Counted from the first letter of the stretch, positions 1 through 64,000 are shown. The stretch is DNA of 64,000 bases from a virus (IMGVR_UViG_3300032954_000010:2453-66452), one strand, 5' to 3'. A program made the numbers and translations. The notes: a model not told the origin generated them from the letters alone.

Positions 1-451
1 TGGCACCATCCGCCACCTGTTTCTGCACGGCGGGATGCAGCTCATGCCAGTGCTTGCCCTTGAACAAATTATACGGAACGGTCTTGGCCGCGAGAGCGAA
101 ATGCTTGGCAAGCGAGTCGAGACCAACCGACAGATGATTGCCTAAAAGCAGTCGCGCCATGCTGAGCGTATCGAACCAGAATTTGGGTTTGATGTCGTAA
201 TGGTGCGAGAGGATCAAGCCGTCGAATTGTCCGTGATGACAAAGGACGGCATTATCTTCAAGCGCAATTTTGAAACCCGAATCGCCAAGTTCATCGCCAG
301 GAATCCAAACAGTTTTTGAATCTGGACGCCATTTTACAGCACAACCATGTGCTTCGAATCGTGTATCGCGAATGTAGGCTTCGGTCGTCATTTTCGACAA
401 CGTGTACTCGTCGTCGAAGTAGGTCTCGAAATCAAGCGTGATGATATTCAT
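1..451 (-). CDS. DNA polymerase family A, N-terminal 3'-5' exonuclease domain (runs off window)
   Basis: Manual translation MNIITLDFETYFDDEYTLSKMTTEAYIRD...HHGQFDGLIL...FDTLSMAR carries ExoI (DFET) and ExoII-like motifs; ATG overlaps the TGA of the upstream gene. Confidence 0.8.
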   Translation of the reverse strand, partial: MNIITLDFETYFDDEYTLSKMTTEAYIRDTRFEAHGCAVKWRPDSKTVWIPGDELGDSGFKIALEDNAVLCHHGQFDGLILSHHYDIKPKFWFDTLSMARLLLGNHLSVGLDSLAKHFALAAKTVPYNLFKGKHWHELHPAVQKQVADGA

Positions 452-801
452 TCAAACACAAGTCGATAACCGACGCCCCATACTGTCACTATTTTTATGT
501 TCAAGGGCTTTAATTTTTTACGAAGATTACATACAATAACATCGATCGTTTTTTCTTCGATTTCGCTATCATTACCCCAAACATTTGAAAAAATGGCATC
601 GCGCGTCGCTATTTTTGGAAAAATCTTAAATAGTGTTTCGAACATTAGTGCGTGTTGTACTGACAAACGTACAACTTTTTTATTGCGTTCGAGATGCAGC
701 AAATCAAACGTAACACCTTCTTTCGTTCGCGCATCTTCAAAAGGACGACCACACTCGCTGCAACATTTTTGTACACGAAAATCGCGTTGAACGTATGTCA
801 T
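448..801 (-). CDS. OmpR/PhoB-type winged-helix DNA-binding protein without receiver domain (CtrA-like)
   Basis: EKTIDVIVCNLRKKL...IVTVWGVGYRL; N-terminal CxxC. Confidence 0.8.
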   Translation of the reverse strand: MTYVQRDFRVQKCCSECGRPFEDARTKEGVTFDLLHLERNKKVVRLSVQHALMFETLFKIFPKIATRDAIFSNVWGNDSEIEEKTIDVIVCNLRKKLKPLNIKIVTVWGVGYRLVFE

Positions 802-802
802 T

Positions 803-1048
803 TTATGATTCCCAATCAAAATTTTTGCCCGAATTCAACTGCGCCTCGACACCGGCACAGGCCATGCGGAAACGTTGGAACACCCACGGCGCGACCTTGG
901 CAGGCTTGCGCCGCGTCGCATTGGGCGGCGACTGACCGAGCAACATCCAATACACACTACGCCGGCCGTAGCCGGTCAGCTCGGCCAATTGGTCGGCGGA
1001 CAAATTGCGTTTATTCATCCAGGCGCGGGCGCGTTCGTATTCGGTCAT
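803..1048 (-). CDS. Cro/XRE-like HTH regulator
   Basis: LSADQLAELTGYGRRSVYWML helix-turn-helix pattern. Confidence 0.65.
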   Translation of the reverse strand: MTEYERARAWMNKRNLSADQLAELTGYGRRSVYWMLLGQSPPNATRRKPAKVAPWVFQRFRMACAGVEAQLNSGKNFDWES

Positions 1049-1278
1049 GCGAAAGAAAATACACAGCGGCTTTTGCCTGTCAAGGTACTAAATCGTAATA
1101 CATGCAAAACGCAACAAAATTGCGCGTGTATTTCTTGACGGTTCCGTGACTTTGCGCGACCATCCGTTGCTTTGAAAAAGCCGCCCGGCTGGGGGCCAGG
1201 CGGCGAAGGCGGTCGTCACTGCGAGAGGTAACGGCTCGTATGGTGGCACGCCTGCCCAGCGAACGCAAGGGGTAGTCG

Positions 1279-3702
1279 GTGCTGCTCGATCACGCGCTCC
1301 AGTACGCCGGCCGCGGATGGCCCGTTTTTCCCCTATCACTGAGCAAGGTGCCATTTAAAGGCACGCACGGTCACCTCGACGCCTCGACGGATGTACAGAC
1401 TATCCACCGGCTCTGGAAAGGGCGCCCGAACGCCAATATTGGGCTTGCCACCGGGCGGATCGTCGTCATCGACCCGGACGGTCCCGAGGCATTCCAGCGC
1501 CTGGTGGCGATCGGCGTGCCGCACGGCGGCTGGCCGCGCACCCTGACCGCCAAGACGCCGCGGGGCGTCCATCTCTACTATCTGGCGCCGGACGGTATCG
1601 AGATACGATCCTACAACGAGCCGCGCGCCAAAAAGGGCGATCCCGGCATAGATATAAAAGGATCAGGCGGTTATGTCGTCTTGCCGCCAAGCAGGATCAA
1701 GAAAGGAACGGAATATTTTGAATATAAATGGCTTTTGGACGTTCCTGTAGTAACACTTCCGCAATTCGGTCTCGACTGGATCAATTCTCTGAAAGGCATT
1801 AAAGATCAAAATGTTAACAATGCTTTTTTGTCAACACCGTTACCGCATTATCTGGCCCAATCCAAGCTCAATACCCAACAAAATCAACAGACTATAACCA
1901 AACGTGCAAGTGCCGCGCTAGGTCCGGTCTGGAGCGAGCGAGAGGAGGCGCGTATCCGATCGGCGCTCGCCGCCATCCCGGCTGTCGGCTACGACCGCTG
2001 GGTGACGGTCGGCATGGCATTGCATTCCCTCGACTGGGACAGGCCGGACGGCACCTCCATCGGCTTCGAGCTGTTCGACGCCTGGAGCGCCAGCGCACCG
2101 GAGCTATACAGTCTCGACGGCACCGAGAAGAAATGGGCGTCGTTCGGCCGCAACGGGCGCGGCGGTGTCGGGCTCGGAACGCTTTACCATCTGGCCGAGC
2201 AGCACGGCTGGAATGGGCTGCTGCCACGTGCTGACGACGAACGGGAGGTGATGTCTCATTCCTCCGACACCGATGCCGGGCCAAATAAGAACGAGCCCCA
2301 TCCGGTATTCTCTACGCCGGGTGGGGCTTTGCTTAATGGGCAGTTCAATGGCGAGTATGCACTGCCCGACGAGCTGTCACGACCGGTCAACGACTCGCCG
2401 CTGATCGATCTCAACGCTCGCTATGCCTGCATCGGCGATCTCGGCGGCAAGTGCCTGGTGTTGGGCTGGGTGCCGTCCAAGGTCGACGACAGCATCAACG
2501 TGCCGTCGTTCCAATCGTTCAAGTCGTTCGCCGAGCGCTTCGCCAACCGCTACATCCGCGTGCGCAAACAGAAAGGCGAGGAGGAAGTCGAGGAGCCGGT
2601 ACAGATCGGCACCTACTGGCTGAAATGGCGGCGGCGCCGCTCATTCGAGGGCATCGATCTGGTGCCCAACGCGCCGGAGACCCTGCCGGGCAACATGCTC
2701 AATCTGTGGCAAGGCTTTGCTGTCAAGCCTGCGCCGGGCCGGTGGGAACGCATGCAGGCACACATCGCCGAGATACTCGCGGAAAGCAATGCCGATTGTC
2801 TCGATTACATCACGCGCTGGTCGGCCTGGGCGGTGCAGCATCCCGGCGAGCGCGCCGAGGTGGCGCTGGTATTTCGCGGCGACAAGGGCGCCGGCAAGGG
2901 CACGTTTGCGCACGCCCTGCGCCGCATGTTCGGTCAGCACGGCTTACATATTTCCAATGCCAAGCATCTCGTCGGCTCGTTCAACGCGCACTTGCGCAAC
3001 TGCTTGCTGCTCTACGCCGACGAGGCTTTCTGGGCTGGCGACAAGCAAGGCGAGTCGGTACTCAAGGCGCTGATCACCGAGCCGGTGCAGATGATCGAGC
3101 AAAAGGGCGTCGACGCGCAGCAGTGGAAGAACCGCGTGCATCTGATCATGACGGCAAACGCCGAGTGGGTGGTGCCGGCATCACATGACGAGCGGCGCTA
3201 TGCCGTGTTCAACGTGTCCAATCGGCGATTGAAGGATGAGAAATATTTTGCCGCGCTGTACAAGGAACTGCGCGAAGGCGGCTTGGCGGCGATGCTGCAC
3301 GATCTGATGCAAGTCGATCTCAAGGACTGGCACCCGCGCCGCATCCCCAATACGGAAGCGCTGCGCCAGCAAAAAGCGCGGTCGATGTCATTACAGGAAT
3401 CGTGGTGGGAGAGTCTGTTGCAGGAAGGCTGCATCCCGGCGGCGCCAAAGGACACGCCTGACATTGCGATGGCGCATTATCTAATGAACCATGCACGCGA
3501 CTTCGCGCCGCGTTTGAAAGATTTAAGCTCGGCCGCCCTTGGCCGGTTTTTGGCCGAGCATGGTTGCATCAAATTGCACCGCGCGACCGGCAACGCCTGG
3601 CGCTTCCCCGAGCTGCCGCAGGCAAGGGCGGCATGGGAGCGGCGTTACAATGGCTGGAGGTGGGAGATGCAGACCGAGCGGTGGAGCACGAAGCAGCAGT
3701 AA
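1279..3702 (+). CDS. Bifunctional primase-polymerase + PriCT-2 + D5-like/DUF5906 NTPase (primase-helicase)
   Basis: GWPVFPL, NANIGLATG, IDPD, TPRGVHLYY, GGYVVLPPS; YDRWVTVGMALH; Walker A GDKGAGKGT; ADEA; RRYAVF. Confidence 0.9.
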   Translation: MLLDHALQYAGRGWPVFPLSLSKVPFKGTHGHLDASTDVQTIHRLWKGRPNANIGLATGRIVVIDPDGPEAFQRLVAIGVPHGGWPRTLTAKTPRGVHLYYLAPDGIEIRSYNEPRAKKGDPGIDIKGSGGYVVLPPSRIKKGTEYFEYKWLLDVPVVTLPQFGLDWINSLKGIKDQNVNNAFLSTPLPHYLAQSKLNTQQNQQTITKRASAALGPVWSEREEARIRSALAAIPAVGYDRWVTVGMALHSLDWDRPDGTSIGFELFDAWSASAPELYSLDGTEKKWASFGRNGRGGVGLGTLYHLAEQHGWNGLLPRADDEREVMSHSSDTDAGPNKNEPHPVFSTPGGALLNGQFNGEYALPDELSRPVNDSPLIDLNARYACIGDLGGKCLVLGWVPSKVDDSINVPSFQSFKSFAERFANRYIRVRKQKGEEEVEEPVQIGTYWLKWRRRRSFEGIDLVPNAPETLPGNMLNLWQGFAVKPAPGRWERMQAHIAEILAESNADCLDYITRWSAWAVQHPGERAEVALVFRGDKGAGKGTFAHALRRMFGQHGLHISNAKHLVGSFNAHLRNCLLLYADEAFWAGDKQGESVLKALITEPVQMIEQKGVDAQQWKNRVHLIMTANAEWVVPASHDERRYAVFNVSNRRLKDEKYFAALYKELREGGLAAMLHDLMQVDLKDWHPRRIPNTEALRQQKARSMSLQESWWESLLQEGCIPAAPKDTPDIAMAHYLMNHARDFAPRLKDLSSAALGRFLAEHGCIKLHRATGNAWRFPELPQARAAWERRYNGWRWEMQTERWSTKQQ

Positions 3703-3709
3703 CTGCTCA

Positions 3710-3895
3710 TTAAGGATCGGCGGATATTCGGTTTATGACATACTCATTCAGCAAATTGGCAAGATCTTTCTGTGTTGACCTCAAAATATCGAGCTGTGCT
3801 CCATCAGTCGTGACAGCCTTATGGGCTGAAATCATATTTAGGATTGCACTGGCAAGCGCACCACCGGCTGTCGGGTCTTTCTGTGGTTCGTACAT
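3710..3895 (-). CDS. hypothetical protein
   Basis: 61-aa ORF with GGAGG RBS. Confidence 0.6.
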   Translation of the reverse strand: MYEPQKDPTAGGALASAILNMISAHKAVTTDGAQLDILRSTQKDLANLLNEYVINRISADP

Positions 3896-3933
3896 TTTCC
3901 CTCCAATCGTTTATAGCCCATCAACGCGGGCCT

Positions 3934-4092
3934 TTACCTCGTTCCTGATACTACCCTATCCGCAAGTCGAAGATCGGCTATTGCCTCCGCAATCAGTTTA
4001 CTAATTTCTTCTTGCGAGGCGTCTTGCAGCGTTTTTCCCTCGGCTTGGAGCTGCGCCATCACACAGACCATAACCATGTTCTTATCAATCAT
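3934..4092 (-). CDS. hypothetical protein (array gene)
   Basis: MIDKNMVMV...; ATG 7 nt after upstream TAG. Confidence 0.55.
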   Translation of the reverse strand: MIDKNMVMVCVMAQLQAEGKTLQDASQEEISKLIAEAIADLRLADRVVSGTR

Positions 4093-4099
4093 CTGCGGC

Positions 4100-4510
4100 C
4101 TATTTTGACTGGCGAGACAAAACATCATCTCGCATTTGCAGTGAGAGTGTTTTCCCCGCCTCCTCGACTTTGCGCAGCCGCTCGATCTCATTAGCGGCAG
4201 TCTCGCAAATTTCGTATGGTACGACGGCGCCGTTGTTGTGTTTCTTCGGCCACTCTGGGCCGAAAGCTCGTAGTCGTTCTACTATATCCGTCATCTTACG
4301 TGCCTCGTCCTCTGATTTATGGGCAACATTAAGCATGTCTTTTTTGTTCATCGTATCCACAATGCGTTGCGTCTGCTCTCTAACAAACTGTTCGTGCTCT
4401 TTGGTGTGGGGCGCGGAGAACGGGAAGGCGTCGCACACCCGAACGCCATCGCGTAAGATGCTTAGATAGCCGCCGTGCTTGCCGTAAGTATTATCGTGAA
4501 GCTGCCACAT
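4100..4510 (-). CDS. hypothetical protein (possible fusion of two array genes; internal MTDIVERLR)
   Basis: ORF track; GGAG upstream; ends in TAG. Confidence 0.6.
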   Translation of the reverse strand: MWQLHDNTYGKHGGYLSILRDGVRVCDAFPFSAPHTKEHEQFVREQTQRIVDTMNKKDMLNVAHKSEDEARKMTDIVERLRAFGPEWPKKHNNGAVVPYEICETAANEIERLRKVEEAGKTLSLQMRDDVLSRQSK

Positions 4511-4664
4511 CGAAAGTGCTCCCGTTAACCGAGATTACCCGTCCATCACTAAGCATGATTTCGGCTAGTCGCTCGTCAATCCAGCGCTGAAATACCGCGC
4601 CCTGAGCGACATAATTGTGCCACCAAACGACGAGATTCCCGCGCTTTAGGTCTGACTTTTTCAT
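4491..4664 (-). CDS. hypothetical protein (array gene, 57 aa)
   Basis: Manual translation MKKSDLKRGNLVVWWHNY...DVAASR*. Confidence 0.55.
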   Translation of the reverse strand: MKKSDLKRGNLVVWWHNYVAQGAVFQRWIDERLAEIMLSDGRVISVNGSTFDVAASR

Positions 4665-4672
4665 AGTGGCCT

Positions 4673-4840
4673 CTATCTCGTTTTTGACTGTGGCTGCTTT
4701 TCAGGTCGGCGGTCGGCGCAGTCAGGACATTGGACGGCGTAAGGTTCCCAATCGGCGTCATAGACGACATAGCCGCGCCCCTCGCACGTTTTGCAATAGA
4801 GCGGGTTGGGGATCATCTCGGGCTGCGCTTCGTGGGGCAT
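4673..4840 (-). CDS. small zinc-finger protein (array gene, 55 aa)
   Basis: Manual translation MPHEAQPEMIPNPLYCKTCEGRGYVV...QCPDC...; ends in TAG. Confidence 0.65.
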   Translation of the reverse strand: MPHEAQPEMIPNPLYCKTCEGRGYVVYDADWEPYAVQCPDCADRRPEKQPQSKTR

Positions 4841-4845
4841 CGGGG

Positions 4846-5028
4846 CTATTTTGCCTTAAAAACGGTTGCGTTGTCTTGGTATGCGGCGGCAACGCTTCCA
4901 GTTAGCGCCGCCATGTTAAGCAGTGCGACGCTTTCTGCATAGTTGCCATCCTTCGTCGCCGCATCAGCAGCCTCACGGAGACGCTTTGTCGCGTTCTCCC
5001 AGACCTTTGAATGTTCGTGTGCTGTCAT
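4846..5028 (-). CDS. hypothetical protein (array gene)
   Basis: MTAHEHSKVW...; ends in TAG. Confidence 0.6.
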   Translation of the reverse strand: MTAHEHSKVWENATKRLREAADAATKDGNYAESVALLNMAALTGSVAAAYQDNATVFKAK

Positions 5029-5036
5029 GGCGGGCT

Positions 5037-5204
5037 CTATATCCAGAGATCGTAAACTATATATGCGGCGAACGCGCAAAGACCCGCCAGCATTCCGGCC
5101 ATTCCAATAAAAAACACGTAACCGAAGCCTAATGGCATTCCTATTGCAGCAGTCGGGCCTGCAATCATCAATTCCGTTAGAATAATTTTTTCGACGGTCG
5201 TCAT
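5037..5204 (-). CDS. small membrane protein (array gene, 55 aa)
   Basis: Manual translation MTTVEKIILTELMIAGPTAAIGMPLGFGYVFFIGMAGMLAGLCAFAAYIVYDLWI*; hydrophobic; ends in TAG. Confidence 0.6.
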   Translation of the reverse strand: MTTVEKIILTELMIAGPTAAIGMPLGFGYVFFIGMAGMLAGLCAFAAYIVYDLWI

Positions 5205-5211
5205 AACCGGC

Positions 5212-5490
5212 CTATCGCTCCAGAACTGGAGTTTCGCTCAGAGCGTCGATCATATTGAGAAGATCAAGCCCTTTCGCAATGCGCTTTGCCTCTTCCAGGC
5301 CGTCTGTGATGCAAACGGTGAAATATTCACCGGAGTAGCAAACACCTTCCTTACCGCGGTCTGGATTGGGGCCAAGCACGGCGAAATGAAATTCACTACG
5401 CTGCTCAACCACATGGCGTTTACGCACCACCTGATAGTGCGTCGCCTTGTGCTGCTTGGGATTGGCTTCCTTGATGGCGGCAACTGACAT
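5212..5490 (-). CDS. hypothetical protein (first gene of left array arm)
   Basis: MSVAAIKEANPKQ...; AAGGGAG RBS; ends in TAG. Confidence 0.65.
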   Translation of the reverse strand: MSVAAIKEANPKQHKATHYQVVRKRHVVEQRSEFHFAVLGPNPDRGKEGVCYSGEYFTVCITDGLEEAKRIAKGLDLLNMIDALSETPVLER

Positions 5491-5521
5491 GGCCCGTCTC
5501 CCTTTTGATGACCGTATATAG

Positions 5522-5555
5522 GCACAGTCAATTTGACTTGTCAAGTAACCTGTGC
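5522..5555. promoter_or_regulatory. 34-bp imperfect palindrome with back-to-back -35 boxes (divergent promoter/operator)
   Basis: GCACAG-tcaat-TTGAC-tt-GTCAA-gtaac-CTGTGC; both inverted pairs share one centre (5538/5539). Confidence 0.7.
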
Positions 5556-5570
5556 TACCCGTATTCGCGA

Positions 5571-6137
5571 ATGAGCACAAAGCCCAATATTCGATCCCTC
5601 TGCCATCCCGTCGCCCGACTTGGCGAGGCGGCTCAACTCGCCGCGCTTACCGGGGAAATCTACTATTTCAAGGATCGAAAAGAGCTAATCCGCTCGATCC
5701 GGCCCGGAACAATCATCGAGGTGGTCGAGGCGTATCTGCTGGCGACAGACGGCGGACGGTCGGATTCACGAAAGCGTGACTGGCTGAAAACTGTAGACGA
5801 GATCGAGGACAAGGGCGGCATCATTGTCGAGATGCGGACAGGACTGCGCTCCGATAAGCCCAAGGAATGGCGGCAAGTGCAGGCAATGGCCTTTGAGCAA
5901 ATCGCCCGTTCCGGCAAGGGCCGCAATTCATCGGCCAACGGCAAGCTATCGAAGGGTGCCCCGCGCTGGAACCCGACGCCAGAGCAACGGGACGTGGCGG
6001 AGCGGCAATGGTTCAGCCGAAAGCACAAAACCGATGATGAGCGCATGGCCGCAATTCAGGATAAACTAGGGAAGTCCGCGCCGAGCCGGACGACAATGCG
6101 AAAGTATTTTGGCTCGCCATACGCGACCAGGAACTAG
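5571..6137 (+). CDS. degenerate serine-resolvase-fold protein with C-terminal HTH-like segment, catalytic motifs absent
   Basis: AQLAAL...DRKELIRSIRPGTIIEVVEAYLLA...DWLKTVDEIEDKGG follows the resolvase pattern but lacks YARVS and DRL; C-terminal PSRTTMRKYF. Confidence 0.55.
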   Translation: MSTKPNIRSLCHPVARLGEAAQLAALTGEIYYFKDRKELIRSIRPGTIIEVVEAYLLATDGGRSDSRKRDWLKTVDEIEDKGGIIVEMRTGLRSDKPKEWRQVQAMAFEQIARSGKGRNSSANGKLSKGAPRWNPTPEQRDVAERQWFSRKHKTDDERMAAIQDKLGKSAPSRTTMRKYFGSPYATRN

Positions 6138-6154
6138 AACAGCAGGAGATTTTT

Positions 6155-6331
6155 ATGAACCGACGAGAATTGCACGTAGCGGCGCGTTTGATATTTGCGG
6201 CGCAATGGGGGCCTTCCGGGTTCAAATATTCTACGAATCGCCGTTCAGATTGGCGCTCTAAGGATGCGCGCCGCGCCGTCGAATATCTTGCGACCAAATA
6301 TGATTTAGTCCGAAAAACAAAGAACCCGTAG
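6155..6331 (+). CDS. hypothetical protein (array gene, 58 aa)
   Basis: Manual translation MNRRELHVAARLIF...KTKNP*; AGGAG RBS; ends in TAG. Confidence 0.6.
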   Translation: MNRRELHVAARLIFAAQWGPSGFKYSTNRRSDWRSKDARRAVEYLATKYDLVRKTKNP

Positions 6332-6340
6332 GAGTTTGGC

Positions 6341-6745
6341 GTGGCAAAGACGGCTGACGATATCATGAACAAGATGGGTTTTCCTGCGAGCGAGCAAGGC
6401 CACTACGTCACGTTGCTTCGCGCTAGCATCGAACGCCAAGTGCGGGATCACGGGCTTGCCGGCGCGAGCTACGGTTCCTGGGCCGGCAACCCAGATGCGG
6501 AGGAACGCGCGCGGGCCTTCTTGGAAGTAGAATGGGCTATCGCACACGGGCACTCATATCAAACGGAATGCCTAGACGACTTTCCTATCAACCGTTATTT
6601 CAGCACGCGCGATATGCGCTGGCACTACGAGTTCAAGCCGTGTCGCATCGCGCCGTGGCTGCGCGATCAATGGCGCGTGCTTTGGTTTCACTTTCGGGTG
6701 ACGCGCGACCGGCTGCTAGGTCGCACCAATCCGTTCGCAAATTAG
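6341..6745 (+). CDS. hypothetical protein (array gene)
   Basis: ORF track; TAGGAG junctions on both sides. Confidence 0.65.
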   Translation: MAKTADDIMNKMGFPASEQGHYVTLLRASIERQVRDHGLAGASYGSWAGNPDAEERARAFLEVEWAIAHGHSYQTECLDDFPINRYFSTRDMRWHYEFKPCRIAPWLRDQWRVLWFHFRVTRDRLLGRTNPFAN

Positions 6746-6754
6746 GAGGAATTG

Positions 6755-6979
6755 ATGCCTAGCAATATGCCGCCAGGATATAGCGATGAAGGTAATGCGC
6801 CGCCCGAGCGCGGAGAAGAAACAATGCTCTATGAAGAATTGCGCGGTCTGTTCGATAAATACCGCGCATGGCTAACCAAGAATTTGGAAGATTTTTGGAC
6901 AGTCGAAGATCAGACGGCCGCCGCGAACATCTGCAACGAGATGGAAAAATTACTCGTCAGCATGGAGGGTCCACTTTGA
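6755..6979 (+). CDS. hypothetical protein (array gene)
   Basis: MPSNMPPGYSD...; AGGAGG RBS. Confidence 0.65.
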   Translation: MPSNMPPGYSDEGNAPPERGEETMLYEELRGLFDKYRAWLTKNLEDFWTVEDQTAAANICNEMEKLLVSMEGPL

Positions 6980-7158
6980 AAATTAAATATTGGTGGTCAG
7001 AAGATCGAACGTGGTTTTGCATTCTTATCGATGATGGTGTCAGTAAAGCAACTGTCAGCTTGACTCCATCGGAGGCTGGCGACTTGGGCGCGGAAGCTAT
7101 TGCGCCGCCAACAAACGCCGAAACCTTGGCCGTTCTCGCAAATACATTGAATACTTAG
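6976..7158 (+). CDS. hypothetical protein (array gene)
   Basis: TTG start overlaps upstream TGA, GGAGG upstream; ends in TAG. Confidence 0.55.
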   Translation: MKIKYWWSEDRTWFCILIDDGVSKATVSLTPSEAGDLGAEAIAPPTNAETLAVLANTLNT

Positions 7159-7160
7159 GA

Positions 7161-7367
7161 GTGTCGGCGGTGCTGATCAATCTATATATGAAAGTGTTGC
7201 GCTGGCGATGGGAAAGGTTGACGCGCACGACGATGCGTTCGGGCTTCGCCTATCTATACATGAGTCATTATCTTAATGAGGAGTGGGAGAAATGCATCGC
7301 AGACCCAATCCTGCGATCAAAACTCGGAATTGAAGTCCGCAATAATCCGAACGCAACTTGCTTTTAG
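7161..7367 (+). CDS. hypothetical protein (array gene)
   Basis: ORF track; ends in TAG. Confidence 0.55.
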   Translation: MSAVLINLYMKVLRWRWERLTRTTMRSGFAYLYMSHYLNEEWEKCIADPILRSKLGIEVRNNPNATCF

Positions 7368-7379
7368 GGAGAGTTTGAC

Positions 7380-7544
7380 GTGGCTCATTGGCGCAAGTGC
7401 TCAAAGTGTGGACAAGATTTTCAGGTGAGCTATGCCACGCCTGGGAGTTCTAAATCGCCAATGTGCGAATCGTGCCTCGTAGATGAACTTGAAAATTATC
7501 CAGTCTTGCCGCCGCGCGTTCGGCGTAGGACGGAGACAAATTAG
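7380..7544 (+). CDS. small zinc-finger protein (array gene, 54 aa)
   Basis: Manual translation MAHWRKCSKCGQDF...MCESCLV...; ends in TAG. Confidence 0.6.
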   Translation: MAHWRKCSKCGQDFQVSYATPGSSKSPMCESCLVDELENYPVLPPRVRRRTETN

Positions 7545-7553
7545 GAGAATCCA

Positions 7554-7748
7554 ATGCTTGAGATAGATCGCAAAGCGCAGCACCGATTGATGGCACTCGA
7601 TGCCACCAACAAAATTCAAGAGGCGGTCGGCCTCGACGACAAGTGGAAGGGACTAATTGAGAACACGATCTATACGCTGTGCGAGGACTGCTACCGGCGC
7701 GGCGTTCAATATCCGCCGCTAATCATTCCGCCGCGCGCTTACCGTTGA
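7554..7748 (+). CDS. hypothetical protein (array gene)
   Basis: ORF track; AGGAG RBS. Confidence 0.65.
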   Translation: MLEIDRKAQHRLMALDATNKIQEAVGLDDKWKGLIENTIYTLCEDCYRRGVQYPPLIIPPRAYR

Positions 7749-7765
7749 AACTTTAGGAGTTTGCC

Positions 7766-8077
7766 ATGACGGACATTTCTGGTTGGCCAGAGACGGTCCA
7801 CATAATGAAAACGCTGGACCGCAATCCCTGGACCGGCGAAGAACGAGATTTCCCAGTCGAGCGCATCATGGTGCCGCTGAACGAATATCAAATGGGCAAT
7901 CTGATCGACGCAATCTCGCAAGCAGAAGATAATGGCGATTGGTTCGGAGAGTTTTGCGCCATTGTGGCCCGGGCCATGCAGGTCGCCGGCATCAAGCAGC
8001 TAACAAGCAATCGGGGTCGCACCTTTACTTTTGAAGACGTGGCCTGCGGCAGAATCCGCAAATCGACTGACATTTAA
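7766..8077 (+). CDS. hypothetical protein (array gene)
   Basis: ORF track; AGGAG RBS. Confidence 0.65.
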   Translation: MTDISGWPETVHIMKTLDRNPWTGEERDFPVERIMVPLNEYQMGNLIDAISQAEDNGDWFGEFCAIVARAMQVAGIKQLTSNRGRTFTFEDVACGRIRKSTDI

Positions 8078-8087
8078 GGAGAATCCG

Positions 8088-8447
8088 GTGCGCGTGATCG
8101 TCTGTGGCAGTAGGAATTGGGGCGAGTATCCCGATCAGCGCGAGAAGATTTACGCTGCGCTCGACGCTATCCATGCCGAGACGCCAATCACGTTCCTGTG
8201 GCACGGCAACGCGAAGGGCGTTGATACTGTCGCCGGAACATGGGGCGAGATCAAGCAAACGATCTGCGTCTGTCCGGTCCCTGCCGAATGGTCTAAGTAT
8301 GGCGATCGCGCGGGGCCGATCAGGAACAAAAACATGCTCGGGCAGGGAATTGATTTGGTGATCGCCTTTCCTGGCGGTAAGGGCACCACGAATATGATCG
8401 CGCAAGCGAAGCGAGCTGGCGTTCCCGTTAAGCAGATAGCAACTTAG
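8088..8447 (+). CDS. SLOG/DUF2493 (YspA-like) family protein
   Basis: VIVCGSRNW, HGNAKGVD, AEWSKYGDRAGPIRNKNML, IAFPGGKGTTNM. Confidence 0.85.
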   Translation: MRVIVCGSRNWGEYPDQREKIYAALDAIHAETPITFLWHGNAKGVDTVAGTWGEIKQTICVCPVPAEWSKYGDRAGPIRNKNMLGQGIDLVIAFPGGKGTTNMIAQAKRAGVPVKQIAT

Positions 8448-8455
8448 GAGCGGCC

Positions 8456-9031
8456 ATGCGCGACGAAACGACATCCGAGCATATCGCGCGAGACATGCGC
8501 GAGGGTCGGTTTCCGCAGCGGTCGGAACCGCAACAAGTTGAAACGCCTGACGATATCGTTGGTCACAAAACGTTCGACACCGGAGAGACGGACGAGACGA
8601 CCGGATTCCCAAAGCTGCGCCATGAGCCATTGACGCGCGCCGAGGCAGACGCACTGTGGGATGCCTGCAAAGCCGCCGAAGCTGATCGCGCTGCGAGGAT
8701 GCCGGATGAGACGGCTGCACTCCGTGCCATGCAGGATGCCTACACTCGGCTCAAAGAGCTTGGATGGCGCGAAGGCATCTATTCACCAAGGGACGGCTCA
8801 ATCTTCAAAGTGATAGAACTCGGTTCAACTGGCATCTTCGATTGTGATTGCCGGGGCGAATGGCCAGATTGCACCTGGACGACCTACGATGAGCGCGACG
8901 CTTATCCATCGTCGCAGGCCCCGGCATTGTTCAAACTTTTGCCAGAAGCGCAGGCCGCATACGATGCGAAGATGGCGGCGGCGAGAGAACGCTACGCTGC
9001 CGAGTGTGCGGAAAATCATCACGATATTTAG
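8456..9031 (+). CDS. hypothetical protein (array gene)
   Basis: 191-aa ORF; TAGGAG junctions. Confidence 0.7.
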   Translation: MRDETTSEHIARDMREGRFPQRSEPQQVETPDDIVGHKTFDTGETDETTGFPKLRHEPLTRAEADALWDACKAAEADRAARMPDETAALRAMQDAYTRLKELGWREGIYSPRDGSIFKVIELGSTGIFDCDCRGEWPDCTWTTYDERDAYPSSQAPALFKLLPEAQAAYDAKMAAARERYAAECAENHHDI

Positions 9032-9040
9032 GAGGCCGGA

Positions 9041-9286
9041 ATGGACTGGATCGAGATTGTAGAGGATGGCGAGAATATCACATCCAAAATGCCGCCTGAC
9101 GAAACCATCGTCGAGGTCAAACTTAAGGACGGCACAATCTGTCCGGCTTGGTACTCGCAGAATATTCAAGAAGCGGGCGACTGGGATTTCGTGCCGATTG
9201 AGCCGGGGACAGATGAGCCTGATTTAATGGCCGATAGCCTCGCTGCGAACGTAGCCGCGTGGCGTCCGCTAAACGCCACGATATAG
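9041..9286 (+). CDS. hypothetical protein (DUF551-like pattern)
   Basis: MDWIEI...MPP...VAAWRPL; ends in TAG. Confidence 0.6.
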   Translation: MDWIEIVEDGENITSKMPPDETIVEVKLKDGTICPAWYSQNIQEAGDWDFVPIEPGTDEPDLMADSLAANVAAWRPLNATI

Positions 9287-9297
9287 AGGAGCGGATA

Positions 9298-9534
9298 ATG
9301 AATAGCGTATGGATTGCCATAATGCTCGTGTGGGGCGACACACCGTTCATTCTTGGCCAGCCTGCTATCGTCAGACCTCATGGCCCAGCGGTATTTGTCG
9401 AACGTGAGGCTTGCCTTGTTGAATTGGAGAAATGGAAAAAAGACCAGCCGAAGATTTTCGAGCGAGTGACGATGCCAAACGGCGATCAGTTCATTCCGCA
9501 AGCTTCTTGTTTGAAGTATACTATAAATAAATAG
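9298..9534 (+). CDS. hypothetical protein (array gene)
   Basis: MNSVWIAIMLVWG...; GAGGAG RBS; ends in TAG. Confidence 0.6.
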   Translation: MNSVWIAIMLVWGDTPFILGQPAIVRPHGPAVFVEREACLVELEKWKKDQPKIFERVTMPNGDQFIPQASCLKYTINK

Positions 9535-9543
9535 GAGCCGATC

Positions 9544-9741
9544 ATGGCCGTATTTGGCGAGTTCCTCGACCGCATATTCAGCAACGATGCGAAGTGGCCT
9601 TCCCGTCCCTGGCATGAAGTCCCGCCGGGATCACGCACACAAGAGCAACGTGATGCCTGCGCCGCTGCTGGTTATCGACCTTATATGCCCGTCAGCGGAG
9701 CTAATGGAGTTGTGATTCCTGGGCCGTATTCCAAGGATTGA
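9544..9741 (+). CDS. hypothetical protein (last gene of right array arm)
   Basis: ORF track; AGGAG RBS. Confidence 0.6.
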   Translation: MAVFGEFLDRIFSNDAKWPSRPWHEVPPGSRTQEQRDACAAAGYRPYMPVSGANGVVIPGPYSKD

Positions 9742-9765
9742 TGACCGCTGCTAAACAACTGAACG

Positions 9766-9960
9766 CTACTTTTCGTATTCCTCTGCCGTCATTTCGAGTT
9801 GACGAATGAATACATCGCCGTCGAATTGAGAATGCCATGGCGACTTAATATATGGGCATCCTGGGATTCTCATATCCCATTTTTCTTCCAACACCCAACG
9901 GCCTTGATCTATTGGGAATGTGCGGCGATAGATCAAACCCGGCTCGTTCTTCTCGGTCAT
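9766..9960 (-). CDS. hypothetical protein
   Basis: 64-aa ORF. Confidence 0.5.
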   Translation of the reverse strand: MTEKNEPGLIYRRTFPIDQGRWVLEEKWDMRIPGCPYIKSPWHSQFDGDVFIRQLEMTAEEYEK

Positions 9961-10094
9961 TGCTTACGGCCCATATACGATGCTGACTTAACCGTACATC
10001 ATTGGCGGCGGTAGATTAGGTTCTCTGCCCTCTACTTTCGCTCTTTTCCTCCTATCGACCACGCACCACCCTCAATGATTTCAAAGGGGTAGAT

Positions 10095-10109
10095 TTAACC
10101 ATTCGTTAC
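10095..10109. promoter_or_regulatory. possible CtrA box
   Basis: TTAA-CCATTCG-TTAC, one mismatch to TTAA-N7-TTAA; intergenic. Confidence 0.35.
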
Positions 10110-10211
10110 TGCTTCGTACTACGCTCAATTACTCGCCGTGTAAAGCGCGCGGCGACAGGCGCCAGATCGCCCAGCCCAGCGCCAGGCCGTAGCCGAGATG
10201 GTAGAGCACGG

Positions 10212-10496
10212 TCACGCCAGCGCTCCGTCCTTTTGCCGCTGGAAGTCGTCAAGGCCGGCATAATGTGCCCTCGCGGTGCGGATCGTCGCCTGCGGGTGGC
10301 GGGTCAGCAGCTCGCGGATCACATTGTCGTGAGCGGCCGAGCTGGCATATAGAGCGCTGCCGGCGGCGCGCAGCAGCACAAAACGGACCTTTGTATGCTC
10401 GCGCCACTTGATGCGGGCAAAGCAACCGGCGTCCGCCGCGGCGCGCTCAACGCGCTTGTCAAAATAAAGGTCGGGGGTCGAGAGGCGGATTTCCAT
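10212..10496 (-). CDS. hypothetical protein
   Basis: MEIRLSTPDL...; AGGAG RBS. Confidence 0.6.
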   Translation of the reverse strand: MEIRLSTPDLYFDKRVERAAADAGCFARIKWREHTKVRFVLLRAAGSALYASSAAHDNVIRELLTRHPQATIRTARAHYAGLDDFQRQKDGALA

Positions 10497-10609
10497 TATT
10501 GTATCGCTCCTATCCAATAGCCGATGCAGGCTGCGGCGATCGACAGGCCGAGAGCTGCGCCGACGATAAAATGACAGACGGCAAGGGCGAGGCGTTCGGG
10601 GGTGGTCAT
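10496..10609 (-). CDS. small membrane protein
   Basis: MTTPERLALAVCHFIVGAALGLSIAAACIGYWIGAIQ. Confidence 0.5.
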   Translation of the reverse strand: MTTPERLALAVCHFIVGAALGLSIAAACIGYWIGAIQ

Positions 10610-10610
10610 A

Positions 10611-11075
10611 TTACAGCCACCGATGTTTGAGTGCGTAGCCGGCGCACTCAAACCATTCGCGTCCGGGCTTGTTCCAATTCGGCTTTTCTTTCTTGCCGCC
10701 TTGATGCCAGTAGAACTTATCGGCGTTGTAGATTGCCTTGCGCAACGCGTTTGCTTCCTTGCCCGTTCCTGTCTCGGCTTCTTGGCCAAATAGAGCATAG
10801 CCAAGCGAATGGACGATGTGAAAACCCATGTCCATGCCACAACCGCCGACGCGCATGCCGTCGCCGCGTGACGCGCGCGGCAAACCGAGTACCACGCTCA
10901 CGGAATAATTCGGGTGCAGCGCTTCGCCGTCGCGCAAGATAACTACGCGAATATCGCGAGACATGCCTGAACGGCTAACGTGATCCAGAATAGTGTGGAC
11001 CGTATCGCCGGGCTTGAGCCATTTCCTGAGTTGTGCCTTCGCTTCAGCGATTTCCGTTTTGCTGTATTTTGTCAT
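10611..11075 (-). CDS. conserved phage hypothetical protein
   Basis: HVSRSGMSR...GGCGMDMGFH motif recognised from phage early genes. Confidence 0.75.
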   Translation of the reverse strand: MTKYSKTEIAEAKAQLRKWLKPGDTVHTILDHVSRSGMSRDIRVVILRDGEALHPNYSVSVVLGLPRASRGDGMRVGGCGMDMGFHIVHSLGYALFGQEAETGTGKEANALRKAIYNADKFYWHQGGKKEKPNWNKPGREWFECAGYALKHRWL

Positions 11076-11104
11076 GATCCTTGACCTTCCAGGTTCGGGG
11101 TGAA

Positions 11105-11515
11105 TTATTGCTTGGCGCGACGGACGCGGCAATAATCGCCAGCGCCGCAGTAGTACGTGCCAACATATCGGACGTTATTAATCCCCATAAATTCGATCGA
11201 GCGGCGTTTGTCGCCCATGTTGCCGCGGTATTCGTGGCCCAGCCGACACCACTCCGATAGGGCTTGGCCCATCCACGTCGTCACCTGCTTATTCTCGCGG
11301 CGAACATAGGCAAAGTATTGGATAGGCGGGTCATGGAGGAACTCAAATACCTCCAGGTTGGACGTTTCCGTATTTGTCGGCGCCACAATGCCGGCCGCCG
11401 CAAGTTCTTCTGTACGGTATGCGTTTGTCTTGTGATCTTTCAGCCAAGCACGTACCGCTTCGTGCCGCGCGCGAATATCGGCCGCCTCGTATCTTGTAAT
11501 TGGGGAATTGTGCAT
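11105..11515 (-). CDS. hypothetical early protein
   Basis: 136-aa ORF; GGAGG in repeated leader. Confidence 0.7.
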   Translation of the reverse strand: MHNSPITRYEAADIRARHEAVRAWLKDHKTNAYRTEELAAAGIVAPTNTETSNLEVFEFLHDPPIQYFAYVRRENKQVTTWMGQALSEWCRLGHEYRGNMGDKRRSIEFMGINNVRYVGTYYCGAGDYCRVRRAKQ

Positions 11516-11519
11516 TTTG

Positions 11520-11955
11520 TGACCTCCAAGGGTTCAACGGTTGATAGAGAATACACGGGGAGAGGGGGAGTCAAGCTTTGTGTCGCTCCAGTGCTTTTTT
11601 AGCAATATCGAGCTGGCGCGCGATAGCGTCGAGATCGGCTGCGTCGTAGAACGTGGCCGGGCCGGCGCCCGCGCGGTTCTTGTTGATCGACGCCAGAATA
11701 TCCCACGCCAGTTGCGTTTGCTCGGTCAATTGTTCCAGTTCTTCGCGCAAGTTGTCTCGATCCGCTTCCAGCTCGTTAACTTGATTTTCAAGCTTTTCGA
11801 TCTCGTCCGGCGCTTCTAGTAGGTCGCGCAAGTCATCAAGCGCGTCGATCACGGCGGGCGGTTGCTTGGCGCGAATCGCCTGGTCGCGCAAATAAGCGAC
11901 CGTTTCCTCCGGCTGCGTGTTGTAGTGGAAACGCATTTTTGACCTCCAAGGGTTC
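11520..11955 (-). repeat. Repeated 16-bp leader GAACCCTTGGAGGTCA (copies 11520-11535 and 11940-11955; variant 11082-11096)
   Basis: TGACCTCCAAGGGTTC occurs exactly twice on the + strand, each just upstream of a minus-strand start codon. Confidence 0.85.
11571..11936 (-). CDS. hypothetical coiled-coil early protein
   Basis: MRFHYNTQPEETV...EIEKLENQVNELEADRDNLREELEQL. Confidence 0.7.
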   Translation of the reverse strand: MRFHYNTQPEETVAYLRDQAIRAKQPPAVIDALDDLRDLLEAPDEIEKLENQVNELEADRDNLREELEQLTEQTQLAWDILASINKNRAGAGPATFYDAADLDAIARQLDIAKKALERHKA

Positions 11956-12019
11956 GATTGGCGCAGGATTGTTGCGCGTGACGTGCATAAGATACACAAA
12001 AGTGAGAGGAAGGCAAGGA

Positions 12020-12360
12020 AAAATTGGGTAATTATGTTGCGTTTGTAATGCGGGGATTAGTCGAATGTTGCGCGGCTTGTTGGCCCTGTTCCACTGTTTT
12101 AGAAGCGATAGCGGAAAATGCTTCAAGGTTCAGCCTATTGTTCAAGATTATACCATTGTTTTTATTATATAAATGAATATTTGAATAGACTGAATAGGGT
12201 TAAAAAGCCCAATGAATTTTTACACAGTTTACTTCCATGCTTAAAAAAATATATCCTAATCAAAAACAAGTGTTCAATCGTCATCTATTCAGCCTGCAAG
12301 AAAACACAAAATTTGCGTAACGCGGCAAAGCGTGATAGAAAGCCCCATAACAGGAGGCTT
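12020..12360. other. AT-rich non-coding region, candidate replication origin or genome terminus
   Basis: Very AT-rich; TTCA x3, an AT core, then TGAATA x3; lies between divergent transcription units. Confidence 0.4.
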
Positions 12361-12362
12361 TC

Positions 12363-12755
12363 ATGCTGATAGTCGGCACGCATAGTTGGAAAAACGAGGT
12401 AAAACGGTGGCAGGCGCCGATCGACTTTGAGACCTGGCGCGCGGAAGTATGCGGCAGGATGGCCGGCGACCATTTGCCGTTGCGAGAGTATTATGAGGCT
12501 TGTTGGGACGCTGCTGATTGTAATGAGTATTTGCTCGTTAACGGGATGCTTAAAACACCGCCAAAGCGCCGCGTGGTTACGCTCGATGTCGAGACGGTCA
12601 ACAAACGATTTGCGGTGTGTCTGTGGCGCGAGTGCCATAAGCTATTGACGCGACGCCTCACGCCAGAGGCGCGGAAGCTCGTTTGCGATATGCGGGTCAA
12701 AATGCAGGTACGAGCGGGAATAGAAATATTGGGCAAACCGGATGATGGGGCTTGA
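12363..12755 (+). CDS. hypothetical protein
   Basis: 130-aa ORF; AGGAGG RBS. Confidence 0.65.
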   Translation: MLIVGTHSWKNEVKRWQAPIDFETWRAEVCGRMAGDHLPLREYYEACWDAADCNEYLLVNGMLKTPPKRRVVTLDVETVNKRFAVCLWRECHKLLTRRLTPEARKLVCDMRVKMQVRAGIEILGKPDDGA

Positions 12756-12817
12756 CAACTCAGAATGTAGCAAATACATTGCGCGGGTGAGGTTGAACCC
12801 GAGCCCAGGAGGCCAGC

Positions 12818-13045
12818 ATGCATAAGCCTTATTTTAGCGAAGGATCGGAAGCGATGCTTGCGCTTGAAGCGATGGTCGATAAAGTCGGCCTCGCTAATGT
12901 GCTTTACGCGCTCGCGCACATTTCCAATGCAAAGGCCGAGCATTTACAAACGAATTGGCAGGATGCAAGCGGTGCACAATGGTGGGAGCAACGCGCGCGA
13001 AAGCTTGACGATTTAGCGGCGAAGCCTTTCATGCACGACGCTTGA
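12818..13045 (+). CDS. hypothetical protein
   Basis: 75 aa; AGGAGG RBS; TTGACA upstream. Confidence 0.7.
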   Translation: MHKPYFSEGSEAMLALEAMVDKVGLANVLYALAHISNAKAEHLQTNWQDASGAQWWEQRARKLDDLAAKPFMHDA

Positions 13046-13054
13046 AAACAACAT

Positions 13055-13399
13055 TTAGCAGGAGGCAAGCGGTCGGTTAATCGCCGGCCGTTTTGCTTTG
13101 GCGCGTGCATACGCGGCTTGGCGCTTTTCGATCTTGTTTTCTAGCAAGTCCCAAGCCCATATTGGCGCCGGGCGGTATCCTTGGCGCCAGTCTCTGATTT
13201 GGGTGTAGGTGGCGCGGTTATCGAGCGCGCGTCGCATTGCTGCGCGGCGGCCGTCACGTCGCCCAGTGCGATCGCGTCGTGCCGGTAAGTCGAGATAGGT
13301 TAATAACAATTCTTCGAAATTAGAACGATACGCTACCGCGGCAGGGAACCGTGCAACGTGTTTGAGCTGCGCGCGATCGTCTTTCAAGTGTTCATCCAT
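13055..13399 (-). CDS. hypothetical basic protein, possibly DNA-binding
   Basis: ATYTQIRDWRQGYRPAP HTH-like segment. Confidence 0.45.
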   Translation of the reverse strand: MDEHLKDDRAQLKHVARFPAAVAYRSNFEELLLTYLDLPARRDRTGRRDGRRAAMRRALDNRATYTQIRDWRQGYRPAPIWAWDLLENKIEKRQAAYARAKAKRPAINRPLASC

Positions 13400-13792
13400 T
13401 CACAAAATCTACCGCACGGCCGCCGATCCCCGCAAGCCCTCTCGATCGCCGACCTGGCGCCAGCTCCCCAGACCCGCGAATCAGCCGAAACGTTCTTTTG
13501 ACAATGTTCGGATCGGAGGCCGGACGGCGCAAAACGCCGTGAAAACGCAATCCAAGGCGCCTCTAACTATTTTTGAGGGCTAAAAATGCTCGATTTCGCC
13601 GGCCTGGCGCTGTCCACATTGCGGACTCGGCCGGTTCGCGGCCCGGTTGTGCGCGAATTTTTTGCAACTCGATCGGACCAACGCAAAGAAAAAATAAGGT
13701 CACGCAGTGCTCTGCCGCCGCAGAAAAAATTTTCCTTGACAGCGTACTACTGTGTATTATGCTCCGCGCTCCTGCCCCCTGGAGCTTCAAAA

Positions 13793-14053
13793 ATGTCTGC
13801 CTCGTTCTGTTGGGAAATTGTCAAGCCAACTCGGTCCAAAAGCTTTTCTTGTGGCACGTCGAGCGATGTTGATGCGTTAAAGAAAACTTTTGGAGATCAA
13901 ATAACAAATAAAGACATCCAGATGCTGCGTGCTATGCACCGCGCGACGCGAGCCGAGAAATCCTTGTGGGGTGAAATCGCTGACACGCTTGAACGGCTAG
14001 AGGGCGGTAATTATGAGCAGCCGGTAGTGCTTAAGATTTGGGTGGAATACTAA
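13793..14053 (+). CDS. hypothetical protein
   Basis: MSASFCWEIVKP...; GGAG RBS; CTTGACA...GTGTATTAT upstream. Confidence 0.6.
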   Translation: MSASFCWEIVKPTRSKSFSCGTSSDVDALKKTFGDQITNKDIQMLRAMHRATRAEKSLWGEIADTLERLEGGNYEQPVVLKIWVEY

Positions 14054-14106
14054 ATGTCAGAACGGCTAATCATACTACCCTCTCAACCCGCAGCAGGAGG
14101 TGACAA

Positions 14107-14280
14107 GTGAGCAAGCGCATCACTCTTTCGGATCGAGAGTGTCAGGTGCTTTGTGCGGTGATTTACTATATGATGACACACGCGCAAGGTTTAGGCCAAG
14201 AAGGACGTTGCCTCGTTCAAATCGCCGGTACTGAACTGCGTGCTTTGCGAAGTAGATTGCTCAGGGACGCTGACAAGTGA
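14107..14280 (+). CDS. hypothetical protein (57 aa) flanked by a TGACAAGTGA direct repeat
   Basis: Manual translation MSKRITLSDRECQVL...; AGGAGG RBS. Confidence 0.55.
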   Translation: MSKRITLSDRECQVLCAVIYYMMTHAQGLGQEGRCLVQIAGTELRALRSRLLRDADK

Positions 14281-14504
14281 TTCCCCGCCGCTCCTTCCTT
14301 CTCGGCCTCGGTTCGCTCATCGCGGCGCCTGCCATCGTGCGCGCGTCTTCGCTCATGCCGGTGCGCGGCATCATCATGGATGTGCCGGCTTGGACGCCGC
14401 AATTAATGTTTTTTAGCGGGCGATACTGGTGGGTCGAGAATGGAATTGAAATTCACTATTCTGCCAAGGTGGATCGTTTTGTTACCGAGACAATACAAGC
14501 ATGA
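14277..14504 (+). CDS. small protein with twin-arginine-like N terminus
   Basis: MIPRRSFLLGLGSLIAAPAIVRASSLMPV. Confidence 0.7.
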   Translation: MIPRRSFLLGLGSLIAAPAIVRASSLMPVRGIIMDVPAWTPQLMFFSGRYWWVENGIEIHYSAKVDRFVTETIQA

Positions 14505-14812
14505 TTCTCAAAAAATCCCACCGCACTCAGCCTCTCCCCGAGCACGTCGAGACGCACACGACGCAGCTTCTGCTTTATCCCAAGGGTGATCCCAAGCTCG
14601 TGCCGGGCTCGACCGCTTACCTAGTCAACCACGTCTCGCCGGCCGAGACCTATCTGTTAGAACGGGACGAGAAGACCAAGGACCTGTTTGGCACGCCGCT
14701 GGTCTATTCGGTGGGGCACAGCCCCGATGCCAGTTTCCTGCGTCTGCATCCCACGCCCGATCGCGATTATTTTGCGGTGTTCAGGTACAACCCGGCGGCG
14801 CGTGAAATTTAG
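14501..14812 (+). CDS. hypothetical protein
   Basis: 103-aa ORF, ATGA coupled. Confidence 0.6.
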   Translation: MILKKSHRTQPLPEHVETHTTQLLLYPKGDPKLVPGSTAYLVNHVSPAETYLLERDEKTKDLFGTPLVYSVGHSPDASFLRLHPTPDRDYFAVFRYNPAAREI

Positions 14813-14889
14813 GGCTTGACAAGCCGGTTTTGCCTTGCGCAGCGGCCCATGCTAGGTTCCCTCGATCGTCCTCGATGGAGCCGATGGCC

Positions 14890-15738
14890 ATGCGCCGTTT
14901 TTTGTTTTTAGCGTTCCTTCTGTTCGCTTCCCCCGCCTTCGCGCAAACGAGTGTCTTGATGAATTGGAAGGCGGCGGGTGGCAACACGCCGGTCGCGACC
15001 GGCAACCCGCTGCCGGTCAATATCGTTGCTGGCGGTGGATCGGGCGGCACGTCGGCAACCGACGAATCGGCTTTCACGCACGGCGCGACGGCGTTGACGC
15101 CTGTTGGCGGCGTCTACTGGGTCTCCATTCCAAACCTGGCCGATGGAGAGACCGGCGCCGCGGCGATGACCACAGCTCGCTCCGTCCACGTCCTCGACGA
15201 TAACTCGGCTGCGCTGCTGGCCGCCGCTCAATCCGCCATCCCCGGCTACTACGCCACAGCCTACAATACATGCAGCCAAGTCAGCGGCACCACAGCGCCC
15301 ATCTGCGTCGATCTCAATGGCAATATGTACGCCAACATCAGTCGATATATGCAGGCGTTGGGTTCGCCTTCGACTTCGCTGATGATGCCAGTGCAAGGCG
15401 GCTCGAAAGGTGGTCTTGCCGTCGTCAACGGCGGCAGCTTCTATCAAGCGGTTGCCGCTTCGCAGACCGGAACAGTTCTGCAATCGTCTACCGGGGCAAC
15501 GGGTGACTACCTCTCACATTGCGTGATCTATCCCGCTTCGACTTCGCCTGGCGTCGTCACAGTGTTCGACGGTAGCAACACGGCGGCCAACTCAGCGATC
15601 TTATTCCCCGGTGGCTCGTCGAGCCTTTCCAATCTTGCCCCTATTCCAATCCCGGTCGGGGCCGTCAGTAAGAACGGCGCATGGGAGGTTACGACCGGCG
15701 CAAACGTCTCCGTCGTCTGCTACGGAAAGTTTAGCTGA
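14890..15738 (+). CDS. Gly/Ser/Thr-rich virion-like protein with Sec signal peptide
   Basis: MRRFLFLAFLLFASPAFA/Q; beta-rich, low-charge body. Confidence 0.7.
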   Translation: MRRFLFLAFLLFASPAFAQTSVLMNWKAAGGNTPVATGNPLPVNIVAGGGSGGTSATDESAFTHGATALTPVGGVYWVSIPNLADGETGAAAMTTARSVHVLDDNSAALLAAAQSAIPGYYATAYNTCSQVSGTTAPICVDLNGNMYANISRYMQALGSPSTSLMMPVQGGSKGGLAVVNGGSFYQAVAASQTGTVLQSSTGATGDYLSHCVIYPASTSPGVVTVFDGSNTAANSAILFPGGSSSLSNLAPIPIPVGAVSKNGAWEVTTGANVSVVCYGKFS

Positions 15739-17138
15739 TGCGTAAGGCTGTCTTTGCCCTTTTTGCCGGGCTGCTATTCTGTGCGCAGACCATGCTGCCC
15801 GGTTTCCCGCCGGGTTTATTTGGCAATCGCGCATATTTGAGCGGTAGTGGCGGCGGCTCTCTCTCTTGCAGCTATACGCCGGTCACGGCGGCCACCTACA
15901 ACGTCGCCTATACGGGCGCGACTCCGTCGGCTTCAGGCGGCACGCCCTCCTACACGTTCTCGAACACCGGGTCACTGCCTCCGGGATTCTCGATCAATTC
16001 CAGCACCGGCGTCATCAGTGGCACTGATACGGTCGATTCGAGTGGTGCGACCTATCCCGGCATCCAGGTCAGCGTCACCGACAGCCTGAGTAATACGGCC
16101 AACTGTGGTGGATCGTTCACGATTACCGTCGCAGGCGGCAGCGTCATAAAGAGCATTCATCAATATTCGATCACAATCGCAGCGTCATCGCTGACCAACA
16201 CAGCGACGATTACGTCGGTCACGACCGCAAACACCGTCATCATATGGCAGGGAACCACCAGCACCTCCTCAACTTCTGGGGCCTATAATCGCGCCGCTGT
16301 TCGGTTGACTTTGACGAACAGCACGACGGTCACGGCAACTCGCGAGAACAACAGCGACTCGACCACGATTAACTTCACGGTCGTCGAGTTTGCCTCCGGC
16401 GTGAACTCGATCCAGGCCGGGACGATTACCGTTGCATCGGGTAGTGCGTCGAACACGGCAACGATTAGCGCGGTCGGAGCAAACGCCTTCGTTCTCTACC
16501 TCGGAGAGAGCACAGCCGGAACGAACGGCTATAGCGACAGCGTGGGTGCGGTCCAGCTTACTAATTCGACGACGGTGACGGCATTTGCCGTCAACACCGC
16601 CGTTGCAAAGACCGTCAGCTACATGGTGGCCGACCTCGACACCACGGTTGTCGACGGGGTGCCGCGAAGTTTTGCCTCGACATTTGCCGGAAGCACGACA
16701 TCTGACGCCACCACGATCACGTCAGTAGACACGACCAGGAGCGTCGTTTTCCCAAATGGAAACGTGCCTGCCGCGACGCAAGTTGCCGACAGGTGTCAAT
16801 ATGTTCTGACCCTGACGAATGCGACGACGGTCACCGGCGTTCGCGCTGGCGGAACGGGGATTTCACGCACTTACTACGGAACGGTGGTCCAATTTGCCGC
16901 TAGCGCCGTCAACAGTTTGCAATCCGGTACGATTGCTCTTTCGTCGCCTACGGCTACGATCACCTCAGTAAATACAGCGAAAGCTGTCGCTGTTATGACT
17001 GGATTTAATTCGTCAACAGCCACGACACCGAATGCAGTCTTCCCAGATTTGACGCTAACAAATTCGACCACTGTGACCGCAACAGTAACGACTGGAACCA
17101 CCACAAACGTCGGCTGGTCCGCTCTTGAGTTCAAATGA
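15738..17138 (+). CDS. Signal-peptide protein with putative Ig-like domain and four Thr-rich repeats
   Basis: ASGGTPSYTFSNTGSLPPGFSINSSTGVISGT (He_PIG-like); LTNSTTVTA-type motif x4. Confidence 0.75.
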   Translation: MRKAVFALFAGLLFCAQTMLPGFPPGLFGNRAYLSGSGGGSLSCSYTPVTAATYNVAYTGATPSASGGTPSYTFSNTGSLPPGFSINSSTGVISGTDTVDSSGATYPGIQVSVTDSLSNTANCGGSFTITVAGGSVIKSIHQYSITIAASSLTNTATITSVTTANTVIIWQGTTSTSSTSGAYNRAAVRLTLTNSTTVTATRENNSDSTTINFTVVEFASGVNSIQAGTITVASGSASNTATISAVGANAFVLYLGESTAGTNGYSDSVGAVQLTNSTTVTAFAVNTAVAKTVSYMVADLDTTVVDGVPRSFASTFAGSTTSDATTITSVDTTRSVVFPNGNVPAATQVADRCQYVLTLTNATTVTGVRAGGTGISRTYYGTVVQFAASAVNSLQSGTIALSSPTATITSVNTAKAVAVMTGFNSSTATTPNAVFPDLTLTNSTTVTATVTTGTTTNVGWSALEFK

Positions 17139-18286
17139 TGGGCCGCAAACTAATCCTCCCGCGGAGAAAGATTTTGCGGGCTGCGTTGTGTGCCGCCCCA
17201 TTTGTACTTCTTTCCAAGCCAAGCAAAGCTTGGTTTCCGCACGGAGTGGCGTCTACGGTTGACACTTTACTTGTCGTCGTCGCGGGCGATAGCAATACAG
17301 GATCAGGTCAATTTTTTAATGCGACCTACGACACCACGCGACCGAATCTTTATCAATTTCTACACGGGCATACGACAGCCCTAGCGCAAGAGCCGCTGGA
17401 CATGATTTCCCCGGCGGGGGCGAATGAAGTTGGCTCGACGACACGGTTGTGTCAGTTTTTGATCGACAATGGCCATGTGCCCGCTGGGGTTGTCCGTATC
17501 GTCATGCTGCCGACCGGCTGGGGCGGAACTGGACTTTCGCTCGCTGCCGGTAATACCGGATATTGGAATGTCGCTGGCTCACGCCAGGCCCTCGATGGCG
17601 TTGCTGGGAGTATCACGAACGGATCGGCCGCTGGCTTCAACGGGCTCTACGGCATGATAAATGCCGCCAAGGCGACTTATCCGAACAACAAGATTTGGTT
17701 TTTTAATTGGATCGAAGGAGCAAACGACGGCAGTTGGGTTTCGCCGAATTGGACGAACGCGATGATCGCCCTGTGGGCAGAGGTGCGCGGCGTCTACGCC
17801 GATGCTATCAATGCTCCGATCCTGGTGACGGGAGTTCCGCCGGATAAATATAATCAATATCTGGGGAACGTGAACAATTACCACATGCTCGGCGAGCAGG
17901 CGGCAATCGGCAGCAGTGTCTCGAAAGCCTATTACGTCGATCCATCGTCTCCCACGGTGCTGCATTCCTATCTCGGAAATGCATTTATTCATTTCAACGC
18001 GGCTGCTGCGCGCGGCGGCGTGACGAATTTCAACACGAGCGGCTATGCGTGGTCATCCGGTGCGACCTACAACACGGTGGCCGTCGGGGCTGGCGATAAC
18101 AACGTAGCGGTCGGATCGGACAATTATCTTTACACGACGCTGATTGACGGAAACATTGGCAATGATCCGTCTGGCAATGCTTTCCCGGCTAAGTGGCGTC
18201 AGAACTACAGCGCGACGGAAACCATTTCCGATTCCGACTGCCTTGCCTACCGTCAATATCAAGCTCTTTTGAGCGCAGGCTTCTGA
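17135..18286 (+). CDS. SGNH/sialate O-acetylesterase-like protein with signal peptide and C-terminal carbohydrate-binding-like segment
   Basis: VVAGDSN, TGWGGTG, WIEGAND, FIHFN blocks; N-terminal RRKIL + hydrophobic + SKA/WFPHG. Confidence 0.7.
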   Translation: MMGRKLILPRRKILRAALCAAPFVLLSKPSKAWFPHGVASTVDTLLVVVAGDSNTGSGQFFNATYDTTRPNLYQFLHGHTTALAQEPLDMISPAGANEVGSTTRLCQFLIDNGHVPAGVVRIVMLPTGWGGTGLSLAAGNTGYWNVAGSRQALDGVAGSITNGSAAGFNGLYGMINAAKATYPNNKIWFFNWIEGANDGSWVSPNWTNAMIALWAEVRGVYADAINAPILVTGVPPDKYNQYLGNVNNYHMLGEQAAIGSSVSKAYYVDPSSPTVLHSYLGNAFIHFNAAAARGGVTNFNTSGYAWSSGATYNTVAVGAGDNNVAVGSDNYLYTTLIDGNIGNDPSGNAFPAKWRQNYSATETISDSDCLAYRQYQALLSAGF

Positions 18287-21279
18287 TGAAGATACTACGC
18301 AACATCGCTTTATCCCTTGCGCTGCTGTTCCTGAGCGGCTGGTTTCCGCACGGCTATGTGCAGACCGTCACGACAGAGCGCCTCAAGATCGGCGACGGCG
18401 GCTGGGCCGTCGGCATGGACATCGCCAACGACGGCTCGCGCATCATGCGCACCGACATTGGCCAAGGATACGTCTGGCCGGTAGGTGCGACAGCATGGAA
18501 GCCCTGCATCACCGCATCGTCGATGGCGGGGACGATCTTCGCTCCTGGCGGAGCAACCGGCCTTCTCGGCAACGGCCCGTGGGAGATGGTGTTCGCGCCA
18601 AGCGACTCACAGCGCATCTATATGCTCTACGGCGAGTATCGCAACTCGGTCGTCCTGCATCTATTCCGCAGCACCGATCAATGCGCGTCGTGGCAGGAGC
18701 TAACGAACTTCCCAGCCAACTCGTCTGCGGACGCTGGCGGTAGCACGAACCGCGTCAGCGGCCAGAAGATCGTCGTCGATCCCAACAATGAAAACGTCAT
18801 CTATGTCAGTAATTCGGTGGATGGAGTCTATCGCTCGACCAATGCCGGGGCGGCAGCGGGAAGCGTCGCTTTTACGAAGATCTCGCCCTTCGTTCCTTCC
18901 GGGCAAGAGGTCGGCGATGCCGGGATGGCCATCGACGGCAATTCTGGAACGACGACGCTCGGCGGAGCGACGGTCAGCAAAAACGTCTATATTCCAAGCT
19001 ATGGCAAGGGCATCTATGCCAGCACAGACGGTGGCAATTCTTATTCAGCGATTTCCGGCGGCGCTCCCACCAAGACAATCACGTTTTCAACGACAGCGAC
19101 GAACACCTGCATCCTCGTCACCGTCGATATTTTTAACAGTACTGCGCCATCGACGATAAGCACGATTTCAGATACCAGCGGTCTTACCTGGACGCGGCGC
19201 ACGCAATTGGCTGGTTCCGGCACCCACGATATTGAGGTGTGGTACGCCGTCTCGGGGGCTGTGCAGACCAACGATCAGATCACGCTCACTTATACGAACT
19301 TCACGACCGGCATCGATCAATCGGTGATTACGGTTCTGGCCGTGGAAGGGTGCAACACTTCGTCGCCCTTCGACGCTCATGCTGGCTTGCCGGCAAAAAG
19401 CGCCTCTGCTGCTCCCACGATAAGCACCTCGAACGCGAACGATCTCATTTTTGTGTTCGACGTTTCCAATTCGGCGACGCCGGACGCTGGGTACACTTGC
19501 CTCGGTACGTGCGGAACGTCGAACACTTACATCGAATATAAAATAGTCTCGGCAACGCAGACCTCGATCAATCCGGGTAGCGTCGGCGCTTCGCTTCAAC
19601 GCGGTTGGACAACGGACGCGCTCCAGCAAGCGGGCGGCGGCACGCTGCTCGTTGAAACGTCAGGCGTCGTGCAATCAGGTGGCGTGGACCCCCCGCTGAC
19701 GCCTTACCAAGTTCTGCACGGCAAAATAGGGTGCGACGGGATTTACTACGTCACGGACTCTGACGCGCATGGCTGGAAATGGGACGGCGCGAGTTGGACA
19801 CAACTGCTGCCGATCCTGGGCGGCTCCGCTGGCCAATATCTCGTCAACATCATGCCAGCACCCTCGCCGCATTGCAGTCGCATCTCGGTCGCGGCCTACA
19901 CGTTCACGCAGCACAATATGAGCGAGGACGACGGCGCAACGTGGATCGGCTACAAGAACGATTTAAGCGGCGGCAGCGGCGTGACGGTTAGCTCCGCGAC
20001 CGTTCCTTGGTACGTGGGAGACGGCCCGCACTCGCTTCAATCTGGCGACGGCAAATATAATCCGACCACCGGCTATCTCGAAATATCGACCGGCTTTTGC
20101 TACTATTACGCCGACATGCCCGCGAGCACTGCTGGTTTCGTCCGCTATGCGATGTGCAACGGAGCGGAGTCGCAGGTTCCTTACCTCATAACGTCGGTGC
20201 CAGGAGGACACACTTTCTTCCAGGGTCTCGACATTGGAATGTGGGCGGACCTCAGCACAAGCACCTACCCGACGCAGGGCCTGCCGCTTTTAGATTATAT
20301 CGGCGGTCTCTGCGCAGCGTGGTCGATGGACTATGCGGGGCAAAGCCCGTCCAACATGGCGGTGATGTGCAATGAGGCTCTCGGGATAGAAAATAGCAGC
20401 TATTCCACGAGCGGAGGCGCGACCCAAAGCGACTGGCATCTATTTGGCGGCTCAACGAATCCGTATCAAACGCAAGCTTCGGCTATTGCCGCTGGTTATA
20501 CTCCGCCGTTGCCAGTGAGCGGGCAAACGGGCGGTAGCATAGCGATGAATGCGACCGATCCCACGAACATCATTTGGGCGCAATTAAACACTGACGGCAG
20601 GCTTTATGTCACGACCGATGGCATGAGTGCGCCGATTACATGGAGCCTCATTCCGCAGTCGTCTTTTTCAGGCGCGCCATCGTCGGCTCCCTACGGCTGG
20701 AGCATTGGTGCCTCGGGTTACAACAGAATTGCGGTAATTTCCGACAAGGTAGATGCGGACACCTTCTATGCCTACAATTCGGTGACGCCGGGGCTTTACA
20801 AGACGACCAACAAAGGCAGCACTTGGTCGTTGATTTATTCAGGCACGCTTACCGGCGAGACTGGCTATTTGCAGCTTTGGGCAGTTCCTGGATTTTCCGG
20901 GTATCTCTACGTGATCTCAGGCTACGACGGCAATTCAGCAACCGCCGGGAGCTACATGAAGTATTCCACGGACCACGGTGCGTCGTGGACGGCCTGTCCG
21001 AACGTCCTGAATGTCAGAAGCATGGGGTTTGGCAAGGCACCCCCTGCCAGCGGTACAGGTCATCCAACGATAGTCATCAACGGCTGGGTCGGCGGCGTGC
21101 AGGGGCTTTACGAATCTGAGGACGATTGCCAGACGTGGCGCCCCCTCGGCTCTGGACAGCCGGCAAATGACACTTGGAATCAGACCGCGCAGATCGTGGG
21201 TGGTGACATAAACAACTACGGCGTATTCTATACGGGACAGGCATGGGGAAGCGGCTTTACCAAGATCACGTTGCACTGA
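18286..21279 (+). CDS. GH74-like BNR/Asp-box beta-propeller glycoside hydrolase (putative depolymerase) with signal peptide
   Basis: IGDGGWAVG...RTDIGQGY, repeated STDxGxxW Asp-boxes, GFGKAPP...GLYESEDDCQTW. Confidence 0.8.
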   Translation: MKILRNIALSLALLFLSGWFPHGYVQTVTTERLKIGDGGWAVGMDIANDGSRIMRTDIGQGYVWPVGATAWKPCITASSMAGTIFAPGGATGLLGNGPWEMVFAPSDSQRIYMLYGEYRNSVVLHLFRSTDQCASWQELTNFPANSSADAGGSTNRVSGQKIVVDPNNENVIYVSNSVDGVYRSTNAGAAAGSVAFTKISPFVPSGQEVGDAGMAIDGNSGTTTLGGATVSKNVYIPSYGKGIYASTDGGNSYSAISGGAPTKTITFSTTATNTCILVTVDIFNSTAPSTISTISDTSGLTWTRRTQLAGSGTHDIEVWYAVSGAVQTNDQITLTYTNFTTGIDQSVITVLAVEGCNTSSPFDAHAGLPAKSASAAPTISTSNANDLIFVFDVSNSATPDAGYTCLGTCGTSNTYIEYKIVSATQTSINPGSVGASLQRGWTTDALQQAGGGTLLVETSGVVQSGGVDPPLTPYQVLHGKIGCDGIYYVTDSDAHGWKWDGASWTQLLPILGGSAGQYLVNIMPAPSPHCSRISVAAYTFTQHNMSEDDGATWIGYKNDLSGGSGVTVSSATVPWYVGDGPHSLQSGDGKYNPTTGYLEISTGFCYYYADMPASTAGFVRYAMCNGAESQVPYLITSVPGGHTFFQGLDIGMWADLSTSTYPTQGLPLLDYIGGLCAAWSMDYAGQSPSNMAVMCNEALGIENSSYSTSGGATQSDWHLFGGSTNPYQTQASAIAAGYTPPLPVSGQTGGSIAMNATDPTNIIWAQLNTDGRLYVTTDGMSAPITWSLIPQSSFSGAPSSAPYGWSIGASGYNRIAVISDKVDADTFYAYNSVTPGLYKTTNKGSTWSLIYSGTLTGETGYLQLWAVPGFSGYLYVISGYDGNSATAGSYMKYSTDHGASWTACPNVLNVRSMGFGKAPPASGTGHPTIVINGWVGGVQGLYESEDDCQTWRPLGSGQPANDTWNQTAQIVGGDINNYGVFYTGQAWGSGFTKITLH

Positions 21280-21398
21280 TGATCCACCCCATCATCCTCG
21301 CCGTCATGCTGTGGTGGACGCCGAGCATGTTATGGATGGGCTGGGCTTGCTGGTTGTCGCGGCTTGACAACCGTACTCTTTCGTAGCACATTCCGCTG

Positions 21399-21563
21399 AT
21401 GACCAAGGTCGGTGATCGTGGTTTGCGCATGTCGTCGGGCGAGGTTCGTCACTTTCGCTCCAAGGGAGCGCGTGATCGCTTCGAGCGCGTGGCCGAGGCG
21501 GTGAGACATGGTTGGAAACCGACGCGCGGCAAGCGGCGCAGCCGTAGAGGAAGGCGCAGGTAA
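21399..21563 (+). CDS. small, highly basic protein (54 aa)
   Basis: Manual translation ends HGWKPTRGKRRSRRGRRR*; stop overlaps lysin ATG. Confidence 0.55.
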   Translation: MTKVGDRGLRMSSGEVRHFRSKGARDRFERVAEAVRHGWKPTRGKRRSRRGRRR

Positions 21564-22069
21564 TGCAGACTTCTCCGGTCGGCCGCAAGTTCATCGAAGG
21601 ATTCGAAGGTCTTTTTCTCGAAGCCTATGACGATGCTAACGATCGCATCGTGCAGCGCGGCGATATCGTGCGTGGCACGCTGACGATCGGCTACGGACAC
21701 ACCACCGCAGCAGGGCCTCCTGCGGTTTATGTCGGCATGACCATCACCAAAGACCAGGCTGATGCCATGCTGGCGGCCGATCTGGCTTCGGTCGAGATCG
21801 AGGTGCAGCATCTTGTCAAGGTGCCGCTCAATCAGAACCAGTTCGATGCGCTGGTATCGTTCCAATACAATACCGGCTGGCTCGCGCATCCGCAGTGTTC
21901 GTTATTGCGACAATTGAACGCCGGCAACTACGATCTGGCCGATACCGATTTCATGCTGTATGATGAGGCGCAGGGCAAGGTGCTGGCCGGGCTCGAACGC
22001 CGCCGCGCAGCCGAGAAGGAATTGTTCGCGGCGCCTGTTTCGGCGCAAGTTGCACAGGAGAGCACATGA
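21563..22069 (+). CDS. endolysin, GH24 lysozyme
   Basis: FEG...AYDD...TIGYGHT; NQNQFDALVSFQYNTG; GLERRRAAE. Confidence 0.92.
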   Translation: MQTSPVGRKFIEGFEGLFLEAYDDANDRIVQRGDIVRGTLTIGYGHTTAAGPPAVYVGMTITKDQADAMLAADLASVEIEVQHLVKVPLNQNQFDALVSFQYNTGWLAHPQCSLLRQLNAGNYDLADTDFMLYDEAQGKVLAGLERRRAAEKELFAAPVSAQVAQEST

Positions 22070-22305
22070 CGATTTCCCCGCGGGTAGGAATCTGGATCAG
22101 CGTGATCGCGGCGCTGCTGTCTTTCGTCGCCATTAGCACGGCGCAGCTCACGACACTTTTTGACGCCGCGACGGCAAACCACATTACGGCATGGGCTGCA
22201 TTTCTCGGCGGCGCCATCAACGCGGTCAATGCCGTGCTGCACATGATCCCTTCGGCATCGACGCCGCAAGCGCTCGCTCAATTCCCCCTTGGACCGAAAA
22301 CCTGA
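22066..22305 (+). CDS. putative holin
   Basis: 79 aa, two hydrophobic helices, adjacent to lysozyme. Confidence 0.6.
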   Translation: MTISPRVGIWISVIAALLSFVAISTAQLTTLFDAATANHITAWAAFLGGAINAVNAVLHMIPSASTPQALAQFPLGPKT

Positions 22306-22318
22306 GAAGGACTTCACG

Positions 22319-22825
22319 ATGACCGATACCTCGACGCCGAATATCTTTCAGCAGATCGAAGCTGCGTTGTCCGCCGACTGGCAGAAAGTGACGGCCGTGT
22401 TCCAACAGGCGGAGGCTTTCGCCGCCGACTTTCTCGGCAAGGTCTCGGCCGGCGCCGAGATTCTGATTCAGGATATCGAAGGCGCGGCGAGCTACGTCGC
22501 CGGCAACTTGACAACCATCCAGGCCGGCATCAGCGCGGCCGGCGCCTTGGCCAATACCGTGGCGCCAAACAATACCACGGTGCAGAAAGCTGTCGCCGAT
22601 CTCAACACGGCGGCGAGCGATGTTGCCGATCTGCACGCTGCGTTGACCTCCGGCTCGTCTTCCAACGATCCCGAGATCGTCACCAAGGCTGTTACCGCCA
22701 TCAACGCGGTCAACCAGCTTTCGCAGATCGCCAGCGCGGTCAGCAGCTCGCTCGGCACGTTGGCCGCCAACTCGCCGACCGCCACATCGGCCGTGACTGC
22801 CGCTGCACCGCCGCCGACCGCCTGA
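22319..22825 (+). CDS. Ala-rich hypothetical protein
   Basis: MTDTSTPNIFQQ...; AAGGA RBS. Confidence 0.65.
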   Translation: MTDTSTPNIFQQIEAALSADWQKVTAVFQQAEAFAADFLGKVSAGAEILIQDIEGAASYVAGNLTTIQAGISAAGALANTVAPNNTTVQKAVADLNTAASDVADLHAALTSGSSSNDPEIVTKAVTAINAVNQLSQIASAVSSSLGTLAANSPTATSAVTAAAPPPTA

Positions 22826-23088
22826 TGCGACTTTATTCGCCCGCATGGATCATCGTCGCCGGAGTCGTGCTGGCGCATGCGACCGGCGTGATCGACGTGA
22901 CCAGTAAGATATTGGGCGGCATCGACTCGTCGGCCAACGCCATTCTCGACATGCGCAAGGTCGTCCCTCAACTCGGAGCCGTCATCCATGAATCTGCTGC
23001 CTCTCGTGGGGTTCTATTGGCGAAGAAGCCAGGATATCGAAAAGCTGGTCGGGTCGGGTCACAGCGGCGACTCGCATCTGATCACTGA
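22825..23088 (+). CDS. hypothetical membrane protein
   Basis: N-terminal hydrophobic helix; TGATG coupling. Confidence 0.5.
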   Translation: MRLYSPAWIIVAGVVLAHATGVIDVTSKILGGIDSSANAILDMRKVVPQLGAVIHESAASRGVLLAKKPGYRKAGRVGSQRRLASDH

Positions 23089-23254
23089 CCTGCTCGAAGC
23101 CAACGCGCCGCTGCTGAAGAAATATTGGCCCGCGCTCAACGAGAATGGGCTGCTCGACGACGCCCTAGCGACGCTGAAAGAGGTGCTCGCGCCGCCGGCC
23201 TCGGCCCCAACCGACGGCAACATCCAAGGTCAGCAGGGGGCGGGCGCAACTTGA
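22988..23254 (+). CDS. hypothetical protein
   Basis: 88 aa; GGAG RBS. Confidence 0.55.
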   Translation: MNLLPLVGFYWRRSQDIEKLVGSGHSGDSHLITDLLEANAPLLKKYWPALNENGLLDDALATLKEVLAPPASAPTDGNIQGQQGAGAT

Positions 23255-23312
23255 CAAAAGTTCCGTCTCTATAGAATGTTAGTCCCGCGCTCGCAGTAGA
23301 CGACATTATTGC

Positions 23313-23732
23313 ATGGCTTGGTGGGATCGGCTTGCCGTTTACAAGCGCATCACTTTATTTGCCACGATGATTTCGGCGGTCATTGCCGCGCTGTTTGCCG
23401 TCGCCAATGTTCTTCAAGCGGGTGAACCGCATTGGATCGCGACGCGCAGTTTTGTCAGGATGACGGTCGCCGAAACCAGCAGCAAAATCGCGCAAAGCGA
23501 AAACCAGTTGAAGACGCGGCAGGTCCAGACCGAGTTGCAGGTTTTGCAGGGCCGCGTCGAGGCTATCAAGTCCAAGATCAGCGATCGCGAGCTGTTGTTG
23601 CAGCAGCCGGATGGGCCGCCGCAATATAAAAATCTGATATCGCAACAGGTTGATGAATTCAAAGAGCGATTGAAAATACTACAGGCGCAGACCGACGATT
23701 TGCGGCGCGAGCTGGCGGGTCGCCAACCGTGA
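23313..23732 (+). CDS. membrane-anchored coiled-coil protein (possibly lysis/spanin-like)
   Basis: One N-terminal TM helix followed by a coiled coil. Confidence 0.55.
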   Translation: MAWWDRLAVYKRITLFATMISAVIAALFAVANVLQAGEPHWIATRSFVRMTVAETSSKIAQSENQLKTRQVQTELQVLQGRVEAIKSKISDRELLLQQPDGPPQYKNLISQQVDEFKERLKILQAQTDDLRRELAGRQP

Positions 23733-23840
23733 TTTGACGGCTTTTCATAAATCTGCCATCATAAAATATTCCCCAACAAATTGTGCTTGTCAGGAGGTCA
23801 AGCGAGACGCTGTTTTGTAGTCAACAACAAAGAGGCAACC

Positions 23841-24371
23841 ATGAAATCCAAGATCATGGCAGCTATTGCTGTCGTACTGCTCGCTATCGTCTCGACTTCG
23901 GCGCAGGCAAAACACAGGCATCATTACCGGCATCACTATCATCACGCTCGCGTCGTCTCGCACCAGATACATTGCGGGCGATTTGGTTGTGACGATCGCG
24001 TGGTCGCACGCAGCGAACGCTTCGTGGAGCGTTTTGAGACGGTCGCCGATGAAGGCCGCATCGTTGGCGGGCGTCCCGCCGGCTGCCCGCATGCGTTCTG
24101 CGGCTGCGGCACCAGTCTGCATATTTTTGGCCGCATCATCCCCGAGCTGAACCTGGCGGCCAACTGGCGGCGTTTTCCGCCCGCCTATCCTGCGCCCGGC
24201 ATGGTGGCTTGGCGCTGGGGGCACGTTTTTGCCATCGAGAGCGTCAATGGCGACGGCACGGTAATCGCCTACGATCCCAACAGCGGCGGGCATCGGACAC
24301 GCATTCACACCGTCAGCCTGCGCGGCTATCATGTGGTCAATCCGCACGGCGAGAGACTGGCGTCAAGATAG
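23841..24371 (+). CDS. secreted protein with CHAP/NlpC-like Cys-His signature
   Basis: Signal peptide ...TSAQA/K; His-rich linker; FCGCG...LAANW...GHVFAI. Confidence 0.6.
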   Translation: MKSKIMAAIAVVLLAIVSTSAQAKHRHHYRHHYHHARVVSHQIHCGRFGCDDRVVARSERFVERFETVADEGRIVGGRPAGCPHAFCGCGTSLHIFGRIIPELNLAANWRRFPPAYPAPGMVAWRWGHVFAIESVNGDGTVIAYDPNSGGHRTRIHTVSLRGYHVVNPHGERLASR

Positions 24372-24403
24372 CGCTTGACAATCGTAATCGTGTGTATTCT
24401 ACT

Positions 24404-24489
24404 CGGCACCGTTCGGCGGGGTCGTCCCCCAGATTGCGTCGAACGGTGCCGGGCAGCACACCCCCCATCCCCTCCCCGCTGCCCGGCAC
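24404..24489 (+). promoter_or_regulatory. 5' leader with two mutually exclusive 12-bp hairpins
   Basis: 24404-24415 pairs with 24440-24451; 24446-24457 pairs with 24478-24489; follows CTTGACA...GTGTATT. Confidence 0.6.
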
Positions 24490-24507
24490 ACTAACCTTGG
24501 AGCAAGG

Positions 24508-24699
24508 ATGCCGCAATCCGATGTGCGCGAACGTCTCAAGGATGCAGCAGCCGAGTTCAGCGATCTCGTTCGCTCCGGCGCGACCAAGGAACAGCTTCTC
24601 AACGGCGCCAACGGCAAGCGCGGCCTCAATCATCTCAACGAGCTGTTCATGATGCTGCCCCAAGGGCCGAACAAGGCGGAGTTCAGGATCAAGGAATGA
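24508..24699 (+). CDS. hypothetical protein
   Basis: 63 aa; GGAG RBS. Confidence 0.6.
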   Translation: MPQSDVRERLKDAAAEFSDLVRSGATKEQLLNGANGKRGLNHLNELFMMLPQGPNKAEFRIKE

Positions 24700-24884
24700 G
24701 ACGTAAATCCAAACGCGAGCCGTTGCAGGTCACATCGTTCCGCCTGCCGCTCGACGTAAAAACATTTCTGCATGGGGAAGCGGTTTCGAAAGACAGGACC
24801 ATGAGCTACGTCCTTGTCGAGATCGTGCGGCTCTACATGAATTATCTCGCCGAGCAAGCCAAGCAGCCTAAAGTCAAGAAATAA
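24696..24884 (+). CDS. ribbon-helix-helix (Arc-like) DNA-binding protein
   Basis: VTSFRLPLDVKTFLHGEAVSKDRTMSYVLVEIV. Confidence 0.7.
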   Translation: MRRKSKREPLQVTSFRLPLDVKTFLHGEAVSKDRTMSYVLVEIVRLYMNYLAEQAKQPKVKK

Positions 24885-24900
24885 AACTGCGGGAAGTCCG

Positions 24901-25920
24901 ATGCGAACAGCCCTGATCACGACAACGATAAACGTACCGCGCGTGCTCAAATTGTATCGCAAATTTGGGCCGGACGTGCAGTTCTTCGTCGCCGCGGACG
25001 AGAAGACGCCGCGCCATGCCTACGAGTTCTGCGCCGACATCCCCAAATGCGAGATTTATTCGCCCGAACGGCAGCGCGAGCTGGGCTATGAGTGCTCGGC
25101 GCTGATTGGTTGGAACTGCGTGCAGCGTCGCAACATTGCGCTGCTCGAAGCGGTGAAGTGGGGCGCGGAAGTTATTGTGACTATCGACGACGATAATGCC
25201 GCCCTCGATGTTGGTTATTTCAATCATATCAGATGGACGTTCATGCGCCCTTATTCCGGGCTCGAAGCGCAGTCGCTTTCCGGTTGGTTCGATCCTGGCT
25301 GTCTACTCGTGCCGCAAACCAAGCATCGTGGCTTCCCGATTGCGATCAAATCTGAGCCGGTTTTCGAATCGATTGTCGACGCCAAGATCGGCGTCGTTGC
25401 CGGGTTGTGCCTGGGCGATCCAGACGTGGATTCAATTACGCGCATCGCGACTGCACCGGTCATTCATTCCGTTTCCGAACTGGCTCGCGCGGGCGTTGCC
25501 GTCAATATTTTTTGCAAGACTGTGTTCAACTCGCAAAACACTGCCTTCATCCGCGAACTGGCTCCGGCGATGTTCATGATGCCGGGTATTGGCCGGTACG
25601 ATGACATCTACGCTTCGCTGATCTGTCAGCGCGTCATGCGCGAACGAGGGCTGCACGTTCATTTTGACCAGCCGTTTGTATGGCAGCAGCGCAACCAGCA
25701 TAATCTGCTCGGCGATCTGCGTGCCGAGATCGACGGCATGGAACATATTGTAGAATTTGCGCAGTTTCTCGACGATGTGCCGGCGACATTTTTCCTGCAA
25801 GGCCCGTGTATCCCGACGCTGCGGGAGACTTATCAGGCGGCGAAAGAGGAACACTATCTGCCGGCCCTTTCGCTCGAAGCGGCGCTGGCTTTCCTCAACG
25901 ATATCGAGAAAATTCTGTGA
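24901..25920 (+). CDS. STELLO/RGP (GT75-like) glycosyltransferase or NDP-sugar mutase
   Basis: TTINVP, RRNIALL, IDDDN, GDPDVDSITRI, FNSQNT, GRYDDIY. Confidence 0.8.
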   Translation: MRTALITTTINVPRVLKLYRKFGPDVQFFVAADEKTPRHAYEFCADIPKCEIYSPERQRELGYECSALIGWNCVQRRNIALLEAVKWGAEVIVTIDDDNAALDVGYFNHIRWTFMRPYSGLEAQSLSGWFDPGCLLVPQTKHRGFPIAIKSEPVFESIVDAKIGVVAGLCLGDPDVDSITRIATAPVIHSVSELARAGVAVNIFCKTVFNSQNTAFIRELAPAMFMMPGIGRYDDIYASLICQRVMRERGLHVHFDQPFVWQQRNQHNLLGDLRAEIDGMEHIVEFAQFLDDVPATFFLQGPCIPTLRETYQAAKEEHYLPALSLEAALAFLNDIEKIL

Positions 25921-26453
25921 TAAAAATATTGCCCCCGCAAAAATATTTGAAAGAGTGTTTTCGATATGATTCGAAAACAGGGAAATTATTTTGGAAAAAA
26001 CGCCCACTTCGACATTTTGCAAATAGTAAGCTGTTTAAAATGTATAACACGAGATGGGCTAGTCGAGAAGCTTTGAATTTTAGTGAACCCGGAGACTATA
26101 AATATGGTTCGCTTGATGGCACGACTTTAGCGGCGCATCGTGTTATATGGAAAATTGTAACGGGAGAAGAACCTCCAAGAATACTTGATCACAAAGATAG
26201 AGATAAACAAAATAATCGATTTAAAAATCTGCGAGCAGCCGATGGTTCACAAAACGCGTTAAATCGCAATCTTACAAAAGCTAATACAAGCGGAAGAACC
26301 GGAGTCAGTTACAATAAAAGAGATCGTAAATGGCTTGTGCAGTTAGGGTTTAATTATAGGGTTCTTTTTGGCGGACTATTTAAAAATAAACAAGATGCTA
26401 TTAAAGCGAGAAACACGCTTGAAAAGAAATTTTTTGGAGAATTTTCTCAATGA
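25917..26453 (+). CDS. HNH homing endonuclease with AP2-like C terminus
   Basis: YDSKTGKLFW, AHRVIW, DHKDRDKQNNRFKNLR, NTSGRTGV; low GC. Confidence 0.88.
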   Translation: MIKILPPQKYLKECFRYDSKTGKLFWKKRPLRHFANSKLFKMYNTRWASREALNFSEPGDYKYGSLDGTTLAAHRVIWKIVTGEEPPRILDHKDRDKQNNRFKNLRAADGSQNALNRNLTKANTSGRTGVSYNKRDRKWLVQLGFNYRVLFGGLFKNKQDAIKARNTLEKKFFGEFSQ

Positions 26454-27754
26454 AAATGGCACTATCTTTGTTGACGGCTAATAAGCCCGAGCTGGTCGCC
26501 CAGTCGGCCAAGCCCTTGCTGGCGGGCGCTGTTGCTAATAAATATCATCTGTTTGTCGTCGACGGATCGACCAGCGATGTAAACGAGCAGGCGATCTGGG
26601 ATTTGACGTGGCCTGCCGGTCACATGCACGCCAATGTGCGCGGCGGTGCCGGAGCGGCCATCGTCTACGCGCTGAGCATGATGCTGGCGCACGAGGAGAA
26701 CTACAGCCATGTGGCGCTCGTCGAAAGCGACGTGCTTCTTCTTGACGGCTGGCTCGATTGCCTTGATCTGTTTGATCTTGGCAGGACCGTTGGGCTCGAA
26801 GTGGGGGCTGTCAGCGCACGTTGCTACGTGGATCGAGTTCTATTCCAGGAAGATCGTTTTGCCGTGATGCACAATCTCGGCGCGGGGATGATCGTGCTGA
26901 CGCGCGAGGCCGCGCGAATTGTGCTGGACACGTTCCGAACCGCATGGTCGACTGATAACCGCCGCATTTTTGCACAACTGGCGGGTCTCGATATCGGTTC
27001 GTTCTGGGCGTTCCGCACCAATGAGCATTATCTGACGGCAGATTGGCATTGGGAAGCCGCGCTTGCGGCGCGTGGCTTGGCGGCCTTGGCCCTGACGCCT
27101 TCTCCGGTCGAGATGATCGGGCAAAATTCGCCCTTGGCCGAGCAGGGATTGACGATTGCGACGGGACCGGTCGAGGAGCGGAGAGACAGTATTGCGTTGG
27201 GGGTCTATGCAAATCAGCTCGCGCGCGTCGGCTGCGCATCCCCGGATCAATTGTTGCTTTCTGTCGACACCAAATTTCATTTCGACCCCAACACTGGCAC
27301 CCAGACAATCTTTCCGCATCAGATGGAAATGCTTGGCGGCAATTATTGGGGCGATTGGCGGTTACAGGAAGCGCGTGGATGGGGCACGTTTGCTTGGCGG
27401 GCCGGCGACGGCACCGGTTTGAAGGAAATCGAGCAGGCGACCCATGGATTTTACACAAAGAACACGTTGAGCGTCCCTGTCTTCGGTCCCTGTGCCGTGC
27501 TCATGTCGGGCGGCAAGACCGGCGGTAAGATGGAAGTGATCGACATGCAATCCGGCTTCAAAGCCGCACCTGAACTGCCGCCGGAGGAAGGACACGGCGT
27601 TCTGCAATTGATGGTGCCGGGTGGCATGAATTATCGATCTTTGCGAATCAACGCCTTGACGCCGGGTGTTGTCTTCTATGGCATCCAGTCGCGCGAAAAG
27701 CAGCCCTATCTGCCGAACATTTCCTTCAACCACTCGATGTTGCCGCCAGCATGA
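26450..27754 (+). CDS. putative GT-A (GT2-like) glycosyltransferase
   Basis: LFVVDGSTS, VESDVLL (DxD-like); cluster context. Confidence 0.55.
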   Translation: MKMALSLLTANKPELVAQSAKPLLAGAVANKYHLFVVDGSTSDVNEQAIWDLTWPAGHMHANVRGGAGAAIVYALSMMLAHEENYSHVALVESDVLLLDGWLDCLDLFDLGRTVGLEVGAVSARCYVDRVLFQEDRFAVMHNLGAGMIVLTREAARIVLDTFRTAWSTDNRRIFAQLAGLDIGSFWAFRTNEHYLTADWHWEAALAARGLAALALTPSPVEMIGQNSPLAEQGLTIATGPVEERRDSIALGVYANQLARVGCASPDQLLLSVDTKFHFDPNTGTQTIFPHQMEMLGGNYWGDWRLQEARGWGTFAWRAGDGTGLKEIEQATHGFYTKNTLSVPVFGPCAVLMSGGKTGGKMEVIDMQSGFKAAPELPPEEGHGVLQLMVPGGMNYRSLRINALTPGVVFYGIQSREKQPYLPNISFNHSMLPPA

Positions 27755-29775
27755 TGATACGCGCTTTGATTACCGGCATAACCGGCATGGTCGGCTCGCA
27801 TCTGGCTGACTATCTGCTCGCCAACACCGGCTGGAATATCTATGGCATGACGCGATGGCGCAGCCCGCTCGCCAATCTAGAACAGCATTTTGGTCGCATC
27901 GAGAAAGGCGACCGGTTGTTCCTGCTCAATGGCGATCTGCGCGATAGTTCGTCGCTGCGTCATGTCGTGCAAACCGCGCGCCCCGATTTTGTCTTTCATC
28001 TTGCCGCTCAATCGTTCCCGCAGACCAGCTTCAAATCGCCGATCGATACCTACGAGACCAACATCATCGGTACTTGCCGCCTGTTGGAGACACTGTGGGA
28101 GTATGTGCCGGACGCGACCATTCATGTCTGCGCCTCGTCGGAAGTCTTCGGTCGCGTATCCAAGGACGAGATACCGATCCACGAGGATTGCCGGTTTCAT
28201 CCAGCCTCGCCTTATGCCATCTCCAAATGTGGGACCGATCTGATCGGGCGCTTCTATGCCGAGGCTTACGGCATGAACGTACAGACGACACGGCTGTTTA
28301 GTCACAGTGTTAGTCGTTGGACACCAGTTATTTTGCGCGATAGTTGTAGCGGTTTAATTGATATAAAATATATTTCAGAATTACGAGAAGCTGGGAAACG
28401 TGGAGGATATTTTTCAGGCCGATTCTTGGAAGATGGTACACAACTTTGGGATTTCACGCGGCATAATCTTGAAGTATGGAATAACGGATGCTGGACAAAA
28501 ATAAAACATCTGTCGTGCCACCCAATTCGAAATAACAAGATGCTTGAAATTGCCACTCGTTCGGGCTCTGTTGACGTAACTGATAATCATTCTGTGATAG
28601 GAATGGAAGGACAAGAACTCGTTGCAGCAAATTTGGCGAAAGGAGACAAGCTAAAAGTTACTGAATTGCCAATTTCAGAGGAAACCGATTTGCCTGAAGA
28701 ACTGGCATGGTTGTACGGTTTTTTTGTTTCGGAAGGTTGTTTGACTCATGGGAAAATTAGAATTGATAATAAGAAAAAAGAATTGCTTGATCGTTGTCGA
28801 TCCGCGCTATTAAAATTTTTAGCGTGTGATTCTTACTATACTACAGGTCGTCACGGCGTACTACGAATTACAGTCAGAAAACCTGAGCGCTTTGTTCAAT
28901 ATTTTATCGATTGTTATGCTAAGGATCACAATAAGCGTATCCCAAAAATTATTTTGAACGCTTCTCACAAGGCAAAATTAGCTTTTTTACGAGGATACAA
29001 TGCTGGGGATGGACGATTAAATCATCCTACTTTGGTTAGTGAATTTTTAGATTTTAAAACAAAATCGCCCATTTTAGCGATGGGTCTTTTCGTTTTGGCG
29101 GAAGAAGTTTTGCGTGTTCGAGTAAGATTAACAATCGAACATCGAGCGCAAGCCCGTTATTATGGAGTACGACCGCTGAATCAAGTAGTAAGCGGAAAAG
29201 GCAAACACCTTCTCAGAGATTCGAATGAGATAATTAAAATTACGGAACTTCCATACGAAGGTGAAGTATGGGATTTTGAAACAGAGAACCACTGGTTTAA
29301 CGCAGGAATTGGCGGGTTGATAGTGCATAACACAGGGCCGCGCCGCGGCGATGTCTTTGTCGAGTCGTCGTTCGCCAAGCAAATCGTGATGATCGAGCGC
29401 GGCTTGATCGAGCCGGTGATCCGCGTCGGCAATCTCAACTCGATGCGGACCTGGCTCGATGTGCGTGACGTGACGCGAGCTTACCACTTGCTGCTGACCA
29501 AGGACCCCATTATTGGCGCTTATTACAACATCGGCGGCGAGTATTCGTGTACGGTCGGCGATATGCTTAACGCGCTGCTGGGCATGACGGACGTGAAACC
29601 GCGCATCGAGCAGGACCCGGCGCGCATGCGGCCCATCGATGCCGACCTGCAAATTCCAAACACGCTCAAATTCCGTAAGCATACCGGCTGGCAGCCTGAG
29701 ATTCCCTTCCGGCAGACCGTGCAGGACCTGCTTGACTATTGGCGCAACAACAAGATTCCGGTGCTGTACCGATGA
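27751..29775 (+). CDS. gmd: GDP-mannose 4,6-dehydratase-like SDR, intein-containing
   Basis: ALITGITGMVGSHL, HLAAQS, ASSEVFG, SPYAISK, RLFSH/TGPRRG, VGNLNSMRTWLDVRD. Confidence 0.85.
   Translation: MMIRALITGITGMVGSHLADYLLANTGWNIYGMTRWRSPLANLEQHFGRIEKGDRLFLLNGDLRDSSSLRHVVQTARPDFVFHLAAQSFPQTSFKSPIDTYETNIIGTCRLLETLWEYVPDATIHVCASSEVFGRVSKDEIPIHEDCRFHPASPYAISKCGTDLIGRFYAEAYGMNVQTTRLFSHSVSRWTPVILRDSCSGLIDIKYISELREAGKRGGYFSGRFLEDGTQLWDFTRHNLEVWNNGCWTKIKHLSCHPIRNNKMLEIATRSGSVDVTDNHSVIGMEGQELVAANLAKGDKLKVTELPISEETDLPEELAWLYGFFVSEGCLTHGKIRIDNKKKELLDRCRSALLKFLACDSYYTTGRHGVLRITVRKPERFVQYFIDCYAKDHNKRIPKIILNASHKAKLAFLRGYNAGDGRLNHPTLVSEFLDFKTKSPILAMGLFVLAEEVLRVRVRLTIEHRAQARYYGVRPLNQVVSGKGKHLLRDSNEIIKITELPYEGEVWDFETENHWFNAGIGGLIVHNTGPRRGDVFVESSFAKQIVMIERGLIEPVIRVGNLNSMRTWLDVRDVTRAYHLLLTKDPIIGAYYNIGGEYSCTVGDMLNALLGMTDVKPRIEQDPARMRPIDADLQIPNTLKFRKHTGWQPEIPFRQTVQDLLDYWRNNKIPVLYR
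28306..29331 (+). mobile_element. intein with LAGLIDADG homing endonuclease (342 aa)
   Basis: Starts SVSRWTPV; block B VTDNHSV; LYGFFVSEG and FLRGYNAGDG; ends VWDFETENHWF...IVHN with +1 Thr; low GC. Confidence 0.92.
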
Positions 29776-30107
29776 CATGGAAAGTATACCTAGAAAATTT
29801 AGTTAATTTCGGCCAGCTTGGTTATCGTATGTACGTTGGCAAAAAAAATGCCGATGGAACAAGTGACTTTTTATTTGGCCCTTCAATTATACATTTGGAG
29901 GCAAATCATTTTATCCCGCAAGAAAAAGCCTTTTTGGATGACAGTGGACCTTATCGAGTAGACGTTAGAAATTTTTTACAAGCGATGTCAGATACCGCAT
30001 GGGAAATCGGTATAAAACCCAAACAAATTGAAGACAATTCTAACGAATTAAAAGCAACCAAGTATCATCTTGAGGATATGCGACAACTGGCGGGTATAAA
30101 GAAATGA
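29772..30107 (+). CDS. hypothetical protein (low GC)
   Basis: MTWKVYLEN...HLEDMRQL; ATGA coupling. Confidence 0.65.
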   Translation: MTWKVYLENLVNFGQLGYRMYVGKKNADGTSDFLFGPSIIHLEANHFIPQEKAFLDDSGPYRVDVRNFLQAMSDTAWEIGIKPKQIEDNSNELKATKYHLEDMRQLAGIKK

Positions 30108-30529
30108 CCGAACGTAAATATCTGCCGACGTTGGCTGAATTGATCGATCGTTTGAGCATCATCATGCTCAAAAGCATTTTCATTTCTGAAAATCGGCAGG
30201 CATACCGCGAGGAAATGGCGCTGATTGAGCATGATATCGGGGCACTGCTCGCTGGTAAGCAACTTGGCGCTCTCGATGTTCGTGCCATCATGGCGATCAT
30301 GCTGACGAACAGATTCATATGGGAAAATGAAAGTCGAGCGCGCGCCGGAGGGGATGACCAGGATAAATTGCTAAAACTTACGCATTCCGTTAACGGCGCC
30401 CGCAATACCGCCAAGAACGTTTTATCGAAGCGGCTTGGCGATCGGCTCGACTTAAAAATTGACTGCCTTGCCGCGAACTTGCCGCCGGAATTTGGCAAAT
30501 GGCAGATATTTGAGGAGGGCGAGGTATGA
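30104..30529 (+). CDS. DUF6165-like hypothetical protein
   Basis: LAELIDRLSIIMLK...NRFIWENE...N. Confidence 0.55.
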   Translation: MTERKYLPTLAELIDRLSIIMLKSIFISENRQAYREEMALIEHDIGALLAGKQLGALDVRAIMAIMLTNRFIWENESRARAGGDDQDKLLKLTHSVNGARNTAKNVLSKRLGDRLDLKIDCLAANLPPEFGKWQIFEEGEV

Positions 30530-31500
30530 AACGCGCCCTCGTTCTCGGAGCCTCGGGGCTGATCGGCTCACATCTCGTGACCCGGCTCAAGGAAGACGGC
30601 TATAACGTCGTCGGCGTATCTCGAAGTCGCCCCTTGATGAACGACGCCGACGAATATATCGAGGTCGATCTGCGCGCCGTGTCGCCGTCCGATACGCTTT
30701 TCAAGGGTGTCGATCGCCTCTATCAGCTCGCCTGCGAGGTCGGCGGCATTGGCTACATTGCTGATAAGGCCAATGAAGTCGAGATGTTGCGCAACTCGAC
30801 TCAGATCGACATGGCGGTGCTCGAAGCTTGTCGTTATCAGCAATTGCGCGGGCGGCGGTCGCCCAAGATTTTTTTTGCCTCGTCGGCTTGCGTCTACAAT
30901 AAGCCAAACAAGCGGTTTTATGCCGAGAGCGACGCCTATCCGGCCAACTGCGCCAATGAGTTCGCGTGGCAGAAACTGTTTGCCGAACGGCTTTATCAGG
31001 CTTACGCGCGCAATTGCGGCATGGACATTCGTATCGGCCGCCTGTTCAACACCTACGGTATCGGCATGGCCTGGCAAGGCGGGCGCGAGAAGTCGGTGGC
31101 GGCACTTTGCCGCAAGATCGCAGAGGCCGAGGATAATGGCGTCATCGAGGTCTGGGGCAGCGGCGAGCAGACGCGCTCCTACATGCACGTCGACGATGCC
31201 GTGGAGGGCATATGCCGCTTGATGGATTATCCGGCGCCGAACGCGGGCGAGCCTTTGAACATCGGGCCGACGCAGGAAGTCACCATCAAGGACCTGATTC
31301 GCACGATCAGCGCCATTGCCGGCAAGCATGTCTTTTCCCGCTTCGGCGACGGCCCTTCGGGCGTATCCAAGATTTGCTCGGATAATGCATGGATCAGGAC
31401 AAAACTGCATTGGCAGCCGGAAATCCCGATTGAGGAAGGGCTGAAAGAGGTCTATCCGTGGATCGAAAAACAAGTGCTTGACTTGCGTACGCAAACGTAA
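30526..31500 (+). CDS. NAD-dependent epimerase, GDP-mannose 3,5-epimerase-like
   Basis: GASGLIGSH, QLACEVGGIG, ASSACVY, GGREKSVAALCRK, EVWGSGEQTRSY. Confidence 0.85.
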   Translation: MKRALVLGASGLIGSHLVTRLKEDGYNVVGVSRSRPLMNDADEYIEVDLRAVSPSDTLFKGVDRLYQLACEVGGIGYIADKANEVEMLRNSTQIDMAVLEACRYQQLRGRRSPKIFFASSACVYNKPNKRFYAESDAYPANCANEFAWQKLFAERLYQAYARNCGMDIRIGRLFNTYGIGMAWQGGREKSVAALCRKIAEAEDNGVIEVWGSGEQTRSYMHVDDAVEGICRLMDYPAPNAGEPLNIGPTQEVTIKDLIRTISAIAGKHVFSRFGDGPSGVSKICSDNAWIRTKLHWQPEIPIEEGLKEVYPWIEKQVLDLRTQT

Positions 31501-31519
31501 TACGTTATAGGAGTTGTCC

Positions 31520-31624
31520 ATGCGTCTCGTTCTCGCGATCCTGATCTGCACGCTGTTGACCGGTTGTGTCGACGGCAGCACCGGTAAGTTCTTCATCTGC
31601 GGGGTAACGACGCATTGTAAATAA
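31520..31624 (+). CDS. small lipoprotein (34 aa)
   Basis: Manual translation MRLVLAILICTLLTG/CVDGSTGKFFICGVTTHCK*; lipobox LTGC; AGGAG RBS. Confidence 0.6.
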   Translation: MRLVLAILICTLLTGCVDGSTGKFFICGVTTHCK

Positions 31625-31635
31625 TGGAGGGGGTC

Positions 31636-32349
31636 ATGCTGCTCGGATATGCCCGCGTTTCCACGACCGAACAGGCCGCCGACAACCGCTACTCGCTGGA
31701 AGGCCAGGAAAAGATCATCCGCGGCTACGCGATGGCCAAGGGTTTCAGCCAGTTCGATACCGCCGTCTATATCGATCCGGGCATCAGCGCCTCGATCCCC
31801 TTGCGCAACCGGCCGAACGGCAAGAAGCTTCTGGAAGACGCCAAGCACGGCGATACCATTATTGCCTCGAAACTCGACCGCATGTTCCGCTCGGCTTCCG
31901 ACGCGCTCAACATGGCAGAGATTTTCAAGGAAAAGGGCATCGATCTCGTGCTGTTCGATCTCGGCTCCGAACCGATCAATGCCAGCGGCCTGGCGCAGTT
32001 TTTCTTCACCATTATCGCCGCCGTGGCGCAACTTGAACGAACCCTCATTCGCGAAAGGATGATCGGTGGCAAGAAAGCGAAGAAAGCGAAAGGCGGCCAT
32101 ATCGGCGGGAAGACGCCTTACGGATACCGAGTTGTTGGCCAAGGTCGCGACGCTCGGCTCGAAGCGGTTGAGGAAGAACAAAGGGTTATTGCAAAGGTTA
32201 AGGAGATCGTCAGTGATCGGCCTTATCTCACGTCGTCATACACCAAGAGCCTGCTCGATGAAGCGGGGATGACGGCGCGCAACGGCAAACCATTCTACAC
32301 CATGCAGGTCCGGCGCATCATCGATCAGGTGCTCAGTGCTCCTCACTGA
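31636..32349 (+). CDS. serine recombinase (resolvase family) with intact catalytic motifs
   Basis: GYARVSTTEQ, DPGISA, KLDRMFR, AQLERTLIRER, GGKTPYGY. Confidence 0.92.
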   Translation: MLLGYARVSTTEQAADNRYSLEGQEKIIRGYAMAKGFSQFDTAVYIDPGISASIPLRNRPNGKKLLEDAKHGDTIIASKLDRMFRSASDALNMAEIFKEKGIDLVLFDLGSEPINASGLAQFFFTIIAAVAQLERTLIRERMIGGKKAKKAKGGHIGGKTPYGYRVVGQGRDARLEAVEEEQRVIAKVKEIVSDRPYLTSSYTKSLLDEAGMTARNGKPFYTMQVRRIIDQVLSAPH

Positions 32350-32542
32350 TTTCGAACTGGAGTGCATGCGGGTTTGCACGCACTGCCGGAAAGCCAAGGA
32401 AATGGAAGAAGCGAAGCAACCGGGACACTCGCTGCGCTATCGCAAAGATACCGGCGAATGGGTCCACGATTTCGTGCGCGGCGAGATGTTTCAACACGTT
32501 TATTGCGTGGCTACTCCACTGAGGAAAACGCATCGTGGGTGA
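32336..32542 (+). CDS. small Cys-containing hypothetical protein
   Basis: CTHC...EWVH...C. Confidence 0.5.
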   Translation: MLLTDFELECMRVCTHCRKAKEMEEAKQPGHSLRYRKDTGEWVHDFVRGEMFQHVYCVATPLRKTHRG

Positions 32543-33929
32543 CAGAAAAACGGCCGAGTTGCTGTTCAATCAGGCTGTGACGAGCGCCAACGACCGCTCC
32601 AAGCCTGAGTATCTTCAACACGCCTACCAACTTTTTTGCTCGGCGGTCTACACCGACCCGACATGGGCCACCGCGTTGTACCAAGCCGGCAATAATGCTT
32701 CCGATCTCAACCATTACCCCGCTGCTCTTGCCTGCTGGCGCCGCGCGCTCGAATGCGAGATGCCGGATACCGGTGAGCAGAACGCGACCGAGGCGGCGCG
32801 CGGCAAGGTAATGTGCAATCTCGGCTGGCGCCTGGAATCCATCGGCGAGACGATGGAAGCGCTGGAGTGGAGCGAACGGGCCGTCAAGGTCGATCCCGAG
32901 CTGTCTTTTGCGTGGCTTAATCTGTCGATCGTGCAGACACGGCTTGGTCGTTTGGAGGAAGCTGTCAAGTCGGCGCGCAGGGCGCACGAGATGTCGCCCG
33001 ACGATGCGAACATTGAGATGGGTTTGGCGTTTGCGCTGCTGTTCAACCGCAATCTGGCCGAAGGCTTCAAGCATTTCGAATCGCGGTGGAGCGCCAAGCT
33101 GGTCAATTTCACCAAATATCCTTATGAGAAGTGGCTGGGCGAGCCCGGCAAGACGTTGTTTTTGGTCTCGGATCAGGGGCTCGGCGATACGCTCAGCATG
33201 TGTCGGTTCTTGCGCGAGACATGCAGGCGCTCACGCTATGTGCATGCCGCCGTGCATCCCGAATTGTTGCGGCTGTTGCAGTATGTCATGCTCGACGTGA
33301 CCAATCTCAATCTGCTGCCGCAGCCCTGTACGTTCCCGGCGGCGGATGCCTGGACGACCTTCGTCAGCCTGCCGTTTGCCTTGGGCCTGACCGACGAGGA
33401 GATTAGGAACACGCCGCAGATCGAGTACGAAGCGCCGCGCAGCAACGCCAAGCAATGGAAGATGCCGGACAGGAAACTCCACATTGGCATCACCTGGCGC
33501 GGCTCGGCATTGAACGAGATGAACGAGTGGCGCTCCATTCCGCTGATGCAATTCCTGGATTTGTACAAGGTGCCGGGTGTGCAGCTTTACAGTTTGCAGG
33601 TTGACGCCAACAAGCAGCAACTGCACGACTTTGGCTGTGCGCCAATAATTAAAGATTTGTCAGGTTATATTCGGGACATCACCGATACCTGTTCCTTCTT
33701 GCGCGATCTCGATCTGGTGGTAGGCTGCGACTCGGCACTCGGTCACATCTGTACCATGATGCGCAAGGAATACTGGCTCGGCTATGCTTGGATGGCGCGC
33801 GATTATCGGGTTGGGTTCGACGGCTCCGACCAGCTCTGGTCGAAGTACAAGGTGTTCAGTCAAGGGCCGGATCGGCAGTGGAAGCCGGTATTCGATCAGA
33901 TGGTTGAGGCGTTGAAAAAGCGTGTATGA
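32535..33929 (+). CDS. TPR-repeat protein with GT9-like (GT-B) C-terminal domain
   Basis: TPR helices; DQGLGDTL; GITWRGS; RSIPL; LDLVVGCDSALGH. Confidence 0.8.
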   Translation: MGDRKTAELLFNQAVTSANDRSKPEYLQHAYQLFCSAVYTDPTWATALYQAGNNASDLNHYPAALACWRRALECEMPDTGEQNATEAARGKVMCNLGWRLESIGETMEALEWSERAVKVDPELSFAWLNLSIVQTRLGRLEEAVKSARRAHEMSPDDANIEMGLAFALLFNRNLAEGFKHFESRWSAKLVNFTKYPYEKWLGEPGKTLFLVSDQGLGDTLSMCRFLRETCRRSRYVHAAVHPELLRLLQYVMLDVTNLNLLPQPCTFPAADAWTTFVSLPFALGLTDEEIRNTPQIEYEAPRSNAKQWKMPDRKLHIGITWRGSALNEMNEWRSIPLMQFLDLYKVPGVQLYSLQVDANKQQLHDFGCAPIIKDLSGYIRDITDTCSFLRDLDLVVGCDSALGHICTMMRKEYWLGYAWMARDYRVGFDGSDQLWSKYKVFSQGPDRQWKPVFDQMVEALKKRV

Positions 33930-34290
33930 TCCATTTGATCCAAATATTTGGGTGGAGGAAGCACACGAATTTCGGATTTACGCCGATGATCGAGCACAAA
34001 TTTATGCTGTCGTTGATGAGATCGACTACCACTACCTGATTCAATGGCGCTGGACATGGATACAAAATCGAAAAAAATTATACTTGCGGCGTTCTGTCGG
34101 ACGGACAAACCGCAGTGTATATTTGCACCGGGAAGTAACGCAACGTGCTTTCGGCGGGCCGCCGACGCGAAGCCGAAGAATATCTGATCATCTCGACGGC
34201 GACAGTCTGAATTGTCGAAGGTCAAACTTCCGATGGGCTACTAAAAGGCAGAACAACAAAAACCGTTTCGGAGCGCATGCAAGTGTCTAA
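33922..34290 (+). CDS. HNH endonuclease
   Basis: AVVDEIDY, YLHREV, DHLDGDSLNCRRSNFR. Confidence 0.85.
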   Translation: MYDPFDPNIWVEEAHEFRIYADDRAQIYAVVDEIDYHYLIQWRWTWIQNRKKLYLRRSVGRTNRSVYLHREVTQRAFGGPPTRSRRISDHLDGDSLNCRRSNFRWATKRQNNKNRFGAHASV

Positions 34291-34684
34291 TCTTTCACAG
34301 GACGAATTTACTGTTTTGCTGCTCGCCGCCGAGGGCGAGTCCATGATCCCGATTGGCCGCTGGGAAGCGCCAATTCTGGCGCTCGCCGAACGCGGCCTGC
34401 TGCACAAAAATGATCAGGTGAACTATGCCATCACATTGGAGGGCCGTAAGGCGTGCGCCGAACGAAACCGCGAGGATAACGCCCTTTTGCGTCCGCTTCT
34501 GGAAAGCGCTGGCCGGATTAACAATGCGCGCACACAGGCTCAGCAGTCCGTTGAGCAGGCTGCGCAGTGCCTTGCGACGGCTGCCAAGTCCTCGGCCATA
34601 GCGACCGGCGACGACGTAAAGGTATCGTTGCGTGAATGGAGCAGGGTCGCGCTCGAACGCGCCTTGGTGTTGATCGATGGCTGA
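34277..34684 (+). CDS. hypothetical protein
   Basis: 135-aa ORF in operon. Confidence 0.6.
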   Translation: MQVSNLSQDEFTVLLLAAEGESMIPIGRWEAPILALAERGLLHKNDQVNYAITLEGRKACAERNREDNALLRPLLESAGRINNARTQAQQSVEQAAQCLATAAKSSAIATGDDVKVSLREWSRVALERALVLIDG

Positions 34685-35009
34685 ACGCAAGGCGCTTGTC
34701 GTCGCCTTCGACAATTCCGACAAGATGTTTTTCGAGAACCACAAGGACCGGCAGGCGCATATTCGCTTGCCGTTTCAGGGCGAGGCGGCTGGCGAGTTTT
34801 TTGCGTTGGGCGATCATCAGCGCACGCGGCGCCGCATCCTGATCTGGCGCGTGCCACGCGACAGTCCCTACTATCATCCTGTGAAGCAGCCGTTCCTCAA
34901 GATACCGTTCCTTTGTTTTTCCGATGAAAGTATCGAGGACAGCGACGAGGTGTTGCTGCCGATCATCGCGATGATCATGGCGGAGCAGGCGCAAGTGCAA
35001 GGAGTGTAA
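34677..35009 (+). CDS. hypothetical protein
   Basis: 110-aa ORF in operon. Confidence 0.6.
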   Translation: MAERKALVVAFDNSDKMFFENHKDRQAHIRLPFQGEAAGEFFALGDHQRTRRRILIWRVPRDSPYYHPVKQPFLKIPFLCFSDESIEDSDEVLLPIIAMIMAEQAQVQGV

Positions 35010-35011
35010 TC

Positions 35012-35224
35012 ATGGCATGGAACCGGCACGTCTATTCGTCGAACGTTTCGGAAGTTGGTTACGATCCTGAAACCAAGGAACTGCTGATCACTTGGACGAA
35101 GGGCAAGCGATCGATCTACTCCGGCGTGCCCGAGGAACTGGCCGAGCAGTTGGCCAACGCGCCGTCTGTCGGCAGCATGCTGAACACGGAGATCAAACCC
35201 TATTATGTCCACAGATACGCCTGA
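35012..35224 (+). CDS. KTSC domain protein
   Basis: SSNVSEVGYDPETKEL...YSGVP...LANAPSVGS. Confidence 0.88.
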   Translation: MAWNRHVYSSNVSEVGYDPETKELLITWTKGKRSIYSGVPEELAEQLANAPSVGSMLNTEIKPYYVHRYA

Positions 35225-35477
35225 AGAAAATTCCAATCGGTCGTTGTTATTTACGCAAATGGCGGTGCGGATCGAATCAAATAAAACCCAGTCTTTTGGC
35301 GGGGCCTTTGTTGTTGTGCCCCCGTCAGAAGGTGGCGAAATTTTGGATACGTTAATCTTGGATAATCGGCAAGATGCCGCTCAGTTCTGGATGCTGCTCA
35401 AGACCAAATGCGACATCGCTCTCGGCGAACTGGATCAAAAACAGAGGACACAAGCCACTTTCGGGCGGGGACGATAG
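35205..35477 (+). CDS. hypothetical protein
   Basis: 90-aa ORF before terL. Confidence 0.6.
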   Translation: MSTDTPEENSNRSLLFTQMAVRIESNKTQSFGGAFVVVPPSEGGEILDTLILDNRQDAAQFWMLLKTKCDIALGELDQKQRTQATFGRGR

Positions 35478-35493
35478 TCGCTAGTATTACTTC

Positions 35494-37404
35494 ATGCCCG
35501 GCTGGTCCCATGCCAAACGTGAACGTGTCGAACTGGCTTTTTACCAGTTTCTCAACCGCTGTTTCGTAAACAGCAAGGATTACGGCCGCATCTGCCTCGG
35601 CGAAAATCTTTACGAAGGGCAGCGCCGCGCGATCACCGAGATTTTCGATGCGCTCGAAGAAGACATCCACGATATCTATATTCTCAAAGCGCGCCAGCTC
35701 GGAATTTCGACTCTTTTCCGCGCGCTGACTGTTTTCTTGCTCGGCATTTTTAAGGGTCTGAAGGGGGCGATTGTTTTTGATACCGATAACAACAAGGCAA
35801 ACGCGCGCAGCGAGCTTGAGACCATCATCAATGATCTGCCGCGGTCGCTGAAATTTCCCAAGATTAAATCAAACAACCGGGCTGGATTGACGCTGGAGAG
35901 TGACAGCCAGGTGTTGTTCATGTCGGCGGGCGTTAAGAAATCCAAGTCGAGCGGCACGCTCGGTCGATCTGTTGGTCTATCAGTGTCGCATGCATCCGAA
36001 TTATGTTCGTGGGAAAACGACGAGGGGCTCGAAGCTTTCAAGCAGGCATTGTCCGATGTAAATCCTGACCGGCTTTATCTTTGGGAATCAACTGCTCGCG
36101 GCTTCAATCGTTGGCATGAAATGTGGCAGGAGGCTCGTAAGGATACTGCACATTGCCGTTGTATTTTTATCGGGTGGTGGGGCAAGGATTCGCAGCGCAT
36201 TGATCGCTCGCATCCCGATTTTGATGTGTATGGCACGATGCCGCCGAGCGAGAAGGAAGCCGAGAAGATCAGGCTGGTGCGTGATCGCTACGGCGTCGAG
36301 ATCACGCCGGAAATGCTGGCTTGGATCAGACGCAAGTATGATCCGACAGCGCAGGCGGAAGGCGATGCCGATCCTGAGTTTGAAGGCTCGACCACGCGCA
36401 TCCAGGAACAGCCGTGGATCGAGGAAGAAGCTTTTCAGCAGACCGGTGCGATTTTTTTCTCGGCGGAGAAGCTGACGGAGGTTACGCACCGCGATGTCAG
36501 CAACAAATTTCACTCATATTTTTACAGCGTTGGGCAGGAGTTCGTCGACACGCACATCATCAAGGCGCCGAACGCCAAGATGGCCGAGTTGAAAGTTTGG
36601 GAAGAACCGGACCCGGATGGCTATTATGTGATCGGCTGCGACCCGGCGTTCGGCGAGAACGAGTTGAATGATCGTTCCGCCATCCAGGTTGATCGCTGCT
36701 ATGCCGATGGGCTCGATCAGGTTGCCGAATATGCTTCGCCGCTGGTGCGGACGGAACAATTGGCGTGGGTGCTTGCTTCGCTCATGGGCTGGTATGGCAG
36801 CGGGCCAAATTCACAAGTCAAATATGCGCTCGAACTCAATGGTCCCGGCACCGCGGTCTTTACCGAATTGCGTTCGCTCAAGCATCAGATCGAGTCGCAT
36901 TCCTATCTTGACAACCAGTTGCAGGAACGCGGGCTCAAGGACATCTTTCGCAATGTCAAGACCTATATTTACACGCGCGCCGATGCGATACAGGGCGGTT
37001 TCAATCTGCATGTAAAAACTACAGCCGCGTTGAAGATTACTTTCATGGAGCGGCTTCGCGACGCTTTGTCGAGCGGCAAATTGCGCGTTCGCTCGCTGGA
37101 TTTGGTCGAGGAAATGAAGACCATTGCGCGCGAGGGCGATACGATCAAGGCGCCGGGCTCAATGAAGGATGACCGCGTGTTGGCGGCCTCCTTTGCCGTG
37201 CATTGTTGGGAAACCGGTCCTAGACGCATCCTGATGGCGGCCAACCGGACACGCGAATCGGAAGCGGCGCGCAAGCGGTTGACGATTACCGATCAGGTCA
37301 ATCTCTATCAGGCCAACCAGTTACAGCACTTTTTCGATCAGAAAAGGCGTGCTAGGCTCAATATGCAGCGCGAGTTGACCAAGCGTTCGTGGCGATATCG
37401 ATAG
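35494..37404 (+). CDS. terL: terminase large subunit
   Basis: ILKARQLGIST (Walker A), HASE (Walker B), ESTARG, IGCDPAFG, ELNGPG, DDRVLA. Confidence 0.92.
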   Translation: MPGWSHAKRERVELAFYQFLNRCFVNSKDYGRICLGENLYEGQRRAITEIFDALEEDIHDIYILKARQLGISTLFRALTVFLLGIFKGLKGAIVFDTDNNKANARSELETIINDLPRSLKFPKIKSNNRAGLTLESDSQVLFMSAGVKKSKSSGTLGRSVGLSVSHASELCSWENDEGLEAFKQALSDVNPDRLYLWESTARGFNRWHEMWQEARKDTAHCRCIFIGWWGKDSQRIDRSHPDFDVYGTMPPSEKEAEKIRLVRDRYGVEITPEMLAWIRRKYDPTAQAEGDADPEFEGSTTRIQEQPWIEEEAFQQTGAIFFSAEKLTEVTHRDVSNKFHSYFYSVGQEFVDTHIIKAPNAKMAELKVWEEPDPDGYYVIGCDPAFGENELNDRSAIQVDRCYADGLDQVAEYASPLVRTEQLAWVLASLMGWYGSGPNSQVKYALELNGPGTAVFTELRSLKHQIESHSYLDNQLQERGLKDIFRNVKTYIYTRADAIQGGFNLHVKTTAALKITFMERLRDALSSGKLRVRSLDLVEEMKTIAREGDTIKAPGSMKDDRVLAASFAVHCWETGPRRILMAANRTRESEAARKRLTITDQVNLYQANQLQHFFDQKRRARLNMQRELTKRSWRYR

Positions 37405-37412
37405 AGATTTTG

Positions 37413-38021
37413 ATGCCCCAAGCGTCTGTTTATGATTCTCTCGGTGTAAATCCGACACAGTTAACGGCGCTGCCTGAAATGCCGGCTACTTCTCAGCGCA
37501 CGCCGACTGTTTTTGATCAAGCACTTTCTCAATATCCTATTCTTAAAAATGTAGGGGTCGTACCAAAGTTTTCGGAAGGACAAGGCAATGACAACATGCT
37601 GGAGTTTTGGCCTCCAGGAGAAAAAGGCGACGCCGATAGTCCCCGACCAGCGGAATTGCCTGCTGATAAGCCCGGTGTTGAAATATACAGCGATAAAACG
37701 CGGCCAATCGATATTTTGGGTGATGTAGTTTCCCATCACCTTGTTAAAACTGACCCTAAAATAGCGGCTGTCTATAAGCAATTTCAGCAATCATTGACCC
37801 CGCAACAGCAGCAGATTCTACAAGAACAATATAAATGGGCGGTGGAGAAAGAAGGTGAACAGCGACCGTTTGCAGAATGGTTGCAATCGAGTGGTTTACC
37901 GGCGTATTTTAGGGGATATGCTTTTAAGCAATGGCCTGATGAGTTCAATCAGAGGGCTTACACGCCGGAGCAGCGGCAAATGTTCGATCAAATGCTTCAA
38001 TATTTGCAAACAGGAAAATGA
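37413..38021 (+). CDS. hypothetical protein (lower GC, inserted between terL and portal)
   Basis: ORF track. Confidence 0.6.
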   Translation: MPQASVYDSLGVNPTQLTALPEMPATSQRTPTVFDQALSQYPILKNVGVVPKFSEGQGNDNMLEFWPPGEKGDADSPRPAELPADKPGVEIYSDKTRPIDILGDVVSHHLVKTDPKIAAVYKQFQQSLTPQQQQILQEQYKWAVEKEGEQRPFAEWLQSSGLPAYFRGYAFKQWPDEFNQRAYTPEQRQMFDQMLQYLQTGK

Positions 38022-38566
38022 ATATGGCTTTTGCGCTTCGTTGCCCGGATTGCCGGCGTTCGTTTCGCTGGGATGCTTCCAAACCGTTTCCCCGCCATTG
38101 CCAGTTTGACGACTGCCGCGCCGATATGGGCGAGGAAAAGGACGATAGCGTGATATGCCTGCCGGCGTTTTTGACCGCCAAGGGCAAATCGGTCGATAAG
38201 GTCTACCGCGATCACGAAGCTGCTTCCATCGTGCGCGCGGAAAAAGCCGCCGAGCTGGCGGGCGTGCCGGTATCGGAAATGTCGGATTTGAAGATCACCG
38301 ATATCCGCGGCGGCACCTATGAGGGCGAGACTGCGATCAAGCCGGTCGTCAACGAAGTGACGCAACACATGGATATGGTCAATGCCAGAGGCGGCCAATT
38401 GGGCTGGCAGGGCTCGAATGCGGTGGAATATAGTGCCGCCGTGCAGACGGGACCTTTCCCCAACATGGGTGCCAAGGTGAGATCGGCGATCCACGCGGCC
38501 AACGGCTCGGTATCCGACCGCCCGGCGCTTGAGACGCAGCAGCCCGGTTACCGGTATCGCGGATGA
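38018..38566 (+). CDS. hypothetical protein with N-terminal Zn-ribbon
   Basis: CPDC...CQFDDC. Confidence 0.65.
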   Translation: MNMAFALRCPDCRRSFRWDASKPFPRHCQFDDCRADMGEEKDDSVICLPAFLTAKGKSVDKVYRDHEAASIVRAEKAAELAGVPVSEMSDLKITDIRGGTYEGETAIKPVVNEVTQHMDMVNARGGQLGWQGSNAVEYSAAVQTGPFPNMGAKVRSAIHAANGSVSDRPALETQQPGYRYRG

Positions 38567-40287
38567 TCCCCGTCCCATCCAACAAGCGCGACCTGCTGCC
38601 TTTCGCCAAGCAATTGATCGACGATTGCCGCGTGTCGGTCGGCATGCGTTCGTCCTATTACCGGCAACTCAACCAGATTGCCGAGACCGGACGCTATGAC
38701 GGCGGCAAGTCGCTCATCAACATGCTCAATGCGCATCTGACGCGCACCGCCGACTATCTGTTCAGCCCGGTCGAATTGAAATTTACCATCGATTTCGGGC
38801 GGCCGAAGCGCAAGCTCGACTATGATCGCGCGCAAGCCGTCGCCAAGGAACTGACGCGGACATGGGATCGTAACAGCACCGACATGACGTTCGGTCGCGG
38901 TGTCAAGGAATCCCTTAAATATGGCGCAACGATCCTCAAGCAGTGGCCGCAAATGGAGGGCTCTGTAGAGCATGAGCATCCGGTCTATTACGACAAGCTG
39001 GTGATGCCGTGGCAGTTTGGCGTCTATCGCGAGGATGAAAACCGGCTCGATCGTCAGGAGGCGTTGTGCGAGACGATCATGCTGACGCTGCCGGAGGTGT
39101 GGCGGCGCATCTGCCATCTGCCCGACGCGATCAAACTCTATGAAAAGATCAAGGCCAACTCGCGCACCGGCACCGCCGCGCCCGGCACCGACAGCAACCA
39201 GCATTGGGTGTTGTCCGCTTCGCCGCTGAACACGTCCGGCGTCGAGGGCACGGTGCAGCCCGGCGGCATCGTGCAGGTCACCAGCGCTGCAAATTATGGC
39301 ATCATGGGGCCGGTCATCGCGCCCGCGCTTGTCTGCATGCACGAACTATGGGTCAGGGATGAAACCGACTACGTGACCATTCAGCTCATCGAGCCGGATA
39401 TCCTGATCGCGCCGCTGCACAAGAAGTCCAATCTGCTCGGCATCGAGGGCACGCAGCCTTATCGGCTGATCCAGCCCAACGAAGTCACTAACTGGTTCTG
39501 GGGTCGCAGCGAACTGGTTGATCTGATCGAGCCGCAAGGGCTTTTGTCGACGTGGTGCGATGATACCAAGCGACTGATGGGCTTGCAGATCGACAAAATC
39601 CTTGGATTCACGGGCGATGCGGGCATAACCGACGAAATTTATGCCCAAATGCGCCTTTCGGGTTTTGCCAATCTGCCGCAAGGCGCCGATATCAAGGATA
39701 TCACGCCAAAACTGCCGGCCGAATTGATCCCGATGCTCAAGTTCTGCATCGAGATGATCAATACGCTCGGCGGTTTTCCCGAAATCATGCAGGGCAAGGG
39801 CGAGCCGGGCGTGCGCGCGGGCTCGCATGCCGACACGCTGATGAAAACCGCGTCGCCGTCGTTGCGCGACCGCTCATTGCTGGTGGAGCGTCAGTTGGCG
39901 ATTGCCGCTGACCTGACCTTGCAGATGATGGAAGCCAAGGATGACGAGTATTATTGGACGAGCGCCGACAAGCCGATCGACGATGTGGAGAACAGCAAGT
40001 TCTTATTGACCGAATTGCCGGAGGATTGGCGTGTCACGGTCGACAGTCATTCGTCTAGCCCCGTTTTCGCCGACGAGAATACGCAATTAATCTTCCAAGC
40101 GTTCAAGGCGCACGTCGTCACGCCCGAATACGTGCTCGACACGCTGCCGTTCCCGCATAAGGAACTGGCCAAAGTGCAATTGCGCGAAATGCAGGAGCGC
40201 CAGATGCAGCAGATGCAGTTGCTGCTCAAGCAGGACCCGGAGACGGCAAACAAGCTGCTCCAGAAACAGGTTGGCCTGCACCGTTAG
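38563..40287 (+). CDS. portal protein
   Basis: 574 aa after terL; FWGRSEL, MQGKGEPGVRAG, Gln-rich C terminus typical of P22-like portals. Confidence 0.75.
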   Translation: MIPVPSNKRDLLPFAKQLIDDCRVSVGMRSSYYRQLNQIAETGRYDGGKSLINMLNAHLTRTADYLFSPVELKFTIDFGRPKRKLDYDRAQAVAKELTRTWDRNSTDMTFGRGVKESLKYGATILKQWPQMEGSVEHEHPVYYDKLVMPWQFGVYREDENRLDRQEALCETIMLTLPEVWRRICHLPDAIKLYEKIKANSRTGTAAPGTDSNQHWVLSASPLNTSGVEGTVQPGGIVQVTSAANYGIMGPVIAPALVCMHELWVRDETDYVTIQLIEPDILIAPLHKKSNLLGIEGTQPYRLIQPNEVTNWFWGRSELVDLIEPQGLLSTWCDDTKRLMGLQIDKILGFTGDAGITDEIYAQMRLSGFANLPQGADIKDITPKLPAELIPMLKFCIEMINTLGGFPEIMQGKGEPGVRAGSHADTLMKTASPSLRDRSLLVERQLAIAADLTLQMMEAKDDEYYWTSADKPIDDVENSKFLLTELPEDWRVTVDSHSSSPVFADENTQLIFQAFKAHVVTPEYVLDTLPFPHKELAKVQLREMQERQMQQMQLLLKQDPETANKLLQKQVGLHR

Positions 40288-40637
40288 TTGCGCGGCAAGG
40301 CGCCCATCGGATCGAGCATGCGCGGGCCGTTCATCATCGAAGCGGCGCGCAGGCCCGGATCGCCCTGCGCGGCTTTTTGCGCCATGACGTTGACGCGCTG
40401 CTGATGCAGAAATAGTTCGACGTTCGCCATCTTGGCTTTGTCGAGGTCTTCGAACATCAAGCCAACGATATAATCACCCCCGCTAAATTCTTGCCCAAAG
40501 TCATCGGTGATTCGCCGGCAGGGTTCTTTGCCGAGCTTGGCATGTTCAAGAAGCGTGAAATCGGCTTTTGCTTTTTCTTCGTCTTTATAAAGCAGACGCC
40601 AAACGGTGTTGCCGAGCGCGATGTTGACGCAAAACAT
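40284..40637 (-). CDS. hypothetical protein
   Basis: 117-aa ORF, antisense to head module. Confidence 0.6.
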   Translation of the reverse strand: MFCVNIALGNTVWRLLYKDEEKAKADFTLLEHAKLGKEPCRRITDDFGQEFSGGDYIVGLMFEDLDKAKMANVELFLHQQRVNVMAQKAAQGDPGLRAASMMNGPRMLDPMGALPRN

Positions 40638-40638
40638 T

Positions 40639-40872
40639 TTATTTTCCTGCCTTGGTTTCTATCCACGCAACGAATTGTTCGGTGGGGATGCGGATGCACT
40701 GACTGGTGATGCGTCGGCGCGGCGGGCCGCCTTTGTCGGGAGATCGTTTTAAGTAGCGGCCGAAAGTTTTGTACGACACTCCGATGTAGTCGGCGGCTTC
40801 CTTGATGGTGAAAAATGGTTTGGCAAGATTGCCGGTGGCCTTCGTTGTCGCCATTTGCGGTTCTTTGCTCAA
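40639..40872 (-). CDS. excisionase-like HTH DNA-binding protein
   Basis: FFTIKEAADYIGVSYKTF...GPP...IRIP. Confidence 0.75.
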   Translation of the reverse strand: MSKEPQMATTKATGNLAKPFFTIKEAADYIGVSYKTFGRYLKRSPDKGGPPRRRITSQCIRIPTEQFVAWIETKAGK

Positions 40873-41014
40873 CTAAACACCTAGTATGACGACAAAGTAC
40901 AATAAAAGGTGCCATCGCGCAATAGTATTTTTCCCTGCAAAAACCGATGGTTCCACGCCGGAGTTTTCGTAAGTCTTTCACCCCTCCGGCCTTTGAACGT
41001 GGAAGGGTCCGTCA

Positions 41015-41068
41015 ATGACCTTCGAGCGCATCGCGTATCGGCGCGGCCGGAAGCACAAGCGTAAGTAA
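41015..41068 (+). CDS. 17-aa basic micropeptide MTFERIAYRRGRKHKRK
   Basis: Manual translation; GGAAGG RBS; first ORF of capsid operon. Confidence 0.5.
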   Translation: MTFERIAYRRGRKHKRK

Positions 41069-41076
41069 CCGGCTCA

Positions 41077-41448
41077 ATGCCAGTCACAGCCCCAGCCGCC
41101 CCGCAGCAACAGCAAGCACAAGCCCCAGCAGGCGTGTCCCAGGCAACTGGGCCTACTCCGAACAAAGGCTATGAGGCTGCTGCTGCGCAGCGGCTGGGGC
41201 TGATCATCAAGCAATTGGAAGCGATTATCCCGATGGCCGGTGCCACTACCGACATCGGCAAAGCCTGTCTCGAAGCCCTGAACAAGCTGGTGAAGTTCGT
41301 GCCGTCCGGCTCGGTCAATCCGGCCGCCGAGAAGAACAACATCGAGAGCATGGCGATGAAGAACGCGCAGCAGAACGCGCAGATGCAGGCGCTGAAACAG
41401 CAGCAGGGTGCGCAGCCGCAGCCTGCGCAGATGCCGAAGGCCGCGTGA
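41077..41448 (+). CDS. hypothetical head-module protein
   Basis: Gln/Ala/Pro-rich, 123 aa. Confidence 0.7.
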   Translation: MPVTAPAAPQQQQAQAPAGVSQATGPTPNKGYEAAAAQRLGLIIKQLEAIIPMAGATTDIGKACLEALNKLVKFVPSGSVNPAAEKNNIESMAMKNAQQNAQMQALKQQQGAQPQPAQMPKAA

Positions 41449-41618
41449 TGGAAATCAAGCGCAACATTTTCGAATCTCCCGCTAAAATGCCGGCCGGCTA
41501 TCAGCCGGTCGCGGTCGAGATGCCCGAGCCTAACGTCAACGACCGCACTTTGCCGGGGCACACAAAAACCGATAACCATGTCGTGCATGCGCGCTCGCCG
41601 CGCGTCGGCGAGAAGTAA
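41448..41618 (+). CDS. small hypothetical protein (56 aa)
   Basis: Manual translation MEIKRNIFESPAKMP...; TGATG coupling. Confidence 0.55.
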   Translation: MEIKRNIFESPAKMPAGYQPVAVEMPEPNVNDRTLPGHTKTDNHVVHARSPRVGEK

Positions 41619-41630
41619 GGAGGACTGCAA

Positions 41631-41819
41631 ATGTCCAACGTCAATATTTTCCAGAACAGTTCGAAGTCGGTGCCCGAGAGCGACGAGCAGATCGTCCGCA
41701 TCGACATGACCAAGAGCGACATCGGCGGGCGCAAGAGCCATCTGCCGGCCGGCATGAAGGCCGACAAGATGTCGATCAGCCACGTTCCGAACGCCAGCGC
41801 GATGCCGGGGAATAAATAA
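41631..41819 (+). CDS. small hypothetical protein
   Basis: 62 aa; AGGAGG RBS. Confidence 0.7.
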   Translation: MSNVNIFQNSSKSVPESDEQIVRIDMTKSDIGGRKSHLPAGMKADKMSISHVPNASAMPGNK

Positions 41820-42412
41820 TGGCAAACGTCGAGGTGGATGAGGTCGATCTTCAGCGCTTGCGCAAGCAGGACCAGACCGTTCACGCGCTGTTGGCCAATC
41901 CCAAGGCCAAGCGCAAGATTCTCGAAGCGTACAAGGACGTTGTTCCCGACGCTAAGATTCCCGAGCTGGAGATCGAGGAAGCGGCCAAGGCTCCGGTCAT
42001 GGAGCTTCAGAAGCAGGTCAGCGAACTCCAGAAGAAACTCGACGACGACAAGGCCGAGCGCGAGAAAGAGGCCAAACTGAGCGCGCTCACCAATTCCGTC
42101 GAGAGCGGCATCGCCAAATTGCGGCGCGATGGCTGGACCGATGATGGCATCGCCGAAGTGCGCAAGCTGATGGATGAGCGCGGCATCATCGATCCCGAGA
42201 TCGCCGCGGCGTATTACGAGAAACAGCATCCGCCGCAGGCCCCGGCAACACCGAGCGGCGTGGGCGGCTGGAATTTCATGGAGCCGGCGGCTGACGAGGA
42301 TGCCTATGTCAAGGCGATCACCGCCAGCAAGTCGGCCGCCGAGAACGACCAGCTCGTGATGCGCGAGGCAGCCAAGGCGTTGCAGGAATTTCGGGGCGCT
42401 CAGCGCCGTTGA
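41819..42412 (+). CDS. putative capsid scaffolding protein
   Basis: Charged coiled coil immediately before MCP. Confidence 0.65.
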   Translation: MANVEVDEVDLQRLRKQDQTVHALLANPKAKRKILEAYKDVVPDAKIPELEIEEAAKAPVMELQKQVSELQKKLDDDKAEREKEAKLSALTNSVESGIAKLRRDGWTDDGIAEVRKLMDERGIIDPEIAAAYYEKQHPPQAPATPSGVGGWNFMEPAADEDAYVKAITASKSAAENDQLVMREAAKALQEFRGAQRR

Positions 42413-42429
42413 TCAAGAGGAGTTGAACA

Positions 42430-43473
42430 GTGCCGCTTCCAGGTCTGGGCGTCGCGCCGCAATCAGGGGCGCTTTATAACGAATTGGCTGCCGTGACTCG
42501 GCGCGCATTCGTTCCGCGTCTTTTCGTGCAGATTTACTACTCCTCGCCGACTTTATTCTACATGATGGGCAACGCGCAGCGCGCGGCCGGCGGCTTGAAC
42601 CAGGTGACGATCCCGATGCAGGGCCAGTCGATGGTGCAAGGCCAGTGGACCGGCTATGGCGGCGGCTTCAACTCGCCCGTCATCACTCCCGGAGTGCAAA
42701 ACGGGCAGTGGAACCTCGCTTATTGGGTCGTGCCCGTGCCGCTGCCCTTCGGCGAGACAATCATCCAGGCGACCGACCGCGAGATCAGTCTGCTCAAGGC
42801 ACGCATGAACGACGTGCGCGCCATCACCACGCAGAACATGGCGAGCAAGTTGTTCACCAACAACTCGGCCAATCCGTTGATGCCAAACTCGTTCCTCGAC
42901 GCCTACGACAACGGCACCAATTTCCCGACTTACGGCGGCATCTCGCGTAACGCCGCCGGCAACTCGGCGTTCAAGGGCCAATACATCGCCGCGACATCGA
43001 TCAACAGCGGCTCGGTGGCGACTACTGGCTTCAATCGCTCCAACATGGCGACGACGTTGCAGCAGATCACGACCAACGCGGGCGGCGAGGCACCGACCTT
43101 CGTGGTCATGAATCCCGGCGACTACGCCACGCTCAACATCGACTTCATCGGCCAGGAGAATATCTACGTCAATCCCGGCGCCACCTACACGATGGACACG
43201 TCGGCACGGTCATCGTTCCCGAACCTCAACGTCTCGGGCATCCCGATCTTCTCCGACTTCTTCTGTCCGAAGGGCAGCGCCTTCTTCGTCAACGTCAAAT
43301 ACACGTCGATGTATCTGTCGGAAGACGCGGCGTTCGATTTCAGCGGGTTCTACTCGCTGGTGCCGCTCGGCCAGATCGGTCAACAGGGCGTCGTGGTGGT
43401 TGGCTACGATATCATCTGCGCCAAATCGGTTTCCGGCGCGTGGGTCTACGGCATCGGAGGCGCTGCTTTTTAA
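42430..43473 (+). CDS. major capsid protein
   Basis: 347 aa; ELAAVTRRAFVPRLFVQIY, TYGGISR, GIPIFSDFFCP; strong RBS; position. Confidence 0.85.
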   Translation: MPLPGLGVAPQSGALYNELAAVTRRAFVPRLFVQIYYSSPTLFYMMGNAQRAAGGLNQVTIPMQGQSMVQGQWTGYGGGFNSPVITPGVQNGQWNLAYWVVPVPLPFGETIIQATDREISLLKARMNDVRAITTQNMASKLFTNNSANPLMPNSFLDAYDNGTNFPTYGGISRNAAGNSAFKGQYIAATSINSGSVATTGFNRSNMATTLQQITTNAGGEAPTFVVMNPGDYATLNIDFIGQENIYVNPGATYTMDTSARSSFPNLNVSGIPIFSDFFCPKGSAFFVNVKYTSMYLSEDAAFDFSGFYSLVPLGQIGQQGVVVVGYDIICAKSVSGAWVYGIGGAAF

Positions 43474-43485
43474 GCGAGGACAACA

Positions 43486-44658
43486 ATGACGCAGCATATC
43501 GCAGGTCCGGGGCTTGGGCTTCCACTTCCCCAGAACCTTTACCCTTCAGAACTTCAAAACGCGCCGCCCGATTGCAGCAACAACCGCATCGCGCTGGCGC
43601 CTGGCGACACGCTGCCGATCCCGGCCGGCGATTGGCTGGTCAACACCGGCATGTATTGCGTTCTCCAGTTTCTCGATCCGATCACCGGCACTTGGGCGAT
43701 GGGTCCGAACGCGGGCTGGAACGGCGGCCAGCAGTTCGTCATCAGCGACGGCTTCAACGTGCGCGTCGCCAACCTGCTCGGTTGTCCGATCAGCGCCTCG
43801 ATCACCTCGGGCGGCAGCAATTACGTGCAGTCGACGACCACGATTTCGGCGACGCCCGGCAACTCGACCTGGGTGCCGATCGTCGGCGGCGCGTTGACAC
43901 CGACCGTGATCTCGGCAGGCGCCGGCTATGGCGTCGCGCCCGAGATTTTCCTGCCGGCTCCCGCTCCCGCGTCGAACAATCCGAACGGCGTCGGCGGCAT
44001 TCAGGCGACGGCCTGGGCCAATATCTCCAGCGGCACGCTGGCGCTGTCGACCGGTGTCAGCATGACCAATCCGGGTGCCGGCTACTCGACGCCCTTCACC
44101 ATTGCGTTGCAGCCGTCGCCGACCGACCCGAACCTGTCAACCGGCATCACGATGGCGACCGTGGTGTTCTCGCTGACCAATTCCGGCTCGATCACGGGCG
44201 CGCTTTGCACCAATCCAGGCGCTCCGCTGAGCAACCCGAACCAGTTCACCCTGTCGGTGACCGGCGCGGGCTCACAGGCGACGCTGGTCGGCAACGTCAT
44301 GCAGACCGTGACCACGGCGAGCGTGTCGACGCTGGGCGTCGGCTACGGCACTGTTGCCGCCTTGCTGACGACGGTCGGCGGCGTTCCGCTGGCCGGCTCG
44401 ATCACCAACAACCCGGATTATCTCGGACTCGCCTGGCGTCCGCGTCCGGCGCAGATCGGCTTGACCGTGACCGGCGCCAATACGCTCGGCACGCAGACCG
44501 GGACGATCTATGACGGCGGCCTGTTCGTTACCAGCGCGGCGCCGAACTGGGTCATCCAGACCTCGCCGCTGGCCGGCGGCAGCGTAACCACGACTGCCAT
44601 CATCGGTCTGACGATGGGCAGCCGCCCGGATATCGTGACGTTGCAACCGGCGCCGTAA
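43486..44658 (+). CDS. virion structural/decoration protein
   Basis: Gly/Thr-rich; GAGY repeats; follows MCP. Confidence 0.65.
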   Translation: MTQHIAGPGLGLPLPQNLYPSELQNAPPDCSNNRIALAPGDTLPIPAGDWLVNTGMYCVLQFLDPITGTWAMGPNAGWNGGQQFVISDGFNVRVANLLGCPISASITSGGSNYVQSTTTISATPGNSTWVPIVGGALTPTVISAGAGYGVAPEIFLPAPAPASNNPNGVGGIQATAWANISSGTLALSTGVSMTNPGAGYSTPFTIALQPSPTDPNLSTGITMATVVFSLTNSGSITGALCTNPGAPLSNPNQFTLSVTGAGSQATLVGNVMQTVTTASVSTLGVGYGTVAALLTTVGGVPLAGSITNNPDYLGLAWRPRPAQIGLTVTGANTLGTQTGTIYDGGLFVTSAAPNWVIQTSPLAGGSVTTTAIIGLTMGSRPDIVTLQPAP

Positions 44659-44883
44659 ATGGCGGAGACCTATAGCCTCGCAGCAACTGGCCAGCGTTCC
44701 GGCCAGTTGTTTGCCGTTTCCAATATCAAGGTTGGCGACAGCGCGGGGCTCGTCGGATCGCAACAGAACGCAATGGCGCAAAACACGCCGGTCATGTGCA
44801 AAAATCCAGATGGATCGAAGTCGTGGTACACGATCGATGCCGAGCGCAGCACGGCGTCGAGTGTTGTTTTGAAGGCGGTCTAG
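44659..44883 (+). CDS. hypothetical virion protein
   Basis: 74 aa in structural operon. Confidence 0.6.
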   Translation: MAETYSLAATGQRSGQLFAVSNIKVGDSAGLVGSQQNAMAQNTPVMCKNPDGSKSWYTIDAERSTASSVVLKAV

Positions 44884-44914
44884 CCTTAGAACAATTGGCA
44901 GAGGAGCATCTGCC

Positions 44915-45661
44915 TTGCTGACCGCCTACCTCAACGCCACGCGCCTGCTTCTGCAAAATCCGAGTGCTCCGACCACCTTGTACTCGGACGCCGATCTGAC
45001 AAGTTACATCAACACGGCGCGCGGGCAGCTCGCGGGCGAGGCCGAGTGCATCCGCGTGATCGGCACGATCTCGACGGTTGCCGGCCAGCAAGCCTATAAT
45101 TTTTCGAGTATCGACACCGGCACCTCGGCGACGAACGGCGTCCAGGGCGCGATCAATGTGCGTCGCGTCAGCTACAATGTGGCATCTGGCACGCGCTGGA
45201 TACCGCCGCGGCCGTGGGAGTGGTTCGACCTCTATGTGCTGAATGACCCGGTGCCGCAGGCAGGTCCGCCGACCGTTTGGAGTCAATATGGGCAGGGCTC
45301 GGCTCCGGGCGCGACTGGTTCGGTATCGAGCGGCAGTTTCTACATCAACACGCCAGATATCGTCTATACGCTCAATTGCGATTGCACCTGCTATCCGATT
45401 CCGCTGGCTGATGACACGACAAAGGAAGCAATTCCTTATCTATGGACCGATTGTGTGCCGTTCTTCGCCGCCTATTGGGCCTATCTGTCGGCGCAGACCG
45501 GTGCGCGGCAGGCCGATGCTGAGCGCATGTATAATCACTATCAGACATTCCTCGATCGCGCCCGCAAGGCGGCCAATCCGGCGGTTGGGCGCTGGCAATA
45601 CAGTCAGGCGCAGGACCCGGCGCAGGCCGCCAAGTTTGGCATCAAGACGGGGGCCGCCTGA
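44915..45661 (+). CDS. head-tail adaptor-like protein (paralog 1)
   Basis: DLTSYINTAR...ECIR; EAIPYLWTDCVPFFAA. Confidence 0.6.
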   Translation: MLTAYLNATRLLLQNPSAPTTLYSDADLTSYINTARGQLAGEAECIRVIGTISTVAGQQAYNFSSIDTGTSATNGVQGAINVRRVSYNVASGTRWIPPRPWEWFDLYVLNDPVPQAGPPTVWSQYGQGSAPGATGSVSSGSFYINTPDIVYTLNCDCTCYPIPLADDTTKEAIPYLWTDCVPFFAAYWAYLSAQTGARQADAERMYNHYQTFLDRARKAANPAVGRWQYSQAQDPAQAAKFGIKTGAA

Positions 45662-46584
45662 TGCCGCTCAATGACTACCTTCAGCAGACGCAGCGCTTTA
45701 TGCGCGAGCAGAAGCAGGATTTCCTCAATCCCGACGATCTCGTGAGTTACATCAACCGCGGGCGGCGCGAGGTGGCCCTGCGCACGCAATGTATCCGCCG
45801 CCTGACGCCTTCGGCCGGAGTGATCACCGGCTACAGCGTGACGGCGCAGGGCTCGGGCTATTCGAACGCGCCGACGCTTGCCGTCAGCGCACCCGACTTT
45901 CCGAATGGCATGCTGCCTTATCCGAACGGCAGTCAGGCGACGGCAAGTGCGACGGTACAGGGCGGCGCGATCACGAATGTCTACAGCGAGTATGGTGGAA
46001 GTGGTTACTTCGAGCCTGAGTTGACGATCACCGACTCGACCGGCTCGGGCGCCGAAGCGACGCCGATTGTATCCGGCATCAATCTGCTCAATCAGGGACA
46101 GGAGCAGTATGCGTTTTCCGACATCGACCTGAGCGGCAATCCGGGTTGCGAGTCGGTCTATTTCGTGCGCGGCATCTCGATTATCTATTCCGGTTATCGC
46201 TACTCGCTGGAGCAGATGGCCTTCACGCGCTACCAGATTTATCGCGCTTATCCGTATCAATATCAGTACACGCCTGCGATTTTCAGCCAGTATGGTCAAG
46301 GCACGGCTGGTTCCTATTTCGTCTACCCGCTGCCTTCGCAAGCGTTGCAGGCCGAGCTTGATTGCCAGTGTCTGCCGTCCGATCTGATCGACAATCAGAG
46401 CTATGAAGCGATTCCCGATCCGTGGACCGATGCGGTGCCGTATTTTGCCGCGCATTTTGCGATGGCCGAAATCGGCAACCTCAATGCCAGCAAGTTCTAT
46501 CTCGAACTCTATGAGAAATTCGCGCTCAGCTATTCGCAGTTTACCCGCATCGGCCGCGCCTTGAACTCCTATGGACGGCCATAA
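45661..46584 (+). CDS. head-tail adaptor-like protein (paralog 2)
   Basis: DLVSYINRGR...QCIR; EAIPDPWTDAVPYFAA. Confidence 0.6.
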   Translation: MPLNDYLQQTQRFMREQKQDFLNPDDLVSYINRGRREVALRTQCIRRLTPSAGVITGYSVTAQGSGYSNAPTLAVSAPDFPNGMLPYPNGSQATASATVQGGAITNVYSEYGGSGYFEPELTITDSTGSGAEATPIVSGINLLNQGQEQYAFSDIDLSGNPGCESVYFVRGISIIYSGYRYSLEQMAFTRYQIYRAYPYQYQYTPAIFSQYGQGTAGSYFVYPLPSQALQAELDCQCLPSDLIDNQSYEAIPDPWTDAVPYFAAHFAMAEIGNLNASKFYLELYEKFALSYSQFTRIGRALNSYGRP

Positions 46585-48638
46585 TGGGCGACAAATTCAA
46601 AGTTGATCCTGCCTCGCCCGAACAGGGCAATCCCTATTTGCCGACCGGCCCTAACCAGCCGCTGGTGATGGAGGAGTTCAATGGCATCAACACCTCGACA
46701 ACCCGTCCCGGCGTCGACGAAAAGCAGATGTGGTGGTGCGACGGCTTCATGCCGCTCGGGCGCATGTTCCTGCGCACCATGTACGGCATTGGGCCGCCGC
46801 TATGGACGCGCCCGCCCGGCGGATCGATCGCCTTTTTCGATTTCGCCAATATCGGTCCCGTGCCGATCATGGTCGGCGTCCATGCCGATGGCGGCGTATG
46901 GCAGATCAACACGGCGACTGGTGCTGCCGTGCATTTCCTGCCCGATGGCACAATCCTGCAACCCACGCGCACGACGATGGGCATCAGCCAGTGGGGCTCG
47001 CAATACGTCCTGATCGTCGCGCAGCAGACAAACGGCTATTTCATCTGGGATGGCGCTGTCGCTTATCAGGCCGGCACTCTTGCGCCCAATGTCACGATCA
47101 CCAATGTCGGTGACGGTTATACCTCGGCGCCGACCGTCACCGCTTACGGCGGCAGCGGCACGGGCGCTTCATTCCTGGCAACCGTCGCCAACGGTGAAGT
47201 GACGGGTATCACCGTCACCAATGCCGGGATGGGCTATATCGCGACCGATGTCATCGGGCTTGCTTTTTCCGGCGGCGGCATTTCGGACAAGACGGCCATC
47301 CTGCAACCGGTCATTTCCGGCGGCACGATATCGTCGGTCTCGGTAGTCAATCACGGTGCCGGTTATGTCAGCGCTATTGCCGTTGTGGAGGGCGGCGGTG
47401 GTTCGGGTGGCTCGCTGACGCTTGGCGTGTCGAGCGGCACCATCTCGTCGGTGACAATCTCCGCGCCCGGCGCGGGTTACGTCACGGCGCCGACCGTTCT
47501 GGTCAACGATGCTGCCAATCCGGTGGCGTCGGCGACCGCCAACCTGATGCCGTTCGGCATTTCCGGCAACTCGATCGAGACCTATTCGGGTCGCGTGTGG
47601 ATTTCCAACGGTCCGACAGTGACGTGGAGCGCGCCCGGCTCGTTCTCAGACTTCTCTAGCGCCAGCGGCGGCGGCAATTTTACATCGTCCGACAGTTTCC
47701 TGCGCGTCGGCTATACGCAGCTCAGACAGACTAATGGCTTCCTTTATCTCATCGGCGACTCGTCGGTGAATTACATTTCCGGCGTACAGACTTCAGGCTC
47801 GCCGCTGGTGACGACATTCACCAACCAGAACGCCGACCCGGAAGTGGGCACGCCCTGGCCGGGCACCGTCGATGTGTTCGGCCGCAATATCCTGTTCGCC
47901 AATGCCTTCGGCGCGCATGTCAGTTATGGTGCGGCGGTCACCAAGATCAGCGAGGCGCTTGATGGCGTCTATAACACGGTGCCTAATTTCGCCGCACTGA
48001 CGCCGAGCGCGGCCAAGGCGATCATCTTCGGCAAGAAGGTCTGGATGTTGCTGCTGCCGATCATCGATCCGGTGAGCGGCGAGCAGCGCAACAAACTGTT
48101 CATGTGGAACGGCAAGATTTGGTGGTCGTCGCCGCAGGATGTCGAACTGGTTTTCGTGCAGCATCAGGAGATCAACTCGGTCATCACCGCCTATGGTACG
48201 GACGGCAATGCCGTGTACCCGCTGTTTTCGCAGCCCTCGACCGCATTCCAGAAGATCGTGCAGTCCAAGATGTGGGCAACGCCGGTCGGCTATCAGATGA
48301 CCAAGGCGACCAACCGCTTCTGGGGCCTGTTTCAGTATTTCAGCGCCAACAGTCCCGATGTCACCATCGACATCGACAGCGAGAACGACTCCGACGAGCA
48401 TATTATCACGTCGGGACCGCCGGATTTGATCTGGCGCAACAATTCCAATGGCATTATCTCGTGGCTCAATGCTTCCAACAATCCGATCATCTGGACTCGC
48501 AATGGCTTGGCGGCGGCGGAACCGGAAGCGGTGGCGCAGAACGGCGTGCTGATGGGCATGACGTTGAAAACCAATTCGGATGACATGGCGATCGTGTCGG
48601 CCATGATCGACGCGCAACTCGTAGGATATCGAGGCTGA
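46584..48638 (+). CDS. tail/DNA-stabilisation (nozzle-like) protein
   Basis: 684 aa beta-rich with inserted GxGY-TSAP repeats; podovirus gene order. Confidence 0.6.
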   Translation: MGDKFKVDPASPEQGNPYLPTGPNQPLVMEEFNGINTSTTRPGVDEKQMWWCDGFMPLGRMFLRTMYGIGPPLWTRPPGGSIAFFDFANIGPVPIMVGVHADGGVWQINTATGAAVHFLPDGTILQPTRTTMGISQWGSQYVLIVAQQTNGYFIWDGAVAYQAGTLAPNVTITNVGDGYTSAPTVTAYGGSGTGASFLATVANGEVTGITVTNAGMGYIATDVIGLAFSGGGISDKTAILQPVISGGTISSVSVVNHGAGYVSAIAVVEGGGGSGGSLTLGVSSGTISSVTISAPGAGYVTAPTVLVNDAANPVASATANLMPFGISGNSIETYSGRVWISNGPTVTWSAPGSFSDFSSASGGGNFTSSDSFLRVGYTQLRQTNGFLYLIGDSSVNYISGVQTSGSPLVTTFTNQNADPEVGTPWPGTVDVFGRNILFANAFGAHVSYGAAVTKISEALDGVYNTVPNFAALTPSAAKAIIFGKKVWMLLLPIIDPVSGEQRNKLFMWNGKIWWSSPQDVELVFVQHQEINSVITAYGTDGNAVYPLFSQPSTAFQKIVQSKMWATPVGYQMTKATNRFWGLFQYFSANSPDVTIDIDSENDSDEHIITSGPPDLIWRNNSNGIISWLNASNNPIIWTRNGLAAAEPEAVAQNGVLMGMTLKTNSDDMAIVSAMIDAQLVGYRG

Positions 48639-48641
48639 GCA

Positions 48642-49805
48642 ATGGCACTGCCAACCACTTTCGCCAATCTGACGACCGCAACGGGTCAGCAACTCGACAA
48701 CAATTTCCAGGCTGTCGGTGCGCTGGTGACGGTGCAATGCACGGCTGCCGGCACCAATGCCATATCGCTGACGCCTGCCGCCAATGCGCCTGCGGTGACC
48801 GCCTATAATCTGCCTTACCCGGTGAAATTCGGCTTTGTCGGTTTTACGACTTCAACCGGCTCGGTGACCTTGCAGGTCGGCAGCTTGGCTGCGCTGCCCG
48901 TCTATACGCCGGCCGGCGCGCAGGCAGCGGGCGGCGATATTGTGCAGGGATTCTATTACGAGGTGGCCTATGTGGTCGCCAGCACCTACAACTCGGGCAA
49001 TGGCGCTTTTGTCATCACCAATCCACTGCCGCTTGCCGGATCGTCGCCTGTCGATCTTGGCGAAACCCGCGGGTTAATAGTCACCAATAACGCTAGCACG
49101 CCCAACACCAAGATCGATATCACGGCCAGCCGGGCGATCATGGTGACAAGCGCCGGCCTGCCTGTTTTTGCCAGCAGCGTCTCCGTCACGATCGATCTGA
49201 CGACGACAGGTGCGAACGGCATGGACACCGGATCGCGGCCGACCAGCGGCTGGGTCTACAATTATTTGATCTCGACCGGGCTTGTGACGGCTGGATTGGC
49301 TACCGCAACGTCGCCAACCTCGGGCGGCCCGACGATGCCGACCGGATACAACTATGCCTGCTATGTCGGTGCCATGTATTGCGACAGTTCGCAGAATTTG
49401 AAACGCAGCCGGCAGGACGGCGACGCGGCACAATATATAGTGACATCCGCAACCAATACGGCGGCAGCACCGAATATTGCCAATGGGACCGCCGGATCAT
49501 ATTCAGCGACCACGCCAACTTATGCCAGCGTATCGGTTTCTGCCTTTGTACCGGCAACGACTAAATCTATTCGGATCATTGCCACAACAAGATGGAATAA
49601 CGGTTCGATTGCGCACGTACTTGTTGCGCCAAACACGTCGTATAGCGGCAACGTTTCGACCAATTTTCCGCCGTTGACGCTCGATACCGAGAACACGAGC
49701 GGAGAAGCCATATTTTTGGTGGAAGCGGCTGCCATTGCGTGGGTATCGGACGCGGCAGGCGGTGGAATATCGTGCCTTGGCTGGACCGACTACTATTCGA
49801 GATGA
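48642..49805 (+). CDS. tail fibre-like protein
   Basis: QLDNNF N terminus; GANGMDTGS...PTMPTGY fibre motif. Confidence 0.7.
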   Translation: MALPTTFANLTTATGQQLDNNFQAVGALVTVQCTAAGTNAISLTPAANAPAVTAYNLPYPVKFGFVGFTTSTGSVTLQVGSLAALPVYTPAGAQAAGGDIVQGFYYEVAYVVASTYNSGNGAFVITNPLPLAGSSPVDLGETRGLIVTNNASTPNTKIDITASRAIMVTSAGLPVFASSVSVTIDLTTTGANGMDTGSRPTSGWVYNYLISTGLVTAGLATATSPTSGGPTMPTGYNYACYVGAMYCDSSQNLKRSRQDGDAAQYIVTSATNTAAAPNIANGTAGSYSATTPTYASVSVSAFVPATTKSIRIIATTRWNNGSIAHVLVAPNTSYSGNVSTNFPPLTLDTENTSGEAIFLVEAAAIAWVSDAAGGGISCLGWTDYYSR

Positions 49806-50149
49806 GCATGAGCGCGATTGCTGCCCTGTTCAACGTGCCGTCGACGGAAGGTGAACTGAACGAGTGGTCGTTCGCGCACGCCGCGCACCACATCGACATT
49901 AACCGGCTTATCTACCAGAAGACCGGCGCGGTATTGCAATCCTACGTGCTCGACCCGTTCGATCCCGACAACGCGGGGGTTTGGCTCTATCAGCATCAAT
50001 TGATGCACCAGGCGTTCGATCAGTTGCTCGGCATTTCCGGCTACGACTTGCTGGATGTCGATTTGAAGGATAGAAATGAATTTGCCGGCTGGATATGGTT
50101 GAATGCCCAGGAGCATTACCAGGCCGCCAATACGTTGGAGCTAGGCTAA
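49802..50149 (+). CDS. hypothetical protein
   Basis: His/Trp-rich ORF in tail operon. Confidence 0.65.
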   Translation: MSMSAIAALFNVPSTEGELNEWSFAHAAHHIDINRLIYQKTGAVLQSYVLDPFDPDNAGVWLYQHQLMHQAFDQLLGISGYDLLDVDLKDRNEFAGWIWLNAQEHYQAANTLELG

Positions 50150-50610
50150 TGGCTGAACCCGCCTTGAAACTCGTCTCTCCCGCCCCCGTCATCCGCAAAT
50201 TCGACACCGCCGATCTGTCGAAGCACGGCGGTTGGATCATTCCGCGCATGATGAAAAGCTTCCCGCATCTCAACGAGCGCGGCGCGGCGACGTTCCTGCA
50301 AAACATCAACTACAACAACGAGTATCTGTTTCTCTACAGCGAGACCGGCGTTGCCGTGGCACAAGTCATGTCGGCGCACTCGCTCGATATGAGTCCGATC
50401 GTCTACGAGCGCTTTGTCTGGGTCGAGGATCGCGAGAACCAGGGACAGATCAAGGTCGCGGCGGAGTTCTATACCGAGTTCTACCGCTGGGCCAAGACGC
50501 TCGGCGCGACCGTTATCATCGTCGAGGAAAATACCGATGTGCCGCACGATATGATCAAGGAAAAACTGGGGCGCATTTTCACAAGACAGCAGCAGTTCGC
50601 CCGCACATGA
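50149..50610 (+). CDS. GNAT-fold-like virion assembly protein
   Basis: IRKFDTADL...WAKTLGA; position before ejection proteins. Confidence 0.5.
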   Translation: MAEPALKLVSPAPVIRKFDTADLSKHGGWIIPRMMKSFPHLNERGAATFLQNINYNNEYLFLYSETGVAVAQVMSAHSLDMSPIVYERFVWVEDRENQGQIKVAAEFYTEFYRWAKTLGATVIIVEENTDVPHDMIKEKLGRIFTRQQQFART

Positions 50611-51098
50611 GAGAAGACCTGCATGGCGACGTGAAGCCGCGCGAATTTGCTCCGCGAATATCGCATATCCGCGTCTGCACGGCGGCCGATATCGACTGGC
50701 TGATGGAGCTTGCCAAGACGCGATATGAAGCGGCCGACTATGACGAAGCGGCGGTGCGCGCATGGCTATTGGAGCGTTTCAACGAGCCGACGATGGTATT
50801 CATGCGGGGCAAGCACTCGTTCGGCTGCTGCAATCTGGCCCGACGTTATATGGCGCCCAATCGCTTGCAGGCATATTTGACGGTATTGGCATCCTACCCG
50901 GTCAATCACCTGTCGCTCGAACCGCTGCGCATCGGCGAAGCGCTATGCGACTGGGCGCGCAGCAAGGGTGCCTCCAAATTCTGGTTTTCGGACGTGACCG
51001 GCAACGATCTAGCGCCGCTGGTGACGCGGCTCAACGGGCGTTTTGCCGGGCGCAATTATGTGGTAGATTTGGACGATAAATCAGGCCGCTACGGCTGA
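50607..51098 (+). CDS. GNAT-fold-like protein
   Basis: IRVCTAADIDWL...WARSKGA. Confidence 0.5.
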   Translation: MREDLHGDVKPREFAPRISHIRVCTAADIDWLMELAKTRYEAADYDEAAVRAWLLERFNEPTMVFMRGKHSFGCCNLARRYMAPNRLQAYLTVLASYPVNHLSLEPLRIGEALCDWARSKGASKFWFSDVTGNDLAPLVTRLNGRFAGRNYVVDLDDKSGRYG

Positions 51099-51110
51099 CA
51101 GGAGTACATC

Positions 51111-52208
51111 ATGGGCGTCGATCCCATCAGTCTCGGCGTGGAAGGCGAGGCCGCATCTAAGGCAGCGCCCGCGCTCGCAGGAGGTGCCAAGGGTGCCGAA
51201 ACGGCCGGCGGCGTGGGCGCGGGCCTGGCGGGTGCAGCCGACGTGCTGGCGCCGGCTACGGGCGTTGGCGCGGCAACCGGCGCTGGGGCTTTGACCGGCC
51301 TGGATGCCTTGGCGGCCGGCCTGACGCCTTCCGGCGGCTCGTTCGTCGGCCTTCCCGATGTGGCCAGCGCCGCGACGGGGGCCGAAGCAGGAGCGGCGGG
51401 GGGTGCTCTCGCGGCCCCGACCGGGCCTGCACCCGCCGCCCCGACCGCAGCGGCTGTTGCCCCTCCACCGGGCGTTTCCTCGCCGCTGGGGGTCGATCCG
51501 ACCGCCGCGCTTGGCGCCAATGCCCCCAGCCCGCTTGACACGGCCGCCTATCCGGCAGGACCGATCGGAGCGCCGGGCACCGCCGCGGCAACGCCCGTTG
51601 CGGGGGCAGCGCCTAGCGGCAGCACCGGTTTTCTCGATACGCTGCAAAGCTCCCTGGCACCGAGCAAGTTGGCGGCCGGCATCGGCGAGTCGGTTGCCAA
51701 GAACCCGCTCGGCTTGGCGCTCGCGGCCGGCGGGCTCGGCTACAACGTCTTACAAGGCCAAAAACAGTCAGATGCCGTCAAGGCGCTGCAATCGGAAGCG
51801 CAGCAGCAGGGCGCGACCGGCGCGCAACTGGAAGGCTACCTGACCAGCGGTACGCTGCCGCCAGGCTTGCAGCAAAGCGTCGATCTAGCGGTCAAGAATG
51901 CCAAGGCATCGGCCATCTCCAACATGGCGTCGCAGGGCCTGTCGACCGACCCGAAGAAGAACACGGCACTGGCCGCCGAGCTGGCGGCGATCGACCAGCA
52001 AGTGCCGATCCTCACCGCGCAGATCGGCGAGCAACTGCTGCAATCGGGGCAGGCGGCGAGCGGCCTTGCCAGCAATCTCTATACGTCGCTGGCCAATATC
52101 GACCAGACGCAGACCGCCGCGATCGGCAAGTCCATCGCCGCGATGGCGGCGGCGCTGTCCGGCAAGCAGCAAATCCCCGGCACCAATATCTCCGTCAGCA
52201 CCGGTTAA
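51111..52208 (+). CDS. DNA ejection/internal virion protein
   Basis: Ala/Gly-rich, MGVDP start, podovirus position. Confidence 0.6.
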   Translation: MGVDPISLGVEGEAASKAAPALAGGAKGAETAGGVGAGLAGAADVLAPATGVGAATGAGALTGLDALAAGLTPSGGSFVGLPDVASAATGAEAGAAGGALAAPTGPAPAAPTAAAVAPPPGVSSPLGVDPTAALGANAPSPLDTAAYPAGPIGAPGTAAATPVAGAAPSGSTGFLDTLQSSLAPSKLAAGIGESVAKNPLGLALAAGGLGYNVLQGQKQSDAVKALQSEAQQQGATGAQLEGYLTSGTLPPGLQQSVDLAVKNAKASAISNMASQGLSTDPKKNTALAAELAAIDQQVPILTAQIGEQLLQSGQAASGLASNLYTSLANIDQTQTAAIGKSIAAMAAALSGKQQIPGTNISVSTG

Positions 52209-52211
52209 GAT

Positions 52212-53753
52212 ATGGCCGAAACGGCAGTTGCCCGCGTCGATCCCAACCCTTACGCCGGGCTGGGCTTCGACGATTCGAAGATGAAGGAAGTGACGGGCAA
52301 ACTTGCCGACATCAAGCGGCAGGAGATCGCCGCCGACAGCCGCATCGCCGGGCAACTGGGCGGCCTGACCAGCAAGGCGATGCCCAGGCTGGAGGAGATG
52401 TCGCGCAACGCAGGCGTCGAGGCGGAAAAGCTCAAGCCCTGGGATGCCGAGCACGAGGCGGCCAAGCGGCAGACCGACCCTATCGAAGCGTTTGGCTCGC
52501 TCGGCTCTGTCTTCGGTATCCTTGCGTCGGCTTTTACTCATGCTCCGATGGAGAACGCGCTGAATGCATCGGCGGCGGCAATCAATGCCATTAAGGCCGG
52601 CAATGCCGAGGACTACAATCGTGCCTACAAGGCGTGGGAGGCCAATACCAAACAGGCGCTGGAGCGGCATCAGATCGAGCACGCGGCGTTCGAGGATGCC
52701 GTGACGCTGCTCAAGACCAACATGGAAGCGGGCATGAACCAGATGCGGCTCAATGCCGTGCGCTTCGGCAACCAGAAGGACCTGGCATTACTTGAAGCGG
52801 GCATGAGCAAGGAACTGTTCGAGTATAAGGCATCGCAGCAGAAAGTGGCGCTCGAATTGCAGGAGGCAATGCCCAAGATCACGGAAGCCAACGCCGAGAT
52901 GGCACATCTGTTCTCGCTTGGCTACGATCCAAAAAACCCGCAATCCGAGCAAAGTCAGAAGGCATTCATCGAGTTTAAGAAGTGGCAGGCCGAGCAAAAA
53001 CTGGCCGAACGCGGTGTCACCTCGCTCAGCAAGGAAGACGCGATGGAGGTTGCCCGGCGCGCGGCAGTCTACGAAGCCGAGGGCATGGATCACGCGGCGG
53101 CCTTCGACAAGGCGCGTTCCGAGATCGCGATGGCGGCCAAGAAAGGCAGCAGCCGCGTTGCCAAGCCCGAGGAGGAAGCAACCCGCATCCGCGCCGAAGA
53201 ATTGCTCAAAGCCAATCCCGGCATGTCCAAGGCAACGGCCTTGGAGCAGGCGGCGCACGAGTTCAAGGTCAAGACGGCGGCGCCGAGCGGCAATCGCATG
53301 GACGATCTCAAATCGCGCGAGAACAAGATCGACGTGATCGAGACCAATATCGACCATCTCGACGAGATGCTGTTGAAGCATCATGCCATCGCCGGCATCG
53401 GCGGCAAGATCACGCGCACGAGCGAAGCGATCGGCAATATTCTCGGGTCGAGCGCAACGGATCGCGCGCAGTTCCGCCGCTGGATACTGGAGATTCAGGA
53501 AACGCTACCGTCCGTGCTCAACGACCGCTCGGGGCGGCCGATCTCGTCGGAAGCCGAGAAGATCGAGGGCATCGTCGCGGGTCTTGCGGCCGGCGATACC
53601 AACGCCAATACGCTGCGCGCCTATGACGAGTTGCGCCCGCTCCTGAAAACGCTCAAGAAGCAGTTGCGCGAACGGCGCGGCGAGGCGTTCGAAGGCGACG
53701 GCAAATCGGCCGCGCCCAAGGCGCCGTGGGAACATGATCCGATAGCACAATGA
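52212..53753 (+). CDS. DNA ejection/internal virion protein
   Basis: 513 aa helical; ends APWEHDP. Confidence 0.6.
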   Translation: MAETAVARVDPNPYAGLGFDDSKMKEVTGKLADIKRQEIAADSRIAGQLGGLTSKAMPRLEEMSRNAGVEAEKLKPWDAEHEAAKRQTDPIEAFGSLGSVFGILASAFTHAPMENALNASAAAINAIKAGNAEDYNRAYKAWEANTKQALERHQIEHAAFEDAVTLLKTNMEAGMNQMRLNAVRFGNQKDLALLEAGMSKELFEYKASQQKVALELQEAMPKITEANAEMAHLFSLGYDPKNPQSEQSQKAFIEFKKWQAEQKLAERGVTSLSKEDAMEVARRAAVYEAEGMDHAAAFDKARSEIAMAAKKGSSRVAKPEEEATRIRAEELLKANPGMSKATALEQAAHEFKVKTAAPSGNRMDDLKSRENKIDVIETNIDHLDEMLLKHHAIAGIGGKITRTSEAIGNILGSSATDRAQFRRWILEIQETLPSVLNDRSGRPISSEAEKIEGIVAGLAAGDTNANTLRAYDELRPLLKTLKKQLRERRGEAFEGDGKSAAPKAPWEHDPIAQ

Positions 53754-56617
53754 GCGATGTCGGCTACATTGGTTTTGACCAGCCTGCCAAGGACTTGACG
53801 CCAACGGTCAAGGACGAGGCCGGTTACGAGAAAGTGCCGGCCGGGGCCAAGTATTATGATCCCGAGGGCAAGACCCGTTTCAAGCCAATCAAGAACGATG
53901 CCGACTACCGGGCGATCCCGGAAGGCGCGCAATATGCCGATCCCAACGGCACAATCCGGCAAAAACCCAAGTTCGAGGGCATCGATTTCACGGCACAGAC
54001 GCTCTACGACATGAGCATCACGCCGACTGAAAAACGCAAGGCGCTGGAACGTACCTATCCCGGCAAGGTCAAGGAAGACCAGGAAGGTCTGTACGTCGAG
54101 GACAACGGTAAATTCCGTCGTCCCGGCCGTGGGATGTCGGCGGTAACCGGCTTTGCGGCGGAGGCTGCCGGGCCGACGGTTGGTGCGGTGCTCGGTGCGC
54201 TTGGCACGCGCAGTCCGATCGGCGGTGCCGGCGGCGCGATGCTGGGACAGACCTTCAACGATGTCGTGTTGCAGTTGTCCGGCATCTATGATCGCACGCT
54301 GCCCGAGGAGGCGGCCAACATGGCGCTGGCCGGCATGGGTGCGCTTGTTGGCACGGGCGTCGGGCGCGGCATCGCGACAATGGTGCCCGCGGCCAAGGCA
54401 GGCGTATCGAGCGTGACTGCCGCGCTGCCTTCGCTGGCTGCCAAGTTCCTCGGCGCCGCGCCGCAAGAAACAAGAATGGCGCGGGAACTCGCCGAGAAAG
54501 GCGTGCAAGTTCCGCCCTCGGCCTGGGCACATGAGGCGCCGCACTTGCAAAACATTGTCGAGGTGTTTGATCCGGCGTTCCGCACCAACAAGCCGTTGCG
54601 CGAGTCGGCGGCCGAGCATTACGAAAAAAGTGCAACGAAAGTGCTCGACGATCTCGGCGTAAAGCGCGAGGAGTCGTTGCTGACGCCCAAGACCGCGGTG
54701 CCGACGATCCCGGCCGGCGAAAAGATCATGCAGCGCACGCTGGCTGAGTCGGCCGCCGCCGATCAGGCATTGAAAACTGCTCTGGAAAAGCGCGCCGCCG
54801 ACCTGCAAGCCGGCCTGCCGGAAAAGATGGCGCAGCGTGAGGCGCTGACCAATGCCGCCGAGGCATCGCGCGTGCAGGCGCAAAAACTGATCGACGAGAG
54901 TTTCAAATCCATTCAGGTGGAAGCTGACCACGCCATGAAAGTGGCGGAAGCGGGTGCCAATACCGGTGAGCTATGGGAGCGCATCGGGCAGAAACTGGCG
55001 CTGGTGCGGCATGGTATCGGCGAACGCGCGCGCTACTGGTATGATCGTTATAATCAAATGACGGCAGGACACACCGTTAGCAGTCAAGAATTGGCCGATA
55101 GCGCACAGCAGATGCTCGACGAGTTGCCTGCGGAGTTCAAGGCGCGTAACCCCGCGCTTGTACAAAAACTTGCAAAACTTGGCGGACAAAAAGATGAAAC
55201 TGTTGAAATTTCACGCTTTGGCGGTGAAGCTTACAACCCGGAACTTAAAGCCGCCGAACAATTGACTTACGGAGAACTGCACAATCTTCGTTCCCTGTTC
55301 CGTGGCTCAGCCGATTGGTATACGCTTTCGTCGGATTTCAAGAATGGCGCACTAAAGCGATTTTCCAAGGAAATCGATCGTCTCATTCACGATCCAGACG
55401 CGCCCGAGCAAATTAAAATTGCCGGGCAGTTCCTTGATAAAGTCGACAAATGGTACGGCCACAATATCTCGATCTTCGAGGCACAGCAGATCAAGGCCAT
55501 CATGAAGGGACTGGAGGCGGGCGAGCCAGCCGATCCCAAGAATCTCTACAAGGCGCTGATCAAGGAAGGCCACAGCGATCTCATCCGTCGCGTCAAGGAT
55601 ATGGTCGGCCCCAATTTGTGGTCCGGCGTCAAGGCGGCCGATACGCAAGCGATGCTGGATGCTTCCAAGAGCCTGACGCCCGGCGAAATCGACGCGCGCA
55701 AGTTTGCCCGCGAGGTGCTTGAGCGTTATCGCAGTAACACGCTCGAAATCGTGCATGGCAAGGAAGCATCGGAAAAACTGCTGGCGCAAGCCCGCGCCAT
55801 CGAGCAATTGGACGGCCGCCTGCCGATCCCGGCAAAGTCCGACGACACCATGACGCAGGTCATCGCGCGAGCACGGCTTGCCGCCGACGAGGCCAAGGCC
55901 GCGGGCGCCAAGGACCCGCTCGGCACGCTGAACAAGGAAATGAAGAAAATCAAGGCTGAGCACTCGCGCGAACTGGCGAAGACGCGCGCCGAGCGCCGCA
56001 ATGATCCGCTTGGTTTCCTTTATGACCCGACAACCGGCGCATCCGAGGCGGTCAACAAGATACTGGGCGATGAGGACCTGATTCTCGCCGCTGCCGCGCG
56101 TTTTGGCGACAAGAGCCCAGAGTTCAACATGCTGCGGCAAGTCTATGCGCAGCGCGTTCTGGAAAACACGCTGCGACCGAGTACCAAACTGGAGAAGATC
56201 GCGCCGGAAGTGCAGCAACTGATGTTCTCCGGCACGACGCTGCATCAGCTCCAGGTGCTTGCCAAGGAGATGGATTTCCTGATGACGCGGCGTGGTATGG
56301 CGCAGTCCACGGCGGGTGGCATGTCGGCGATGGCCAAGGTGGAGCATCCGACGACCAATATTCCCGTGGCTCGCGGCATCGTCAAATTCGTGCCGGGCTT
56401 GAACCCGGCTATGCGCTTTGTTCACGGCAAGTTCTATCAACTGATTACCGATCTCATTACCTCGCCAACAACGTTGCGCTGGATCGAGAAGGGATTAACT
56501 TCCGGCACGCCGGAAGAACAGGCTGCGGTGCGCGCCATCCTGCAAAAGCACTTGCAGCGCGGCGCCGCGATGGGTGCCGGCGCGGGCGAAGCGGTCGAAC
56601 AGGGCGGTATCGAATGA
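53750..56617 (+). CDS. large DNA ejection/internal virion protein
   Basis: 955 aa helical with Gly-rich hydrophobic segments. Confidence 0.65.
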   Translation: MSDVGYIGFDQPAKDLTPTVKDEAGYEKVPAGAKYYDPEGKTRFKPIKNDADYRAIPEGAQYADPNGTIRQKPKFEGIDFTAQTLYDMSITPTEKRKALERTYPGKVKEDQEGLYVEDNGKFRRPGRGMSAVTGFAAEAAGPTVGAVLGALGTRSPIGGAGGAMLGQTFNDVVLQLSGIYDRTLPEEAANMALAGMGALVGTGVGRGIATMVPAAKAGVSSVTAALPSLAAKFLGAAPQETRMARELAEKGVQVPPSAWAHEAPHLQNIVEVFDPAFRTNKPLRESAAEHYEKSATKVLDDLGVKREESLLTPKTAVPTIPAGEKIMQRTLAESAAADQALKTALEKRAADLQAGLPEKMAQREALTNAAEASRVQAQKLIDESFKSIQVEADHAMKVAEAGANTGELWERIGQKLALVRHGIGERARYWYDRYNQMTAGHTVSSQELADSAQQMLDELPAEFKARNPALVQKLAKLGGQKDETVEISRFGGEAYNPELKAAEQLTYGELHNLRSLFRGSADWYTLSSDFKNGALKRFSKEIDRLIHDPDAPEQIKIAGQFLDKVDKWYGHNISIFEAQQIKAIMKGLEAGEPADPKNLYKALIKEGHSDLIRRVKDMVGPNLWSGVKAADTQAMLDASKSLTPGEIDARKFAREVLERYRSNTLEIVHGKEASEKLLAQARAIEQLDGRLPIPAKSDDTMTQVIARARLAADEAKAAGAKDPLGTLNKEMKKIKAEHSRELAKTRAERRNDPLGFLYDPTTGASEAVNKILGDEDLILAAAARFGDKSPEFNMLRQVYAQRVLENTLRPSTKLEKIAPEVQQLMFSGTTLHQLQVLAKEMDFLMTRRGMAQSTAGGMSAMAKVEHPTTNIPVARGIVKFVPGLNPAMRFVHGKFYQLITDLITSPTTLRWIEKGLTSGTPEEQAAVRAILQKHLQRGAAMGAGAGEAVEQGGIE

Positions 56618-56874
56618 GTCTGAAAGCTATTCTCGATACTTGGGCGGAGAAATTGTCCGCCAAAGCGGCCGAAAAGGACACGCCGTTACAAGAAAGCACC
56701 GACGCCTTCAAGGCGGTCACCGCCTATTTTGCCGCCACCCAGAAGCGTGGTAAGAAATCCGGCGACGATGACGAGCCCGCCGATACGGGCGGCTTCAGCT
56801 TTGTGCAAAGCGACGAGGTGATCAATGGCGCCCCCGGACAACGTGCGAAAGTTCGAACCCGTCGAGATTCATGA
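56614..56874 (+). CDS. hypothetical protein
   Basis: 86 aa, ATGA coupled. Confidence 0.6.
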   Translation: MSLKAILDTWAEKLSAKAAEKDTPLQESTDAFKAVTAYFAATQKRGKKSGDDDEPADTGGFSFVQSDEVINGAPGQRAKVRTRRDS

Positions 56875-57121
56875 AGAACAACCGAACCCTGCACTGGCGC
56901 GAGCAGCGAATGCCGCCGCCATCTCGGCTCTAGCTCTCGGCCTGAAGACGCTTTCGCAGCGCGCCATTGCCGGCAGCCGGGCGCTGTTCACGCTGGTTTC
57001 GGTCGGCTCGTGCTTCTGGTTGTGGAACAACACGCCCGATCCGAGCGTCACCCAAATTGCCTCGCTCACGCTCTACGCCGTCTTCATTCTGGCCGCCAAT
57101 TACATCGTGCGGAGAATTTGA
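56825..57121 (+). CDS. small membrane protein
   Basis: Two hydrophobic helices near C terminus. Confidence 0.6.
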   Translation: MAPPDNVRKFEPVEIHEEQPNPALARAANAAAISALALGLKTLSQRAIAGSRALFTLVSVGSCFWLWNNTPDPSVTQIASLTLYAVFILAANYIVRRI

Positions 57122-57600
57122 TGACGGGCGTGCTGCAAAGCGGCAACATTACGCCGGGACACGTCGTAACATGGGCGACCGATGGCGTGATTCAGGACGG
57201 TGGCGCGTTGCAGGCCACCAAGCAGGTTCTCGCCACTCTGCTCAGCGCCGACTTCAACTCCATCGCCGACCAGCCTTTGCTATTGCCTTCATCGATGACC
57301 GCTTTTGCGATCACCGGCATCATCGTTACCAATTCCCAGATTTCGCTGACCACGGCATCGGGCGGGTTTTACCCGCAAACATCCAAGGGCGGCACGGCGA
57401 TCGTCGCCAATAGCCAGGTCTATTCGTCGCTGACCGGCGCCACCAAATTGCTCAACTGCACGATCGAGGCCACCGCGCTCGCAACTTATTATACGCGCGG
57501 CAATGTACCCGATTGGGCGATCTATCTGTCGCTGACGGTCGCGCAGGGCATTAACGCAACAGCCGATGTGTACCTTTTAGGCACTGATTTGACTGCATAA
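57121..57600 (+). CDS. virion-like protein sharing an N-terminal module with the next gene
   Basis: MTGVLQSGNITPGHVVTWATDGVIQDGG. Confidence 0.7.
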   Translation: MTGVLQSGNITPGHVVTWATDGVIQDGGALQATKQVLATLLSADFNSIADQPLLLPSSMTAFAITGIIVTNSQISLTTASGGFYPQTSKGGTAIVANSQVYSSLTGATKLLNCTIEATALATYYTRGNVPDWAIYLSLTVAQGINATADVYLLGTDLTA

Positions 57601-57609
57601 GGACTTCTC

Positions 57610-59517
57610 ATGAAACGCTCTATTGTTTTGCTGGCAGCGTTGTTGTCGGCAAGCCCCGCATTGTGTGCGCAGTCGGTCACCCAATCGGGCAACGTCACGC
57701 CCAATCATGTCTCGATCTGGGCGACCAACGGTGTCATCAAGGATGGCGGCACGGCATCCAATCCGCTTGCCACGTCGTTCGGGGTAGTCGGCGGCCAGAT
57801 TTGCGTCAATAGCGGGCCTACCACGGGTGCCTACAACGCACTTTGCTTTGCCGCAACGCCGACGGGCGGCACAGTCAGCATCTACAACTATGCCGGTGCG
57901 ACCGGCGGCCTGTCGTTCGTCGTCAACGGCGTCACGCAGGGATTCCCGACGATCCCGGTGCCGACAACGACCAACGATGCTGTCTGTTTCGGCAATACAT
58001 CCGGCCAACTGGTCGATTGTAGTCCCTCGGGCATCTGGAAAGGTACAGCGATAGGACTTGGTTATGGCGGTCTGGGCGGCAGTCAGTCGGCGGCGACGGT
58101 GGGGCAAGTGCCGGTCTTCCCCGGCTCGGGCGGTGCCGCAGTGCCCGGTTCTGTCTCGGATATTGCCGGCATCATTACGCTCGCGCAAGGCGGTCTTGGC
58201 GCGAGTCAGGCATCGGCCGCTGCCAACAGCGTGCCGGTTTTTCCGGGCTCGGGCGGCGCGGCGTCGCCGACGACGCTCAGCTCCATTTTTGGCTCGCCTC
58301 CGGCGATCGGCGGCACGGCCGCCGCGGCAGGCAAGTTCACGACGCTCCAGGCTACCGGCAACCTCACAACCAATGTCACCGGCTCGACGCAATGCCTGCA
58401 CGCCAACAGTTCGGGTGTCGTCAGCGGCACGAGCACGGATTGCAATCCGGTTGCGGGATCGGATACGCAAATTCAATTCAACAATTCGGGTGCCTTTGGA
58501 GCGAGTGCCAATTTTACATGGAATGGGTCGGCGACCACAATTACGATTGACTCAATAACATCGAGCATCCTGCAAGATGCTTCGTCTTCGCAAGACAAGC
58601 TAACGATGGGGGCGGCATCGAGCGTCAATCTCAATGGTCTTGCTGCTGCTCCTGGTGCGCAGATAAAGTTCACGCCAAACGCCTCTCATAGCAATAACAC
58701 GTTCGATATTCAGGCGGTTAACGCCCTGCTGCAACTTGACGGCAATGGTGGTGCCATCGACCCCCAAATTCTACTGGCCGATGTATCCTATGCCGTCATT
58801 CCCTATCCCGGCGGCAACCATAAGGGCGGTATCGGCTTTCTCGGCCGCGCTCGCGCTGGCGCTGGCGCTCCAGTTGAATTCAATTTCGGCGTCAATGATG
58901 CTTTAAGCGGATCGCCGGCAGGCAATGAGCAGTCAGTCGCGATCAACATCTACAGCGTTGCTACGCTGGGCGACCAACAGAACGGTGTTTTCTTTTTCAG
59001 CGGCACCGGAACAAATTCGCTCGGCGGGACAATGACGGCAACGACTGCCGGTCATCGCTTGGGTGAAATTGGCGTTACAGGGTCATTGCCAGATGGTAAC
59101 TTCACTCAGACCGAAAGCGGTTCCATCAACTGGTATGCTGATACGACGTTTTCTGGCACGACGATTGATGGTAGCTACACCGCGCTGACAAATGAGGTGC
59201 ATCGTCTTGCTGTTGCCGCTTCATCAGCCGAAAGCATCGTTGGCGGCTGGTATTCGCCCGGTACGTTGGCAGTCGGCGCCTGGGCTGATCATGGCAATAG
59301 TTTTACCGGCGGTCCCGGCACTATCACGATTAAAGATGGCGGCAGCGCCTCGTCACTTTCGGGTGCTACCATTATTACCGCTGCCAGCGGGCAACTGCAT
59401 CTTTATAGCTCGGTTGTCGGCAGCGGGGCTTATGTTCTTACTCAATCCGGCGCCATTACCGGCGGGCATCATGCCTGCTGGAATGCCAATGGCATTCTGG
59501 TCGATTGCGGGAGCTGA
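57610..59517 (+). CDS. tail-fibre-like protein with Sec signal peptide
   Basis: MKRSIVLLAALLSASPALCA/Q; GGLG...VPVFPGSGGAA repeat x2; GSDTQIQFNNSGAFG fibre motif; several Cys pairs. Confidence 0.75.
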   Translation: MKRSIVLLAALLSASPALCAQSVTQSGNVTPNHVSIWATNGVIKDGGTASNPLATSFGVVGGQICVNSGPTTGAYNALCFAATPTGGTVSIYNYAGATGGLSFVVNGVTQGFPTIPVPTTTNDAVCFGNTSGQLVDCSPSGIWKGTAIGLGYGGLGGSQSAATVGQVPVFPGSGGAAVPGSVSDIAGIITLAQGGLGASQASAAANSVPVFPGSGGAASPTTLSSIFGSPPAIGGTAAAAGKFTTLQATGNLTTNVTGSTQCLHANSSGVVSGTSTDCNPVAGSDTQIQFNNSGAFGASANFTWNGSATTITIDSITSSILQDASSSQDKLTMGAASSVNLNGLAAAPGAQIKFTPNASHSNNTFDIQAVNALLQLDGNGGAIDPQILLADVSYAVIPYPGGNHKGGIGFLGRARAGAGAPVEFNFGVNDALSGSPAGNEQSVAINIYSVATLGDQQNGVFFFSGTGTNSLGGTMTATTAGHRLGEIGVTGSLPDGNFTQTESGSINWYADTTFSGTTIDGSYTALTNEVHRLAVAASSAESIVGGWYSPGTLAVGAWADHGNSFTGGPGTITIKDGGSASSLSGATIITAASGQLHLYSSVVGSGAYVLTQSGAITGGHHACWNANGILVDCGS

Positions 59518-59518
59518 C

Positions 59519-59728
59519 ATGAAATATCTTTTCGTCGTTATCCTTCTCTTTTTTGCCGTACCGGCTCTAGCCCAGCAGCCGACTCCTACGGGCCAGCAAT
59601 ATTGCGGTCAGATGGTCGGTAACATGACGATGCAGATCACTGTATTGTTGGATGAAGTTGCAAAACTGAAGAAGGAACTGGCCGAGGCCAAAAAAGAGCC
59701 TAAGCCAGATGCCAAGCAAAAACCCTAA
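59519..59728 (+). CDS. small secreted coiled-coil protein
   Basis: MKYLFVVILLFFAVPALA/Q; GGAG RBS. Confidence 0.65.
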   Translation: MKYLFVVILLFFAVPALAQQPTPTGQQYCGQMVGNMTMQITVLLDEVAKLKKELAEAKKEPKPDAKQKP

Positions 59729-59737
59729 GATGGCCAG

Positions 59738-60772
59738 TTATTTCTGCCCGAACAGGTTTTGCAGTGTGTTCTGCAAGTCCGCGTTGGGCGGGGCACCTTG
59801 CTGGATGCCGAAATTGCCGTTGGGCTGGCCTTGTGCTTGAGCCGCAGGACCGCCGGGCAGGAAAGGCGCTTGCACGGTTGGCGCAGGCGTAACGGCAGCT
59901 TGCTGTGACGCGGCTTCAGCGATATTGCGGCGCCGACGCCGAGGCTGTTCAGGCTGTGAAGGCTGCTGCGGCTGCGCAGAAGGCACAAACGCTTGGGCCG
60001 GCGCAGTCTGCTGCGGCAAATGCTCGATCTGCGCCGGTTGGACAGGCGCCGGCAGCATACCTTCGCGCGGCAGGTCGGTGCGCCCGACCATCGCATCCGT
60101 CGCATGCGTCGCCGCCAGTTTCTCGCGCTGGCCGAACGATGCCTCGTCGATGTAGCCGATGGCGACGAACTGAAGGGTGCCGATCACGCCGGCTTCGAAC
60201 GAAATGCGCGTCGTCACGTCGCACACGTCGATCTGCTGGCCGACGAACTTATTGAGGTAACCGCGCAGATTGGTGCGGCTGTTGGGCGGCACGCGCAGCA
60301 GGAACGGCATTTCGTAACCGGGCACCAGGATTGCAATTTTCTGGATGTCAGCGCAAGCCTTGACGCCCTTGCCGCTCACCGCCGAGACCTTGGAGCCCCA
60401 GGCAGCCTGCGGGCAGGAGGCGCAGGTCGCCGACTGCGGCTTGGCCGCGTTGCGCGACGGCGCGACGCCATTATCGGAGAAGCAGGCCGGCGGCTCGTAC
60501 TGGTTGGCACTCGGATCGAACGGCTTGTCGTAGAAAATCTTGGAGGTGCGCTCCAGCGCGTCGATGATCACGCAGTCGATGTAAGGACCGGTCTTGGGAT
60601 TGTAGGTCTGCACCGGGATTTCGTCACCGGCCGCGTCGATCAGCGATAGCCGGTTGCCCATGATCGAGAGGAACGGCGGCGAGCCGACGCCGAGATTGCC
60701 GACGAGGGTTTGCGCGAGGCCCTTGGACTGACGGTTTTGCAGGTAAGCCGGGAGCTGATTGGTCATTGTCAT
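59738..60772 (-). CDS. putative ssDNA-binding/recombination protein
   Basis: PACFSDNGVAP, CASCP...WGS...GKGVKAC, LLRVPPNS; Pro/Gln-rich tail; in replication module. Confidence 0.5.
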   Translation of the reverse strand: MTMTNQLPAYLQNRQSKGLAQTLVGNLGVGSPPFLSIMGNRLSLIDAAGDEIPVQTYNPKTGPYIDCVIIDALERTSKIFYDKPFDPSANQYEPPACFSDNGVAPSRNAAKPQSATCASCPQAAWGSKVSAVSGKGVKACADIQKIAILVPGYEMPFLLRVPPNSRTNLRGYLNKFVGQQIDVCDVTTRISFEAGVIGTLQFVAIGYIDEASFGQREKLAATHATDAMVGRTDLPREGMLPAPVQPAQIEHLPQQTAPAQAFVPSAQPQQPSQPEQPRRRRRNIAEAASQQAAVTPAPTVQAPFLPGGPAAQAQGQPNGNFGIQQGAPPNADLQNTLQNLFGQK

Positions 60773-61164
60773 GCCTTTCGGATGGAAAAACGAATGATTG
60801 ATGAAGTCTCGATGTTGGGCGGCAACGCGCCGTCATGCGCGTCCATGTATTCCGTCAGCGCATCCTTGAGCGGCGGGCCGATCTTGAGCATGGCACCGCG
60901 ACGATCCCAATCCTCCAGTATCCAATCCAGATATTTGGTTTCGTCAAGGATTTTTGGTGTGATGATGGTCGAGAGGATGGCGGTACCGGTGTCAGTCTTG
61001 AATGACTTGATGCCCTGCTCGGTCATCGTCGCCGTGATCCGCGCCTGCAATTGTTCCAGTTTCTCGTTGTAAGGCTTGCAATAGTCGCTGAACAGCTTCG
61101 ACTGCTGATCGAGATGGGCTCGTATCTGCTGATGCTCGGCGACGAGGGCGGCGATGTCGGTCAT
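60769..61164 (-). CDS. conserved phage replication-module protein
   Basis: Coiled coil then GIKSFKTDTGTA. Confidence 0.6.
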   Translation of the reverse strand: MTDIAALVAEHQQIRAHLDQQSKLFSDYCKPYNEKLEQLQARITATMTEQGIKSFKTDTGTAILSTIITPKILDETKYLDWILEDWDRRGAMLKIGPPLKDALTEYMDAHDGALPPNIETSSIIRFSIRKA

Positions 61165-61204
61165 AAACATATCCTAACAGGCATTAAAAACGTAGTCAAC
61201 TGTA

Positions 61205-61690
61205 TTATACACGAGCAAATTCCCCAAAAAGCTCTTTGGCACGTTTCTTATAAGCTTGATATCCGGCAATTGGATCATCGAAGTCGCCCAAGTGAAAACG
61301 TTTGTTGTGGCTACCGACTCTAACACGCCATTTACCGTTAGGACGGCGCGTTACTCCTTTGAATCCCGAAGTATTATTGATTCTCAATCGCGTATTGGCT
61401 TGATTAAGAAAATCGTCGGCTAACCGAAGATTCTTCCATTTATTGTCGTGTTTGATCAAATTCTTATGTTCAACGTCTTCCTCGGGCATAATACCTGTTA
61501 CGTAAAACCATGCGAGTCTATGTCCTTTATACTCACGATTCAGAATTTTGATATGGATGTAGCCATGGGTATGCAGGCTTCCAGCAACATCTCCTCGTTT
61601 TCGGCGAGGTGAATTACGTTTCCATTTAAAATGTCCGGTGCGTTTATTATACCACAAAGCACCTAATAAATATTTATGCGTTAGTTTCAT
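61205..61690 (-). CDS. HNH homing endonuclease with AP2-like C terminus
   Basis: YNKRTGHFKW, HRLAWFY, EHKNLIKHDNKWKNLR, NNTSGFKGV. Confidence 0.88.
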   Translation of the reverse strand: MKLTHKYLLGALWYNKRTGHFKWKRNSPRRKRGDVAGSLHTHGYIHIKILNREYKGHRLAWFYVTGIMPEEDVEHKNLIKHDNKWKNLRLADDFLNQANTRLRINNTSGFKGVTRRPNGKWRVRVGSHNKRFHLGDFDDPIAGYQAYKKRAKELFGEFARV

Positions 61691-63297
61691 AGTGCCCCTC
61701 TGCGCACTGCGTCAAGCAATGCCCCTTGTAAACTAATATTTGATTCTACCCTGCGAAATATTTCTTGCTCAAAATTAGTTGCTACTACTTGATAAATTGA
61801 TACAGGATGTTTTTGGCCAGGTCGGTGCGCGCGTTTATTCCCCTGCTCATATAAACGACTTTTTTCGGTTGGGCCACACCAGATAACTGTATCCGCCACA
61901 ACAAATTCGTTGATACCGTGAGCCGTCGGTTGGGGGTCCATGATCATGACTTTAAAATCCGGGTCGGATTCAAAAGATCGAATAAGCGGTGCGCGATCTT
62001 TCTGATCGACTTCGCCGTTGATAATACCGCATTTCCAGTGCTTGGAAAGAATTTTGTATAATAGATGCACCACGCTAGTTAGGCTGGTAAAAATAAGAAC
62101 TTTGTGCTCGGCGCGTTTTACAAGGTATTTTATTTCTTCGTAGCGCGGCGAAGCATCAATTAAGTGGGTAGTATGATCGTCGCCATAAATAGCTCCAAGT
62201 GCAATTTGTAAATATTTGGTGCGTGCGGCTCCTTCATTTGCGGCATTGACCAATTCTCCAGACTTTAGTTCGATCTGCAAATCCCGTTTTAATTTAGCCA
62301 TGTGTTTTTCTTGTTCGACCGTCAAAGCGACCTTACGTATTTGTGGTGGCAATAATTCTGGTGCGTCTTTCCAAACTTCTTGAATCGAAAAGCGAATGGC
62401 TGGAACAAGTACACGACGGGCTTTGTCATATCCATCTTTACGAGGTAGCCATTTGAAGGATCGAGGCGCAACTTGGAACATTGTTTCAGCTCTAAAAGTC
62501 GTAAAGGATTTACCAAAACAATTGTTGACGAGTTTCGACAGTCCATAAGCATTGGCCGGGCTATTGCCGAGTGGCGTGCCCGTTTGGAGCAGTAAATAGT
62601 CGCGCCAACCGAAAACTAGCCGCGCGATTCTATGTCGTTTTGTGGTTGCGTCACAATAAGCATCAGCTTCATCTATAATGATTATTTTGATATTTTTATC
62701 ATTAGCGAGTTCAACAGAAAATCCAGCAAGTTCAAATTTTTTGCGTGTCAAGGCACCGACCCCAACCCCATCAAAATTGATAATTCCAAAATCGGGTTTC
62801 TTGGCGAGCAGTGTGCTGCGTTTGCCAGCGTCACCGTGTAAAATTTCAACAGACCGACGAGAAAGAAGCGCCTTAAAAATAGTCGATGCCCACACTGTCT
62901 CCATGATAGTCATCGGGCAAACAATAAGGGCTCGGCATTCGCCGGGCGGATATTGTGACATCAACCAATCAGCAAACCAGATTTTAGCAAGCGTTTTTTG
63001 CGTCCCTGGATCACTAAGATTAAATCCTTTGCGATGCACAGCATCGAAATTAGCCATTAGTTTTTGGTGTTCGCCTGCGACTATATCCGGCGGCGCGGGC
63101 CAATCGTAATTCTCGTCGGTGATGATGGGCGGTACTGGGTAATCGTAGTGCCGGAGCACTTGAGCATTATGCAGATTGAAGGGCACGGCGATCCGGTCGC
63201 GACCAATCGCTTTCGCCTCCGGCAAAGCCTGAAGCAGAAAAGGATTTTGCGTAGGATAGACGAGAACATTATATTTTTTGTCGTAGATGAAATCCAT
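61687..63297 (-). CDS. SNF2-like superfamily 2 helicase
   Basis: DPGTQKT (atypical Walker A), IIDEAD, QTGTP, HGIN, EQGNKRAHRPGQ. Confidence 0.85.
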   Translation of the reverse strand: MDFIYDKKYNVLVYPTQNPFLLQALPEAKAIGRDRIAVPFNLHNAQVLRHYDYPVPPIITDENYDWPAPPDIVAGEHQKLMANFDAVHRKGFNLSDPGTQKTLAKIWFADWLMSQYPPGECRALIVCPMTIMETVWASTIFKALLSRRSVEILHGDAGKRSTLLAKKPDFGIINFDGVGVGALTRKKFELAGFSVELANDKNIKIIIIDEADAYCDATTKRHRIARLVFGWRDYLLLQTGTPLGNSPANAYGLSKLVNNCFGKSFTTFRAETMFQVAPRSFKWLPRKDGYDKARRVLVPAIRFSIQEVWKDAPELLPPQIRKVALTVEQEKHMAKLKRDLQIELKSGELVNAANEGAARTKYLQIALGAIYGDDHTTHLIDASPRYEEIKYLVKRAEHKVLIFTSLTSVVHLLYKILSKHWKCGIINGEVDQKDRAPLIRSFESDPDFKVMIMDPQPTAHGINEFVVADTVIWCGPTEKSRLYEQGNKRAHRPGQKHPVSIYQVVATNFEQEIFRRVESNISLQGALLDAVRRGAL

Positions 63298-63593
63298 CAG
63301 CCGTCCGGCAAGCCAAGCGCCTCTTTCAGTTTTTCGATGATCATCTCCGCCGAATCGCCCCAGATAGCGATGCCGCCGGCACGTCTTATCTGTCCCATTG
63401 TCGCTTCTTGTCGTGGTGTCGGGACTTTGCCCGGCGCCTTGTACTCGATCGCCACGAACTTACCGACAACGCAAGCAAAATCATCAAGAGCAGGAGCCCC
63501 CAAACCCATCTGCACGGGGCTAAAGCGATACGCGCCAAGCGCCTTGAGATATTTGCGGACGGGTTCACGAGTATAGCCCTCTGGAGTTTTCAT
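63297..63593 (-). CDS. VRR-NUC nuclease
   Basis: TPEG...G.PALDD...FVAIEYKAPGKVPTPRQ. Confidence 0.85.
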   Translation of the reverse strand: MKTPEGYTREPVRKYLKALGAYRFSPVQMGLGAPALDDFACVVGKFVAIEYKAPGKVPTPRQEATMGQIRRAGGIAIWGDSAEMIIEKLKEALGLPDG

Positions 63594-63624
63594 TTTGCGC
63601 GTTGTTTAAGCGGAGTAAATGATT

Positions 63625-63825
63625 TTAAGAGGGCGACGGAAGCATGTGTTTTGGGAAGCGCCGGATACAAACATGGCAATAGTGCTCACCAGATGGTGCG
63701 CCCGATCCGACTAGAAGTTCTATTGAACCAGCCGAAAGCGGAATTAGGCTAAACCACCCAATAGGGTTTTGCTGCTCGACACCGCAGCAGTCGCATTTGT
63801 ATTTTACTATTTGCTCCGTGCGCAT
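63625..63825 (-). CDS. small Zn-finger hypothetical protein
   Basis: CDCC...CHVC. Confidence 0.55.
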   Translation of the reverse strand: MRTEQIVKYKCDCCGVEQQNPIGWFSLIPLSAGSIELLVGSGAPSGEHYCHVCIRRFPKHMLPSPS

Positions 63826-63995
63826 GATCTCACCTTATCCAGTCTTTCTTTATGGGGGCGCGTTCCGCTCCATGTTCCATTATAGTTCAAAATTGGGTTT
63901 CCCAAGCGGTACACTACATACGATAGGCCAGACAAAAGACGATCTTTTGATTCGCTGTTCGGCAACGCTGAAACAACAATTATGGCCTCGAACAT
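63807..63995 (-). CDS. hypothetical protein (may start outside window)
   Basis: ORF track. Confidence 0.35.
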   Translation of the reverse strand: MFEAIIVVSALPNSESKDRLLSGLSYVVYRLGNPILNYNGTWSGTRPHKERLDKVRSCARSK

Positions 63996-64000
63996 TTGAC

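Follow-up and report, generated by a model that had tools for sequence, protein, structure and literature searches.

Integrons depend on IntI, a tyrosine recombinase, together with an attI site and with attC sites that are structured and roughly 60–140 nt long; in the Tn3/gamma-delta resolvase system the res site lies between divergent genes, and the small serine recombinases that are known require half-sites of about 12 bp in pairs. Among phages, the PeSL (promoter-early stem-loop) cassettes of T4-type phages were reportedly treated by Comeau et al. in 2014. In the account of Arbiol et al. (2010, PMC2839356), these cassettes lie in hyperplastic regions of T4-type phages, and a PeSL is a transcription unit consisting of a sigma-70-like promoter and a terminator stem-loop, for which mini-circles have been shown. 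The start-associated sequences (SAS) of Cluster K mycobacteriophages, with the consensus GGGATAGGAGCCC, are a conserved motif in the ribosome-binding-site position ahead of unrelated genes, and the passages on SAS in Pope et al. (2011, PMC3203893) give no known link to recombination. In the debate on phage mosaicism, as outlined in PMC3029335, short conserved boundary sequences are set against illegitimate recombination.

We analysed a window of 64,000 nt of viral DNA, in which 22 small genes diverge from a control region at 5491–5570, forming a left arm on the minus strand (3710–5490) and a right arm on the plus strand (5571–9741; Table 1). As the initial annotation had it, 15 of the 22 genes end in TAG (5/8 in the left arm, 10/14 in the right arm), the remaining stops being 4 TAA and 3 TGA. 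TAG is indeed scarce in the rest of the window, where 6 of 71 genes called by our own Markov/dynamic-programming gene caller end in it (Fisher test: module, p = 7e-8; left arm alone, p = 9e-4); inside the module the same caller predicted 13 genes, 10 with TAG. Gene junctions elsewhere in the window are mostly ATGA, TGATG or TAATG overlaps, which accounts for the TGA and TAA stops there. The junction strings quoted in the annotation are all found in the sequence, and so is its out-of-frame TAG at 7754, a TAGGAG behind the TGA of R8; the R8 homologue in the 103-kb phage record G002 has an in-frame TAG stop within TAGGAG. Letter for letter, 19 of the 22 gene models equal proteins of a public protein collection; all 22 were searched, and L5, R5 and R7 had no exact match. 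The start of R6 was corrected to GTG 7170 instead of 7161, and R5 probably starts at TTG 6976, overlapping the TGA of R4. The arrays are ~96% coding, and the linkers of 6–17 nt between all genes (4.4% of bases) are the sole non-coding spots inside the arrays. The cargo is unrelated, as had been proposed: Pfam and PHROGs name R10 only (SLOG family PF10686, E 8e-15), with a weak zinc-ribbon hint for L5, and none of the 22 window proteins had a tblastn match in the module loci L082, G001 or L236–L250.

Table 1 Genes of the divergent array, control region and shared segments (window coordinates)
Feature	Position	Strand	Length (aa)	Stop	Remarks
L1	3710–3895	−	61	TAA	final left-arm gene; own GGAGG ribosome-binding site; exact protein in public collection
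L2	3934–4092	−	52	TAA	cassette common to G002
L3	4100–4510	−	136	TAG	stop followed by GCCGCAG and ATG
L4	4491–4664	−	57	TAA	20-nt overlap with L3
L5	4673–4840	−	55	TAG	two CxxC pairs, weak zinc-ribbon match; start not in public collection
L6	4846–5028	−	60	TAG	homologue (63%, amino acids) in the same arm type of G002
L7	5037–5204	−	55	TAG	hydrophobic peptide (by eye)
L8	5212–5490	−	92	TAG	opening left-arm gene; GGGAG ribosome-binding site
Control region	5491–5570				palindrome TTGAC-TT-GTCAA within 5523–5545, single occurrence in window
R1	5571–6137	+	188	TAG	right-arm head; predicted resolvase-like fold, C-terminal helix-turn-helix; no Shine-Dalgarno site
R2	6155–6331	+	58	TAG	stop within TAGGAGTTTGGCGTG
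R3	6341–6745	+	134	TAG	stop within TAGGAGGAATTGATG
R4	6755–6979	+	74	TGA	stop overlaps TTG start of R5
R5	6976–7158	+	60	TAG	putative start; stop within TAGGAG; not in public collection
R6	7170–7367	+	65	TAG	stop within TAGGGAGAGTTTGACGTG
R7	7380–7544	+	54	TAG	CxxC motifs; stop within TAGGAGAATCCAATG; not in public collection
R8	7554–7748	+	64	TGA	out-of-frame TAGGAG 5 nt later
R9	7766–8077	+	103	TAA	stop within TAAGGAGAATCCGGTG
R10	8088–8447	+	119	TAG	SLOG (YAcAr) family; stop within TAGGAGCGGCCATG
R11	8456–9031	+	191	TAG	stop within TAGGAGGCCGGAATG; core (aa 31–183) placed in a widespread phage family, N-terminal 30 aa with matches in other loci
R12	9041–9286	+	81	TAG	stop within TAGAGGAGCGGATAATG
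R13	9298–9534	+	78	TAG	stop within TAGGAGCCGATCATG
R14	9544–9741	+	65	TGA	final right-arm gene
L2 shared segment	3929–4100				98.8% over 172 nt to L229 5993–6164; from GGCCGCAGATG to TAAAGGCC, so GGCC borders both sides; flanks unrelated; limits reappear in run X2 contigs and in a run X1 unitig break
R8 shared segment	7538–7717				94.4% over 180 nt to L229 2208–2387; opens at TAGGAGAATCC linker, ends within R8, 30 nt ahead of its stop; loose end at 7717 in run X1
R12 shared segment	9029–9291				100% over 263 nt to L229 528–790; from T of the R11 TAG (TAGGAGGCCGGAATG) to after TAGAGGAG; flanks unrelated; run X1 unitig breaks at 9058 and 9262 fit a repeat common to two genomes
R14 shared segment	9528–9735				88% over 208 nt to G002:C1:200–407; opens at (A/T)TAGGAGCC linker, ends 6 nt ahead of R14 stop; run X2 contig aligned from 9530

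The linkers are of two arm-specific types. Right-arm linkers read TAGGAG, 5–8 nt and ATG or GTG, the TAG opening the Shine-Dalgarno site of the next gene; left-arm linkers read TAG, a GC-rich spacer of 5–8 nt (GCC..., CCCCG) and ATG, with a weak ribosome-binding site. The distance from GGAG to the start is 5–8 nt (mode 6) in 12/12 right-arm linkers, and anti-Shine-Dalgarno pairing is predicted to be strong in 13 of the 14 right-arm genes, with an arm mean of −7.8 kcal/mol compared with −3.2 for random 20-mers; for this arm, independence of the junction from translation is not supported. The little Shine-Dalgarno character noted earlier for the left arm was recovered for its five genes after a TAG, with weak predicted pairing of −2.4 to −5.8 kcal/mol. 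The right arm has 8 copies of TAGGAG where 1.4 are expected, and the late region (45 kb) has one where 11 are expected. Overlap of stop and Shine-Dalgarno site, the alternative that the annotation itself had raised, does not suffice as an explanation: in control loci TAG makes up 16/51 of the stops that overlap a Shine-Dalgarno site vs 18/116 of those that do not, and TAA and TGA likewise fit before GGAG. Therefore, since this overlap alone does not force TAG, its retention is unexplained by translation. Nor is it supported that TAG travels with the gene, as had been expected: of eight distant R11 homologues in other phages, one carries a TAG stop, which makes TAG a property of the array rather than of the gene.

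Both junction types, each tied to its arm, are found again in 19 module loci with unrelated small genes, which agrees with the proposal of junctions conserved irrespective of cargo. Short linkers opening with TAG number 56/80 in module loci vs 46/227 in control loci (p = 3e-15; the module linkers came from 17 of 19 loci, and genes outside the window were called by a crude caller of our own), and GGCC-containing linkers 19/80 vs 10/227 (p = 3e-6). In these loci TAGGAG linkers lie on the recombinase strand and TAG-GCC linkers in the opposite arm. One linker family, GGAGTTTG(A/G)CGTGGC, occurs twice in the window and also in G002, ahead of different genes; another, TAGGAGCGGCC(A/G)TG, occurs in the window, L236 and L243. 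An intact small serine recombinase, the one conserved protein of the module, heads the TAGGAG arm in L082 (PF00239, E 7e-36), G002 (E 3e-31), G001 (60% identical to that of L082) and the 15 further loci L236–L250, which were located by recombinase alignment. The annotation was right about the absence of IntI in that no tyrosine recombinase is present; it did not foresee the serine recombinase at the head of this arm in relatives, a position that R1 occupies in the window. The best matches of a structural model of R1 are the gamma-delta and Tn3 resolvase structures; R1 showed no match to the Resolvase signature in Pfam and an hhalign probability of 0.5% against the L082 recombinase, and it is most likely a DNA-binding regulator. 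In other modules, the DNA that precedes the recombinase genes is homologous to the control region (compare TGATGACCGTATATAGGCA in the window with TGTTGACCGTATATAGGCA in L239); all carry TTGAC..GTCAA, and the control region may act as promoter/operator.

The check proposed in the annotation, whether cassettes change at the junctions, came out positive. Cassettes L2, R8, R12 and R14 are common to the window and the unrelated phage G002, with DNA identities of 98.8, 94.4, 100 and 88%, respectively, and their neighbours differ between the two. The window primase and two structural-region proteins gave no match in G002; a DNA query did match the same record. Both phages are present in sequencing run X1, where unitigs break exactly at the ends of shared segments. 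For these four swaps 6–7 of 8 breakpoints fall in or at junctions, and for two further swaps between other module loci 4 of 4 do; over all six events, 10–11 of 12 breakpoints read as in linkers. Linkers with a tolerance of 5 nt make up 7.3% of the module, and the random chance of at least 10/12 is 2e-10, a figure that comes from only six swap events, one of them with a breakpoint inside R8, and tests randomness, not mechanism, because selection after random breakage also leaves breakpoints in the sole non-coding spots. Direct repeats of the linker core lie on either side of the cassettes (TAGGAG...GGAG, GGCC...GGCC, GGATTAG...GGATTAG), and a search of the junctions (11–23 nt) for an attC-like repeat found none, as the annotation had stated. 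Identity does not end at one fixed dinucleotide, so a minimal crossover site in the site-specific sense is not supported. Of the original interpretation, the results support cassette exchange at conserved junctions but not a mechanism that is site-specific and integron-like, since attC, a tyrosine recombinase and a fixed crossover point are all absent.

The probable explanation, in our judgement, is a recurrent phage module with translational linkers, at which single genes are swapped without a dedicated site-specific enzyme. The module would comprise two operons placed back to back, made up of very small early genes that are unrelated and promoterless, and both read outward from the single palindromic control region. 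In the recombinase arm the stop TAG would supply the opening letters of the next Shine-Dalgarno site, and the terminating ribosome would therefore already sit on the next ribosome-binding site, suggesting coupling; in the other arm TAG, GC-rich spacer and ATG, with little Shine-Dalgarno pairing, may serve translation by termination–reinitiation. The TAG excess would arise because TAG is part of the linkers, not because of the genes. Single genes would be exchanged at linkers between co-infecting phages, as seen for L2, R8, R12 and R14, most likely by recombination that is general, microhomology-assisted or illegitimate, after which selection retains intact genes. The constant company of the serine recombinase counts against this explanation, which leaves it unaccounted for.

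It is possible, though rather unlikely, that the linkers are nothing but ribosome-binding and coupling signals of this phage group and its host, that their similarity is irrelevant to exchange and that the swaps are random illegitimate recombination, seen at junctions only because other recombinants die. The tight, ribosome-binding-site-like spacing and the small non-coding share of the arrays fit such a reading, as do the precedent of a conserved TAGGAG motif ahead of unrelated genes in the SAS description (PMC3203893) and the place of illegitimate recombination as the usual model for phage mosaics in the account of PMC3029335. It does not explain why linker families longer than a ribosome-binding site needs recur before different genes and in different phages, nor the excess of GGCC linkers, nor a TAG preference beyond Shine-Dalgarno overlap. 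Still less credible is that early-gene TAG codons are read through or reassigned at some infection stage and fuse small neighbours, which we regard as very improbable: by coordinate arithmetic the next gene shares the frame at 6/10 TAG junctions of the right arm, but because of the common layout of TAGGAG, 6 nt and start, and at 0/5 of the left arm; the window contains no tRNA gene, and its late genes, which avoid TAG, stay open when read in the standard code.

A serine-recombinase analogue of an integron, in which the enzyme at the module head cuts and joins at the linkers, we consider improbable. Here the enzyme would have to act in trans, supplied by an intact resolvase at 31624–32349 or by a co-infecting phage. 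This reading would account for the conservation of the recombinase, its place beside the control region like that of intI, the direct repeats that flank cassettes, the orientation of the module relative to primase, which in L082 is the reverse of that in the window and G001, and the fact that the only other TAGGAG ribosome-binding site of the window precedes the intact resolvase. However, the short junctions lack paired ~12-bp half-sites, of which a repeat search found none, the ends of identity vary, and the window contains the central palindrome a single time. The array here is the largest seen and has a recent swap of 100% identity, yet no canonical recombinase stands at its head, R1 being unlike the L082 enzyme in profile comparison; more distant primase relatives have the resolvase but no TAG-rich arrays. 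Neither the serine recombinase nor R1 nor the resolvase at 31624–32349 is supported as the agent of swapping.

Compared with known systems, the module resembles Tn3/gamma-delta in its small serine recombinase gene beside a palindrome-bearing intergenic region, with neighbours transcribed divergently, and in the modelled fold of R1, but it has no transposase or terminal repeats, and the window protein has no Pfam Resolvase signature. Like integrons, it combines a recombinase gene by a promoter region with promoterless, unrelated small cassettes that are gained and lost one by one; it differs in having no IntI, attI or attC and a recombinase of serine type that is not tied to exchange. With SAS, as described in PMC3203893, the linkers share an asymmetric conserved TAGGAG-containing motif in the ribosome-binding-site position before genes of different families; in SAS this motif sometimes includes the upstream stop codon. 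According to that description, SAS stand mostly before genes >50 bp from their neighbours, scattered over the genome, and are presented there without a link to gene swapping or a recombinase, whereas the linkers here join tightly packed arrays; the TAGGAG(CC) core alone is in common. PeSL cassettes, in the portrayal of PMC2839356, are likewise built around a short regulatory motif that recurs between non-essential small genes of unknown function, in an early region that is hypervariable, and in both systems the motif is where insertions, deletions and replacements between related phages fall. Unlike a PeSL, the repeat here is a translational joint of 11–23 nt (stop, ribosome-binding site and start) within an operon; the linkers come in two types, one for each arm, and a serine recombinase accompanies the module. 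The boundary-sequence model, in the form given in PMC3029335, also places mosaic joints at gene boundaries and proposes short common sequences as places of exchange; in contrast to that model, the module has them at nearly every gene boundary, conserved across unrelated phages.

The 22 open reading frames of the module (3710–9741) exist and, as the initial annotation described, diverge from a control region at 5491–5570, eight on the minus strand (L1–L8, 3710–5490; left arm) and 14 on the plus strand (R1–R14, 5571–9741; right arm). Since proteins in public collections are identical to 19 of the 22 gene models, the models rest on more than a single reading; in the left arm, the codon-position GC pattern (GC1 > GC2) favours the minus-strand reading over antisense ORFs. 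The module directly follows the primase/helicase gene (1279–3702) in a virus record consisting of a single sequence of 66,452 bp, of which bases 2453–66452 form the window. The reported excess of TAG stops was reproduced: 15 of the 22 genes end in TAG, and the enrichment over the genome background, taken on the annotation's own count, is significant (Fisher p = 7e-8; left arm alone, p = 9e-4). A gene caller run independently, with long ORFs from the window's phage family as its training set, assigned TAG stops to 10 of 13 genes called inside the module versus 6 of 71 outside. Outside the module, ATGA, TGATG or TAATG overlaps make up most gene junctions, and these overlaps dictate TGA or TAA as stop codons. 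We counted features outside the window only where they lay wholly within one locus. When 147 other loci were scanned eight genes at a time, only 4 of 1230 windows contained at least six TAG stops, and all four fall in L082, a relative, or in L044. Of the 23 genes called in L044, 11 stop at TAA, 12 at TAG and none at TGA; TGA may be a sense codon in this phage. TAG usage in control loci shows no bias by gene length (12–19% across all size classes). Read-through of TAG in the module was considered and rejected; no tRNA or suppressor gene was found in the part of the record scanned, bases 2453–66452.

The linkers, i.e. the joints from the stop of one small gene to the start of the next, are conserved and arm-specific. 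Those of the right arm show the anatomy of ribosome-binding sites: the distance from GGAG to the start codon is 5–8 nt (mode 6) in 12 of 12 linkers, strong pairing with the 16S tail is predicted for 13 of 14 genes (none for the exception R1, the first gene), and the Shine–Dalgarno site of the next gene includes the upstream TAG in nine junctions and TAA in one. The hexamer TAGGAG occurs eight times in the 4.2-kb right arm versus once in the 45-kb late region. Overlap of stop codon and Shine–Dalgarno site, raised in the initial annotation as a possible cause of the TAG excess, explains the right arm in part and falls short as a full account, since TAG represents only 16 of 51 stops overlapping a Shine–Dalgarno site in control loci, compared to 9 of 10 in the right arm. 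In the left arm, the spacer between each of the five TAG stops and the next ATG reads GCCGGTT, AGCCCGCC, CCCCG, AGGCCACT or GCCGCAG. As claimed, Shine–Dalgarno overlap does not explain these stops, because for three of the five genes after TAG the predicted pairing energy is close to that of random sequence. Junctions measure 11–23 nt from stop to start, and the gaps of 2–20 nt between module genes leave no room for promoters. Promoter-like sites in 3600–12600 number 9 versus 6.5 expected, and the conserved control region is a candidate promoter only; terminator-like sites (15 versus 10.9 expected) are located away from the junctions. Junction similarity is higher within the window than between the window and other loci, a comparison confounded by the shared TAGGAG spacing and therefore set aside. 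Functionally, the linkers would act in translational coupling.

A search of viral contigs with a recombinase alignment returned 15 further loci (contigs of 6–76 kb), counted apart from G002, a 103-kb phage record; all 15 have linkers of the TAGGAG type following the recombinase and of the TAG-GCC type in the divergent arm, and none of the window's 22 proteins was found in them. Arm-wise TAG counts are left aside for these loci (L236–L250), whose arms were delimited only crudely. TAG opens 56 of 80 short linkers in the 19 module loci examined, compared to 46 of 227 linkers of control loci (p = 3e-15), GGCC is contained in 19 of 80 versus 10 of 227, and linker sub-families reappear before different genes and in different phages. 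The window shares the two-armed organization, with TAGGAG-type linkers on the arm of the head gene and TAG-GCC-type linkers opposite, and departs from the family at the head position, where R1 stands instead of an intact small serine recombinase.

Loci from viral, metagenome and genome collections were reached via primase homologues. The best primase relatives in the phage database have at most 41% identity (tblastn), while other relatives (P0002–P0005) have 71–79%. Scans of viral contigs with the primase, R1 or L3 singly gave no match and with R3 only a 24-residue match, and blastn against the phage collection gave no DNA match to 3700–9800. Homology to two loci, L088 (primase 61% identical) and L082 (69%), does not extend beyond the primase gene and restarts in L088 only at ~10100; therefore, the whole of 3703–10100 is a replaceable block. 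L088 carries nine different small genes in the block, with 4 of 19 stops being TAG. L082 has the two-armed layout of the window, TAGGAG linkers and 7 of 9 TAG stops, with a head gene that encodes a genuine small serine recombinase (Pfam PF00239, E = 7e-36), and contains none of the window's module proteins. In G001:C2, a 60,439-bp contig of a MAG labelled Hyphomicrobium, no more than a hint at the host (primase 65–67% identical), the minus arm has 5 of 7 TAG stops and linkers such as GGATTAGGCCCGATG, next to a divergent recombinase 60% identical to that of L082. The recombinase arm faces the primase in L082, whereas the head-gene arm faces away from it in the window and G001; the module block as a whole may have flipped, or may have entered the genome in one direction or the other.

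A 13/16 inverted match (3683–3698 versus 10107–10122) lies at both homology borders of the replaceable block and was set aside as evidence, as ~0.7 such matches are expected by chance on a rough estimate. The primase and ORF 10106–10261 share the C-terminal ending ...STKQ(Q) before the stop. In the distant primase relatives L112, L114, L116, L131 and L132, a resolvase gene follows the primase after 1–2 kb, on the other strand, and no TAG-rich arrays were seen in these loci.

Exchange of individual genes between phages became visible through L2, whose 90%-identity cluster includes a member on the 103,399-nt contig of G002. This phage carries the same module, with a recombinase 77% identical to that of L082 and TAG stops in 8 of 9 genes of the recombinase arm and 3 of 8 of the other arm. 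Exactly four separate DNA segments within 3700–9800 are common to the window and G002 (see table), the sequences flanking them are unrelated, and the window's primase and two structural-region proteins have no match in G002. Differing segment identities point to four separate swap events. Contigs from the probable source run (X1) break exactly at the segment limits and show the G002-type continuation at 7717, which places both phages in one sample. For two further swaps (G001/L082 and L237/L248), 4 of 4 ends lie in linkers; over six swap events, 10–11 of 12 breakpoints are read as lying in linkers. Linkers with a tolerance of 5 nt occupy 7.3% of the module, and 10 of 12 breakpoints would fall there by chance with p = 2e-10. 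With the four G002 swaps and this distribution of breakpoints, comparison of phage genomes bears out the proposed exchange of cassettes at the junctions, and it occurs between unrelated phages. Assembled contigs, which drop rare forms, show no joint or circle within 3700–9800, and the low coverage of most of this region in a second run (X2) was given no weight. R11 argues against the idea that TAG travels with its gene: the stops of eight more distant homologues from other phages, alignable over residues 31–183 only, are TAA, TGA, TAA, TGA, TAG, TGA, TAA and TGA, i.e. 1 of 8 is TAG. The first 50 bases of G002 recur ~1.9 kb before the end of the record in a non-identical overlap. The record may have a terminal repeat, or two variants may have been assembled into one; its recombinase arm seems to continue from one end of the record to the other.

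Positions of exchanged cassettes, an intact recombinase and other genes (window coordinates except for the L082 segment)
Feature	Position	Strand	Identity to G002	Left end	Right end	Match or remark
L2 cassette	3929–4100		98.8%	GGCC	GGCC	
R8 cassette	7538–7717		94.4%	linker	inside gene	
R12 cassette	9029–9291		100%	T of TAGGAG	after TAGAGGAG	
R14 cassette	9528–9735		88%	linker	6 nt before stop	
L082 segment compared for module orientation	4033–4662	−				compared with R1 of the window, 5571–6137 (+)
Intact small serine recombinase	31624–32349	+				Pfam Resolvase, E = 7e-31
Winged-helix DNA-binding domain, response-regulator type, without receiver domain	448–801	−				Trans_reg_C, E = 5e-16
HNH_3 + AP2 protein (homing-endonuclease type) beside SNF2-family helicase	61205–61690, 61687–63297	−, −				

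The head gene product R1 has 11 database relatives at 54–95% identity, no Pfam match at E ≤ 0.01 (including PF00239) and no PHROGs family, and its comparison with the L082 recombinase yields an hhalign probability of 0.5%. The catalytic motif of serine recombinases usually stands in the context Y-x-R-V-S; in the alignment of the R1 family (12 members), residues R8 and S9 are conserved outside this context. The AlphaFold model of R1 is of moderate confidence (mean pLDDT 65), and its top 11 Foldseek matches in the PDB are all serine recombinases (probability 0.96–1.0, with E-values of only 5e-3 to 4e-2). A resolvase fold comprises a catalytic domain, a long helix and a helix-turn-helix at the C terminus. 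The start context of R1 and its upstream control region have homologous counterparts at the recombinase genes of other modules, as seen in an alignment from which the G002 row was left out. R1 may be a diverged or replaced resolvase-type protein, and it probably acts as a DNA-binding regulator. An intact small serine recombinase is encoded elsewhere in the window, among sugar-pathway genes; it is preceded by the sole TAGGAG ribosome-binding site outside the module (31508) and shares only 27–34% identity with the recombinases heading the L082 and G002 modules.

Among the cargo, R11 is a mosaic: residues 31–183 belong to a widespread phage family (40–77% identity in eight loci), and the first 30 residues find an 80–83% match in other loci (L170–L172). 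The locus with the closest R11 homologue, L161, has 11 of 22 called genes ending in TAG. R10 (8088–8447), a SLOG-family protein (YAcAr) within the array with relatives at 37–42% identity in the distant primase loci L017 and L021, is a candidate nucleotide-binding accessory protein.

How the cassettes move can be framed in two ways. The exchange would run by general recombination at short shared linkers, or by random breakage followed by selection. Alternatively, the module could be a phage-borne platform for gene capture, in which a small serine recombinase, provided in cis or by a co-infecting phage, recombines at the stop/ribosome-binding-site linkers and so cuts out or inserts promoterless early genes one at a time, genes that would probably function in host takeover or anti-defence. 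This would constitute a second, independently evolved integron-like system with translational joints in place of attC. We consider such a recombinase-run platform improbable. Of the integron-like proposal, exchange at the junctions is supported and the site-specific part is not: half-sites or attC-like repeats are absent, as is a fixed crossover point, and the control-region palindrome has no second copy in the window that would make up paired recombination sites. Furthermore, no array seen is larger than that of the window, and it lacks a canonical recombinase at its head, and distant primase relatives have a resolvase without such arrays.

Phage early regions contain the fastest-changing genes, many with presumed roles in taking over the host or countering its defences. 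Their turnover is debated: one view invokes breakage at random with subsequent selection, the other an exchange guided by short sequences that gene boundaries have in common. The module offers unusually clean material for this debate, with two linker types constant in 19 loci and wholly different cargo, and with single-gene swaps of up to 100% identity between phages that have nothing else detectably in common. If linker homology or the associated recombinase drives the exchange, this would represent a new mode of viral gene capture; if neither does, the module is a tidy case of translational coupling signals marking the surviving joints of a mosaic. Linkers and head gene together may further serve as a search handle for accessory-gene islands in metagenomes.

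Comparison with integrons supports the initial annotation in both of its exclusions: Pfam and PHROGs assign no tyrosine-recombinase family to any of the 22 proteins ("without IntI"), and the repeat search gave junction-sized direct repeats only and no structured repeat family ("without attC"). Integrons have an IntI-type tyrosine recombinase beside the array, whereas the module's head gene product appears resolvase-like in its predicted structure, and attC sites are imperfect inverted repeats of tens of nucleotides, compared to the short junctions of the module. Integron cassettes, themselves promoterless, are expressed from a single promoter of the platform, and they leave as circles and enter at specific sites. 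A literature search at the level of main texts came upon no account of two-armed arrays that have TAG linkers and a recombinase at their head. The module is different from each of its three nearest described counterparts. (i) In the PeSL cassettes of T4-type phages, small genes without known function are shuffled by way of a repeated promoter–terminator motif (PMC2839356). The module is similar in that gene replacement between phages also maps to a repeated motif, but its junctions are too short for the promoter and stem-loop terminator that separate PeSL genes. (ii) Start-associated sequences of Cluster K mycobacteriophages are a conserved TAGGAG-containing motif at the position of the ribosome-binding site; genes unrelated to each other carry its 13-bp consensus, GGGATAGGAGCCC, immediately before their start codons (PMC3203893). 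The right-arm motif likewise occupies this position, contains AGGAG and may hold the upstream stop; the left arm differs, and module linkers carry the TAGGAG core, some with TAGGAGCC, without the full consensus. (iii) The boundary-sequence model is an older account of phage mosaicism (PMC3029335). The module adds a distinct arrangement to modular shuffling at conserved intergenic signals, a process of a known kind.
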